DNA from: Ophelia neglecta
Lineage: Eukaryota
Assembly: GCA_965285935.1 (NCBI GenBank)
Contig: OZ260665.1
Span: 27,280,001-27,344,000, forward strand
DNA length: 64,000 nt
Reading direction: 5' to 3'
In this document: positions 1 through 64,000 of the stretch, one piece after another
Numbering within the stretch: the stretch's first letter is position 1
Layout of the letters: each line of letters begins with the position of its first letter
The notes under the pieces: model-generated
The model's database searches: none
What the model was told of the DNA's origin: nothing
The model's input: the letters and a program-made list of their open reading frames with translations, nothing else
Translations under genes and position numbers: made by a program

Positions 1-1218
1 AGATCTTAGCTAGCTCGGATAGCATTGGGAAGTGGGAAACAAGAGTTCCTGTTATCACTGCCACTACTGATACCAGGCGTACATGCTGACTGGAGATGAG
101 GCTGATCTAAAGACCCGACAGTAGGCAAGCACTCTTAGTTAATACCACTAAAATACCACATTGTGGCAGTGGATTCTGGCAAGACGGCCGCCAACACTTT
201 CCTCACCCCTCTTCAGCTAAGGCTTCCTGTCCTTATTAGGGTAAGTCACTCCATCATATACAATAACTGTACAAAGCAATCAAGGGAAATCAGCATTATG
301 TAATATCAAGCTTTAAGTTGAATCTCTAATCAGTATTTCAAGACAGAAGCTCTTCAAAAGTCCTTGTTTCTAAATGGCTTCAGTAGACCATGATGTTTCC
401 TTTGTCTGGTTGACCCTTTGAGATAAGTAGCAAAGGTCAAAGCTTGGTTGTATTTCACAGCTTAATACATCATTAATAAGATCAAAAGAAACTATGAGAG
501 GATCATTTAGACGTACATAGGTGTGGAGCTGAACTTCATGTGATTTCTTATACAGGCTGAGTCAATGCCCCATGGCTGACCCAACTCTGCAGCTCATAAG
601 GGGCTCCTTTCAATGAAAATGGATCAATTTGTGTGCTAAAATAGTCGTGTTACTATGGTATTTCTGCTCAGCTGGGAAGCCTGAATGCCTAGTAGCCTGG
701 GAGAGCATCCATTGTGGATTCAGATAAAGTCTAGGTGCACTAGCTGCCCATTGCTGTCCAATTGTAGGCAGATAACATGTGGAGATGGAGTTGTGATTGG
801 CCTCTGTAGCCACTGATGAGGCTATAGGCATTCTGTAATGTAGTTTATAGTCCCCTGCAGTGAGCTGGCCGAGCAACACTCAACAAATTGTAGTCTGTTC
901 AATAACGGATCCCTTGCTCCATGGGGTGACTTTAAATTAAATTGGGCTGACCACCGGCTACATCTTCTGCTGTTGGCAGTCATTACGTGGAGTGATATAT
1001 TAGTGACAGTCTCAGGCAGTAGGCAGGGATAGCCTTTCCTACAGGGTACAGGAGCAATCAATGGCCAGCCAGCCTTTATTAGAACGCTCATAATGCCATC
1101 TGCTATCCCAAACTTAAAACATGGCTATCATTTGGCCACTTTGTCCAGTGGCCCCATGTGTCATTTAAGGATGGATGTCAGTTTGGGAACAGCATTTCAG
1201 CCTGGCCGTCTGAACCAC

Positions 1219-1680
1219 AATACAGCCTTCAGGATAGCAGCCATACAATACAGCCTTCAAGACAGCAGCAATACAATACAGCCTTCAATAGCTGCAATAC
1301 AATACAGCCCTCAAGAGCAACAATACAGTACAGCCTTTCAAGACAGCAGCAACACAATACACTCTTCAAGAGCAGCAATACAATACAGCCTTCAAAAGGG
1401 GCAATTCAGCCTTCCCATTTGCAGCCTATAGAGCCTTCAAGACGGTGACAATCCAGCCTGTCCATTTGGCAAAGCCTATCAAGCCTTCAAGACAGCTGGT
1501 GATACAGCCTACCAGACAGCCTATATAGCCTTTAAGACAGCTGGTGATACAGCCTCCCAGACAGCCTATATAGCCTTTAAGACAGCTGGTGATACAGCCT
1601 ACCAGACAGCCTATATAGCCTTTAAGACAGCAGCAATGCAGCCTGCCCCTGTGGCAGAGTCTTTATAGCCTTCAAGACAT
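1219..1680. repeat. Minisatellite: ~28-bp AATACAGCCTTCAAGACAGCAGC-type units grading into three 45-bp units (1491-1625)
   Basis: Repeats are directly visible; gacagctggt recurs at 1491, 1536 and 1581. Confidence 0.9.
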
Positions 1681-4600
1681 TTCCGATAGGTGCTGACATC
1701 CAGGAAAATGTGTAACATTACCAAGGTAGTAATCTCCGCCATATTGATTACAAATGGGGACTGTAGCACCACTGACAAGGCAAGGAAATACAATCGGTCT
1801 GTGTTCTCAAGAATTCAGTACTGCTCCTCTGGGAGAATACATGCAGACTGTATCCATGTTAAACTCAAGCCCAATGGTTTTTATGTAAATCTATCATGAT
1901 ATTGACCATGCTAAAAGACTTTGAGGACCTGGCCATTTCCTTTGCACATATATCTTAGAAGGTAGTTGATATTTATCAAAGCTGCTACTCAATATCCACT
2001 GCCTTTCTCCCCTCTCCTATCTCCTTTACCTGTCAGCGGCACAACTGACCAATCAGTTCAATTGCCGCCGGACTCTTATTGCTGGCTTGTGTGTAAAGTT
2101 GGCCTGACTTGATTAGTGAAATTGGCAGGGTAGGATATAAGAGGGTGTGAACAGTCAATGGTTCTTTGGCTCTGAGACGTGGACCTAAGTGGCTGCCCGT
2201 CTCACAGCTCCCAGCTAAGACCCTTCCACAGGCTAATGTCCCTTCCAGGGTTTTTCCTGCCGCCACAAGCCCAGCCTTTAAGTGCTCTAGATCTAATAAA
2301 TGTAATCACTTGGAAAATATACTCTGATCTTCTTAGTTTTGACTGATTTGACCTGTTCAAAGCAGGCATTAAGTGGCTTATTATCAAAGGATAAAATAAG
2401 TAAATATTTTGCTTTCCCTAATTAGGGTGCCTTACAAATTTAGAAGAAAAGGAAATCTCCATAGAGTGCAAGGAGTCAAAACTACAACTACCTGATTTGA
2501 TCTCATACAAATAGAAATGCCTTTCCATTCTCTGCTACCAGCTGGTATTATTTTTATAAGGATATTGTGTTTTTAACATTCCAGACAAAAGACAATATCC
2601 GTAAAGAGATGGCAGTCTTATAATGCAGTCACCTTTGGACAGTATTAGCTCATGGTAGACTTTATAGGGTGTATTTTACCTAGAGTAAGCCTGAATAATT
2701 CAAGTTTCCTCTTCCTGAGCAGCACCCAGATGATCCTTTTTGTCTAATCGTTGTTTTAGTCAGGCATTTCTCATTGATAGCCGATCTTCCCTGGCATATC
2801 AGCCACGACCCTCTGTGCCAGCCACACAGACCCTACTGGGCCTTGCCATCCATTACACCACCAACCCTCCAAGCAAAATGATGCATATTCAGATTGCCGC
2901 AAATCGCTGTAGCTCTTCAATGGAGTATGAAAAATTGTGTGGATAGAGCTCAGAAAATCTGCCTGCTTTGGTTACATGTAAGGAAAGCCGAGCTGTAATA
3001 CAGAAATCCTGACGTTTGTTGTGATCGATAACATTGAAAGGCTTCCATTGGAGGGACATGAAGCTGTGATTTTTTTGGTGAAGGCCTTTTGGGGATTTCT
3101 TCAACAATATCGTTGATCTCTTGGTAGGATGCTGTTGGTGGCAGATAGCGGGTGTGCATGTTCTCAATCATCTGCAGGCTCTTTTGGTAATTGTTTGAGA
3201 AATGCCGGGTTAGCATAGGGTAAAATGTTCTCTGCGAGGGATTTACATGCAATTTCCACATGCCACTCAAGGGGTTAGCAGAAAAATGCATTTTACTGAG
3301 CTTTACTGTTATGCCGAACAATTAAGTTGTGTTAAGAGAAAGCTTCAAGCAGTTGCAAAATTTTTCCTTTTATATGGTAAATTTCCACTTGAATTTTTCC
3401 CAGGTTCAATGTACAAATTTGTTTTTCAGGCTATATAATGCTTATAAATATATGTGTTCATACCAGTAGTTGCCTGAGTGTTTGCCCGGGATCTGGTACT
3501 TGTGAGGAGTCTCAAGTCAGCACGTCTGCTGTCACAGGCGGAACACAGCGGGAATATAATATCCCTCCACCTCTATACACATGAATAAGAGCAGGCGAAT
3601 TCCTGGATGACCCTGGCTCCCAATAAGAGAAGGGAAATTCTCGGGTGACCCTCCCTGCCTCCCAATTTTTAAAGGGATCAGCTTGACAACCAAGCTTCTC
3701 TTATTGCCTTCTAGGGCTGAGGGAACAAATATTCATAACATGCTGAAAAAGTCTTCCATTGAACAATTTCTCAAGCAAAAATATACCGAAATGACTTTAT
3801 TGTGGTCAGATATTATATATTTCTAGCATCTGATTGAAGCATGTATTGTAATGAGCCATTTTTCTTTGTACCTTTAGGTTAATTTAATTATACACAGTCA
3901 TGTATGTTAAGAAAAATTAAGGGAATTTACAGGTTTTTTCTGTGCCATTTTTCTCAAGAGGAACATGATGAGCAGATTTTAGTTTTTCTTCTTTGTAATT
4001 ATGGATGTAGATCTGGGGATCACTGTAGAATATTGTTTACAATGCCTAAACCACAAATTAGCTTTAGTATAATAAGCAATGTTTATTGTCAGTTGACCTA
4101 AAACTCATACAAACAGCACAAACAATGCATTATATTTAGAAATTTTGTCCACAGCAAAGGCTTGAGGAAACAATCAGGGTCATTGAAGCTTTCACCGTCT
4201 GCTTATTGTATTTCTAAAATTGATAATAATAATTACAGCTATTAGACGCTAACAAAGATGACTGGGATGAATTGAAAAATGGACAATACACATCATATTT
4301 TGAGAAAGATCATATGAGAATATGCTATAATAAAAACAATTCATTCAATGCCGACAGTAATAAAAATATTCTATGAATTTCTAAATTGAACTATACATTT
4401 ACACACTTTTCTCAGATTTCTGTCTGGAGATATTTTTCATAAAGTGATATACTATTATGATCAGAAAGAATTATCATTTTCATCATAATTAAGACGAAAA
4501 AAGTTAACAATACAAGCTTGTAAAAATGCTTAGCTCAAAGTGAACAAGCGTTATTTTTAAAGGAATTGTTGATGCATATCTCTGAAATACAGCCTATTAG

Positions 4601-6180
4601 GTTGTAATTATTATGCAAGAAATATGTTTGTTTTATATAGGTAGTTGTATTCATTTGGAGTGTTAGAAATGGCTAGTATGTAACCATTTTTAATGTAGAA
4701 CAAACAGATAACAGTTTAGGTCTAAGAGCCTAGGTGTGGGTCTAAATCCCTGGGACTGTTGGCCTGCTCTGGATCTGAAGTAGTGGTGCTATGGGTATGT
4801 TCTTGGATTCTTGACATTTTGAGCTGTGGGGCTAGATTTTGTGGCCAGGGTCCTGTGGCCTGCTGAGGTCTGGTTTCCATGACAGCCTGTCTTACATGAG
4901 ACTGAGGTCCTGCCACTGAAATTTCCTGTGGAGACACTAGTTGAGCGTTGTGACACCATCTGTCAAGGCAGACCAAAGCTCGGAGCTACCAAATTGTATT
5001 ATTTTGTCCATTACATTTCCGCCAGAGCTCATTGATCAACTCGGATCCAAAGCAACTGCAAATGCATTATATTTTCACCAAACCAAATTGGTTTTCTGAA
5101 TTCTTCTATGTTTTCCGAGCTGGCAAAATGGCTTTCCATGCCCAGTACGTGTAAAAAGTACCTTTGAATGGATTTGAGTTTATACCATTGGCTTTGAATC
5201 AGCCGTATCAATCTATTTTAATGGTGTATAGGAACAGGGCTGGATGCAGAAATGTATAAGATATTGTAGGGGCTCTGCGTTAACTGCTGGGTGACAAATC
5301 CCATGCTACACTCAGAACCAACGCTGTTCATCATCTATTATGGAGACTTAGTTAATGTTGTCTCACTGTTAAATAGGCGCCATTTTATCGATGGCTTCCT
5401 ATTCCATGCCAGTGCTATCCCACCTTCTGATTCATCAGATGAGAGCTCATTCATTCATAGTAAATATTGAACCACTCTCGATGCCATCTTTGGTAAAGTA
5501 GGCCATTACCTCAAATCCCTAGAGTCACCTTCTTTATTATACTCCCAACAGGTATGCAACAAGGTGGGTCTTGATTTGTGTTTACAAACTCGTCTGTACG
5601 CCCATCAAGGCTCAAGGCATGAATTATACACATACCAGCATGACCTATCACGTATCTCGTACCGTGGAGGAGCGTGAAACATTGTGCAGTATACATATTT
5701 GTTTTTGTGTCTGGATGAAAAAATAGCATTGGAAGTAAACAATGAATTGGTAGGGCTCTGGCAATAGACTGTTTTAGGGGGTGTTATTTATGGAGAGACT
5801 TGGCCACTCCTGTACCAGCTGCCTGGGGCTAACTGGCCTTGACTTGACTGTATATGGTTCAGTGTTCAGAGTGTTGTTTCCATTCTATTACATGATGAAG
5901 TACAAATTGTTGCTCTATACAACTCTGGATGAGAGAACATGACAGATTGACCAGGAGCCCGAGCACTTGCACTCAGGAGCACGGAGAAATTAAATTGAAC
6001 TTTGCTGATGGGGTCATTGAGAGACCATTTCTCTCAGCCCGATCCTAGTGGGTCTGAGTGAAATGTTACCAGGATTGCTGCCTTGATAATGGCCCCATTG
6101 GCAGGACATAACTCTCTTAGGTTTATCATGCATTTCATTTGGGTAAGCCATTAAATAGAGATATATCAATTGGCTCCAAA

Positions 6181-7480
6181 GCACACGGGCAGGCACAATG
6201 CCCTGGTATGTACAGACAGGCACAGGGACAATGCCCTGGGACATAAAGAAAGGCACAATGCCCTGGGATTTTTTTAGATGCAGAGAAACAATGCCCTGAG
6301 ACATACAGACAGGCACAGACACAATGCCCTGGGCCTTAAAGCAGGCACAATGCCTGGCACCTACAACAGGGCATGAAGCTAATTGAAATTTACAACTTGC
6401 CCTCTGGGCAAGTAAATAAACTTTTTAACTTGACTTCCCCCAAATTTGCTTGCCCAGGGGCTAGTTACATGTAAAACAAACTTGCCCAACTGAAAATCTA
6501 GTTGCCCTAAATTAATTTGACCCAAATATGCTAGATATCTTTAATATTCTAATTCATAAATAAGGCATATAATATAAAAGTTTAAAAACTACCATCACAT
6601 TCATATTTATTTATTTTTCGAAGTTTACATGACAGGAAGTAAATTGGGTGAAGGCCACTTCCTCCCCCTCAAAGTCAGAGCTTTCAGAATAATAATCTTC
6701 ATCATCAGATTGAGAATCTGTTTGCATCTCCTCCTCCCCATTAAGCTCCGATTAGACAGTTAGATTCAGGTTATAGCAAGCTTCCTGCTCAAACTTCGAT
6801 TCTTCTTCGCCTTCGTCTGTGAGGCACGAAGAAGTATGGCGTCTGCCCTCTGCCGGACCTACTTTCGTAGTGTAGCAAGGCGCGGGATGGCGCCGGTGAC
6901 TAGGCTTCAGTTGCAACGCTTTTGCTGCGATACTGTCATACATGCAGCGACCTGCCTAACTTTCACCCAGTCAAAAAAGGCGTCCAGCGGTAAATGCTGG
7001 CCTCGGAAAACCATAACTTGCCCGAAATTTAACCCAGTAACTGGCCCCCGCTGCTGTATTAGCCCGGCGGACAAATTAAGTAACTGATCAGCTTGCCCTG
7101 CGCGAAAATAGCTTGTCCCGGGCCAACGGGATAGCGGCAATTTCGTGCCCTGTACAAGCAGACACAATTCCCCAAAACACACAAGCAGGCACAATGCCCC
7201 AAAACACACAAGCAGGCACAATGCCCCGGAACATACAAGGTGTATGATTTATTGGATGCACAGAAATAATGCCCTGGGACATACAGACAGGCACAAACAC
7301 AATGCCCTGTGCCTTAAAGCAGGCACAATGCCTGGCAGATACAAGCAGACACAATGCCCCAAAACACACAAGCAGGCACAATGCCCCGGTACATACAAGC
7401 AGACACAGTGCCCCGGTACATACAAGCTGTATGTGCTTGGCACAATGCCAGGCACATACAAGCAGGCACAATGCTCAGGG
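6181..7480. repeat. ~27-bp minisatellite (ACAAGCAGGCACAATGCCC...) interrupted by a transposon
   Basis: Many CACAATGCCC units at 6181-6366 and 7153-7480; higher-order duplication 6271-6360 vs 7250-7340. Confidence 0.9.
6367..7152 (-). mobile_element. Non-autonomous DNA transposon (786 bp), CAGGGCA(T/C)GAA termini, 5-bp TSD TACAA; hAT-like (hAT5-type by TSD)
   Basis: Left end CAGGGCATGAA at 6367, right end TTCGTGCCCTG ending 7152; TACAA on both flanks; subterminal CTTGCCC repeats at both ends; acidic ORF remnants and AATAAA on the - strand. Confidence 0.8.
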
Positions 7481-7721
7481 CAAATGCCTAATATTTGCGA
7501 CCATTCTCTCTAAAGGTAATGATTAGTATGGTTTTCCAACCTGCCATTTTTAAGAAAGAAAGTAAAGGGTTTAATCTGTATTGGGCCTCCTTCTCAGGGC
7601 AGCAATAATCCTGGTAGTGCATTAGTGTCCATTATAGTATGGAACGGCTGGACCAAGGCAATCTATTTGTCGTTGCTGATGGGAGTGCCAACAACAATGA
7701 AGCAAATGGTCATTCTGGCAC

Positions 7722-8241
7722 CCCGGGGGGGGTACTTCCTATATTTTAGGGTGGGGGTGCTCCCCGCAGCTTTGAAAAAGGGGGTCATTATGATAGAAAT
7801 TCCTCGAAAAAGATACCCATTTGATAGAAATTCCTCGAAAAAGGTACCCATTTGATAGAATTCGCGGGGTTTTGCCGTGTTGTATGTATTGTGAAATTGA
7901 TCCACTTCCGGTGCCGTGCGTTGCATTCTGCCGTAGCACTACTCGCACTTTGAACAAGAACGATGAAGTAGTTTTCACAACTTCACAATTCACAACTTGT
8001 CTGGCAAGTTTTTACGATCTCACCGTCTGATCAATATGATAGATTGTAGAGAAAATTAGACCCTTTTGATAGACATTCAAATGTGATGACCCATTTGATA
8101 GAACAATTGTGAAAAAACTACCCATTTGATAGCATCGTTGTGAAAAAGATACCCAATTTGATAGGGAAAAATTGGTGAAAAAGATACCCTTTACCGCGGA
8201 GCATACCTACTATGGCCATATATGGGAGTACCCCCCCCGGG
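7722..8241. mobile_element. MITE (520 bp) with CCCGGGGGGGGTACT TIRs and 8-bp TSD TCTGGCAC
   Basis: TCTGGCAC at 7714-7721 and 8242-8249; ~24-bp imperfect TIRs; internal ~31-bp TACCCATTTGATAG repeats. Superfamily not resolved. Confidence 0.9.
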
Positions 8242-11200
8242 TCTGGCACCTTTCAATTTATGAGGGCTTCCTGTGTAAGTAGTGGTCATTCAAAAATAAT
8301 AAAAAAACATTACAATCATTGGTCATTCTACCTGTCTGGGAAGAGGGGGGGGGGGTGTTAATGCTGTGCAAGACTCTTCCTAACATTCATTCTGCCCCTG
8401 GCATAAATAACCAACACTCATAGTACCCCTTCACTGCTGCCCGTTATCCATGTGTACTACTCTCCCACCATTTTAGGAACAGAGAATTTTAGTGTTTTAT
8501 TTGTTGCAATCTTCACAGTTCTGACCGTTGTCATCCCATCTCACTGTCACCTTGGGGTATAATATGACTGATGTTGATCTCACTCATGTAAAAGACTGTT
8601 AGGAGGTAGCCTCTTTCTGAAAGAAGAAGTCTGCACCGAGAAAGATGGCTTGGAGCTTATAGCTAGTAAGCACTACACTGTTAGGTTAAACAGAAGACAG
8701 CCAAGATGTGATAGAAATATCAAAATGAGCTATGAATGTGACCGATGGCCACCTGAACAACAGTGGTGTGTCCGGTTTGTGTCTGTGTAATGGGACTCTT
8801 GTTAACAATACTAAGGTATGGGGGTTTTAAAAGGACCTTACAAATGATGGTGTCTGACTGGTGTGAGCTGTAACTGACACCCCTTGATGGAAAAGGCATG
8901 GATGCCATGATACATGTTTAAAAGTGATCTATGGGCACTTCCTATACTAGCTGGCAGGCTTTTTATCTAGGAAGATTGTAGCCATTTTGAGTCTTGGATG
9001 TTACAATGGGCAATAGAGCTATACAAAGCCCCATCTGCTTTCATTTTGAAAATTATGTGTAGCTGTTTATGGGAAACATGCTTTTAAGTATTTAAGGGAG
9101 AAGTGGCACTAGGGCACTTATGTGCAGATATTTGAGCATGAAACTCAATTAGGCATAAAACCTGGATTAAAAGTTAATAGGTTGTGTGCGGTTATTACTA
9201 ACCACTTAGTCTCTAGGTCAAAAACAATTTTTAAACACTTCGATCGCCTGTAGCCACCAGCTTATAAGATAAACTCATCAAACAGCAGAAAAGTGCATAA
9301 CGGTCTCCAAGAGGGCTTTTTGTAGTGACAGGGGAGGAAATATTGCAAAGAGTGTTGGCCAGCAATATGTTTATGTAAATGGGCATCCATGAATTGTTCC
9401 AAGAAAGAAATTTTTATATCATTTTATGCTACCAGTAGTCAAGAAGTGGGTGGACATTGGAAAGGTTTTTTCTTCATATAAATATTCTATGTTTAACATT
9501 ATCATGTGACATTGTGTGTAATGTTATGAGTTTGATGAAATGAATTACAGGATAGGAGGGCATTAAATTGAATCTGACTAAAAGGGATATATTTGAGGGA
9601 TGTCTGATCATGAGATACAGCTCATTGAATTAATAGTGATATGATTTAGCCATCATGGTATTTGTCTGCAATGTTGAGCCTCAGCTTTGAAGAAGTGTGC
9701 CTCTGTGGTGTGTCTGACCTCACAATCCTCTTGTCATGCTGTCCGTGACGGCCAGATTGCCCCCTCACCCCGTCCTATCGATCCCCCCTCCCTCTTTCTC
9801 TGATATTCCCGACCAAGACGTTATTAAAGATAAGTTGGCTGTGCCTTGGCAATACTTTTTGGCCTATTTCTGATCAATTGAGATGGGAGTTTGGGTCGAA
9901 CATCTCCGCTGCTACGAGTTCATTCATCATAATTATGTATTATTCACTGAAATCCATTTAAGACATTTACATGTTTTTTTCCCTGAAATTCCTCCCACTG
10001 AAAAATTATTTATGGTCCTAGAATAATGTGTCCTGGTGACAGGGGAATCACTGTTCCTGATTAGACTGAATATTGTGAACTAGTTTGCCATGATAGGCGG
10101 CGCCAAACAGCCCAAGATCAGACTGAACGACTTCATAAATCAATAGATATCCCTCAAAGAAGCATGTGGGGGTCAGGCTTGGCTGATTTTGCTAGTAAGG
10201 AAATACAGCAATCTGCACTGGGAGATGGCCACTATATTAATATCACTTCATTGTTCTCCTCTGTAACTATTGTGTGGGCTTTTTGCAATTATTATTTGTT
10301 AGACATGATTTTATAGCCAAGCTTTATGAGTGTGTTTCATCCTACGGGAAGAGGTTTTATAATTATATTTTGTAATTTTGGATAGCAGACATTTCCTTGT
10401 CAGAGGAAAATGGAAATGTGAAGGTTATTGTTTATGAATTATGCTGTGGCTAAAATGAGTCGTTTATCAATGAAGCAGTTTAATTTACCTCAGGAGGATT
10501 ATTTTAGAATAAAGCCTTGTGGATGGACAGCTATTTGTGCAATTGATCATTAAATGATGCCAAGTAGGAAAAAACTTTGATAACTTAAATAGTTTTCATG
10601 GACTATAATTGGAATTCAAGTGGTATTCATATGTTACAATTATGGACTTATAAATGTCACCAGCAAACATTATCAGTAGTCATTAAGTTTTATTAAATTT
10701 TAGCATGCATATGAATTCACTGTAGAATTACTGCATTGAGGACAATTTAGAATAGGACTGCCATCAAAAGTGGGCCAGTGGATGTTTTCTAGCTGAGAAA
10801 AATTGACTGCATTCCTACTATATGTATTTTCATGCATGGGAACTGACATGCTAGTTTGGCTAATTTTGTTCAGATGTAATTACATGGTCCACGAGGGAAC
10901 GGTTCATTTTCAGGCCTCTAGCAGGGTTTGCACTAATGTTTATTTCGTGTTCTCAGAATGAAGTATTTTACTTCACTACTACTATCTTTCTGGGTCCAAG
11001 AAAGTAGTAGCGCTGTGCACATGCTGGTCAAAATTCCTAGAATGCTACTGGTGGTTTTTTGGTGCATGCATGGCCTCTTGTTTAATCAATACCATATATG
11101 GTATATGACCCGATTGATGCTCTACTTTTTGTGGGGTGACACCTGTCATAACAAATCATGGGGTTCTTCTGTGTGCAATTGTCGTCTGCTGCATACATTT

Positions 11201-11357
11201 CTTCTCGGCAGCAGGATTTTGTTTTCACTAATTTCTTGAACTATTTTGGCAAATATCATGGGAATATGTAGAAACTATCCATAGTTTGTACTTCATTTTA
11301 CTGTACTAAATATTTAAGAACACCCAAAGCTAGAATTTCATAGAGCTTCAGGCATAG

Positions 11358-11444
11358 ATGAGGATGTATCCAATATTTGAACAACAGCAAGCAGTCTTCA
11401 GGGATGATGAAAATGAGTGGGACATGATAAACGAGTCCATCTGG
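11358..11444 (+). CDS. Candidate alternative N-terminal coding exon of Rbfox (MRMYPIFEQQQAVFRDDENEWDMINESIW)
   Basis: 29 open codons from an ATG preceded by an in-frame TAG, ending at phase-0 donor TGG|gtaggt, in frame with exon 31995. Confidence 0.45.
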
Positions 11445-13949
11445 GTAGGTGGCACCACTTTTAGGTAGATCAGCCAGGAAATTTCACTTCACTGCTGTTA
11501 CACTAGTAGTTCCATTGTTTCTGCTCCAGCCAGCAGCTGTTGACCAAGCACCTAGTTTGCCCCATCCAATACAGATATATAGCCTTTTCAGTTGCAGTGC
11601 CTTTGATAACATCATGATCTTCAAGTCGGCAGACTCTTGCTACTCAATCACCTTATTTATATAAGCGCTTTGCCTGTTGCTCTTGCACTTGTTATGTTTA
11701 TTTATATAATAATGCCCATATTTCTTTCACTTCCTGACTGAACGCCCCTTTAACAATTCTGAATATAATAATATGATTTCCTGGTAGACATTCCGAGGCA
11801 TTGAAGGGTTTTGTTTGCACCTGGGAATTATGTTGACAAATCTCAGCTTGTGTTTCAATATTGAACAACCAGTCCTTTGCTGTGGAAATGAGCTTTGCCT
11901 TGTGTCATTAATACATTATGCCAGTTATCCAGGTGTCTTCTTGTATTCCATCTAATCAATACTTAGGTAAACAAGAGCAGACTTCACCCACGCTCCCAGT
12001 TCTCTTGCCACACGCCACATCAATACTCACTGTTTGATCAGACTAGTTTAATTGACAAATAACCACTACGTTTTGACCTCCAGTGTTTATTGATATACTT
12101 AAAACACTTGTTGCATATCCAGCATATTTACCTACCTTTTCAATAAGTAGTGATTGGTGGTTAAAATACAACTCGGATTGAACCAAAGTGTTTTTTGATT
12201 GACGATAACCTCTTAATGGATCTTGCGATAATTTGGTGGCTTGGTTATCTACATGTTGAAGTGGGGAAATTTAAGATATCCCTACAACATTTTTTTTCTT
12301 GCTATGAACTGATTGCAACTAGTTTAGGAAGGTGTTCCATGAAATTCTAGGAATATCAACAGTGCACAGCTGTTTTTCTCAGTGAGCTTTCAATTTCAGA
12401 CTATTGCAGGGAGTTGAATGTATAAGTACACCTTGCACTGCCACTAACTAGTAACTTGGCATCTGGTTTATACACCAACTTCAATGAGATCTTTACCAAT
12501 ATCTGGCCAGATGTTTATTGACATAAGCAAACCTGCACCTCATCAGATCTGTGCAGCTTTCCTTATATGTTGTCTGACCCAGCTTTCTGTATGTTGTCTT
12601 CATTAAAACTCACTGGCTTTGTACCATTTGGAGCTTAAATAAAGGAATTCTCCCTCCAGCACTACTCAGGTATGAGCTGGCCCCTGAAACTCAACTTTCC
12701 TTTTGATCATAGTTATCTGTGGTCGTATATTGCTCCCACATGTCCAATTGTAAATAATTCTAGCCCAATGGCTGCTGGGCAATTTCCAGGGTAGAAAATA
12801 ATTATCTGTTGAATGGGGAGGATGCTACATGTCCCTGGTTCGGTGTGAGAATTGGATTAAGGAAATTCTTCAGTGGGAGGCGGGGGGGGGGGGGGGGATT
12901 TTTGGCATTTTTAACAGATGTGAATTATTGTTTCTCATTGTGTCTTTCAGATATAAGCTAGATTAGGCTAGGTCCAAAGAAGAGAATATTTCATATTTTG
13001 TGTCTGCTATCAGAACACTATGGTTACATTGAAAAAGTAAATAAGTTAGTTATAACACACTACCAAAACATGTTCATTATGTATGGTGCAATTTTGATCA
13101 ATGTCAAGTAAGTTTTTCTCAGATATTGAAATGTGCCATGTCCACTTGCTTTGAAGAAATTATATCTCACTTAGCTCATAAAATTTGTCTTTGAAATTTA
13201 ATTACAATAAGTAAGAATTTTTATTAAGAAATCATAATGTTATTTTTTAATAGTATCTGTCCATATTGGAGTATCTGCTATGACAACATAAAAAAAATTC
13301 CTGTGCAACTACCAATAAGTATGTGCCAGCTATAATAAAAAGACCAGTCAACTAGATAGATCAGGGTAAAAATTAGGTTTGTCAAGTCTGGTGTTTGACA
13401 ACATCATTTCAAAAGCTTTATAAAAGTAAACAGAGTGACAAACTCCAATTTTGGGTGGATGTAATTGTGAAGTTATGTTATGCTAATTCAGGAGTTGTAC
13501 CTTGATGGCTGGCTGACAGCTGATTGAGGCTGATTGATGTGTAGCAGATTAGCCAAAGATTTCCTTTCCTGCCTTAGCAGTGGTGCCAGACCCCACCCCT
13601 TCCCCCAGAAGGCTTATCCCATGTGCTGGTCTCACCACAGTGTACACAGGGCGTATACACAGCACACAGCCAGAGTGTCCCATGCATCAAACGCACTGCC
13701 AGCCAGCATCTTTCAGCATCAAGGCCCTCTCTTATCTGCAGCCTGGTGGGATCAGTTTACATGTAAATTTGATCCCTTCCCATTAGGAGAGTGTGGCTGG
13801 GTCTAATGCCCCACTGAGGCTGGGATGTACACCACATGTACAGCAGGCTGACACTGCCAGTACCCCAGTATATATATGTGTGATACAGTTGTGGGTGTAA
13901 GCCAGAGGTTACAGTATTAATTTGGCAGCAGCAGTGTTCCACACTCACT

Positions 13950-13997
13950 ATGAACATGAATATTATTCCAGCCGAAATGTTAGGCATGATACCAATG
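13950..13997 (+). CDS. Candidate alternative first coding exon of Rbfox (MNMNIIPAEMLGMIPM)
   Basis: Phase-0 donor ATG|gtaggt; TATA-like tatatatatg near 13869-13878 upstream. Confidence 0.4.
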
Positions 13998-16900
13998 GTA
14001 GGTACTTTATCATCAGTTTATGAATACCTATTAGTGATGTAGGATCATAAATGTTTCTATATGTATAATTCTATCAGTGTTTGAAGTTTATGGTGAGGAA
14101 TTTGTGATGGTTTGTGATGCCCTATGATGAACTTCATCAATACATAGCTGCATTAAGTCCATCCCTTAACATAAGCTGCAGCATCTGGTCCACGCCTGAA
14201 TGGTGAAAGCATATTGTTGTTATAAAAAGCTGTGGCTCATCCATATGTTAATAGATATTTGGAAACAAAGGTGGTAGTGTTTTCCACTTTTCACCACAAA
14301 GGTTGTGAATCTATGTGGGAAGGTTGGCCTAGATTTGACTCAGGCATGCCCGAGAGCCCTGCAGCTCCTTGCTCCTACGTCAGCTATCTTGGAAAGTGTT
14401 CAGAAACGCTATGAGACTGTATTAAATTTCATTAGCTGGCTGATGGGAATCTGACAAGCAGACTACGTAGATCTACGCAAATCTATTTTGACCCAAAAGC
14501 ACACCGCTTCAAGTTGCTCCAAGCTTCTTGTGAGGTTCAGGGTGTGTGTAAATTTATACAGTGTGGCTAGTTTTCAAACTTTAAAGTTGGATTCCCACCA
14601 TCATCATACCTCAACGATGAGCACAGTGATGTGGATTCCTCCAGGAGGAGTTGTTGGACCGAGAATGGTCAGTTTTTGTTAATTTTATTTATAATATTCA
14701 CCACCCTCTAACAGTAGTTGTGCCTATCACTCAGAGAAGTTAGCCTGCCTAAAGCGCACCCGCAGCCATATTGATGATGTTGGCAGTCATGTGACTCTAA
14801 ATATAGCCGAGGAACTACCACATGTGCAAAGCATGGCCTCTAACATGGCACTTAGCTTCCAAATATCTGGTGATTTTACAACAAATATCACATCGTAGCA
14901 TTGCGACATTTCCTCTTAGAATATGGCAGTTATTGGCAGTTTCATCAATAGTTCTCTCTGAAGGCATAACTGATGTGACTATTTTTCCCTTTATCATAAT
15001 CTGTCATGGTGTCCTGATGGTTCTCCCAGGAACTGAAGCTCCTCCGAGGGCCTAGTTCAGGCTCTGATGATGATTTATGTCAGTCTCAAGCATTCTCACC
15101 CTTTCATTTTTGATGAGAATTTATCTTGCTTGTAGACCTGCTAGCCTAATCAATCAACTGAAAATTATCAACTTAGCAGTGCATGTCTGCACGGTTTAAT
15201 AGCAATGTGCGTTAAGTAGCCCTCATGGTGTTACATCAATTTAGGATATGTTAAACTTAATATCTGTCTCAATTGCTTTATGGTCTCATCCATGTGGCTT
15301 TTTATTACAATATTACAAGCTATTTTATGTTATAAAGATTTTGTTATTTCCAAGCGGCATATAAAATAATCAGATATTTTATTTGTAAACATCTTGTATA
15401 TTGAATAACAATGTTCCTCTTGTGCCAGATGTTAGAGAAAATCAATTGATGTATTAACTGTGTGTAGCCGTTCATGCATCAGTGGAAATATCTTCAGCAG
15501 AGATCGATGCTCCAATTATAATTCATTGCATTGTGTATGGGATCTTCCACCATCTGTTTTATACCATTTTGTAACTTCATGTTACTCTTTAATGAATTGT
15601 TTTTATGTAGAAAAATAATATTATACCAATGTTTCCTTATGTAATAAGATAAGTTAAATTTACAAATTATGTGATTTTATGTGAAAATGAAACAGAGTGT
15701 ATAAAAATTTAGGGAAATGTGATATTTGTGTCTTAGTCTATACTTTAGTTCAGAAATGTTTGTGCCAACCAATTCTACAATCAGAGAACATAACAGTATC
15801 TGGGAATATAGTCCACAAGTAGACAGAATATTGGTCCCTGACACTAGATAAACTGTATATTTTTATGCATGTTCACTATAGTACTTCAGTTCCTCATTTA
15901 TTTAATATAAAGACCCTAAATACCGTTAATACACAAGTAAGGCATAGTTAGTCCTATTTCAGTGTGCTATTTAGTGCAAAGCTAAGCAAAACAGTCAGTT
16001 TGTCAGGAATGTGTACCTGAGTGCTAAATTTTGCCATTACTCTGCTAAAGGCGCTATTGATGACCCGCTTGCTTGAATTGAACATCAGCCGGAATCTCAT
16101 CTTTATTCATGTCACATTCAGTTAAGAAGCCAGGTATGCTTAATGCCTAATTCTTAGGGAAATATAGACAGGGTGTGGGTTGAAGATGCAATATTCTCCA
16201 AGCACTGGACTATCCAAGGTCCATCTGACTGGCTTTTTTACCTGCTAATGGACTTAATGTATCAATTTCTAATTTGTGTGTCCATTAGAGAAAGCTAATA
16301 TGGAGTTATGCTGACACATTTTAGAGACATACCTTTGTGTTCCTGTAGAAGGCACCGGGCCTGTATTCATCATGGTATTATTATTAAGCGTTACTGGTGC
16401 AGGGTTTACCATATCTTGGCCAGATTCTTGTGTACTGTCTGCCTTGATGGACATGGTAGCCTAGACCAATAGCTGTGTACAGGCCATATCCCTGCTTTAT
16501 TGTTATCAGGCTCTTCTCTTTGACACTGAGGTAGCCATAGGCCTGGACTCTAATGCCATCTCTTACTTGTGGATTCCACCCAGTTTCCATGGCAACCACA
16601 CTGGCAGTAGGAGCCAGGTTGCCATTCTATGGTGTTTTATTTTGACAGATGTGATGTGGGTTTATCTTTGGGCCTCTTTCACCTCTCCTTCCACGGACTT
16701 CCAGTCTCAGAGGCTGAGAGCACTTCTACAGCCTTCTTTGTCAAGTTTAATGTATGATCTGTGTTATTATCTGAACACCACTCACTCCAGCAAGCTGATT
16801 GTAGAGAGTGATACACTCACTTGGGTAATCAGCCAGAGTCTGGTAAACAACTTACAATCCTGTAATTACTCTCCTACTAGACAAAACAGCAAATATGCAA

Positions 16901-18173
16901 CCCCTTATAATTACACATTTGGTTTGAAGGAGTGTACTGGTTAAACTACATCAAGTTTTTTCATTCGCAGTTCCTACTCCAAGACAGGAAAGTCAGGGAG
17001 ACATTGATGTATTGAAGTAGAAAAACAAAGCTGACACCAACAAAACCATTATTTTGGATTGACTGGTGCAACATCGGGTCATGGGAATATAAGCAATGTT
17101 GTTGAATTAAAAAAAAACATTGGGTAAAATTACAGAAATTTCATCCTTGTGAAAATTGGAAGCACTGATGATCAGAAACTATAGCAGGCCCGTTGTTGTT
17201 AGCTCTATCAACAAGAGTAAAAACAGTCCTCCAGTGCATGGTACAGCTGGCAACATTTAGCTGCTTCTTTAAACACAATAATCAAAGTGCTCTAAATAAA
17301 ACCTTTGTTACAGCCATTGGAAATTTTGTGAGAGTGCACAACAACATATCCCAATACCAGTTCTAAATAGAATGAAATTGAATAAGGACTTGTGATAAAA
17401 GTGGCCAATTTGGCCCCATCTACCAGCATTTTCACAAAATACCATCCCATTTTGCATTTAAAGACCTCTGTCTGGCATACTTAGCACCAATTTTATGTGA
17501 TGTATCAATTTTTTTTATCTGAAAATTGACCTGCCATGCTATAGAAAATTTATGATAATTGCCTTGATTGACATTCAATTTCCTCTTGCTGGTTGAGTCC
17601 CATCTATTTTACAGGCCAGTATGGCCATGTTTCTGAGCTGATCACAATAACATGGAGTTAGAGATAGATAGTTGGCCAGGAGATTGACCTACATGTATAA
17701 TTCCCCCCATCCATACAAGCCATTACTGTAGGCACAGCTATTAGAAAAGTCTGCTGATATTTTTGAAGCAAAAAAACTAGTTTTGTGGGCTGCTTAACGT
17801 CCATTTACAACAACAAGAACCTGTCTAAAAAGAACAAGGTTTTTACTCTGAGTATTAACCCTGGAAACTGAGCTGAGTCACCTCTCAAAGGCAAAAAATG
17901 CAGGAAGGTAAATTGCTTCTCAAGGACACTTGTTTAGATATAAGCTCTAAAATAAATCTTGCACTTACTTCCTTCAGGAAACAGCCTGCAAGCCTTAGGG
18001 CATCTGTACAATTAGAACAGCTTCTGCAGCACACACACAAAAAAACATCCCACCATGTACATTTTTTCAAACAGTGATTTTCAGGGTGCACCAGCCAAGA
18101 ATTTAACTGTTCATGTATATTAATATTTCCTTAATGTTGATTAACAAAATATGCAGCAAGCTGTTCATGAACA

Positions 18174-18306
18174 TGCTAACAGTTTTCTCTTTCTCTTGCA
18201 GGTATGTATTTTGATTTGCTGAACTTGTTGGTAACTTAATGGGCAGGGATGATAAAGCCATCAAAGAAGGTAGTATGAGCTCAAAGTGGGCTGCATTAAG
18301 GTAAGG
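18174..18306 (+). promoter_or_regulatory. Candidate recursive splice site (ratchet point) with a 99-nt cryptic RS-exon
   Basis: Branch tgctaac + ttttctctttctcttgcag|GTATGT (AG ends 18201); a strong donor AAG|gtaagg follows at 18301. Confidence 0.6.
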
Positions 18307-21038
18307 TATTGCCAGTAGAGAGATGATAAAATGAGCAGCGACTTTCTAAGCATATAACCAGTAGTAATTCACAAAACAACCTAACAAGTTTACATTAAGA
18401 TAATGGTAAAGTGCTCTTAAAACAAGTTGGTTTTTTGAGTGCTCTGTAGAGTGCTTATTGCACAAGTATGTGCCCATTTTTTTGCAGAGTGTTTGTAGTT
18501 TACTGCGTATGGAGGTCTTTTTGCCAAATGTATGTTGTATATGGTCGTTACAGCCTGTAGTATGCCTCTATACATCATTAGAGCCTCTCGCTTTTTTAAG
18601 CCCCAATTATGTTACTTAAACTCCAATTGTCAACCATATCTGTCAGATACTCCCCAGAGCCATATATACATTCAAAACATGCAGAAAATGCCAAACAGAC
18701 ATTTGTAAAGGCTGGCCAAACCTGTAACTATCACCGGGGGCTTGCCACTAGTTGGTATAATCACATTCACCATGGTACAGGTTATCATGGGTACTGTCTT
18801 CTGTGGGTATAACTAAAAAGTCTATAGTCTGTAGTAAATGTTAATATTTCTTTCCAATGGCACAGAGCACAGTTGTCCCCTCAGGTAACTTGTGCATGTC
18901 TAGGGGGGGGGGGGGGGGGGGAGCACATAAATATAATGCCTATATAGGTTAGAGGCAGCCTCTGGTCACTGGGCTTTATCTGAGAATTATCAGCTTATTC
19001 TCCACTGGTCAATTAATACAACCATTAAACCCAGTAACATGGCACTACTGAATTATCTGCATATCAGTGATATTCTGCAGACTTTGGGTTTCACATTCTG
19101 ACAGGTTTAAATGGGTTAGTTCAGAGGTGAGTTGCTATGATCACCTCCTTCCATGCCTGGTCACCTCAGCTGCTGCCAGCCTTGTCAATAGTTAATGCCT
19201 CATGTATCTCTGATCATGAGCAACACTGGCAAGGCATGCAATGAAAATGAGTGATAAGCTGGCTTCTCCCCTCTCAAGTTTTAAGCAAGCCTCTAAATTC
19301 TGAACTGTTTGCCACCAGTTCCCTGCACCCACCGGAAGGGATTTTTCATGGGTGGAAGTAGATGTACGAAGACATCTATTGAGACTGAGCAGCCTGAGTG
19401 AAAGTGGGTTTCAGGAGATAGGTCAACCCTTAAGGCTATGATAATGAGAAGCTGTGCAACTACTGGAGTATAAAATTGGATGTGGAAAGAAATAATCCCC
19501 TTATTGTTACCCCATCAATGTGGAAGATTTCTACCATCAAAACATTACTGTGTTCATGAGGGTACTGATCAAGTCCAGCACTCTGTTTCCCATATCTTAA
19601 TAAGTAGCTTATTATGGATTTTGTACCTGCCCCTCAGTAATGACTAGCTAGAGGTAATGAGTCTGAGAAATAATTTGGTCACAAAATGAAGCCAGGAGTG
19701 ACAAGAAGACCTCATGGCCAATGTACATGCATTTTAAAGCCATTTTTCTTGCTGGTCGCCTTGCCCTAGTATCTGTAGACTGGTTTGTTTATAGTTGCCT
19801 GATTAAACTCTGTTGGTTGGACAGTAAATTTATAAAGGTTCAAAGGCTCTGCTACAAATCATCTCTAATGAGGCTTGGTCAAAATAGTTTTGTTCTTGTT
19901 ATATTGTACATCATTGTGAATCTCAGCTCCTAGTCCCTTGCATCAGGACAAGGGGAAACATTAGAGTACAGGTGTACAAGTTTGGATGCATTAAATTTTC
20001 ATAAGGTTGACATTGTCAAAACTCAGGAAATAAAAGTGTATCATTGTAATGTACCCAGAAGATGTCGGGTCCATCTCCATCTACAATGGAGCAGAATGAT
20101 CCACAATTGACTAACCAGGACATTTGGTGCAGTGAAATTAATGAACTATGCAGTACTAATAACAGTTTAACTGATTTTATGACCAACTCTATCATGTGTC
20201 TCTGTCATGTGTATAGATAGTGTGCCTCCATAGAAGGCTGTAGACTGTTATAATGTTGACCAAACCCATGTATTATCCAACCCCTGGTCTAGCAGGGCCT
20301 GTGTATTATCCCAGTTCAAGAGAATGATCTGGTTTGAGATTCTGGCTGTGGCTGGCCCCCTCTGGCAAGCCTCCCATTTCCCCTGATTGATCACCAGGGC
20401 CTGACCTGTGACTTTACCTCACTTCCCCTTTGCTAATCTCTGCAATTTTTGTCACCGTTCATGCACCAGCCACAGAATAATTACATTACATCTTTTCTGA
20501 ACCAAACTTCATCTTTGCAGAGGCCCTAAAAAGGAAATTGCACTGTCAAGTTTGTACTATTATGGATACCATGCTTCCCTCATGTATTATGCATAATTTT
20601 GGGACTGTCCATTTTTCTATGTGGGCTGTTCATGTCGCCGATTTGATCTCGTACCATATACAGTGTTTTAAACGGTTGTTTTAGTATTGCCAGACACTTG
20701 TTTGTTGTACTACTATATCCACATGGATATTGGCCTTAGTGAAACATAGAAATCTTCCTGTCCAACTCCCTGGTCACCAGTCATTATGTGAGCCAAGCAC
20801 GAAACCTTGGCATAGCTCTGGGGTATTCTCCGACTCTCATTTGCATGGCCTCCATCTGAATAATTTAGTCATCCTTGCTATTGAGCGAGCCTGCTCACTC
20901 CCAACGTGCTATCAGTGTGTTTATAACGTCTATGGCTTCCGCTCTGTTTATGGAGAAAGACTGCACAGTATATACTCTGATACAATAGATGAACACTCAA
21001 CAATAGCGCTGGACACTGGACAAGATCTCACTCTGGAG

Positions 21039-21059
21039 ATGGTTCTCAGCTTATATGGG
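21039..21059 (+). CDS. Candidate alternative first coding exon of Rbfox (MVLSLYG)
   Basis: Good Kozak context gagATGg; perfect phase-0 donor GGG|gtaagt; Inr-like TCAGT near 20912. Confidence 0.42.
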
Positions 21060-24000
21060 GTAAGTCTTTCCTTCAATCAAAAATGGAAGTCAGGTTTTTT
21101 GACGAATCTTGCCTTTGGCTATGATGCGTGTTTTGTATAAGAATTGGCAGCTCTCAGGGCAGAGTGATAGCCACACACTGTATTCCTTGGCTTGGTTTCC
21201 ATTTTCTCAGTCAGTGATGTGTGCAGAAACATGAATCATGCTTCACTAGTCAACGATGATGACAGCTTGTCATGTAGCCACATCATACTGTGCAATATTA
21301 AGGCGATCTTTGTTTAAGGCTGTCTTTAATATTGTATTCAGCTCCCAAGTGCCAGAGAGGCTGATGGTCACTCCTTAGTCCTACAAGACATGGAGATGGG
21401 CTCTTGTTGACTGTTCATTGATGCTGATATGAATATCTCAGCAGTTTTATATTTCACCTGATCAACCAGGAAAATGAAGACTTAAAACTGCAAATCATAA
21501 GTAACTCGATATTTTATATATAGTGTACTACACAGAACTATCTGATGTTTGAAGATTTCTGCCTTGCCAGTTAGACTGATGTTTAATTGTTGACAAGTGG
21601 ATCAGTCATCATCTTCCTTCCAGCTTTTTATTGTTGAATGTTACAGAATAACTTTGTCTGAAATTCATGACTAAGACCATTGGACACTACAGAATGCCCC
21701 TTCAATCCCAATGAAATGAGTGTACTGGTGAGTGTTAATGGGCACAATTATTAGCTATAATTTATTTCATGAGTTTTGTGAGGAGACTTGAAACATGAAT
21801 ATAACTAATTGCACATGATTTTTGCCTGAAACAGGAAATTGTATTATTTGCAGGCATTTCCAAGTTTTAACACAAACACAAACTGTCATTCTAACTAATA
21901 TGTCACAAATTACAGTGTGTGTTAGCACAGGAAGCATTAATTTGCTCCATGGCTGGATTGCATACTGTCTTCAGGAAGCCATCCATGGTGATCCAACCTG
22001 ATCTTCAGGAATAAGCCTTGGTTCTTATGTTACTTTATAGTACAGACATGAATTTAGCAGAGTGCTGTTCCATTTAAACAGGCTTGAAGGGAGTGGAATG
22101 CACCTACATTGAAACCATCCATGTACATTGGAACCCAGTTTAGATAAATAAGTTTAAGGTAATAATTTAATTTTGCCATATGTCCAGTATTTACCTGCCT
22201 TCTAGACTGAATAAAAAGCTACCCACCAACTCCTTGCAATGCCCTTTGTAGTGGAATGGAGAAAAACAACACATGCCAGTTGAGAATTTTTTTTATATTG
22301 TGTCCTTAAGTCCCTTCCTTAATTCCCATGCGGTCCTTTCCAACAGTGTACTGTAAATTTTTTTTAAAGCCCTCCTAGAGAAAAAAGCTATTTTTAAATG
22401 TTCACTTAATGTGGGTTGTGCAATATATATTTGTAACATGACTGACCTCTCCAATAGTTAATTGGCAGGTATGATTTTCATTATTTTTTTAACCAGACAA
22501 AAAATTATGAGCTGTTTGATATGACCCAACAGGCAATTGTGTGACTAATAATAGAAATAGTGTGACTAATAATATAAAGCAGCATATGTGGAATCATTAT
22601 TGTGAAGTTAAATATGACATTTGCCTAATCTGCAAACTGTCTTCTAACAGTTAAAGGAAGCGTGATAGGCATAGCTACGGACCACAAAGTAGGGAGTCAT
22701 CTGGGAAGACATGAAGCACTCAATATTGGAAACATTTATTTGTGTGTGGTATGTCATTTTTTTTGTAAAAATGACCTGAGGGTAGGAACTATTTCCAGAA
22801 ACGAGTAACAAGAATTCATCAAGGGAGTAGGCTAGTTATGTGACATTACACAGCGCCCTCCTCTTGACCATACTCTGGTGAAAAGGAAGTGTCAGAATCT
22901 ACATATTTATTGCCATTGTGACATTTAGCTATCAGGCTGGGGGCCAGATTAGTATTCAGGAGATATGGCAGACTACTTCTGTTCTGAGCCTGTCATCAGG
23001 GGAAGGATGAATGGGTCTTGACCCTGAACAGGGCAGACCTATGGATGGACCAGTGTATGGGTGCCAAGGGATATGGTCAGGGAGTGTATTTGAGCCAAGT
23101 AATAAGGTCTAGAGCTGGTCCCATAATATAGCACATAACAATCTCACAAACTGTAAACACTGACATAGTTTGGATGCTTCTGACTGAGCCTGGTAGTCAT
23201 CAGCACTTACCACACTCAGCCAGTAAGAGAGGTGGGGGTTCTAAGATGGACCCTCCCTCTCGTTCCTACTGATCAAGCCGGTTGACCTGACCTAGAGCCT
23301 ACTCTACTCTCAGGACTGTATTACCTACTTGCAGGAGTGCCTGTTGGCAGTATCCACTGAGTAGTGTCTGGGTAAGGCCATCCATTACTGCTCTGATTCC
23401 CAGAAGGATTACATTCAGGGAAGCAGGATTAACTGCCAATTCCTGTGCAGTAACAACATTTGGTTTTTGACTTACACCCTATTTGTATTCCTGTTCGTAA
23501 GCAGTTTATTTAGGGAAATTATAAGACACGTTAAGGAGGATATACTGCTGAAAACTTCAAAATTGCATCCTGTAAGAATCTGGGACCAACAGAACTGGGA
23601 CTTTCATTTTAAACCCCAGCTTGAACTAAGAAGTGTTATGATGCAAATGGTATATCAGGTAAAATTTTTCTTTTACAACGATGAGACATTGTAGAAATCT
23701 ATAATACCGTGATGACAAGGATCAGATGGGATAGGGACTGGGGTAGATTTATTCCAACACAATATAGCAAGGAGCAGCTGGGTTGCCTCAGGCAGCTAGT
23801 TTAGTAAGTTTGGTGTGGCTACAGATTTTGCATTTCTTCCGCGACCATCAACAAGTGGAACTTTACCAAATACATTCTTACTTTGTAGATGAAGAAAAGT
23901 TTTACAATCAGAATTCTGATTTATTTTTAGTATTTTTAAGAAAAAAATGGGACCTAAACATTCTACTCATCACTTGGGACCTGACCTAAATGGTCCTGGC

Positions 24001-25445
24001 CTAATTGGTGGGGACCTTGTCTTAGACGTGTGTCTTGGTGCTGTAATGATAATATACAGCCATCTACAAAGGTGACACACTTATAATGATATATGGCACT
24101 CCTGAAAAAGTTGACACCCTCCCTTGTCTTTCCCCCCTCTCCCCCCCCCCCCCCCCACTTCTACACTAGGTAGGTCTGGGTTAAGGGCCACCTTAACAGG
24201 ATTCTGTGTAAGTGTGTTAGAAATATGCCAGTAAAAATCACACTGTTGAAAGAATGAATCAAGTAAACCAGACCTTGGAGAAGAGTCAGCCATGGCAAAT
24301 TATTTATGAGGAAGATTTTCAGATCATTGTACATGAGAAGTATGTATAATTAAAATGTTCTAATGCTGTTTTGACTAATATCAGTTTGTAGAAGTTTGTG
24401 TGTATGCCGCAGTCTTTTGTTATGCCCTGAATGTCCTGCACTGACTGAGGCTCACTGGTCACCAAGCAATTTGGTTTTCTTAATCACACTAACATTTCTG
24501 GTCACAAATGCTGCAGAATGACAGAACATCGTGGTAAGAAAGCTTAGCTGCCAACAAAATGTGCTCCATGGCAAGAAGCTTTGTAAACAGCCTCATGTGC
24601 CATTTTAAATTGCTTGTATATTGCTTGCTGATATATGCTAACTATAAAATTTTATATAGGGCAAGCAGTTATACTAGACCATTAAAGTTGATTTGTTTTT
24701 AAAACAATAGCTTAAATATGATATATATATAATATGTCCAGATGGCTTTGCCATTATTAGACCAAGCTTTCATTATTGCTAGGCCAGTGTTTGATCCAAT
24801 TACCACCTACTGATAATTTCCACCTTGTCTTTGACTGGAGAATAATACCAGTCCCATGGGCCTAGTCCACACATGAAGACTCCTGATAGCTGTCACTTCT
24901 ATCAGCACCAGAAATTGGATTGGCTTCTTTGACAATCCCTTTGTCACTCCCTTCCCCATCTGGAACCTCCTCGTTCTGCCTGCCTGCCATGTTTACATGC
25001 TTCACACAACATGCCTATCTACTAGCTAACAAGCAGTCTGCTGATCACCAGCCAAATTGGTTCAATCATAAAAAATACTATATTTTGGCCTTCTAGTGTC
25101 CCTGACATATGTACAGTGCAGATTTGACTCCTTTAGGACATGTAGACTTTCCTGAATAAGAGCTGTTCATGTATTATTTATTTAAGCCATATTAATTTAG
25201 TGTGGTGTGATGTGGTGTGGTGATCCAAGGGTTGTTTTTTCACCTTTAACATTTAGAAATGCATAGACAGTGAAGGTATAAAATAAGGCAGTTCAGGACA
25301 ATATTTTCATGAAAATGTGCAAAGAAATACCATAGCTATTATGCACAAGTTTTCATACCAACTATATTTTTGTAGCCCAGCATGATGAAGGATGGGCGGA
25401 TGGGGGGATTATCTGGGAAAACCTGATATGCAAATGGCTCATGTG

Positions 25446-25447
<2 letters not shown>

Positions 25448-25480
<33 letters not shown>
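25448..25480. repeat. (CT)n microsatellite
   Basis: Perfect dinucleotide run. Confidence 0.95.
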
Positions 25481-25482
<2 letters not shown>

Positions 25483-38200: not shown

Positions 38201-41200
38201 AGTGAATTTGGGGAGTCCTCTAGCTTATTAATTCTCTACTTATCTGCTCTTGTTAACCTCCGGAGCACTGTATCACTACCATTTAATCATAGGTGATTGG
38301 CCCAAAATACCATTAAGGGAGTATTCATGGGTTTTGTATGGCCTTTGACTAGGCCACACTCGTCTGGCATTTAGACTAGTCGTAATAAGAAGCCTGGTTC
38401 TCCTGAGATGCCATCCTTTATCCAAGAGCAGTGCTGCCAGAATGAGGGCAGCCGCTAGGCAGGTGTTCATGGCTAGATTGTTTCTTGCCTTAATGTATAA
38501 CAGGCTGACAGACTACAAAGGAATGAGCAATGAAGCTTCTGCAGGGACATATCTTCCTGGCCTTACTGGTCTAGGGGTGAGAATATCTCCAAAGCCAGGG
38601 CCTTGCTACCAAAGCCTTTAGTGCCTACTATGTTTTAGTCTGATCCTGTTGAAATGTGCAGATCTCTCAGCCTCAGTTCTCAAAGCACCTCCTAACCATG
38701 AATACACAGAAGGAATCTTTAATGTTTGGTTGTTGTGGCCTGGCCATGCAGCACTGTGTACTCATAATGTTAGCCTGAGTGCCTGAGCAGTGTCTTTGCT
38801 CAGCCAGAAAACATTTGAGGTTGTATGTAGCATGGGCTTTGTATTTGACCCTGTTCCAGGGCTGCAGCATTGAGACTTCGTCCTTGTTGCATATGACTCA
38901 TCTGTTCAGAGATGGACTCATCGATTCTGAGCTTCCAATCTAATTACCCCTATGTACAGTAGTGGCAACTCTCAGCATGGACTTGTGGGGCTGCTGATAT
39001 TTTCAACAGTTCTTATCCTCAGCAGCACAAAGGGATGTGTTGAGGAGGAAGAGGGGAGCAATCCAGGCCAATTACTGCCTGACTGACCACTCCGATTGCC
39101 TCCATTTTCATCAATGTAATGACCTTTTGTGGGAGGAGACAATATGGTATCTTGATTTGGACTGGAGTAATCTCTTGGTATATTTTGGTACAAATTTCAC
39201 TTATGGTAACAGTGAGTTAAGATGACGCAGGATGATATGCACAGAGATGTCCATTATCAAGCACACAGAAATGCCTACTTGAATTCTCGTCAAGCAAAGG
39301 CTGTGAAAGAGAGGTCATCAGAAAACTTCAAGACTCTGGCAGTTACTATAAGTACACAGGGAATTGGAATCAGCAGAGAATAGTGGGCAAGATCGATTTG
39401 TCTCTGTCCAGTAATTTTACATAATTATGTTTGCTTTTGCCCCGTATTTCAACAATCAATTAGGAAATATGCAATTGTGGCAGGCCAGTTGCTCTAATCG
39501 CCTGTGTGCCCCTCCTCAGCTTCTGACATTTGCTTCAATTTGGGACTATGACTTGGCAAATTCCCAGTCAAATTGGCCAAGCCTCACAGGAGAGCACTTG
39601 CCCAGAATGGAGATAATGAAGGGCCTACATACACAGGCTGTAACCAACTGTCTCAACAGTTTATTAGGAAGGAAATTGGCAATTCTGCCCCATGCAAAAT
39701 GATGAGATTGGGTTTCAGTCCACCCCCGCCTCCCTAATCCTCCTGGCCCATTGGCTCCTTAATCCTCCTGCTGGTTCCTCCTGCCATCATAATAGCCTAT
39801 TTTGAATTTAATTTCTGCTTCATATGCATGAAAAAAGTGTTTCTACCCTTAAACTGCAATGGTTTAATTAATATTTTTATTAAACATGTACAAGAAATTT
39901 AGTTGATATTATATATGTATTCTTAGTATTTTTACCTTTGTATTTCAGCAATTTGGAAACATATTAGATGTAGAAATTATATTTAATGAGCGAGGTTCAA
40001 AGGTATGTTGACAGCTAAACATTGTCCACCCATCTGATTTTGGAAGTGGAGATCAGCCGATTCACACAGACCTAATGATCCTAGTGAATCCCCTATCTTG
40101 TCGTTAAATATCCCATATCAAATTTGCAATCAAATGTGACATGTAAATTGAACAAGCTACCATTTGGCTCTTCAGAAAGGCTCAATTAATATTTGACAGT
40201 TAACTCAAGTAATTGATGATGTTTTCCTGAAAAGTGTGGTGGTATGAGGGTGATCTCCATTTCCTGTGCTAATTGTATTATTATTTAACTTTTGCGATAA
40301 TTTATCTAAGCTGCACTGCATACAGTAATCCAGTATGTAGGCTATGCAGTCTCTTTTAACATTAGAATTATGATACACATATTTTTAATCCATAAATGCC
40401 ACTATGATAACTAGTTAAATGTTAATTAATTTCTATGATAACAGTGGCAAATAGTTAGAGGTATAATGGAATTGTATATAACAGAATACACCTAAGCCTA
40501 AGTCCCATATGTGGTGCCATATTTTTTGTGACTTTATGTTAATTTTGGCCAATCTGAGATTCATAGCTCTAAGTGTCATGTATTCATCACTCATTCCTAA
40601 GCCATTCATGCTCCAAATATTTCAACTTTCCCTCTCATTATGAGTCTATGTCTATCTCTGCTCCCTATCTGTTATTTCTGATTTCCCTGACACAGTATTA
40701 TTTGGGTACAAAATGACCAGGGTCTGCCCTCACAATCTCTTTTGTGCTTCTCCGTAGAGTTTAGTAATGACAATTCTATAAGTTTCTTGCTGGCTGATTT
40801 TCTGTAGTGACTTGTCTTTCACTTAGTCTCACTGCATCGTAATCCTTGCTCATTTACTATCATGGCCACACAGTGTAATGAAAATTTGTATAGTAAAACT
40901 CTATTTTCACACTAAAATAATATAGACATTCATTGAATGATTGAGAAACATGTAAGAAGGAAAAGAAGCAATTTCAAATACATTGCCTAAAGTGCTGGTC
41001 TTTATTAAATAAAGAACCATGAGTAATGAATTAAATACATTCAGTAAATGATGTTGTTGGCCTAGTGCAACGGGCTTGTGAATGAGCTCGGATGTCCCTG
41101 TCTGACTGGAATGACGTTTGACACTCTATTTGTTTGTGGCTTGTGTCTGGGAATGAGATTGACCTGTGAAGTAAAGTGAATGCGAGCAGTAGAACACTGG

Positions 41201-44200
41201 TTAGATGGTCATGTCTGTCTCTATGTAGATCATCTTCCTTCAGTCTCCCCCTCTGTATCATCTCAGCCCTTCTGCTCTCGTCTGCTACATCCAATCTCTC
41301 CCATCTTTTCCCGTGTGTAGGCTCTTTGCAAATTGTTATGCACATCTATTTGACTTGCTTGTAGAGAATATATACGTATATATACGTGCCTTCTGATAAT
41401 GTATGGCATTCTGGCCACATCTAGCGCCACCTGTTTACCACTAGACTTCATTTCTGATACAGTACTTCCCATTTGATTAACTCAGGATAAGAGGTGATGA
41501 TACCCATGATTACAACTGTAAAGAGATAGGGCGAGGGATTGTATCATTTTCGCAATGTCTTAACCGCCCTAAGCTAGAATTTGTTAGATGCAAGTCAGTT
41601 GAGAAAATGCTCTATCTCTCGGCTGAATACCAAGGTGATTATGAGTAGTAAATACAGTGGCATATTTGTACAATTCATTTGCAAGGAGCTTTCACAGTGT
41701 CTTTAGTTTGCCTTCCGTTATATTGCAAAGTGACTCACATATAACTTGCACCACATCGGGGTTGATACAATGATACGTTCTGTGATGTTGGGTTCGTTCT
41801 GTGTCCCGTGTCTCTCCTAGCTAGTACACCTGTCTCTACGTCTGTCTGTGTTTGTGTGGCTTAGGAGCATGGGGAGCATGCTAACCGACACATGGCTACC
41901 ACCGTCTCCTTTACAGCAGAGCAGCAACATAGCGCATGAGCCCGTCTCTCTCCTTCTCATTTGTCTCATGCTACTGTAATCAACCATCATGTAATCAGAT
42001 CAGAAAAATGCTCAAATTCACCTTAACAATTAAATGGTAATCTGTGATAATCTATATTATACTATATCAATTTCAAAATATGAATGCATGTGATCTTTTC
42101 TAAGGATCATATACATGCTGTGTTTCGTTGATCTGCACGTATTTAATGCATGCCCCTTATTTTCCCCTTATTTGCATGCAGGGATTCGGTTTTGTAACAT
42201 TTGCAAATAGCGCCGACGCCGACAGAGCACGTGAGAAATTGAACGGCACAGTGGTTGAGGGACGAAAAATTGAGGTGCATGGTTATTTCCATATGTGGTA
42301 GCACATACACTAAATTGCTAAGTTATATTTATATTGTGCAGTATTAAGAAATGCCTGTGTACTGTTCAAATGTCTTGTCACCTCCATATATATATATATA
42401 TATACATATTTGCATATTCTTCAAAGTTTTCTCCCGACCAATGATATGATTGTCCGATCAATGAAATTCTAAAATCAATGCTTTCACGATGATGATTAGT
42501 GTATGCCTTCCCGATGTTAACTATTTAGAGACTGTGCATTTTGGTTTACATGTTGTACCAAACTTTTATCTGTATCCAGCTGATAAAGGAATGTGGAAGG
42601 TTTTTGTAACCAATCCTAAAATAAGTTTCCAAAACTAAAAGGAGATTGTAGTATTAGAAATTAAATAATCCTTCCATGTCCCCTTATAGCGTTTTGTATC
42701 TTCAGTCTGCAAATGCCCCTTTTGTATATATTAGAATTCAATTTCACCGCCCCTCCCTGCATAATGATTTGATCGTAATATCCAAAAAAAGTTGAGCTGC
42801 ATAATCTCCCTTTGAATGCATTCAACATTATTAAATGTGTATCATCTGCATTGGCATTTCTTGATGCTGAGTTTTTTTTCTACAATTTTTATTGATGTAG
42901 TTTGGCTTAGATTTTTTTGTACATAACATTGTACATAATGTAGTAGGCCTTCATAACAAATAACATTATGTTGAAAGCTCGCAGACACCACCAAATCTGG
43001 TTCTTGTTTCATACCCTGTATAGCGAAAAAGGCCAAACCGCGCTATTACATGACTCGTAAATATATCGGAAAAAGATGAAATAGTACATCTGTAGGTAGG
43101 TGAGACAAATTCTGCCAAATGTGAATAACCCAGAGACATCTCGCCACATTTTCCCAAGAGTGCTGTGTCTCATTCAACAGCAATTCAAATAGGCTGTTGC
43201 CAGATAAATTGGCCAATGCCAGACTAGTAGGAATCTTGCTATTTGAAATATGATTGTAATAACTAGCATGTGGTGCAGTACTGAAGAAAATTAAAGGTGC
43301 TGGACCACTAGATCAGGATCATATGTTATGTCTAAAGTCATAAGTTGACTGTTTAGTGCTTGTGAAAGACCACAAAATATGTATGGTTCCTAATAGGATA
43401 AAACATGATCAAAACATTACTACAATTAATACACAAGTTGTTACTGAGCAGAAGGCTATTGGTAATGTTGTGTGGACATGACACATCTGCCCCTTTGTGT
43501 GGACTACTCAATACATCACTGTGTAATTGGAAAAAAAGGTGTTGTCACCTTCAAAGACTTTAGATATGACAAGCTGACGTAAATCAAAACTGAAAATAAG
43601 AGATTAAATGACACACTGTATCAGTGTTTTGTTGTGTGTCAGACACTGCCCCTGTCAACTTCTTGAAAATGATTTCTGAAAGCCTTAGTTAAACATAGAA
43701 CTGCTCCATGGAAGCACTAGACTACAGATACAAAGGTACATGTTCATATACATGTAGTTTTGGACCAGGGCAGCACTATTTGAATTGCTGACTGTGCTTT
43801 TGGATTCATTATAGCTTTAGTACGTAGTAGACTTACCAGAATAATCAGTTGTTCAATCCTTTGACAAAAATTAAGCATAAATCAGAAGGTGTCTGGCTTT
43901 CCATTGTGTTTCAAAGTTTCAAAATTGATGGTAGTTTATTGTTCATGTGTAACTTTTGATGGCAAACATTTTGGATCAGTGCTGATCAGTGCAAATAAGA
44001 AGTCATCAAGTTTTAGTTTCAAAATTGTGGGTTAAGACGGGTATTATTTCTTCACATGAATATTGCTTTAATCAGACAAGATTTGTCTCAAAGTGCTGCC
44101 AGTGATCTGAAGTGTTTGTCCATACTACTATATGCTAAAGAAGATGGTGAACCTATTGTTGAGATATTGAACTTCATTCTTTATCATTTTGTCCACTTAG

Positions 44201-47200
44201 AATTGTGGGGGTGAGAATTAACACTTAGCATTTAATGATTTTATAAGCATACAAAAATTAAGAAAAAGAAACCCTAGAAAACAAGAAATTCATGGACAAT
44301 TTCTACAATTGAGGTTCAGCATGCTTTTTAGCCAACTGTATCATCCTTATAGATTTACAGTCAAAATATGGTTCATTGTATTTCATGACATTTCTGAATA
44401 ATGTGATTAGGATATGTGTGTAATTATGTAAGGACTAGGTTTTAATGGACTTCTCAGATAAACAGTTATGTATATATTTGTGCTGTAAATAGTAAAGTTT
44501 TTCTCAAGTAGTATCATGATAAATTATTCATCTTGTAACTTGCAATTTAAGTTTTTAAAATCAAGATAAGTTTCTTTCCATAAATTGAATGCAATGACCC
44601 ATTATATTCTTAATACTAGAGAAAGCATACTTTTATTATATAATTGGTAAAAGAGGTATTATATTCTTGTCTTTGAAGGTGTTTTGTACTTACATGTTGT
44701 AGTTGTATATCAATAATTGTGAAGTGGCCATGTTTTGACTGTAACAAACTGATTCATATCTTTGATAAAGATTGGGTATTTTCTTACTTCGCTTATACCA
44801 TATGGTTAACAAGCAATCCAACATTTTTAGGCAATTATATTTAAGAAGTTAAAATATTGAAAGCTTTCATGAAATTAATATTTGAAAATAATATTTATAT
44901 CAGTGAATATGCAATATACCTGGTATTTTAAACATGTAGAACTTTACTGCATGTATATTGTGAATTTCATATTATTAGGACCACTGGGGTTATCCAATAT
45001 GCAGAAAATTTAAGCTACATTTCTTGTCCTTTTTAACTTGTCCGTTTGTGTTATGAAAGGTATGAATCAATAAGGATAAATTGTATCTGCTTCCCAAATA
45101 TATCTGACCCTGGTAAGAACAAGTGCTATTTTTTACCTTCTAATGTCAATCGGATGCATTTATTGTTTGTAGGAATAAATCGAATATGGATTTGTGCGAT
45201 CTTGCAAAAAAACACTGTTCAAAGGGTCTCATATCTTTGGTTAAAGTACATTAATGTAAATCACTGCTAGGCCCACGACTTTTTTTATGACACTGTATGT
45301 TTTCCATTGATAGGTAAATAATGCAACAGCTAGGGTTATGACAAAAAAAGCAACCACACCGGGAGCCGTGGCTAACGGAGAACTTGGTAAGTACCCAGTA
45401 TGCCTCTCTTGGTAGTGGGATTACTGTATCAATATTATAGCACACTGGTTGGGCTCTAGGATAGAAAATTATTAAGTCTTTGGAAGCATCCGTTTCACCT
45501 TTTTCTTTCGTGTGATTGATAACACTTTCACCCGGTGAAAGCATCACTCCCAGGCGTAAACTACAAAGGCCTGTGATTAGCTGGTGAAGTGTTCATCCCG
45601 TGTTCCGTCACCTAGGGACACCTCCCTTCACCTCCTCCATTAACGGACCTACATTGTCCTTGACTGAGATGCGTTAGACTGCAAATCTCTGCCAATGTAA
45701 ATCACAGGATTTGCTATTTCCACTGAAGCTTTATCCCTTTGGGCCCCTTGCTTTAATTTGACCATCTGCCAGAACAGCATGTTTGTTACTGCCAGTGGAA
45801 ATCGATCTCCTTCACCTTAGCCACAGAGACCTAAATAATTTACACACTCCGCAGCCAACTTTCTCCTGGGCTGGCCAACGGTGAAAGCAACAAGTTATTT
45901 TATGTGGTAGGCCCCTGGCTACTGATTACCATGCATGTAATGAAACTTTTTTCCATTTATCAAAGTCTGTGGCATGTCAGATATGGGTTTGTTAATTAAA
46001 GCAAACTTATTGTTTCCTGCAGCTACCACAAGTGTATGAGGACAGGGCCTGTCCTTCAGATTAGCTTTGTTGCTCTCTGGTTTCAATAGTAACAGTGTGG
46101 CATGGTCGCTTAAGGTGTAAAGGTGCATCCAAGTCAAATCACTCATGTACGTCACTTCAAAGAGATGTCATGCACTCAGCTCTTATGGTTCATTATCTGT
46201 TATGGAGTATTATTTATGGCACATATAAATTTAGCCACCTGAAAATTTAAGTGACCCTAGTATAGTCCAGAAGGGGGTATATGTTGATCTATGTGCTTCT
46301 GATCCCATTCACTGCTGGGTCTCCTATATCATAGATGTATCAAATGGCCTCATTGTAAAGTATAATAGCAGCTTGGAGCCACCCAACACCCGGCTTTACA
46401 CCTTATCTCAATAGCAATGTATGCAGGGAATCCATCTTTATGTCTGACCTGCAAAAAAATACCACAGCATGTCTGTAGGAATGTGAGTGATTGTGTTCCA
46501 TCCTAAAGGGGTCTCAGTCAGCATAATAAGGACATACAAAGGGCTCCTATCAGTCTGTCTACTGCAGACTTGTATCTGTCTGTCTCAACCAGGACATGGC
46601 CGTTGATCAATTTTGACCATATTTTATAAATGTAGAACAGTATATAGATGAGCAGGTGTGTGTGAACCAGTAATGTATCAAACCATGTCTTTTATTTTAT
46701 AATTCACAGACCCGTCAATTGATCTGTTTCATTCCTCAGCTGCCGCGCTGAGAGGCGCCGCATTCACTAGGGGGCGAGTACGAGGGCCGTACCCGACTGC
46801 CGCAGCCGCCGCCGCCGCCGCTGCTGCTTTCAGACAACCCACACCACTCGCCACTCATCCAACAGGCTTGCCATATGCAACGTATGTATTCCCCGCTGAG
46901 AACTTCACTTACCAGTACTTACTACTTGGCAGGAGTACATTGAATGTTATCAAGTGTTACTCTGTAACTAGTAATACATCTACCCTCCCACACAAGTCAG
47001 TACAGAGAAGTATATTGGTGTGAAAATCAAAGGAGCCTTTTAGACATACAAGCTGTAATTAACCACTTCTAAGTCTATAAATATATAGCCAACTCTCCTC
47101 CATGTGATCAATATATCCCAATTCACATTGGATACCCACATACAGCTATATGTAACTGTATGCCTAGGGCCATGGATTTTGGTTTGTTGGTTTACAAAAC

Positions 47201-50200
47201 AGCTGACTGCAGTCACATGTACCTGAAAACATAGGTACTTTTTCCTTTAATAATTTAATTGTTGTGGTCCTTCCGTTGGTCCCTTTTTGTTGGAGGGTGA
47301 CTATAGCCCCATTCCCAAATATTTATGTATTTGCTATGAATTCTTTTCAAAATGCCTTTTATATGAATAAGGAGATAATCATCCTTTAGCGATAAGCCAT
47401 ATTTAGTGACAAGGCTTGGTACCACCTGACTTTGAGGTACTGATAGCTCCCCTGCCAGGCGCCCCGTATTTTGGGTGTAATATCAGGACTGTTCAACACG
47501 GTGTCAGTATAATATATAATGTGGGTGGGGTTCCCTGTCTGGTGTCTACGGCATGTACTCCAGAGATGCAGCACTCTAAAGAGGGCATTGAGCCCACTGT
47601 CACAAGGAGGCACTGTGGTGATATGACCATATCTGTGATGAAAGCCACATAAAAAACCCCAACCAACAAACCAACCAAGCCACCTGACTTGGTCGTCACA
47701 TTCAATGTACCACATTATCAATTTGATTTTGCAGTTAGTTAGTATCTAATGTAAACAGAATGATTATTTTGTACATAAAATACCGGTACGCATGTGCATA
47801 CTAACATTTGTTTGAACTCTGATTTGGTAGTTGTTCTATGATTTGTCGGTCATGGCCTGTCAACTTGTAACTACACAGGTTTTTTTTTTCAGAAGTGTCT
47901 ACCAGGACCCCTTCCTAGCCACTGCTTATGCCGAGAGATACCAGGTAAGATGTTTGTCCCCCCTCCATCCCCCTTGTCATCTCTTCTACATGACCTAGAA
48001 GATGACCCCCTCTAGTCCAACCCTTGTTCTTTCATTGATTATGTTATGGGAATGATACTCTTGAGAACATACATTGTGTTGTAACTATGTTTACATTTGC
48101 ATGGAGGTGCTGATCAGTATTAATTCTATATTGTGATGACTCTCTCTGCACATACTTGGATGAGACAATGATACTTTCCATTGGAAATATATGTAGAAAT
48201 TGGTAGTTAATCTCCGTAGACCAGCACACACAGCTTGATAATGTATTATTGGTTTGTATATATCTACATATTATATATTTACTCTGTTTGGTGTGATCAA
48301 GCCATTTCTTAGATGAACTTTTGACTTGTGTGATTTTCATTTGAACCTCCATGCTATGTCGCCCAAACTATTGACCAGTATGACAGCCTAAGAATACAAA
48401 ACCAATAGCTAAAAGCCTGAAATGAAATGAAAGCAAAATCCTCAGAGAATCTTCACATCTGACCCATTGAATTTGAAGTGGTTGGCCTGGGTTTAAAAGG
48501 AACTAATCTGATATTAGATTTGGTGTCTTGGATTGGCTACAAGTCTGGTCTGTGATATGAAACCAATTGTGCATATTGTGTATGAATTGATGAAGAATGA
48601 AGTTGTGTGTAATGCAAGCCAAAGACCCAGATTGTGGACTGTTTGTTAGCCATTATCATATCTTACAGCAAGCTTTTTACAATGTTTTAAATCCAAGTTT
48701 AATTTGATGAAGTATTTTTTGTGGCAAATGCCCCGAAATTAATTTGTGTTACTAGTATAATCAGCACTAGCCATGCAGACCCTGGATGAATATTTTTGTA
48801 CTGTTTAATTTGATTTGCAAATTTTAATTGTAGGCATGCCATTTATAGCAAGAAAAGCATGTTACTATAAGGTGGTTTTGACCAATGTAAGACATGCAAC
48901 AAACAAACCAGATTAGTCGTCAGGATCTGTAGAAGAGTACATTACTACAATTACTATGAAGTAATGAAGAAGGGTAGAAAAATAACTCTCCCCATAAACT
49001 GATAAATGGAGACACAGAAAATCTGTTTCTCTAAACTGTATTTCTAGTTTTATTGAAATTCTGAGGAGGTTAATAAGCAAAATGCCATAGCTTGCTTAGA
49101 TTATGAATAGGTATAGATATATATATATATAACAAATTAAACCTTGTTAAAAAATCAACCAATTATCACAATCCCACACAACCCACACGGATTTTTAGTA
49201 TTTGGCTTAAGTTTATAGGAAAAACACACTTTGTTAAGTTAAACTGGTTTTTTATAAGACACCCACATGCATTGGTGCATTATGAGCAATTTTGAACTTT
49301 TTTTCTGAAATTCTTTAATTGGAATAATTAAGATAATTTACTGTCCTTAAGTGTGATAGATTGAAACATAGAGGCTTGCATTGCAAGGCCAACAATTTTA
49401 TGCAAATTAAGATAATTTTGCCATTTGTTAATCAAGTAAATTCTAATTTGCATTTTCCTATTTTTGATACTAGGTGAAGGATGTGACCAAATTTTGTACC
49501 AGATCCTTCCCAATTAATTGAATAATTAATTTCCCCTATGATTTATTGACATTATTTATGGTAACTGATTTCACTTACTATGACTTGGCCTCACCGACAA
49601 TCTGAATGGCGTGTAGTAGTATCGTGTTGTGGGCTATAAACTACTAATATCATGGAAGGACACAGGTTGCGGTTGGCATCTCTCTACGTAGTGCTTGCTT
49701 GCACATTGGTCACACACAGATTTGTTCAAAACATAATTTGTTCTCCTGCTGAGTGTTTACAGTAGTCGGCTGCACTGGCCTCGTGGCCCACACACGACGC
49801 CAGCGCCACCTGGTAACAACCCACATAACCATTGACCCTAATCCATTGACCCGACTGACGACCTCCAGATTGACCTTTTTGATATGGAGATGGTGTTTTA
49901 GTTGGCCAGAGTAATCGGAACGAGTATTTGAATGAATGTTTGGTCTTCTTTGCTTTTTTAGCCATATGCTGCAGGGTATGCGGCTGCAGCAACCCGGTAC
50001 GCTATTCCCACTGTAGCCACTGCGGCTACATATGCGGCCACAGGGTATGTGACATGTCTCCCTTTGTCTCCACGAGTGCACTCCAACATGCTTCCAACTA
50101 TGTTTAGCCTCAGGGTGATTTGACTCCATACAATCGTTCAAAACAGCTAGCATCCTCGAGATGCACATACATTGCCCACCCTTCGTACCAGCCAATGAGT

Positions 50201-52716
50201 GAAGCCACAAAGCTGGCACAGTTGACAGATACTCACTAGTCATTTCTCAATCTGGTCTTCTCCACACTAACACATTGAAACTAATAAATTGATACTATCA
50301 GAATTTCTGCCTGTCTCATTAAGCTTATATCTTATTTTTAAAAAAAATTTTGAAGATATAATCAGATGAAATTCATGTCTACTATTAGCCTAAATATAAG
50401 GGATAGTTGAGAAAAGGACCAGACTGGAAGTTTCAGTGTGTATCTGGATCACAAGGTGAAGAACTTTACATCTTGGCTTGGTAATTTTGGCTATATTGAC
50501 ATATGGAAGAGTCCCCGACGGACGCAGTGATTCGGGGTTTATTCATACATTGACTTACAACAGTCTCTATTTATACTACTAGCCCTTACCATGCAACAGA
50601 CCTCCCTCGCTAAGTAAGATCGCATCCTGCCTGTTTTTGTCATCTTTATCATCGTTCCTGGCATCCCTTTTGATCGCTAACCAATCAGGAAATTGTGCCC
50701 TGAATTAACTAAATTCTAAAATAACCAAATTTAAAGCTGCTAGATAAGTGCTTCAGATAGTGACACACCCTGTGAGCACTGTTGATGGGGAATGAGTTTC
50801 ACCTTTTGCGCATTTTAAGTATTTTTCGTGGTGTATATATTTGACAAGGCATGATATTCCTACTAAGGAACTCTCCGTGTCTAACCGGGTGGAAGGTGTT
50901 TTTGGACATGGTAACTATGCTAGAAGTAAGACCAGTTGATAGTGCATTTGACACTGAATACAAGCTTGGAGTTTTTATCACCCTGATGCTAAACATGGAA
51001 TGTTTTCTAATTAGTATAACTATGGTTTTCTGTTAAACTATTTATTATCAGTTTTAGTTTTATTTTCAAATAAAGAATAACATTTTAAAGCTGGTAGTTA
51101 TTGAAATGATATATAGTAATTGAATGATTTACTAACACTGCATGTTTCAACACAAAATGTAGTTCATAAGATGCCAAATTTTGCACTGTATTGGCAAGTA
51201 AAGATTTTCTGAATGATATTGCATCATGGATATTAAAAGTATGGAAATTACCTGTGCATAACATTAATGTGTTATTATTGTACTTTACCTGAGCACAGAT
51301 TGCATGTAGATGTTATTAAACTCGTAATTGTATTTCGCCATGGGTAGTAGTTCGATTACTGCACTGAATGTTTGCCATGTTCGATGTGGAACTGTTATAA
51401 CCACTCTCCTCTACATGTGGAAGGACTCTTTTCAGTTTACTTTGTTTCTGTTGGTAATGGTGTTCAGTTGACAATTTAGCAAAAATCAATCCGCATCTTC
51501 CGACCAGTCAAACCTCCAATTTCCTCTCCTCCCCCTTTGCCTCACCCCTCTGATTCTAAAATTAAGCTATGTTAAACACTTTTCGAAAGCCACCAGTTAT
51601 TTTTCTTGTCTTTCATTTCTCCTGTTGCTTCTGTTATTTTAACTCTAACCCTCTTTGCCACCCTGAGTTTGACACTTTCCCTGTACTGCCGAGTTCTGAA
51701 TTAAGTTTGACGACTGCCGTTCCAACCAACCAACCAATCAACATATATATTTGTGTGCCCCGATTCCTCCCGGCTTTCTCCATGGCTGGCGAATCCTATT
51801 TGAATTTGCGACTTGCCGAGTTTCTACTCACCTAATAACAAAGTTTGAGTGCATCACATGGCCAATCCGGAATTCAGTGCATACTGACGACTACCGTACC
51901 ACATGCAATTGCAATTTTTTAACCATGTAACCAGTTTTTAGTTATTTGGTTGATTCTATGTTGTGTGCAGACTCAGGCATGGAGTGGTTGATTTCTGACT
52001 AACATTGGAAATGTTTTCTCCTAAATTTGCAGCGGTGCTGTTCTTTCCAGTTATGGGGGTCGTGAATTCGCAGCTGATCCCTACATAGGACATAGTATTG
52101 GCCCAGTGAGTGCCTATGGGGTAAGTTTGTATGCATAACAACTTCTGTTTCATTGAAATTATTGCTAAATGATTACTTGTTGAGCTGTTCTGTAGGCAAT
52201 AGGGTTACAATTGGCAAGTAGAATTAAAAAAAAAAATAGCAAACACATTCTACAATGTAAAGCATTCTTAACAATGAGAAGATCTTACTGCTCTGTAATG
52301 AGTTGGTAATTATCTACATGGAAAATGTTAGACTTGTTAGTGCCTGTCTCCTCAAAAATCATTGTATAATACAGTCTTCCATTCAAACGGAAAATTGCTT
52401 ATCATGAAATTGAATTAGAAAGGATGGTTACACTGCTGATGTGACAAATTAGTGATCACCAGTTACAAGAGCAATAAGAGTAGGAGGCTATGGGCAACAA
52501 TTTTTCAGGAGAAATTGGCAATAGCAAGCAGTCTAAAAGTATTAGAATTATCAATGTTGTGGTACCTGTCCTGTTTTTATCTCTAAGCCTTTTTGATTTA
52601 CTTTCCAGCAAACTCCTACTGCTATTCAGTATGGAATAAATACTAAGGCTTCACTTGGCTTGCCCTTGCAGGGTGCGGTGTATCGAGCCGGATACCAGAG
52701 ATTTGCCCCATACTGA
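31998..52716 (+). CDS. RBFOX1: RNA-binding protein Fox-1 homolog (Rbfox/A2BP1), spliced CDS of 10 exons, 315 aa core isoform
   Basis: Join 31998-32201, 37794-37925, 39949-40002, 42182-42274, 45314-45386, 46740-46881, 47893-47944, 49962-50044, 52051-52120, 52672-52716 totals 948 nt, is open, and all introns are GT-AG. It encodes [14 protein letters not shown]...[57 protein letters not shown] (diagnostic Fox RRM) and ends YQRFAPY*. Invertebrates usually have one co-orthologue of RBFOX1/2/3. Confidence 0.97.
34037..34275. repeat. 17-bp minisatellite (AGGCCAGGCAAGGCGTT)n in an Rbfox intron
   Basis: More than 10 imperfect tandem copies visible. Confidence 0.92.
37794..37925 (+). CDS. RBFOX1: Rbfox exon with RRM RNP2 (QTDLECES...[24 protein letters not shown])
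   Basis: Branch-like gctaac, ttcttgcag acceptor, GGG|gtacat donor; conserved Fox RRM start. Confidence 0.96.
39949..40002 (+). CDS. RBFOX1: Rbfox 54-nt RRM exon ([18 protein letters not shown])
   Basis: tatttcag|CAA...AAG|gtatgt; same boundaries as in vertebrate Rbfox genes. Confidence 0.97.
42182..42274 (+). CDS. RBFOX1: Rbfox 93-nt RRM exon containing RNP1 ([31 protein letters not shown])
   Basis: tttgcatgcag|GGATTC...GAG|gtgcatg; 93 nt, homologous to the skippable vertebrate RRM exon. Confidence 0.97.
45314..45386 (+). CDS. RBFOX1: Rbfox exon, end of RRM ([24 protein letters not shown])
   Basis: ttgatag|GTAAAT...CTTG|gtaagt; conserved [10 protein letters not shown] motif. Confidence 0.96.
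46740..46881 (+). CDS. RBFOX1: Rbfox C-terminal-domain exon ([21 protein letters not shown]10[17 protein letters not shown]); alternative in-frame acceptor at 46710
   Basis: ttcctcag acceptor, AC|gtatgt donor; RGxxxRGR motif of the Fox-1 C-terminal domain; poly-Ala at 46799-46828. Confidence 0.92.
47411..47677 (+). mobile_element. 5'-truncated SINE, MetaSINE-like
   Basis: GGTACTGATAGCTCCCCTGCCAGGCGC...CAGGACTG...GTCAGTATAAT resembles the Meta central domain of molluscan tRNA-SINEs (recalled, not searched); 3' tail ...AAAACCCCAACCAACAAACCAACC. Confidence 0.55.
47893..47944 (+). CDS. RBFOX1: Rbfox exon ([17 protein letters not shown])
   Basis: T-tract + cag acceptor, CAG|gtaaga donor; VYQD motif conserved in Fox proteins. 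Confidence 0.92.
49962..50044 (+). CDS. RBFOX1: Rbfox exon ([28 protein letters not shown])
   Basis: tgcttttttag acceptor, GG|gtatgt donor; Ala/Tyr-rich low-complexity C-terminal domain. Confidence 0.9.
52051..52120 (+). CDS. RBFOX1: Rbfox exon ([23 protein letters not shown])
   Basis: Branch ctgactaac, ttctttccag acceptor, GGG|gtaagt donor; AADPY motif. Confidence 0.94.
52672..52716 (+). CDS. RBFOX1: Rbfox terminal coding exon ([14 protein letters not shown]), PY-NLS
   Basis: cccttgcag acceptor; the RFAPY C-terminus is the established nuclear-localisation signal of Rbfox proteins. Confidence 0.96.
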   Translation, partial: GAVYRAGYQRFAPY

Positions 52717-55700
52717 GGTCAAAGGTCGCCCGCGTGGCTAGAGGAGAGGGCGGGAGGAGCATCATCCAGGATTTGTAGAGATTGGTCGCTATTTTGTATA
52801 TCTCACGATGGTCTGATAGAGACAGATTGTACAGTATAACGGCAGTAGAAGGCATATGGAAGGAAAGGCATCTTGGACCTGCCCGACCTACTGACCGATT
52901 GGTGCCAGAAAGCTTATTGTAAACTGCCACAAACCAAAGGCGGACCTCTCGTGCGGTCCTTAACCACCCAATACCAGTCAATATTCACTCTCCAAAAGTA
53001 CAATACTCATCTCCTGTCCATAGGCGCCCAGTCATTCAGTTCAGTCTCCACTTTAAAAAAAAATACACAGTTCATTTTAGTGATTAGATAATGTGTAATA
53101 TATAGGGAAGTTGTATTGTACAAATGGTAGATTCACTGTTTGTTTGTCTGCTGTAGTGGTGGATGAAGTTTTTGACACCGACAACCTTCCATGTTTCAAC
53201 ATCTACTGTGCAATGTACATGTATCCGTGTGGGCTGTACTGTAGTTTTGTAAGCCACCACAGCCAATTATTGTCAATCCACCTCAGATAGAGTCATGATT
53301 ACTGTATAAACCAATCCCAACAATCAGGAGCCTGCTTTTGCAAGTGCCAGGACAGTTTCAGGCAAGATTTACTTTGATTTTGGATAGAAAAAATCACAAT
53401 GCTGCTACACCTTTAAAAAGTGTGAGAGAAATCACCTGTTTCATCACCAGACAAGATGAATATTTGTCATTGCGGGATGAATTAATGAAAAAGAATTATT
53501 TTTGATTTCACTATATTTTTTGGAGTAGATATAAGATGATCAGAAACTGTCCAGGTACTGCGATGTTTAGTATGCCATAGCTATTTTGTGTTATTATATC
53601 CTTGATTTGTCAGTCAAAGAGTCAGATTGGAGACAAATTATATATATTTTAAAAGACATTTTTTCAGTTTAGATTGTCATGGTATTTCTCTCAATTGATC
53701 TAAGGTGCTCATGGTATATGTGTATACCAATGGATTTTATGTATGTGCAATGGCAGACATATGTCATGTATAGCCTCATTTACTTACTTGATGTTTAATA
53801 CATTTTATGTAGTGTGCATATGGAACAAACGTTTGTGTGTGTGATTTGGAGAGATGCTTATTAAGAACTGATATTCTAGCTTGCCCATGTAGCTTTGGGA
53901 CCACTTGTCCCTTTCACTACCCAAGTTTAAACCTCTTCTAATTTAGTGCAAAGTTCACACTCAATGAAAACTGCAAATAACATATAAGAGCTAGCCCATG
54001 GTGCACTGATTGTCACGGCCGAGTTTGCTTGTCCTGAAAAACGTGGAGACAATGGTGTTCAGCTATGGAAACAAGGCCCTGACATGAATTCTTCCCTCCA
54101 GACTCACTGTATGAAAATCTCATGTAAAGTTTTTAAACCAAAGAGGATATTAATACTCTTAAATCAGGAGTAAATTATCTAACTTATGTATCTATTCACA
54201 CAAACTGTACATCTAACTCGAACAAACTAGGTAAAATTGCCTGCTTCACCTGCCTTCTCTTGCTCCAGATTAATGCTACAACAGAAATGTGTTCCTTTAA
54301 TTTTCTGGTGCGAATGAAGCAGACATTTGATTGGTTCTGCTACCTTTAAGACATAGATATCTACAAGGGTTCCTGGCGTTGACTACCAAACGGGAACTCT
54401 TGGAGCAGCCTTATGTCACCTCGATGGGTCAGTATCAGTCATTGCCGTTTTGTGTTCCTCAATATTTTGTAATCATAACTTTGCTACTCACATTCAGGTT
54501 AAGACTTGATCTTTTTTACATGCATTGTGAAGATAAATCTTGAACTTTTTTGTGTCTGTGTGTAAATTTATTTATTGACCAGTTTTGCAGATGTTATGAG
54601 TTATAACATGAATCTGTTCACACATCTAAAGCACAGTGTTTGCTGCATGGTTTGAGTCGCTCAGTAGCTGAGATCTGAGCAATATGTGTGTATTATGTTA
54701 TTGAGTAGATCTATTGTAATTACACATAGTATCAAATCCAGTGCACTCTCTGTGTCACCCTTCTGAAGTACGTGTATATTATTGACGATGATTTCATATA
54801 GGTGCTTTACTATACATTTTGAACTAAATATATTTAAGCATTTGTGCGTACCTTTGCGGCCAACGCAACTTCCACCTTGTGTATTTCTGATGTTGCTGTA
54901 ACTTGCCAGTTAGTATATGGTATCCACCTTTTGGTTTTGCCCACCTGTTTTGGACAGTAGAATTATGAAATTGAATGATATACATTTGCTCTGCCTATGT
55001 ATTTTTAGTCTTTGGGTATTGTAACTCGGATGCCATGAATGTCGTCATGGCCGCAGCCCGGTCGCAAAGGTACAGGTTTAGATGTGAGTTTTGTCAGATC
55101 TGATAAATTAAGATTGAAATCATGTGTATATAGACATAGGGCAGATTGAGAAGCACAGTATATAGTTTGTTAAGTGCTATATAATATATAACAAGATTAG
55201 GATGTAGTGTCTGTATTAGTGGCAAATCGTGTAGTCTACGTTAATGTAAAGAATATACAGAAGTATACAGATTAGTTAGAGTACCCAATCCTAACAGTAC
55301 ATTGTCTTTGATAGTGCATTATGATTTATAAACATGTCGCAATATCTGTGCATTTGGTTTGATCTGCAGAAACGAATGGTTATAAGAAGGCATGCTGGGT
55401 TTGCAGAAAATAAGAAAGCATCTGTTCAAAATTATAAATTTCCACTGGGCATGTTAGATTTGCAGTGCCCGCTGTGCTCTTTGGTTTTGGCTCTGATTTT
55501 GTCACACTGTATACATTGATTTGGTTTGCTGTGCTCCATTGGTATTACCTGGTATGCTGATTACTACAATTTAAATATTTCTACTCTAGCTTCTATCTAC
55601 TGTTTTTTAAATCTAGTATTGTCGTAGAAATTGGCCAGCCTGAATGAAAGAAAGAATATCACTTGCTTCCTCCCTGTAATATCCTGTAAGTCTGCCCAGG

Positions 55701-56300
55701 AGAAGTATCTGTAGTATACCTCGGAGCTAGTCAGTTTTATATTATAGATCCTATTTAAAATGTATGATTGTTGTATTGTTGACCTATTTATAATACCCAG
55801 CCTGGCGGTTACACCAGACTGTAGCTTAATGTCAAACATCCTAGAACATCATGATTGAGACAACTCTCATTGTGCCCCGGCCTGCCAATCTAGCCTATGA
55901 ACTGGTGAATACCATGGTATTGGTTGCTATGGCAACTAGATAATTACATTATCCTTAGTGGAGGTTGATTAGATTGCTCAACAACTGAGAAGATGGCTGA
56001 CTCTTACCACTGCCAGTCTGTGGTGGGGGTGACCAGCCTAGAGAGGTTCCGGCCCCCCAGAATGAGAGGGTACACAAATAAGCTGGTCAGAAATCACTGC
56101 TTTAATCCTAAGTTTGGCAGCTGAAAGCCAAAGTTGTCACGTATGTATTCTGTAGGAATCACATTGTATAAGCTTCATCATTGTAACTATACACTTTGTA
56201 ATGATATGGCTATTATATATTAAAGCACTCCGTATACAGTTTATATCTTATACTGTATCATTGTTGCATTTGATGCAATAAATCTGTTAATAAGACTCAT
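52717..56300 (+). other. Putative long Rbfox 3'UTR (~3.6 kb)
   Basis: The first canonical AATAAA I could find after the stop is at 56277-56282; the intervening sequence is rich in UGUA and UG. Confidence 0.55.
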
Positions 56301-56331
56301 TTCATTAAATTTGTTATTATTTATTGTTGTG
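56277..56331 (+). terminator. Polyadenylation signal and downstream U/GU-rich element of Rbfox
   Basis: AATAAA at 56277-56282, then ttgttattatttattgttgtg at 56311-56331. Confidence 0.55.
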
Positions 56332-58579
56332 ATCATCAATAGTTGTGTAGATACACAGGTTTTCTAATAGTATTCTAGTTTCCCAAGATAAAAATGTGTT
56401 TTTTTTCTTGTTGCATTTTTGATATTGATAATTGGGAAAATTGACAAAATGCATGATGATATCTTTATCAGCATTAAGATATTGCCATAGGAAAAATTGT
56501 TTCCCATTTAACTCTTTCCCTGTCTAAGGTTTTCCTAGCAACAAAAAAGTCTACCAATTAATTTCTATTTAGAAGTCTAAAACTTATGCTTTTGTCAAAT
56601 AATATTAAATAAACTATGGGTTAGTATTTATCTTTGAACAGTCCATAGGTTACATGGTCAGCTATCTGTGGATTATTCTGGTCATTGCCATATGGACCGT
56701 TCTTGTTATGTGCCTCAGTATTAATCATAAATGGCAAGGAAACCTTGTAAATAGAAGTTATAAGTGATTTGTCCTCTTCCTCTAAGTTTCATTAGAACTG
56801 CACAATCTAGCCAATATTTAGATTAAATGTGGGAAGCATTATTCATATATTTTTAATAAATTTATTTGTCATTGTATTTAGGGGCAGTAGTCTGTAGATG
56901 CATTGAAATGTGTCTTTTTATTATCATGCTTACATATAGGGAGGGGTTTTAAAAGATGACTACTGTTATATATGTAACTTGACCACTGAACTTGGATGAT
57001 ATGTACTCTATTTAAGTAAGTTGGGTAGGGTTTTCGCTACCTCTGTGTTGTGCAGTTTAGTTTTTGCCCCCCCCCCCCCCTCCCCCCTAGAGGTTGTGAC
57101 AAGCACCTAGGCTCCCCTATTACACTCTCACTTGTGGGTTCAGATGGCTTTGTGCAAACGGCTTAACTACACTGGGCCCCTTAGTATCAGTCACTGTTGA
57201 CCTAGGCAAATTCATTTTTACTTGGTACAAAATTTGGGTGATAAGCTAGTGTTGGGTCATGAGACTGATTTCTTATATTATTTGCCTTCCAATAGCTTTC
57301 ACCATAGATTTCTTTTATATTTCTTTTGTTGTATACACAAAAATAGCATTATTTAGTGACCATTGGAAAATATTTACACACACATCATTCTTTGGGTATT
57401 ATGAAAATATTTAAATATTTAACTTACCAAAAGTATCAATCAGAGCTATACTTGATACATCTGGTAGGGTGTTAGCCCTCGGAATGCTTGAATTTAAAAT
57501 GTGTATGCAAAGGTACATACTAAACTGCAGTGTTAGCTTAAGATGTTGCAAAGGTGTGTTGTACAGGGGCACATGTGCAGAGGTGGTAAATCAAGACCAA
57601 CAGAGGTTCCCAGTTCGCTTAGTTCCTTTCCATTGAAACCTTATATTTGATTTCTCTAAATGTGCTTTGTTTAATAAAGAATAATATTGCATAGCCAGTA
57701 GTATGCAGAGAAGGATGAGGTAGTATTGTGTAAAAGTAGTAAGGTACCACTGAATCAGACTGGTAAATCATTCCTCAAGGGCGTATTCTACAAACTAGGG
57801 AAAGGTATTTAATGAAATACTATCAATGAACCAAGTCCCAACTTGGTGGAAATCAGGCAAATAATAATTACTGTGGGGTAATGTAAGTAATGTGCTGCCT
57901 GAAGTAGTATAGTACGGTAAGCCAGAATTTTCGTAGCTACTTTTTCCTCACATAAATGAAAGCCCCACTCACTATTCGGTTATATATATGGGGACAATAT
58001 AACTATTTAATCTGTATCACCTGACCTCAGTCTCCGAACACCGCCAAACCAAGTATCGTTGCTCGCCGTTTTTTTTTAGTTCACGGTCAATGTTGTCTAT
58101 CATTTTGCTGTTTTATACTACTTTTTTCCACTCTGAAATAAATACCACAACCAACAAATATCTTTGAAAGAAATATGATGCTAAAGTGTCACTAGTTTAA
58201 TACGGAGACATTGACAGAGGACATGGGCAGTTCTTTGTGTTAATTCTCAAAACTTCGTAACATTTCTACGTCAAAACTATGCTATATACTGAAATATCGG
58301 TACATTATATCATTCAAACGTCACGGATTTATTACCTCACAATGAACTCCGTTTAAGTCCACTGTCAAGGTCCTGTCATTAACCGAACAGACCTTTGTTC
58401 CCGCTACAATAATCAAGAAAAGGCAATTCTCGATTTAATTTTGTTTAATTTATTTCATTGTCAATTTTACTTTCCTTCGTCAATACATTATATTTGCCCC
58501 AAGATGCATAATTTCCCTGAAAACACTTGATTTGCGTTGAACAGGCAGACTGTGATTCATGTAAAGAACGTAATGAGGC

Positions 58580-58937
58580 AGTAGTCTATAGCATTTGGCG
58601 AATCAAAGTTGTATCGCAACCATCGGGAAATTTATCTCCTCGAAGATTAAGGTACTCAAAGACTTGTAATCGATGTTAATAGAAACGGTAGACATTTGTG
58701 AGTTCCTTACTCCAAACCACGTCTCGATACGTGCTGTACTTTTTGAGATATTAAGCAGAGCATGCGAAAAAACACGAAATAAAACAAACAATTCTCGCCC
58801 GGACATCGGACACTCAACGCGTACGGACCGAGATCAACTAGCCTATACACATGCATTTCGGACACTAAACGGAACGGCTAAATGCGGCGGTGCACGAATC
58901 TCCCCGCCAGTCCTGTGGCTTTGCTGACTTACTATAT
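58580..58937 (-). mobile_element. Possible non-autonomous Helentron/HINE-like (DINE-1-type) element
   Basis: CpG-rich; degenerate GTCCG repeats, a GCGG...CCGC hairpin and an AATATCTCAAAAAGT core on the - strand. Ends not certain. Confidence 0.35.
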
Positions 58938-60475
58938 TTAGAGAACTAAATAAGAAAATATTTGTGGCTGGTTCAGGGAACCATGAAAGGCCCATATAGG
59001 GGCATATAACTGTCGATATACAGGATAAACCTTTGAGAGAGACCTTAAAATATTTACCATTAGTCCGGTTACCATGATATTAAAATTACTTCTTTGTTAT
59101 GATGAGACTCCTAATAGAAGAAATATGTTATTAAATCTTTATTTAGCATTATTACCGTAACTATGGGAACGAATGGCAATAATAACACTTTTCTCACCAT
59201 TTTATGGAGACTGGTATTTAGGGCTTACCAAGAAATATTTATAGAGCGCTGCTCACTCGCGAACATATCGTTTGTTGATACAGAATAAAAAGAAGCTTTA
59301 AAATACATTGATGATATATCTATAAGGCCCCCAACTCTATAGGGTTATGCTGTTGACCTACTTTGATTACTGTACTTATCAGTTCGAATTTCATGAAAAG
59401 ATGTTCAAGTATGCTCAAGTATTTATCGAAATAGGGCATCAACTAATAACGGAACAAATAAAAAAGAAAAACTTCTTGTTAATGTTTTATTTTATTTTTT
59501 CATCTATCCCATTCACCAGGTTTACAATAGAAACGGATATTTTGTGATTTCTCTGCCGGTTAGTAAAAAGAATTAAAACAATTAAAAATGTGCTATGATT
59601 AAGATGACCTATATTTGTAAGCCTTAAGAGTAGAAACTTCAATATATACATTCTGATAATTTAATTAAGGTTTATTTTTAAGGACATGTTCTGGTTTATA
59701 ACAGTGTTGTCTTATGTCATTACTGGACCCAGGAAGTCAGTGTGAATTAGGCCGATAGTGGCTTAATACAGGTAAAGGTGTAAATTGTAGACTAAGAAAA
59801 TAAGGGTAAATTTTCAACGTAAGCAATGTGTACGCACACAGAAATCTCTACGTACAGCTTAAGCCTGATTCACTATGCCTACCTAAAAATATATAATGGT
59901 GTACATAAGGCACTGAGAAAAGCTTGCAGATGTACAAATGGGCAAACCAGAACAACTTACGAAAAACAACATTTGTAGGCACCTGATTGAATAAATATAT
60001 TATATTACACACACTCGTTAATAATAGGTTGTCAATCTTAAAATTCATTAAATATTGCAAATAATTTTTTTTCAAAAAGACCCAAAGTGTCCCCTCACCT
60101 ATAAAAATAAGTGGAGAATGCTTGTACATTGTGTTTGTCATTTGTTTTTAAATGGTGCGGAAAAAATGCTACAAAACGGGTCTGTGATTTGTCACTCTAA
60201 TCACTCCACCTCTCTCACAGATTAGTTATCACACACAAATTCTTTGACAAAAACTCATTTAGGCCTACTGCAAGTCTGTTTACATAGGCAACGAACGGAT
60301 TTCCAAACTGTGTTTCATCGAAGTCCGTGTGGTTTACGCAAGTCGTCATCGGTTAATCAGGTCAGGTAAAGCTAGTTTGTGGACGAGTCGGATTTGTGCC
60401 TGGTAATACGAGGCGGACACGGTAAGGTCGACCAACTGGGATTGGTGTCAAGATCAGCTCGCCCTTCTTCTAAAT

Positions 60476-61129
60476 CTAAAACCGACAGGAGCAGCCAGCT
60501 CGTCCCTTGGACGAGATCCCACAGCTGCACGCCGCCGCGCCCCTTGCAACCACCGCCCGAGAGCTGCAGACGTTCACGCGGGGTTGTGGAACCGGTATGT
60601 TGTTTTGGCAACGTCGGGGCCGACATCCGCCGCTTGATCGAAGGGGCACACCGCAGGCGCCGTTGCAACCAATCTTGCCACAGCCGCGGCAGACACAACC
60701 TCCGTTGCAGCCACGTCGTCCGCATCCGTCACAGGGTCGAAGGCCGCAGCTACCAGGGGCGCAACCTCTCCTACCACAGCCGGAGCATGGCGAGGGGCAG
60801 TCTCCCGCGCATCCCTTGTCTCCACACCTGTCACAGGGGCGGGGGCACGTGCCGTTGCAGCGCCAGCTGCCGCACCAGGCACATGTCCTGGTACGGCATT
60901 CGCCGTGGCAGTCGCTGCCATGACAATAATTGCACTCGCCGTAGACGGGAGGGCAGGCGGGGCCATACTGGACGGGACTATCATAGACCACGTGTTCTGG
61001 TTCCTCGTACACAGACCTGCGAACCACGACATCGTAGTCATCCCCACCGCCGTAGTAATCGTCTCCGCCGCCGAATAGACCATCCAAGAATCCCCTCCTT
61101 CTGGGTGGCTCGTCGTAGTAGTAGGCCAT
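60476..61129 (-). CDS. Uncharacterised 217-aa Cys/Gly-rich protein: Tyr/Gly/Asp-rich N-terminus and six C-x2-C-x4-C-x3-C modules
   Basis: GC-rich coding-like ORF with a splice acceptor (ggttttcgtttcag) immediately before the ATG; 32 Cys; no hydrophobic signal peptide. Confidence 0.85.
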   Translation of the reverse strand: MAYYYDEPPRRRGFLDGLFGGGDDYYGGGDDYDVVVRRSVYEEPEHVVYDSPVQYGPACPPVYGECNYCHGSDCHGECRTRTCAWCGSWRCNGTCPRPCDRCGDKGCAGDCPSPCSGCGRRGCAPGSCGLRPCDGCGRRGCNGGCVCRGCGKIGCNGACGVPLRSSGGCRPRRCQNNIPVPQPRVNVCSSRAVVARGAAACSCGISSKGRAGCSCRF

Positions 61130-62116
61130 CTGAAACGAAAACCGTCGTGGTTAAATAGGCATCTCTTAAATAGAAAATGGCTTGATAAATTAGAATATCA
61201 CAAGCAAGCCCATGTACAGGCTGTACTGTTCATATGGAGTTTTAGAATAGTCATTGTAGACATTTCATAGCCTTCCTGGCCGGGCCAATATATTAGGAAC
61301 CGAGAGTAGACCCACCAAGCATCTTGATTTTAACGAATAATTTCGACAAATAGTCTTAAAGTTCATATCAAGCCAAGCTAATTAGAACCAATTCCTTTGG
61401 TGTATCAACAAACATCCTTATTTCAGGGTTTTGTGCAGATCTCCCAATTCTTAATTTCTCGTGTTTGGCCGCCCTGGTGTAAAGTAGTGGAATAGTGGCC
61501 ATGTTTATACCTTTCTTGGTAAGAGAAGGGGCGGGACCCCCCCCCCCTCTCCCCCTCCCTTATTATAATAATCCGCGTCATCATGCCTTAGTGGCTAAGG
61601 GGGAGGGAAGGAGCCCCCCCCCCCAACCCCCCCCCCCCCACTTGTAATATGCGTTGGTGGCTAAGGGGAGGGACCGTAGCCCCTCATTCCCCACAGGGGA
61701 GGGTAACCAAGGTATATTACAGGCCAAGTCACTCGGATAGTTATCCCAGAGTCATTTTCAGTATGATAATGTATGTAGATTTCTGTATTGATACTGTTAT
61801 TGTAGAACAGGCATCACTGCAAATGTTTTTTATAAAGACCTGTTCTACCAGGGTTTGTTTTATGACACATTCTGCTTACCAAGGGTACGGTTTCTGTCAA
61901 ATTTCCAAACCAATGACATTGTTTTTGAACAGCCAGCTGCCCACATTTTTGCAAAAGATTTTAGCCCTTATTTATAACCCCCCCCCCCCCCCTGGCTGTA
62001 TACATCGAAATACTGCCGATTTTCGAAGTAGTATAGCCAAAAGTAGCAGATCGAAAACAACTGTGAGCAGTGTATCAAAGTGACTGCTGGTGATAACCAG
62101 CCAACCCACTACTCAC

Positions 62117-62208
62117 TCGATACCAGAAATGTTAACTACGCACAGTTTATCGATGTGCAAGAGAAAGGAGACTGAAAGGACTCGAGTCATGAGCTAACTA
62201 CTTTAATA
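62117..62208 (-). promoter_or_regulatory. Candidate core promoter and non-coding first exon of the 217-aa gene
   Basis: On the - strand: TATTAAA (62208-62202), Inr TCAGT (A at 62173) about 30 nt downstream, donor CGA|gtgagt at 62116; implies a 987-nt 5'UTR intron. Confidence 0.4.
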
Positions 62209-62807
62209 ATTTGGAAAGTTGGTCTGTTGGAATGATACAATCAACTTATTATCTACACATGTCACTTTATTGGCAATCATAAAGAGGAAACTATATCTGT
62301 TATGTTACATTTTTATTCTACATTCAATTACTTTACAATTAGTAATTAAAGCTCTAGGTTATTCTTATTCTATTTTGACAAATTATTAGGGCCTACGGTG
62401 AATGATTAATGATTTAAAATGAAATATATTTCAATCTGATATCCTTTTACAAGAAATAAAGAGGTTTTTATATGAATATATAAACTAACGATACCATTCG
62501 AAATATATTTAGCAGAATACAGACAAGTATCGCATCAATGAAATAAATAGGTCCTTTGCGAAAGTAACAAATATATACAAACAAAGTTGTTTACTTTCTA
62601 TTTGCTAGAATCTATAAAAATGCCACCTATCTGACATAGCCTAGTACGATTATCGCGTGTTAACAAAGTGGAATTGATCTATATTAGAATTTGATAATAA
62701 TAAAGAATGGTAGCTGGTCAATGTTCATATTTTGAAAATAACGTGAAGCAGAATATAAGCTTCTTTCTGTTTTTTTCTTTACCCGGTATATTGTTTAATG
62801 ATGAATC

Positions 62808-63010
62808 GTAGCCCATAGTTTTTATCGTGATTTATTGTTTGACTTGTCACGTGTCCTGGAAGTCGTAGTAGTCGTAGCCTACTGTTTATCCTTGTGATTT
62901 ATCGTTTGATTTAAGGTCACCTGTCCTGGAAGTCGTAGTAGTCGTAGCCTACCGTTTATTCTCATGATTTATCGTTTGACTTGGTATCACGTGCGCTAGT
63001 AGTCGTTGTA
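62808..63010. repeat. 70-bp tandem repeat spanning the stop codon and 3'UTR of the 258-aa gene
   Basis: TCAC...GTCGTAG units recur at 62847, 62917 and 62987. Confidence 0.85.
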
Positions 63011-63772
63011 ACCGTAAGTGTTGCGCCTAGGGGCGTAGTCGTAGCCAATACGAGGGTTGTAGTGGACATCACAAGGCCCTGGTTCGGGCTCGTCGTAGTC
63101 ACAGCCGTGGACCTCACAACAGTCGTCCTGGGGCGGTGGCAGGTACCGAGGCTGGGATCTTACCCGGGGCAAGGGCTCGTAGTCGTTGTCACACCCGTGG
63201 ATTTCACAGCATTCCTCCTGGGGCGGTGGGAGGGGCCTTGGCCGTGGTAGGGGCCGTGGCTGGGCACGAGGTAGCGGCCTGTAAACCGGCTCCAGAGCGC
63301 AGTCGCAATCATCAAAGTCTTCATCATATCCGTAACCGCCCCTGTCGTCATCACAGCCGCACCCACCACCACGACCTCTTCTCCGGCAAGAGTCGTTCTC
63401 ATCCCTGCACTGGCACTTCCTCCGGGGTGCGGGCACTTCTTTGTAGATGATTTCTGGCTGCGAAGGCACTTCTTTGTAGATGATTTTTGGCTGCGAAGGC
63501 ACTTCCTTGTAGACGATTTTTGGTGGACAGGGCTTCTCGACCACCACCACATTCGTCTCTGGTGGAGGTTGGGGAGGGTGGAGGACCACAGGTGCTGGGG
63601 GCGGCGGTTGGTAGACTACCGGCGCTGGATTCTCCTCCCACACAGCTTCGACCTGGGGGACAGGCCGGGGCTGGAGGACCTCGACGGACGCGGGATCAGG
63701 CTGGTCGCTCGGTAGAAAGTGGTAGTCCGATCCCCGATTAGGGTTGATCGGAGTCACCTGGTGGTACGCCAT
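62996..63772 (-). CDS. Uncharacterised 258-aa Pro/Cys/Tyr-rich repeat protein (MAYHQVTP...; 3x KI(V/I)YKEVP-type repeats; 2x PPPQxxCCExHGCD)
   Basis: The true start is probably ATG 63772, directly after the acceptor gttacccttcacag; the 14 extra N-terminal residues in the ORF track look intronic. GC-rich coding bias; no signal peptide. Confidence 0.85.
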   Translation of the reverse strand: MAYHQVTPINPNRGSDYHFLPSDQPDPASVEVLQPRPVPQVEAVWEENPAPVVYQPPPPAPVVLHPPQPPPETNVVVVEKPCPPKIVYKEVPSQPKIIYKEVPSQPEIIYKEVPAPRRKCQCRDENDSCRRRGRGGGCGCDDDRGGYGYDEDFDDCDCALEPVYRPLPRAQPRPLPRPRPLPPPQEECCEIHGCDNDYEPLPRVRSQPRYLPPPQDDCCEVHGCDYDEPEPGPCDVHYNPRIGYDYAPRRNTYGYNDY

Positions 63773-64000
63773 CTGTGAAGGGTAACGACAAAACTTTAGG
63801 TCTACTGTAAACACAGGTCGGGTCAGTTTGGTAGGCTAGATTTCGGCGTATCTACTCCAAAATATCACGCTCTTTTTTGCCAAATGACAAAGATTACTTG
63901 TAGCCGAAAGACACTGTTCACCACTGACACGCCGTGCTTTGTTATACAGTAAGATCAAGCCTTGTCGTGACACTTTGGAAAGATGGCCCAAACCTACCCA

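What the first reader, a model, noticed from the sequence alone, without database searches (positions are those of the whole stretch)
18174..18306. Textbook recursive-splicing ratchet point with a stop-laden RS-exon
A consensus branch point (TGCTAAC), a long pyrimidine tract and CAG are followed immediately by GTATGT, so splicing here regenerates a 5' splice site. A strong competing donor (AAG|GTAAGG) lies 99 nt downstream, and the enclosed exon has several stops in phase 0. This RS-site plus cryptic-exon design is established for long introns in Drosophila and vertebrate neuronal genes. It could let transcripts from far-upstream Rbfox promoters either ratchet through or include a poison exon. 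I know of no description of this in a lophotrochozoan Rbfox gene.
Basis: partly seen in the sequence, partly recalled or inferred. Interest (0 to 1): 0.7.

Follow-up and report, generated by a model that had tools for sequence, protein, structure and literature searches.

The report
Recursive-splicing ladder in annelid Rbfox intron
A fused intron-end/intron-start signal followed by a short stop-filled exon is the last of three such signals in an inferred 155,000-base intron of the splicing-regulator gene Rbfox in a probable annelid worm, so the intron is likely cut out in steps, as is known for the same gene in fruit flies, although no RNA data were available to show it.

Summary
The motif is exactly as described. 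It lies on the sense strand of Rbfox in a probable annelid and is the last of three strict acceptor|GTATGT sites in an inferred 155-kb 5' intron, with none antisense. Elsewhere in the genome, 36 of 66 like sites have a donor about 25-105 nt downstream against 5 of 46 controls, and co-oriented ladders occur in two other loci: the fly ratchet-point layout. Fly Rbfox1 has four RNA-supported ratchet points in its long 5' intron. No RNA or related genome was available, so use of the site is unproven, and two donor-strength measures disagree on skipping versus inclusion. No lophotrochozoan report turned up, but this scan already noted such sites in other probable annelids. Verdict: likely new member of a known kind; interest 0.5.

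The parts
18174..18180 (+). Branch-point consensus TGCTAAC (predicted branch A at 18179, -23)
   Evidence: Sequence; fly ratchet branch points lie at -36 to -21
18183..18201 (+). 15-nt pyrimidine tract and CAG acceptor
   Evidence: Sequence; the only sense acceptor in the 155-kb intron that has a strong tract, a CTAAC and a following GT together
18202..18207 (+). GTATGT: donor half regenerated after splicing to the acceptor (ratchet point 3 of 3; G000:C8:27298202)
   Evidence: Sequence; GTATGT is also the donor of 3 of the 12 Rbfox exon ends I could place
18202..18300 (+). 99-nt cryptic RS-exon, stops in all three frames, four ATGs
   Evidence: no homolog N-terminus aligns here among the top 40 tblastn rows
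18298..18306 (+). Competing RS-exon donor AAG|GTAAGG
   Evidence: score 7.1 on an approximate matrix
14617..14667 (+). Coding part of conserved alternative N-terminal exon 1b (17 codons, phase 0, weak donor), 3.5 kb upstream of the ratchet point
   Evidence: 70% identity to the N-terminus of P0010, E 2.7e-6; best of 411 sense candidates, score 75 against 38 for the next and 39 for the best antisense
31995..32201 (+). Common Rbfox exon 2 (phase 0-0; Met at its second codon), 13.8 kb downstream: the acceptor that ends the intron
   Evidence: relatives join many different N-termini to this exon's first residue
1..31994 (+). Window part of the inferred 155,195-nt intron from distal coding exon 1a (G000:C8:27156587-27156799); ratchet points 1 and 2 lie upstream of the window at G000:C8:27217648 and 27249438
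   Evidence: CpG depletion and T>A skew from about -123.5 kb to +58 kb; exon 1a aligns to a chiton Rbfox N-terminus, E 0.002; sites

Best explanation
The site is likely a working Drosophila-type ratchet point, the last of three that would let the inferred 155-kb 5' intron of Rbfox be removed in steps of about 61, 32, 49 and 14 kb. Inferred mechanism: the acceptor at 18201 and the donor at 18300 define the 99-nt exon; the upstream exon (1a directly or via ratchets 1 and 2, or the near exon 1b) is spliced to 18202; the junction regenerates a donor (GAG|GTATGT after 1a, ATG|GTATGT after 1b); that donor is then spliced to exon 2, so the 99-nt exon normally leaves no trace. If the downstream donor wins, the exon is kept and stops the reading frame after 77 codons (1a) or 23 codons (1b). 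Shown: the sequence layout, gene context and genome-wide statistics. Inferred: every splicing step.
For: Three strict sites sense, none antisense, in the intron; flanks unrelated apart from a 21-nt core shared by two; each has a downstream donor (79 or 91, 182 and 99 nt). Genome-wide, after removing repeat copies: donor about 25-105 nt downstream in 36 of 66 test sites vs 5 of 46 controls (P 1.4e-6), 24 donors at 30-60 nt vs 3.7 expected, T>A skew in motif orientation 51 of 66 vs 21 of 46, YTAAY upstream 19 of 66 vs 3 of 46; no frame preference of cryptic exon length, 14/16/14; 9 same-strand pairs within 200 kb vs 2 opposite, 0.67 expected each. Out of sample: around two pairs, four further co-oriented sites with donors at 37-101 nt and one opposite-strand site in 400 kb, co-oriented with kinase and receptor-like exons. 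Fly ortholog: four high-confidence ratchet points with junction reads in a 61.5-kb 5' intron, the last also CAG|GTATGT.
Against: No splicing data at all for this site. On an approximate matrix (frequencies recalled, not trained on this genome) the RS-exon donor (7.1) outscores the regenerated donor (6.0 after 1a, 4.3 after 1b), the reverse of the usual fly pattern, though a plain count of matches to the U1 consensus favours the regenerated donor (9 and 8 vs 7 of 11). The exon is at the long end of this genome's cryptic exons (median 51.5 nt; 36 of 42 are 99 nt or shorter). The 61- and 49-kb segments are near the top of the fly range (2.6-63.6 kb) and the intron is longer than the longest in that list (132.7 kb). 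Raw counts are not clearly enriched against one control: 76 hits vs 63 for GTGWAT before its repeat copies are removed. With the strict YTRAC pattern branch points were not enriched (13 of 71 vs 7 of 49). Only about half of the genome-wide test sites show the cryptic donor.
Confidence: 0.72

Rival explanations
1. An expressed, regulated RS-exon: the site is recursive, but the 99-nt exon is kept in a sizeable share of transcripts, mainly those from exon 1b, whose end regenerates a weaker donor. Inclusion would lower Rbfox output by decay or shift translation to the Met at the second codon of exon 2.
For: Donor scores 4.3 (after 1b) and 6.0 (after 1a) against 7.1; first in-frame stop 78 nt before the next junction; donor competition as a switch with stop-bearing RS-exons is described for human brain genes (passage of PMC5126111); expressed RS-exons exist in flies.
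Against: Donor scores predict inclusion poorly in fly reporters, and hth is skipped despite a weaker ratchet donor. No GCAYG within about 590 nt of the exon, so no sign of Rbfox feedback here, unlike the four TGCATG around the RRM exon. Four ATGs in the exon would hinder re-initiation (inference).
Confidence: 0.15
2. An ordinary cassette or 5'UTR exon that happens to begin with GTATGT and is skipped or included by direct splicing, without re-splicing.
For: Strong acceptor and donor alone define an exon; several relatives' proteins start at the Met of exon 2, so non-coding upstream exons may exist; an ATG at 18239 is open to the donor.
Against: Both upstream exons found are coding and phase 0, and relatives join them straight to exon 2; the 18239 frame ends in phase 2 and is out of frame with exon 2; it does not explain two more such sites in the intron or the genome-wide pattern.
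Confidence: 0.06
3. A chance or dead motif in a T-rich sense-strand intron, not used by the spliceosome.
For: Strong acceptors are twice as common sense as antisense in this intron anyway (55 vs 25); about half of the genome-wide test sites lack a near donor; three copies of one repeat carry the motif.
Against: Flanks are unique; branch point, tract, regenerated donor and second donor coincide; expected 0.008-0.013 strict sites per 155 kb against 3 seen (the Markov estimate rests on 1 hit in 12 Mb and underrates pyrimidine runs).
Confidence: 0.07

Closest known systems
Drosophila Rbfox1/A2bp1 (CG32062, FBgn0052062) ratchet points: four high-confidence sites in intron 3L:10499663-10561227 (PMC6110457 supplementary files 5 and 9, rows seen; gene identity from passages of PMC4803788 and PMC5964235)
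   Same: Orthologous gene; several sites in one long 5' intron upstream of about 26 kb of remaining gene; pyrimidine tract plus CAG|GT; last site CAG|GTATGT; an alternative upstream donor shortly before one ratchet point (1.3 kb in fly, 3.5 kb here).
   Different: Fly sites have junction reads, these have none; intron 61.5 kb vs 155 kb; four sites vs three. That the two introns sit at a homologous position was not verified (searches gave nothing). The near-equal last segments (13.9 vs 13.8 kb) are best taken as coincidence.
Drosophila intronic ratchet points with cryptic RS-exons (Ubx, kuz, Bx, luna; PMC8605326 sections 4 and 8; bioRxiv 10.1101/006163 first half)
   Same: Tandem acceptor-donor in long introns, branch point at -21 to -36, short non-coding cryptic exon with a downstream donor (about 50 nt in fly; median 51.5 nt in this genome), several per intron.
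   Different: This exon is 99 nt; its donor may be as strong as or stronger than the regenerated one; conservation and function untested.
Vertebrate RS-exons in long neuronal genes (Sibley 2015, seen only as cited in passages of PMC6224609 and PMC5126111)
   Same: [quoted passage not shown]
   Different: Vertebrates have few cryptic sites and little sense-strand enrichment in long introns (PMC2773006 Table 2); this genome looks fly-like, with ladders of sites.
Computational RP-site enrichment in large introns of sea urchin, mosquito, bee and beetle (PMC2773006, passages)
   Same: DNA-only inference from sense versus antisense counts.
   Different: No lophotrochozoan in that table; it did not test for cryptic downstream donors.

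Membership tests
Drosophila-type intronic ratchet point with cryptic RS-exon | Acceptor directly followed by a donor-like GT sequence | tested here: met
   CAG|GTATGT at 18201|18202
Drosophila-type intronic ratchet point with cryptic RS-exon | Branch point and strong pyrimidine tract | tested here: met
   TGCTAAC with A at -23; 15-nt tract; fly range -36 to -21
Drosophila-type intronic ratchet point with cryptic RS-exon | Sense strand of a long intron | tested here: met
   Between exon 1a or 1b and exon 2 of Rbfox: 155 kb or 17.3 kb, ends placed by homology and composition, not by RNA
Drosophila-type intronic ratchet point with cryptic RS-exon | Short non-coding cryptic exon closed by a downstream donor | tested here: met
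   99 nt, stops in all frames, AAG|GTAAGG; long end of this genome's range
Drosophila-type intronic ratchet point with cryptic RS-exon | Regenerated donor generally stronger than the RS-exon donor | tested here: inconclusive
   Approximate matrix 6.0 or 4.3 vs 7.1; U1-consensus matches 9 or 8 vs 7; fly exceptions exist
Drosophila-type intronic ratchet point with cryptic RS-exon | Exon-to-ratchet junction reads, saw-tooth coverage, lariats from the regenerated donor | not testable with these tools
   Needs total or nascent RNA-seq of this species
Drosophila-type intronic ratchet point with cryptic RS-exon | Core motif conserved across related species, exon body not | not testable with these tools
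   No related genome held
Drosophila-type intronic ratchet point with cryptic RS-exon | Loss of the ratchet donor converts skipping to inclusion | not testable with these tools
   Needs a minigene or genome edit
Poison exon | In-frame premature stop well upstream of a later junction | tested here: met
   First phase-0 stop at exon codon 7, 78 nt before the exon end; upstream exons in phase 0
Poison exon | Regulated inclusion and decay-sensitive isoform | not testable with these tools
   Needs RNA; no Rbfox motif within about 590 nt
Ordinary constitutive 5'UTR exon | Upstream exons are non-coding | tested here: not met
   Both upstream exons found encode N-termini matching relatives; further non-coding first exons are not excluded

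The most novel reading that the evidence does not exclude
Stepwise removal of the Rbfox 5' intron is an ancestral protostome trait kept in flies and annelids, and the last ratchet point doubles as a first-exon sensor: transcripts from distal exon 1a ratchet through, while those from near exon 1b regenerate a weaker donor and more often keep the 99-nt stop exon, tying promoter choice to Rbfox dose or N-terminus.
Probability: 0.18. Interest if true: 0.72.

Novelty: new member of a known kind. Interest (0 to 1): 0.5.

Why it matters
If used, it extends fly-type recursive splicing with cryptic exons to the third great branch of bilaterians, for which my searches found no report, and it does so in a gene whose fly ortholog is already shown to be spliced this way. 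That makes it testable whether recursive splicing is tied to particular genes over long evolutionary time or arises wherever introns grow. The lists of sites give direct targets: one total-RNA library from this animal would test dozens. Because two coding first exons feed the same ratchet point with different regenerated donors, the locus is also a natural test of donor competition in a dosage-sensitive splicing regulator.

Tried and rejected
RNA evidence: no RNA holder listed; the three runs found are one sample and one study and cover the intron evenly, so they behave as DNA and their joints fall at G/C runs; neither counts for or against expression. One search shows a haplotype bubble with 3 differing letters inside the exon body (two runs), but their positions were not seen and one sample cannot measure constraint, so I did not use it. 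Protein searches: the exon-2 query found nothing; the blanks are void because the query was one base off frame; the in-frame repeat worked. Pfam Fox-1_C did not match the genome (its control rang nowhere). Repeat origin of the three Rbfox sites: rejected. The exon as a coding N-terminus from the ATG at 18239: rejected, out of frame with exon 2 and no homolog match. Weaker sites at 5552, 12670, 24170, -64939 and -69027: not counted (weak tract or weak donors). A mistyped strand first inflated the same-strand pairs to 10; corrected to 9 same and 2 opposite, of which one pair is a duplication and one is this locus. CpG level did not separate test from control sites. A search for further upstream coding exons found only 1a and 1b. 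Attempts to place the fly intron relative to the fly protein failed. The broad paper search returned only taxon papers with no mention of recursive splicing among the 25 listed.

Full report
Observation. Every element is at the stated place: TGCTAAC 18174-18180, an unmentioned AG at 18181-18182, a 15-nt pyrimidine tract, CAG|GTATGT at 18201|18202 and AAG|GTAAGG 99 nt later. The enclosed exon has 5 stops in phase 0 and 1 and 3 in the other frames. The stretch is single-copy in the genome (window = G000:C8:27280001-27344000).

Host gene. Rbfox exons lie on the + strand from 31995 to about 52716. An in-frame exon query returned 303 proteins at E 0.01 or better, of which 120 were listed; apart from one repetitive insect fragment the best named hits are the annelid Paralvinella (84%) and the nemertean Lineus (77%), so the animal is probably an annelid. 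In 200 kb fetched upstream, CpG depletion and T>A skew run from about -123.5 kb to +58 kb in window coordinates. At the upstream edge is a 71-codon exon (1a) ending in phase 0 that aligns to a chiton Rbfox N-terminus (E 0.002). A motif marking the start of exon 2 was found in 82 of the 120 listed relatives, and they attach many different N-termini at that point. One of these maps inside the window at 14617-14667 (exon 1b; 70% identity, E 2.7e-6; best of 411 sense candidates, score 75 against 38). So the site lies in an inferred 155,195-nt intron (1a to exon 2) and in a 17,327-nt intron (1b to exon 2), 3.5 kb after 1b and 13.8 kb before exon 2. Whether 1b is a first exon or a cassette is open; a chiton isoform carries both kinds of N-terminal piece in series (P0077).

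A ladder, not a single site. In the 155-kb intron, strong acceptors number 55 sense and 25 antisense; those followed by a donor-like hexamer number 3 and 0: at -62352, -30562 and 18202, all CAG|GTATGT. A relaxed rule gives 5 and 0. Their flanks are unrelated apart from a 21-nt core shared by the last two, and each has a downstream donor (79 or 91, 182 and 99 nt). The genome-wide rate of the tight pattern predicts 0.008 sites per 155 kb and a Markov model 0.013 (1 hit in 12 Mb). The motif was defined after seeing the finding, so the independent tests below carry more weight.

Genome-wide test. Ten pyrimidines, N, CAG, then GTAAGT or GTATGT: 76 hits. Controls with the same acceptor: GTAWTG 29, GTGWAT 63 (15 on one small contig and 16 further repeat copies, 32 left), GTTWWG 61 for four hexamers. 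Raw counts alone are therefore only moderate evidence. I fetched 10 kb around 71 test sites (76 less the two Rbfox sites and three tandem copies) and 49 controls (24 of 29 GTAWTG and the first 25 of 32 GTGWAT; no GTTWWG). Before de-duplication: donors 30-60 nt downstream 25 observed vs 3.9 expected, 60-100 nt 14 vs 5.2, none enriched beyond; controls showed only a mild excess at 100-150 nt, as ordinary exons would. After removing sites with shared flanks (66 test, 46 control): donor about 25-105 nt downstream in 36 vs 5 (P 1.4e-6), T>A skew in motif orientation 51 vs 21 (P 0.001), YTAAY upstream 19 vs 3 (P 0.004), median first donor at 51.5 nt, with no frame preference. A stricter branch pattern and CpG level did not separate the sets. 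Test sites form 9 same-strand and 2 opposite-strand pairs within 200 kb against 0.67 expected each; same-strand control pairs are almost all identical repeat copies. As an out-of-sample check I fetched 200 kb around each of two pairs: a relaxed scan gave five co-oriented sites on C5 spaced 17-29 kb apart with donors at 101, 39, 39, 37 and 40 nt, three on C12 with donors at 44, 35 and 37 nt, and one opposite-strand site. Of 139 candidate exons scanned, six kinase exons lie downstream on the strand of the C5 ladder and a weak receptor-domain match (E 0.0016) upstream on the strand of the C12 ladder; one weak DUF match was the only other hit. This is the layout described for fly ratchet points with cryptic exons of about 50 nt (PMC8605326, section 4).

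Mechanism. Shown: layout, context, statistics. Inferred from the fly and vertebrate model: exon definition across 18202-18300, splicing of the upstream exon to 18202, regeneration of a donor, and a second step to exon 2 that removes the 99-nt exon. The regenerated donor depends on the upstream exon end. On an approximate matrix (frequencies recalled) it scores 6.0 after 1a and 4.3 after 1b, against 7.1 for the RS-exon donor; by matches to the U1 consensus the order reverses (9, 8 and 7 of 11). GTATGT is a normal donor here (3 of 12 Rbfox exon ends placed), and scores predict inclusion poorly in fly reporters, so I favour default skipping but cannot exclude regulated inclusion. Inclusion would stop translation after 77 (1a) or 23 (1b) codons. 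No GCAYG lies within about 590 nt of the exon, so there is no sign of Rbfox feedback on it.

Comparison with what is known. In supplementary file 5 of PMC6110457, gene FBgn0052062 has four high-confidence recursive sites with junction reads, all flagged as also in Duff et al., in a 61.5-kb intron, the last reading CAG|GTATGT, plus one low-confidence site. FBgn0052062 is CG32062, the fly Rbfox ortholog. File 9 puts the gene end 25.9 kb after that intron, so it is a 5' intron, as here. I could not verify that the two introns occupy a homologous position. Sense-strand enrichment of such sites was computed for sea urchin and four insects but no lophotrochozoan (PMC2773006, passages). Searches for recursive splicing with mollusc (2 papers listed, unrelated by title), annelid (1, unrelated), lophotrochozoa (0) and for 'ratchet point' (12 papers, none on these animals by title) found no report; subscription journals are not covered. 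This scan has already noted similar sites in other probable annelid genomes (e1-7908513, e1-8147882) but none in Rbfox; these are unchecked notes, read after my own genome-wide test.

Papers seen. PMC8605326: outline, sections 4 and 8. 10.1101/006163: first of two parts, supplements not seen. PMC6110457: supplement rows only. PMC2773006, PMC6224609, PMC5126111, PMC5964235, PMC4803788, PMC2586367, PMC5778076: passages. PMC8742874: one passage and section 6. Sibley 2015, Joseph 2018 and Burnette 2005: only as cited.

Verdict. It works like, and meets every DNA-testable feature of, a fly-type ratchet point, except that donor ranking is inconclusive. New member of a known kind; interest 0.5. The bolder reading, an ancestral recursively spliced Rbfox intron whose last site senses first-exon choice, gets 0.18.

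Noticed in passing
window 14617-14667 (+): Conserved alternative N-terminal coding exon of Rbfox with a weak donor (GTCAGT); a TATA-like word lies near 14221; first exon or cassette is unresolved.
   Followed up: partly
window 42085-42281 (+): Four TGCATG motifs flank the 93-nt RRM exon (42182-42274), one inside its acceptor tract; this recalls the autoregulated Rbfox exon of vertebrates (recalled, not looked up).
   Followed up: no
window 33308-33355 (+): 48-nt in-frame mini-exon candidate (phase 0-0, donor GTAAGT) between exons 2 and 3; relatives have variable inserts at this place.
   Followed up: no
window 45314 (+): A coding Rbfox exon begins with GTAAAT, so splicing to the preceding exon end would regenerate GAG|GTAAAT, a possible annotated-type RS-exon.
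   Followed up: no
G000:C5:87523607-87609664 (-), loci L172-L180: Ladder of five co-oriented ratchet-like sites, four with cryptic donors at 37-40 nt, upstream of a protein kinase gene; a cleaner test case than the Rbfox site.
   Followed up: partly
L164:7659-9304 (-): Three tandem copies of one kinase-domain exon (Pfam Pkinase positions about 97-138), suggesting mutually exclusive exons.
   Followed up: no
G000:C12:65058770-65128792 (+): Three co-oriented ratchet-like sites with donors at 35-44 nt downstream of a weak ANF_receptor match.
   Followed up: partly
L043, L044, L092: Three copies of one repeated element carry the acceptor|GTAAGT motif, two with a donor 145 nt downstream.
   Followed up: no
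window 5552, 12670, 24170 (+): Weaker acceptor|GT sites in the same intron, with C-rich or broken tracts; not counted.
   Followed up: partly
window 18229-18280: Haplotype bubble with three differing letters inside the cryptic exon body in two of three DNA-like runs of one sample.
   Followed up: no

Follow-up and report, generated by a model that had tools for sequence, protein, structure and literature searches.

The Rbfox gene and its 93-nt exon

The window, by which we mean the whole 64,000-nt stretch of DNA analysed here, contains an Rbfox gene whose coding span of 11 coding exons extends from 14617 to 52716 on the + strand. The exons were mapped by tblastn with 11 homologs, a few of their boundaries being off by 1–4 nt, and the exon at 14617 is likely the first coding exon. 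Four of them are central to the analysis:

37794..37925, + strand: RNP2 exon, placed by the tblastn mapping
39949..40002, + strand: upstream RRM exon of 54 nt (QFG...ERGSK), donor of the predicted skip junction
42182..42274, + strand: 93-nt cassette exon, phase 0/0, 31 aa (GFGFVTF...GRKIE)
45314..45386, + strand: downstream exon (VNNATARV...), acceptor of the predicted skip junction

The 93-nt exon encodes RNP1 and the second half of the Rbfox RRM, covering positions 40–70 of the 70 positions in the Pfam RRM_1 profile. All three junctions, i.e., the upstream end at 40002, those of the 93-nt exon, and the downstream start at 45314, lie in phase 0. Because both neighbouring exon ends share this phase, a skip junction from 40002 to 45314 is in frame. 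A preliminary description of this DNA had given the same exon identity, frame and junction coordinates, all of them correctly. At E ≤ 0.001 the exon has a single match in G000 (six candidates scored), and with one genomic copy the gene is its own likely regulator.

The RRM is identical to that of human RBFOX2 at 71 of 79 residues, and seven of the eight substitutions presumably fall outside the base-contacting residues; the K142 position varies widely among invertebrates. The top PDB matches of a close homolog (P0006) are Fox-1 RRMs (including 2ERR), namely those of RBFOX1, RBM9 and ASD-1. From this identity, the window protein would be expected to bind (U)GCAUG. The C-terminal segment (encoded at 52675–52716, + strand) ends in YQRFAPY-stop and fits the R(F/Y)xPY ending that we take to be the Rbfox nuclear localisation motif. 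The Pfam Fox-1_C profile gave no match in five of five spiralian proteins or in the three C-terminal exons of the window. The best single-domain matches are annelid-like, with Paralvinella at 84% over the RNP2 exon, and those of nemerteans and molluscs come next; we therefore call the animal annelid-like.

UGCAUG motifs on the splice signals

The exon is flanked by ...tttgcatgcag/ at its 3' splice site and /gtgcatg at its 5' splice site (slash, exon boundary). Four TGCATG copies on the + strand had been described earlier, and their positions were confirmed; the TGCACG at 42134, a fifth candidate Rbfox site, was absent from that description.

42085..42090, + strand: distal upstream TGCATG at −97, located by sequence
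42134..42139, + strand: TGCACG (GCACG class)
42147..42152, + strand: TGCATG at −35, directly after the branch-point candidate TTAAT
42173..42178, + strand: TGCATG at −9..−4, between the pyrimidine tract and the CAG of the 3' splice site
42276..42281, + strand: TGCATG at +2..+7, overlapping the weak 5' splice site GAG/GTGCAT

The donor GAG/GTGCAT matches the consensus at five of nine positions, compared with seven for the donor of the upstream exon and again five for that of the RNP2 exon. By consensus, A42146 (−36, within TTAAT) is the best predicted branch point, and the candidate is kept across species; other YTNAY matches lie at 42131, 42159 and 42170. The only AG between 42147 and the exon is the acceptor itself. 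The adjacency of the −35 site and this candidate had gone unmentioned previously and was found here. Among the 11 mapped coding exons, only the 93-nt exon has a GCATG in the 45 nt before it or the 14 nt after it. GCACG is described as a primary Rbfox motif in bioRxiv 10.1101/840272.

Clustering of the hexamer was assessed separately. The window holds 63 copies of TGCATG on both strands against 64.4 expected, so that the motif is not enriched. Thirty copies lie on the + strand, and four within 200 nt arose in 0.27% of 200,000 random placements of 30 sites. Since a count of four in 200 nt is matched by 65 of 1179 hexamers with similar frequency, many of them in repeat-rich stretches, the clustering alone is only moderately unusual. 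The decisive signal is the position of the motifs on the splice sites, recurring across phyla.

Conservation across animal loci

Comparison loci came from a scan of metagenome contigs, for which the search pattern covered the final 11 exon codons and the GT that follows; it yielded 58 loci. This coding-sequence pattern is blind to intron motifs and misses divergent exons. Of the 59 loci including the window, 16 were dropped (11 intronless on both sides, three with an upstream intron only, two cut short), and the remaining 43 collapsed at <90% flank identity to 28, i.e., 27 other loci and the window. Loci were assigned by their neighbouring exons and nearest named proteins. As they are related by descent, the counts below are not independent and P values overstate independence.

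GCATG occupies the 3' splice site (−8..−4) in 17 of the 27 other loci, 15 of which carry the exact TGCATG, and none of 20 neighbouring 3' splice sites used as controls (one a near duplicate) has the motif. TGCATG at +2 or +4 of the 5' splice site was found in 21 of the 27, compared with 0 of 18 neighbouring 5' splice sites. Between −60 and −10, GCATG occurs in 16 loci, in nine of them as TAATGCATG, and all three positions are occupied together in 14. The distal −97 GCATG recurs at equal distance in L036 and L048, and the mussel-like L035 has one at −111. TGCATG anywhere in the flanks was present in 22 of the 27 loci but only 59 of 719 background tiles, and TGCACG in 7 of the 27 vs. 14 of 719 tiles. 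Next to the 93-nt exon, intron conservation with the window reaches about 100 nt into the upstream intron and 85 nt into the downstream one, and was not seen at the neighbouring exons; the length of 93 nt and the frame are kept in every locus seen.

These counts bear on whether the exon could be constitutive in this species, with motifs that are there by chance or as a relic. The expected overall frequency of TGCATG in the window would suit such a reading; TGCATGYAGG occurs 3556 times in G000, a count that is uninformative without annotation. However, the motif positions are conserved against 0 of 38 control splice sites, and the short intronic words are intact while the spacers between them vary, which points to ongoing selection. 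We therefore regard a constitutive exon as very unlikely.

Three DNA-like contigs from one sample, possibly the source of the assembly, show 15 substitution sites in 5.9 kb and no difference across 41741–42807; these sites are too few for the gap to count as selection. The three contigs contain no exon joints and, being DNA, have no bearing on skipping. Farther upstream, 20 of 20 nt at 41314–41333 (+ strand) are identical to L048, at a similar distance from the exon (E 0.016).

Motif register, losses and fused exons

The 5' motif occurs in two registers. The +2 register, /GTGCATG, is found in the window, in annelid-, mollusc- and bryozoan-like loci, and in the vertebrate Rbfox1-like L017 and L055. 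The +4 register, /GTGTGCATG, is found in ten loci, all of them arthropod-like, although L013, L014, L029 and L052 were so assigned on the 31-residue exon alone. Because it is common to spiralian and vertebrate loci, the +2 register is suggested to be ancestral.

Five of the 27 loci have neither splice-site motif: the tunicate-like L008, the vertebrate Rbfox3-like L045 and L054, and the unplaced L021 and L040. L006 lacks only the 5' motif. In the chelicerate-like L028 and L059 the downstream intron has been lost and the exon is fused to the next one; the motifs are absent as well. L008 was considered as a non-bilaterian outgroup and rejected, as it is tunicate-like instead (29 of 31 residues identical to Clavelina). 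In L003 the 54-nt, 93-nt and next exons are all fused, and the intron after the RNP2 exon is kept.

Protein models lacking the exon in relatives

Protein models from other animals include forms without the exon. Among 120 listed of 281 spiralian-enriched homologs, at least nine join ERGSK directly to VNNAT, while 82 include the exon, 26 are without the junction and three show other arrangements. A query with the junction itself retrieved 1555 proteins, and all 120 of those listed lack the 31 residues; this query selects for skipping and thus indicates where the form exists, not its frequency. The listed sources are Paralvinella, bivalves, gastropods, Opisthorchis, spiders, ticks, a scorpion, horseshoe crabs, insects, hagfish and jawed vertebrates. 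Among 150 listed of 642 representatives, 29 skip and 90 include the exon, 17 differ otherwise and 14 are without the junction. Priapulus, Lingula and Limulus join the sources of skip forms through this set. Overall, database isoforms lacking exactly these 31 residues come from seven phyla.

Most of the skip forms are NCBI 'isoform X' models, a type that as a rule draws on RNA-seq evidence. The models from Paralvinella (P0002, the only annelid skip model), Potamilus, Pinctada and Opisthorchis could represent missed exons, the annelid and flatworm entries being single hypothetical proteins. In Watersipora the exon is included in five of five isoforms, though bryozoan-like loci carry the motifs, and in a sea cucumber it is included in the representative as well as in all three full cluster members that have the junction. 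Skipping persists in vertebrate Rbfox3 (PMC3575530; P0223, P0272 and others), whereas Rbfox3-like loci are without splice-site motifs, and hence skipping does not need these motifs. A further model, P0119 from Elysia crispata, has seven extra residues between ERGSK and GFGF, perhaps from an alternative acceptor or a microexon inside the RRM.

A probable negative feedback switch and its alternatives

The 93-nt RNP1 exon of this annelid-like Rbfox, with motifs on both splice sites and beside the predicted branch point, probably acts as a negative feedback switch by which Rbfox would repress its own exon. As Rbfox levels rise, the protein would occupy the −35, −9 and +2 sites of its own pre-mRNA. 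Occupancy at −35 would hinder recognition of the branch point by SF1 and later U2, at −9 that of the tract and AG by U2AF, and at +2 pairing of U1 with the donor. Exon definition would then fail and 40002 would be joined to 45314. The skipped mRNA, being in frame, should escape NMD, and its product would be without a working RRM, so that active Rbfox would fall. Repression of an exon by Rbfox bound upstream of it is documented (PMC5840707), and the earlier statement that mammalian Rbfox proteins repress their own homologous exon agrees with the published record (PMC2777236, PMC3126832, PMC11874969).

Whether the protein lacking the 31 residues would be dominant negative or merely inactive or unstable is about evenly balanced. 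The same self-repression might serve as a plain off switch, its product inactive or quickly degraded and no source of dominant-negative protein, and we put the chance of this somewhat below even. In chicken, the Rbfox3-d31 protein is broken down by the proteasome and does not activate splicing (PMC3575530), which favours an off switch, as does the lack of a Fox-1_C match in the spiralian proteins and window exons noted above; given that lack, the C-terminal contacts needed for dominance remain putative. On the other hand, the delta-RRM proteins of mouse Rbfox1 and Rbfox2 are described as stable repressors (PMC11874969). The constancy of 93 nt and frame in every locus, with the same skip product in seven phyla, also fits selection at the protein level, an argument that is weak because the RRM sequence itself constrains exon length.

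Alternatively, Rbfox might mainly stall removal of the upstream intron, with an unproductive intron-retaining RNA as the main product and clean skipping a minor one. Four of the five candidate sites lie on the 3' splice site side, and vertebrate Rbfox2 also makes NMD forms around exon 6 (PMC3126832). One contig, L025, is spliced from the exon to the stop codon and still carries 72 nt of the upstream intron, both motifs included, but it is a single contig end and may be an ordinary splicing intermediate. As in-frame skip models are common in molluscs, a brachiopod and arthropods, retention as the main outcome appears improbable.

Further intronic elements and RNA structure

Two additional conserved elements lie downstream of the exon:

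42298..42304, + strand: GTAGCAC, conserved downstream element, found within +24..+60 in eight other loci
42330..42357, + strand: conserved downstream block ending GAAATGCCTG, 28 of 28 nt identical in L033 and L058 and 27 of 28 in L036

The loci bearing GTAGCAC include the insect-like L002 and L044, and its core TAGCAC is present in 7 of the 27 other loci vs. 18 of 719 background tiles. GAAATGCC was found in six other loci (annelid-, mussel- and bryozoan-like) compared with 3 of 785 background tiles. Neither GTAGCAC nor GAAATGCCTG was seen in the four vertebrate loci.

Three other roles for sequence around the exon were rejected. The GCCUG in the 42330 block was considered as a secondary Rbfox site, a weak proposal, as this word lacked CLIP enrichment in bioRxiv 10.1101/840272. 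An alternative 3' splice site in the same block (CAG/TATTAA, Tyr-stop) reads CGG in L036, and no stored protein ends in this way. A cryptic poison exon of 117/120 nt at 41917–42036 would include a stop, but related loci show no match to it. The surrounding stretch (41855–42036, + strand) has GCATG at 41867, 41876 and 41934. These surround a CTAAC and an acceptor-like CAGCAG, after which comes a donor-like GTAATC.

The conserved words could in principle act through RNA pairing or another protein, and not through Rbfox. TGCATGCA is self-complementary and the upstream element might pair with the downstream block; the duplex of −60..−21 with the 42330 block reaches −16 kcal/mol in the window, and four close loci give values of −12 to −17. 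However, this duplex is lost in the mussel-like L035 and beats 95% of shuffles in only two of eight loci, and pairing with the block in context amounts to between 0 and 0.44 pairs. Folding z-scores never fell below −0.7 in 11 of 11 5' splice site regions and six of six whole cassettes, the probability of pairing between the 3' and 5' splice sites is about 0, and Rfam returned no match. The conserved word is, moreover, exactly the Rbfox motif, which takes two registers at the 5' site. The folding, in-context pairing and Rfam results do not support RNA structure as what keeps these words conserved, and action independent of Rbfox is very unlikely.

Comparison with known systems

Mammalian Rbfox2 exon 6 and the equivalent RRM exon of Rbfox1 were reportedly the subject of Baraniak 2006 and Damianov and Black 2010, and the abstract of the latter is said to describe Fox sites flanking the fly exon and motifs that overlap the splice sites. 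The mammalian exon is an orthologous, in-frame RRM exon of 93 nt and 31 aa with the same layout of UGCAUG; in Fox-2, three copies lie upstream and one downstream of exon 6, which is skipped on Fox-2 overexpression (PMC2777236). Self-repression of the mammalian exon 6 is repeated in PMC5577181 and PMC5538552, and the delta-RRM protein is described as stable and dominant negative (PMC11874969), although its fate differs between vertebrate paralogs (PMC11874969, PMC3575530). The vertebrate Rbfox1-like L055 matches the window with TGCATGCAG/ and /GTGCATG and has its upstream site at −38. The window differs from mammals in having one Rbfox gene instead of three paralogs, and therefore no cross-regulation, in a C-terminus without a Fox-1_C match, and in the extra GTAGCAC and GAAATGCCTG elements.

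Chicken Rbfox3 has the same 93-nt exon and the same in-frame deletion in its d31 isoform (PMC3575530). In contrast to the window, its UGCAUG copies are located downstream, with a predicted activating role, the d31 product is unstable (PMC3575530), and the Rbfox3-like L045 and L054 differ from the window in lacking splice-site motifs. The calcitonin/CGRP exon 4 offers a parallel for the −35 site, in that a UGCAUG at −34 beside its branch point blocks SF1 (Zhou et al., via PMC2777236); it is, however, a heterologous target with a second, exonic site and no feedback on the regulator. Among protostomes, the RRM exon of Drosophila Rbfox1/A2bp1 is the equivalent alternatively spliced exon (PMC3126832, which names it alongside Rbfox1 and Rbfox3), and similar autoregulation of C. 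elegans asd-1 is cited as unpublished in PMC2777236. The ten loci with the +4 register look arthropod-like, whereas the window carries +2. bioRxiv 10.1101/2025.10.28.685214 concerns C-terminal 40/43 exons, and with the terms searched PMC8742874 yielded no passage on the 93-nt exon. A literature search, largely confined to papers outside subscription journals, found nothing on this exon in annelids, molluscs or brachiopods.

Ancestry and significance

Regulated splicing events common to vertebrates and invertebrates are rare. The preliminary description had proposed that the feedback loop is ancestral to bilaterians. An ancestral origin is directly supported by the occurrence of the layout in spiralian-, arthropod- and vertebrate Rbfox1-like loci and of skip forms in seven phyla, but the evidence reaches back only to the protostome–deuterostome ancestor. 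As no xenacoelomorph, cnidarian or sponge was identified among the sequences, the loop is at least as old as that ancestor, with no upper age given. The claim of ancestry is itself not new, since PMC3126832 already names the Drosophila equivalent. The feedback loop and its conservation between vertebrates and fly, implying ancestry, are in print, and the known picture is unchanged. New are the extension to Spiralia, the 5' motif shifted by 2 nt in arthropod-like loci, several losses and the two extra intronic elements.

A tentative scheme, which we hold to be doubtful as a whole, would combine these observations. The protostome–deuterostome ancestor may have locked all three core splice signals with Rbfox motifs, including /GTGCATG; arthropods would then have moved the 5' motif by two bases, and the lock would have been dropped in several lineages. 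The spiralian GTAGCAC (present in insects too) and GAAATGCCTG might mark an as yet undescribed second regulator or RNA bridge that sets the feedback threshold.

The cis code of this splicing event appears to be kept in all three big bilaterian branches, Spiralia being the branch missing from the searched literature. A single-copy gene removes paralog cross-talk, which makes an annelid or oyster a clean system for asking whether the loop originally served to make a dominant-negative protein or as a plain off switch. Natural variants, i.e., the shifted 5' motif, the losses and the fused exons, map which sites matter.

Other features of the window

Downstream of Rbfox, two intronless-looking ORFs lie on the − strand, both with products starting MAY. 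The first (60476–61129) encodes 217 aa rich in Cys and Gly, the second (62996–63772) a Pro-rich product of 258 aa with CC pairs, and neither has a Pfam match at E ≤ 0.1. Short tandem arrays with periods of 17–81 nt occur at 1217–1631, 6190–6370, 7154–7427, 7774–8189 and 34084–34274.

Follow-up and report, generated by a model that had tools for sequence, protein, structure and literature searches.

Two orphan single-coding-exon genes in the annelid Ophelia neglecta and their analogy of layout with epidermal differentiation genes

What kind of locus is formed by two neighbouring Cys- and Pro-rich orphan genes, each with its whole coding sequence in one exon? We have analyzed such a pair, genes A and B, in a 64,000-nucleotide stretch of the genome of Ophelia neglecta (contig OZ260665.1, positions 27,280,001 to 27,344,000), which is called the window here. 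A sequence-only reading had proposed that they belong to an invertebrate cluster of structural proteins or metal binders resembling the amniote epidermal differentiation complex (EDC).

Two intact reading frames and their orphan status

Both genes lie on the - strand, with start sites 2.6 kb apart, and are flanked by an RRM gene, which we take to be RBFOX-like, and by a TPR gene. The coding exons are:

63772-62996, - strand: ORF A, coding exon of gene A, 258 aa, entire CDS in a single exon, acceptor ttcacag
61129-60476, - strand: ORF B, coding exon of gene B, 217 aa, entire CDS in a single exon, acceptor gtttcag

The proposal of two adjacent genes with the CDS in one exon right behind a YAG was confirmed. 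The start codon abuts the acceptor in both A (ttcacag/ATGGCGTACCAC) and B (gtttcag/ATGGCCTACTAC); the two frames open alike as cag/ATG-GCN-TAC, and from the pyrimidine tract and acceptor-like YAG directly 5' of each ATG we infer an intron at this point. GC3 is 0.65 in each frame, against about 0.38 for GC in the window, and each gene is present as a single copy in the genome. Haplotypes were compared among the contigs of three sequencing runs, all from one sample. Both coding SNPs are synonymous, the only one seen in A being at 63230 and the only one in B at 60872. One haplotype carries 11 differences, none in ORF B and 10 just 3' of its stop (binomial P 0.002, with the SNPs clustered). At the conserved C/G positions of the repeats in B, 30 of 61 codon pairs differ synonymously. 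CpG o/e is mostly 0.5-1.2 around A and B, compared with 0.13-0.41 in the upstream gene body, a pattern that fits a tissue-restricted gene. No Rfam family was found at window positions 50000-64000 or in L003, the sequence past the window end. Erythrocruorin linker genes are present in the genome, as would be expected of an annelid.

Orphan status was likewise upheld. Homologues were found neither for B among 396 candidates nor for A among 2,987, and longer relatives of A were absent from 4,497 candidates, which is weak evidence. Pfam, NCBIfam and PHROGs returned no significant family for either protein, nor any for the C-X2-C-X4-C-X3-C repeat of B. Two pieces of A reached Pfam E values of 0.23 and 0.31, far short of the cut-off, the repeat region of B had no Pfam match at E up to 10, and PDB sequence matches were at E 0.74 or worse. 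In a metagenome scan the match in one of 311 stretches was rejected as off-frame and inside a bacterial gene; none of 127 viral contigs had a match. Among 1.84 billion representative sequences B matched only P0003, a bacterial-type JGI/IMG 'surface protein' with PARCEL/BspA-type LRRs that forms a singleton cluster. The C-terminal tail of P0003 contains four C-X2-C-G-X3-C-X-G-X-C units and is 48% identical to B over 88 residues (phmmer E 1.3e-6), but the match is limited to the Cys/Gly pattern and the proteins are otherwise unrelated; convergence is the likelier explanation. Such annelid proteins are not described in the literature searched, which lies mostly outside subscription journals.

It is highly improbable that the frames are non-functional, that is, repeat-derived or decayed. 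The empty homologue searches would agree with this, but the frames are long and GC3-biased, their SNPs are synonymous only, the repeats have diverged synonymously, and acceptors and poly(A) signals are in place. Judged by these sequence features, A and B are two real, intact, single-coding-exon orphan genes.

Repeats and probable kinship of the two proteins

The repeated elements of the pair are:

63432..63530, - strand: three 11-codon repeats in A, P-[KE]-I-[IV]-YKEVP
63092..63242, - strand: two repeats in A, 30 codons apart, with PPPQ-x2-CCE-x-HGCD
62819..62985, - strand: 3' UTR of A, whose 70-bp tandem repeat resembles the GYDY motif encoded at the C-terminus
60653..60934, - strand: six tandem C-X2-C-X4-C-X3/4-C units in B, residues 66-159

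Protein A is acidic and Pro-rich (Pro 19.8%, Tyr 7.0%, Cys 5.8%, Gly 5.4%; pI 4.9). Its KIVYKEVP sequence presumably recalls alveolin/articulin repeats, although Pfam lends this no support. Over the 22 codons compared, the two PPPQ repeats have 9 identical, 6 synonymous and 7 non-synonymous codons; their CC-x2-H-x-C is a candidate metal or cross-link site, and a genome-wide search found PPPQ-x2-CCE-x-HGCD nowhere else. The 3' UTR of A has AATAAA at 62960 and 62836.

Protein B (Gly 17.5%, Cys 14.7%, Arg 11.5%, Pro 8.3%, Tyr 5.1%; pI 8.5) has an acidic N-terminus of Tyr, Gly and Asp, and a basic core and tail of Cys, Gly and Arg. The first Cys, residue 59, is preceded by 58 residues with a Tyr-rich N-terminus. 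Residues 66-159 contain 24 Cys in 94 aa (26%), arranged as six units with linkers of 1-4 residues, against a mean of 0.34 units and a maximum of 3 in 20,000 shuffles. The last spacer is X3 in five units and X4 in one. The sequence-only reading had overlooked these units. It had described both proteins as built from Cys/Pro/Gly/Tyr repeats with GGxxDD..GG segments; low-complexity repeats are indeed present, but the Pro-rich, acidic A and the Gly/Cys/Arg-rich, basic B differ, and the GG..DD..GG segment, though found in both, occurs once in each and at different places (residues 135-147 of A, 20-30 of B).

A and B are probably old tandem duplicates, since they are the sole long frames among the 57 YNYAG/ATG-GCN-TAY-YAY sites genome-wide (the other 55 have at most 73 codons) and their N-termini show weak similarity. 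When the first 25-80 residues were aligned from the N-terminus, P was 0.0005-0.004 against full shuffles, 0.016-0.039 against 10-residue-window shuffles and about 0.01 with MAY removed, in a test picked after the sequences had been seen. V[WY]EE-x0/1-P-x2-VVY is common to both near residue 40. Similarity over the whole length is not significant (BLAST best E 2.0; shuffles P 0.06-0.12).

The cluster had been expected to continue past the window end, but no third member was found in 464 kb (the window extended by 100 kb on the near side and 300 kb past its end); A and B are only a pair and form no skin-gene-like cluster. Genome-wide, the pattern C-x2-C-G-x2-G-C-x-G had 42 matches, against 9 in the control. 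Three of these fall in B. Among the remaining 39, one match is interrupted by a stop codon, and 38 were rejected as simple repeats, as antisense frames or as short frames that are unrelated. The pattern [IV]YKEVP had 35 matches (33 in the control), of which three are in A, and the 17 inspected of the other 32 are unrelated. A loose AG/MAY pattern had 280 matches against 141, the first 30 of which were inspected. Because these pattern searches cannot recover B from A, equally diverged paralogues with another start may escape them.

Candidate upstream exons and probable cellular location

The candidate transcript features outside the coding exons, together with a donor-like site inside A, are:

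L003:2066-2195, - strand: exon X, candidate non-coding exon of A, past the window end
L003:1288-1445, - strand: exon Y, candidate non-coding exon of A, past the window end
61880..61976, - strand: weak candidate promoter and exon 1 of B, with TATAAATA at 61976 and donor TTG/GTAAGC at 61879
63155..63166, - strand: phase-0 donor-like site in A, CGG/GTAAGA after codon 203, candidate in-frame join A(1-203)-B

Each gene had been assigned one non-coding and one coding exon. The acceptors would fit non-coding first exons, but the strict layout was not supported: two or more upstream exons are probable for A, B may use them as well, and no strong donor belongs to B itself. Two perfect AG/GTRAGT donors on the same strand lie within 2.3 kb upstream of A and likely mark non-coding exons; the background is 11 sites in 552 kb on both strands (P about 0.001 for the pair, in a window chosen afterwards). 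Between A and B no donor scores above 4.0. The donor of the candidate exon 1 of B scores 3.5, within the range of the true donors of the neighbouring RRM gene, and this exon contains two out-of-frame ATGs that are open to the donor. As those true donors score just 2.5-3.5 with a generic matrix, the missing strong donor of B is weak evidence.

Since B lacks such a donor, A and B may belong to a single transcription unit that can end in either coding exon, an arrangement that we consider somewhat unlikely and that is compatible with any function. Common non-coding exons X and Y could then splice to the acceptor of A or skip to that of B, and an A(1-203)-B fusion could also be made. The paired perfect donors upstream of A, the interval free of better donors, the out-of-frame ATGs that burden the best exon-1 candidate of B and the position of CGG/GTAAGA would suit this arrangement. 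However, a TATA box is available to B and is followed after 97 nt by a usable donor, A carries AATAAA signals of its own, the scores of the neighbouring gene weaken the argument from an absent donor, and a GTAAG within 777 nt is expected by chance.

The claim that signal peptides are lacking was borne out. Neither N-terminus is hydrophobic (best Kyte-Doolittle 9-mer in the first 35 aa 0.33 for A and 0.90 for B), and among seven candidate upstream exon versions none has an in-frame ATG open to the donor and none gives a signal peptide. The proteins probably stay inside the cell. It is improbable that the two ORFs are instead terminal exons of secreted proteins (of the cuticle, tube, cocoon or chaetae) with a signal peptide in an unrecognised upstream exon. 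With an AG abutting the ATG, an upstream exon could join in phase 0; exon X in its short form is open for 17 codons in this phase, and Cys-rich invertebrate proteins are often secreted. Against this, both exons start with ATG-G, which is unlikely for internal exons, exon Y (the nearest strong candidate) places an in-frame TGA five codons ahead of the junction, and the lack of in-frame ATGs and, more weakly, of longer relatives of A points the same way. An operon with SL trans-splicing, raised since AG abuts ATG, is unlikely because cis-donors lie upstream and trans-splicing is reported absent from annelids in the available text of PMC7854359.

A proposed scaffold and its comparison with known systems

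Our preferred reading, which we hold tentatively and at somewhat less than an even chance, is that these orphan genes, likely old tandem duplicates, encode a cytoplasmic Cys-cross-linked scaffold of a terminally differentiating cell, by analogy most plausibly the spermatid or sperm tail. Transcripts would start in the upstream non-coding exons X and Y, perhaps common to both genes. As long as B is soluble, each of its six units would bind a single Zn2+. The basic core of B would assemble with A, which is acidic and Pro-rich, and zinc loss and oxidation would later lock the two proteins into a disulphide network. Sperm-tail Cys proteins of mammals form a disulphide network through zinc loss and oxidation. 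Cross-linked structural proteins usually occur as families, and here there are just two genes. A more elaborate version, in which the annelid built an SEDC-like locus independently, is quite unlikely; one promoter and shared non-coding exons would choose between two duplicated single coding exons. Their products, a scaffold that is acidic and Pro-rich and a basic partner composed of a tandem Cys4 zinc module not described so far, would jointly cornify an intracellular structure.

Zinc binding by B is suggested by the Cys spacing; AlphaFold gave no confident fold for B (pLDDT 39) or for two of its repeats (pLDDT 54). Four Cys at such strictly regular spacing would be no less expected in a folded metal module than in an amorphous disulphide matrix. 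The spacing C-X2-C-X4-C-X3-C-P recalls a 4Fe-4S ferredoxin, but linkers of 1-4 residues are too tight for that fold and Pfam gives no match.

B could also be simply a soluble metal binder, either a metallothionein-like Zn/Cd store or a tandem Cys4 zinc-knuckle variant binding RNA or ssDNA through its Arg/Gly-rich units, with A as a separate Pro-rich adaptor; we find this rather unlikely. The dense Cys in six regular units and the recurrence of their spacing in the unrelated P0003 would fit such a role. CCHC knuckle arrays (PF00098) of the CNBP type share the C-X2-C-G-x2-G start and the tandem arrangement, and the units of B resemble 17 knuckles from six loci of the same genome above a composition control (P 0.003). 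The knuckle Gly is present at position 5 in 5/6 units and at position 8 in 4/6 (12/17 and 17/17 in the knuckles). However, a knuckle is C-X2-C-X4-H-X4-C with an aromatic residue at position 2, whereas B has Cys for His and linkers of 1-4 residues; the His ligand is found in 0/6 units and the aromatic in 0/6 against 17/17. B scores 3.1 compared with 18.8 among true knuckles, column permutation is not significant (P 0.07), and Pfam is silent on the repeat region. Metallothioneins bind metals and are induced by them; here upstream MRE-like TGCRCNC elements are at chance level (6 against 4.7). Metallothioneins, as characterized in the accessible part of PMC13168519, have 20-30% Cys as CC, CxC and CCC, few aromatics and an N-terminus of 3-10 residues. 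B approaches them in the Cys content of residues 66-159 and in its probable cytoplasmic location, but has 14.7% Cys overall, CxxC spacing instead of CC/CxC and a long aromatic-rich stretch ahead of its first Cys; A has 5.8% Cys. Earthworm metallothioneins are encoded by four short exons, as far as the available parts of PMC13168519 and PMC12783039 go, against one coding exon in B.

The sequence-only reading amounts to a convergent epidermal 'cornification' locus, in which A and B would be cross-linked like SPRR and loricrin in epidermal or hard-tissue cells, for example of the chaetal follicle, microvillar tips or jaw. We judge this epidermal role decidedly unlikely. The absence of signal peptides and the pairing of a Pro-rich with a Gly/Cys-rich protein, recalling the SPRR and loricrin/LCE composition classes, would suit it, but the hard parts of annelids are extracellular and their proteins secreted, and no annelid precedent appeared in the literature searched. 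In the available text of PMC10791643 and PMC4423139, SEDC genes (loricrin, SPRR, LCE, SMCP, LELP1, avian EDCRP) likewise have the CDS in one exon after an intron, and their tandem genes encode Pro-rich and Gly/Cys-rich proteins of low complexity that lack a signal peptide and are too simple in sequence to align. They differ from A and B, which show no sequence homology to them, lie between RRM and TPR genes and not between S100A genes, and are two against about 20 (18-25 SEDC genes in monotremes in the part of PMC10791643 consulted). A and B also probably have more than one upstream exon, and C-X2-C-X4-C-X3-C units replace CC repeats. EDC genes are active in epithelial cells undergoing terminal differentiation. 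Many EDC members have Gln/Lys-rich motifs for transglutaminase cross-linking (PMC4423139, in part), whereas Gln and Lys make up just 7.8% of A and 2.8% of B, with no enrichment at the termini. EDC membership thus fails on gene number, locus and Gln/Lys content, while the analogy of an intracellular Cys cross-linked scaffold survives. The suggested KRTAP-like composition was not supported either: KRTAPs have regular short repeats with CC, a dipeptide that occurs twice in A and never in B, and they are intronless single-exon genes without a non-coding exon 1 (available part of PMC4423139), in contrast to the acceptor-like YAG and pyrimidine tract, and hence the predicted intron, at the ATGs of A and B.

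Among the options of the sequence-only reading, those of a sperm-tail protein and of a metal binder would be at least as good a fit as an epidermal role. SMCP and LELP1, of SEDC type, are expressed mainly in testis (PMC10791643, in part). Among invertebrates, the nearest precedent for such a role would be Mst(3)CGP of Drosophila (Mst84Da-d, Mst87F), which in the accessible portions of PMC10645079 and PMC3439415 is a small cluster of spermatid genes for repetitive Cys-Gly-Pro proteins whose loss disturbs the axoneme (PMC10645079); CGP motifs number 0 in both A and B. Transcription of the Mst(3)CGP genes is specific to spermatocytes. As it stands, A/B is a real two-gene orphan locus of a kind common in invertebrate genomes, and its EDC likeness is one of layout. 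B offers a compact C-X2-C-X4-C-X3-C repeat, a putative metal binder that is easily tested, and a promoter common to both exons would make the locus a case of a duplicated coding exon serving as alternative gene end. If expressed as proposed, the pair would be an annelid example among the Cys-rich intracellular scaffolds of low complexity that have repeatedly arisen independently, beside hair KRTAPs, feather EDCRP and the sperm proteins of flies and mammals.

The reading frames A and B

The two minus-strand frames described by the sequence-only reading, each starting with ATG-GCN-TAC right after a pyrimidine tract and CAG, are both present in the window (G000:C8:27,280,001-27,344,000 of a 762-Mb genome).

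63772-62996, minus strand: ORF A, 258 aa
61129-60476, minus strand: ORF B, 217 aa

A and B are a real, orphan gene pair. GC at the third codon position is 0.65 in each, against a background of ~0.38, and is similar to that of nearby actin exons (0.61-0.70). Contigs of three sequencing runs, all of one sample, cover both ORFs and show two coding differences, both synonymous (60872, Cys; 63230, Leu). One haplotype has no differences in ORF B and 10 within 81 bases (60369-60449) just 3' of its stop. These counts are small, yet they favour constraint on the ORFs. Downstream of B the run contigs omit 256 bases (58430-58685) and 31 bases (58927-58957), which suggests either polymorphic indels or repeat sequence there.

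Neither protein has a hydrophobic N-terminus, in agreement with the reported lack of signal peptides. No homologues were found in a search of 5.8 billion proteins, and the absence of matches in Pfam, NCBIfam, PHROGs and PDB sequences bears out the earlier impression that no named family is involved. A phmmer search with B against 1.84 billion representatives gave a single match (E 1.3e-6) to P0003, a bacterial-type PARCEL/BspA LRR surface protein with four tail units spaced in Cys/Gly like those of B. The tail units of P0003 match no model of Pfam, NCBIfam or PHROGs. AlphaFold predictions were uninformative (pLDDT 39 and 54).

P0003, residues 183-270: tail of four C-X2-C-G-X3-C-X-G-X-C units

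Both proteins are of low complexity. They are less alike than the proposed common Cys/Pro/Gly/Tyr design implied. A is acidic (pI 4.9), with 19.8% Pro and only 5.8% Cys; it contains P-x-I-[IV]-YKEVP three times and PPPQ-x2-CCE-x-HGCD twice, together with a short Cys/Gly/Asp/Tyr stretch and PRP runs. In its 3' UTR (62819-62985) a 70-bp tandem repeat echoes the GYDY coding motif of the last codons along with sequences resembling poly(A) signals, an arrangement that looks like a duplicated gene end. B (pI 8.5; Gly 17.5%, Cys 14.7%, Arg 11.5%) has an acidic Tyr/Gly/Asp N-terminus followed by a basic core. Residues 66-159 form six C-X2-C-X4-C-X3/4-C units back to back, which the earlier reading overlooked; 20,000 shuffles gave a mean of 0.34 and a maximum of 3. 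The repeats are evidently old: where C or G is conserved among them, 30/61 codon pairs show synonymous differences.

Candidate upstream exons

Candidate non-coding 5' exons of A, termed X and Y, lie past the window end in the single-copy DNA piece L003 (continued window numbering in brackets).

L003:2065 (66065), upstream of A: perfect donor AAG/GTGAGT
L003:1287 (65287), upstream of A: perfect donor AAG/GTAAGT
L003:2066-2195, minus strand: candidate exon X, whose ATGs all stop inside it
L003:1288-1445, minus strand: candidate exon Y, without ATG, with a TGA in frame five codons short of the junction

Each donor has a good acceptor 51-187 nt before it. Only 11 such perfect donors occur in 552 kb on both strands, and two within 2.3 kb would be expected with P ~0.001. 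The sequence-only reading had allowed for an upstream coding exon adding a signal peptide; none was seen among seven candidate exon versions, 0/7 having an in-frame ATG open to the donor, which makes a concealed signal peptide improbable. Secretion of A and B via an unseen upstream exon is accordingly rated as quite improbable. Two hairpins (-13.2 kcal/mol) are predicted in L003:2066-2116 of X on the minus strand, one enclosing a Met-Ser-stop frame, and might form a translational control element.

No donor between A and B scores above 4.0 with the generic matrices used, under which true donors nearby reach only 2.5-3.5. In the most favourable candidate for a promoter belonging to B itself (TATA 61976, donor 61879) there are ATGs out of frame. 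On these grounds A and B might be alternative last exons with common 5' exons. A fusion of A to B would also be possible, through a donor-like site in phase 0 that follows codon 203 of A. Trans-splicing is unlikely in annelids (PMC7854359).

Probable kinship and surroundings of the pair

Whole-length comparison of A and B found no relation (BLAST best E 2.0; local alignment P 0.06-0.12). Besides MAY, the N-termini have Pro8, Asp16, Phe19 and Asp23 in common, and near residue 40 both have V[WY]EE-x0/1-P-x2-VVY. An N-anchored alignment, picked after sequence inspection, gave P of 0.0005-0.004 with full shuffles, 0.016-0.039 with local shuffles and about 0.01 without MAY. YNYAG/ATG-GCN-TAY-YAY sites number 57 genome-wide, against 27 for a reversed control; A and B, 2.6 kb apart, are the only two with long frames, the other 55 having 4-73 codons. 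A and B are probably related at the N-terminus, and the simplest reading is an old tandem duplication of acceptor and coding exon, then separate repeat expansion.

The EDC-like (epidermal differentiation complex) cluster that had been suggested, possibly continuing past the window end, is absent. The region examined spans 464 kb, made up of the window plus the preceding 100 kb and the following 300 kb; its 2,114 stop-to-stop frames of at least 60 aa include no third one with the composition or start of A and B. Protein and pattern searches, which are not sensitive enough to pick up B with A as the query, revealed no paralogues elsewhere in the genome. The pair is flanked by a convergent RRM gene and, 11 kb upstream, a TPR gene.

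About 31995-50100, plus strand: RRM gene exons, Pfam RRM_1 match, Ala/Tyr-rich C-terminal exons; presumably RBFOX/Fox-1, by its motifs
L004:916-1662, minus strand: TPR gene, intronless 248-aa ORF with TPR repeats and hydrophobic C-terminal stretch
L006-L015 (G000:C8 about 27,379,000-27,466,000), 35 kb beyond the window: satellite, ~87 kb
L019:474-1472 and L020:925-2105, minus strand: two tandem genes about 10 kb apart, which we take to be actin by sequence features
L108:4990-6684, minus strand: intronless 564-aa ORF

The TPR ORF has an AG few bases before its ATG and lies head to head with an exon that we assume to be deoxyribonucleotidase-like. The satellite is CpG-rich (o/e ~1.27), its 1,924-bp higher-order units, 98-99% alike, consisting of ~482-bp subunits. 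The L108 ORF seems to us to read like RanBP9/10, genes of which usually have many exons, and is possibly a retrogene. The genome has two erythrocruorin-linker matches (PF16915), as would suit an annelid.

Possible function and comparison with known families

As judged from sequence, A and B are constrained, low-complexity, oppositely charged and cytoplasmic. The four-Cys units of B would hold zinc while the cytoplasm is reducing; disordered, acidic A, with its own CC-x2-H-x-C sites, would associate with the basic core of B; and zinc loss at terminal differentiation would give disulphides and a stiff matrix. We put this forward tentatively, as somewhat less than an even chance, with spermatids as the cell type favoured by analogy. 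The hard parts of annelids are extracellular, which argues for spermatids; an epidermal role seems quite improbable. Spermatids are also favoured by an invertebrate precedent, the Drosophila Mst(3)CGP family of clustered genes for repetitive intracellular Cys/Gly/Pro proteins (PMC10645079, PMC3439415), and by the testis expression of SMCP and LELP1 even within the EDC (PMC10791643).

That B is instead a soluble metal- or nucleic-acid-binding protein is unlikely, though less so than an epidermal role or secretion. The C-x2-C-G-x2-G start of its units resembles CCHC zinc knuckles against a composition control (P 0.003), but not significantly against column permutation (P 0.07); the knuckle's His and aromatic residue are missing, and the score of the units is 3.1, compared with 18.8 among true knuckles. 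Membership in zf-CCHC was rejected.

No published description of such annelid proteins came up in literature searches of limited coverage. A and B are an orphan pair, probably duplicated, and the tandem Cys4 repeat of B is unclassified. The pair differs from metallothioneins in its CxxC spacing and long aromatic N-terminus (PMC13168519, PMC12783039), from KRTAPs in the intron inferred at A and B and the absence of CC repeats, and from Mst(3)CGP in lacking the CGP motif. The pair does not belong to the single-coding-exon EDC genes of amniotes, because the locus is wrong, there are two genes rather than 18-25, and Gln/Lys are low; what it has in common with them is a layout with a single coding exon, and perhaps chemistry too.
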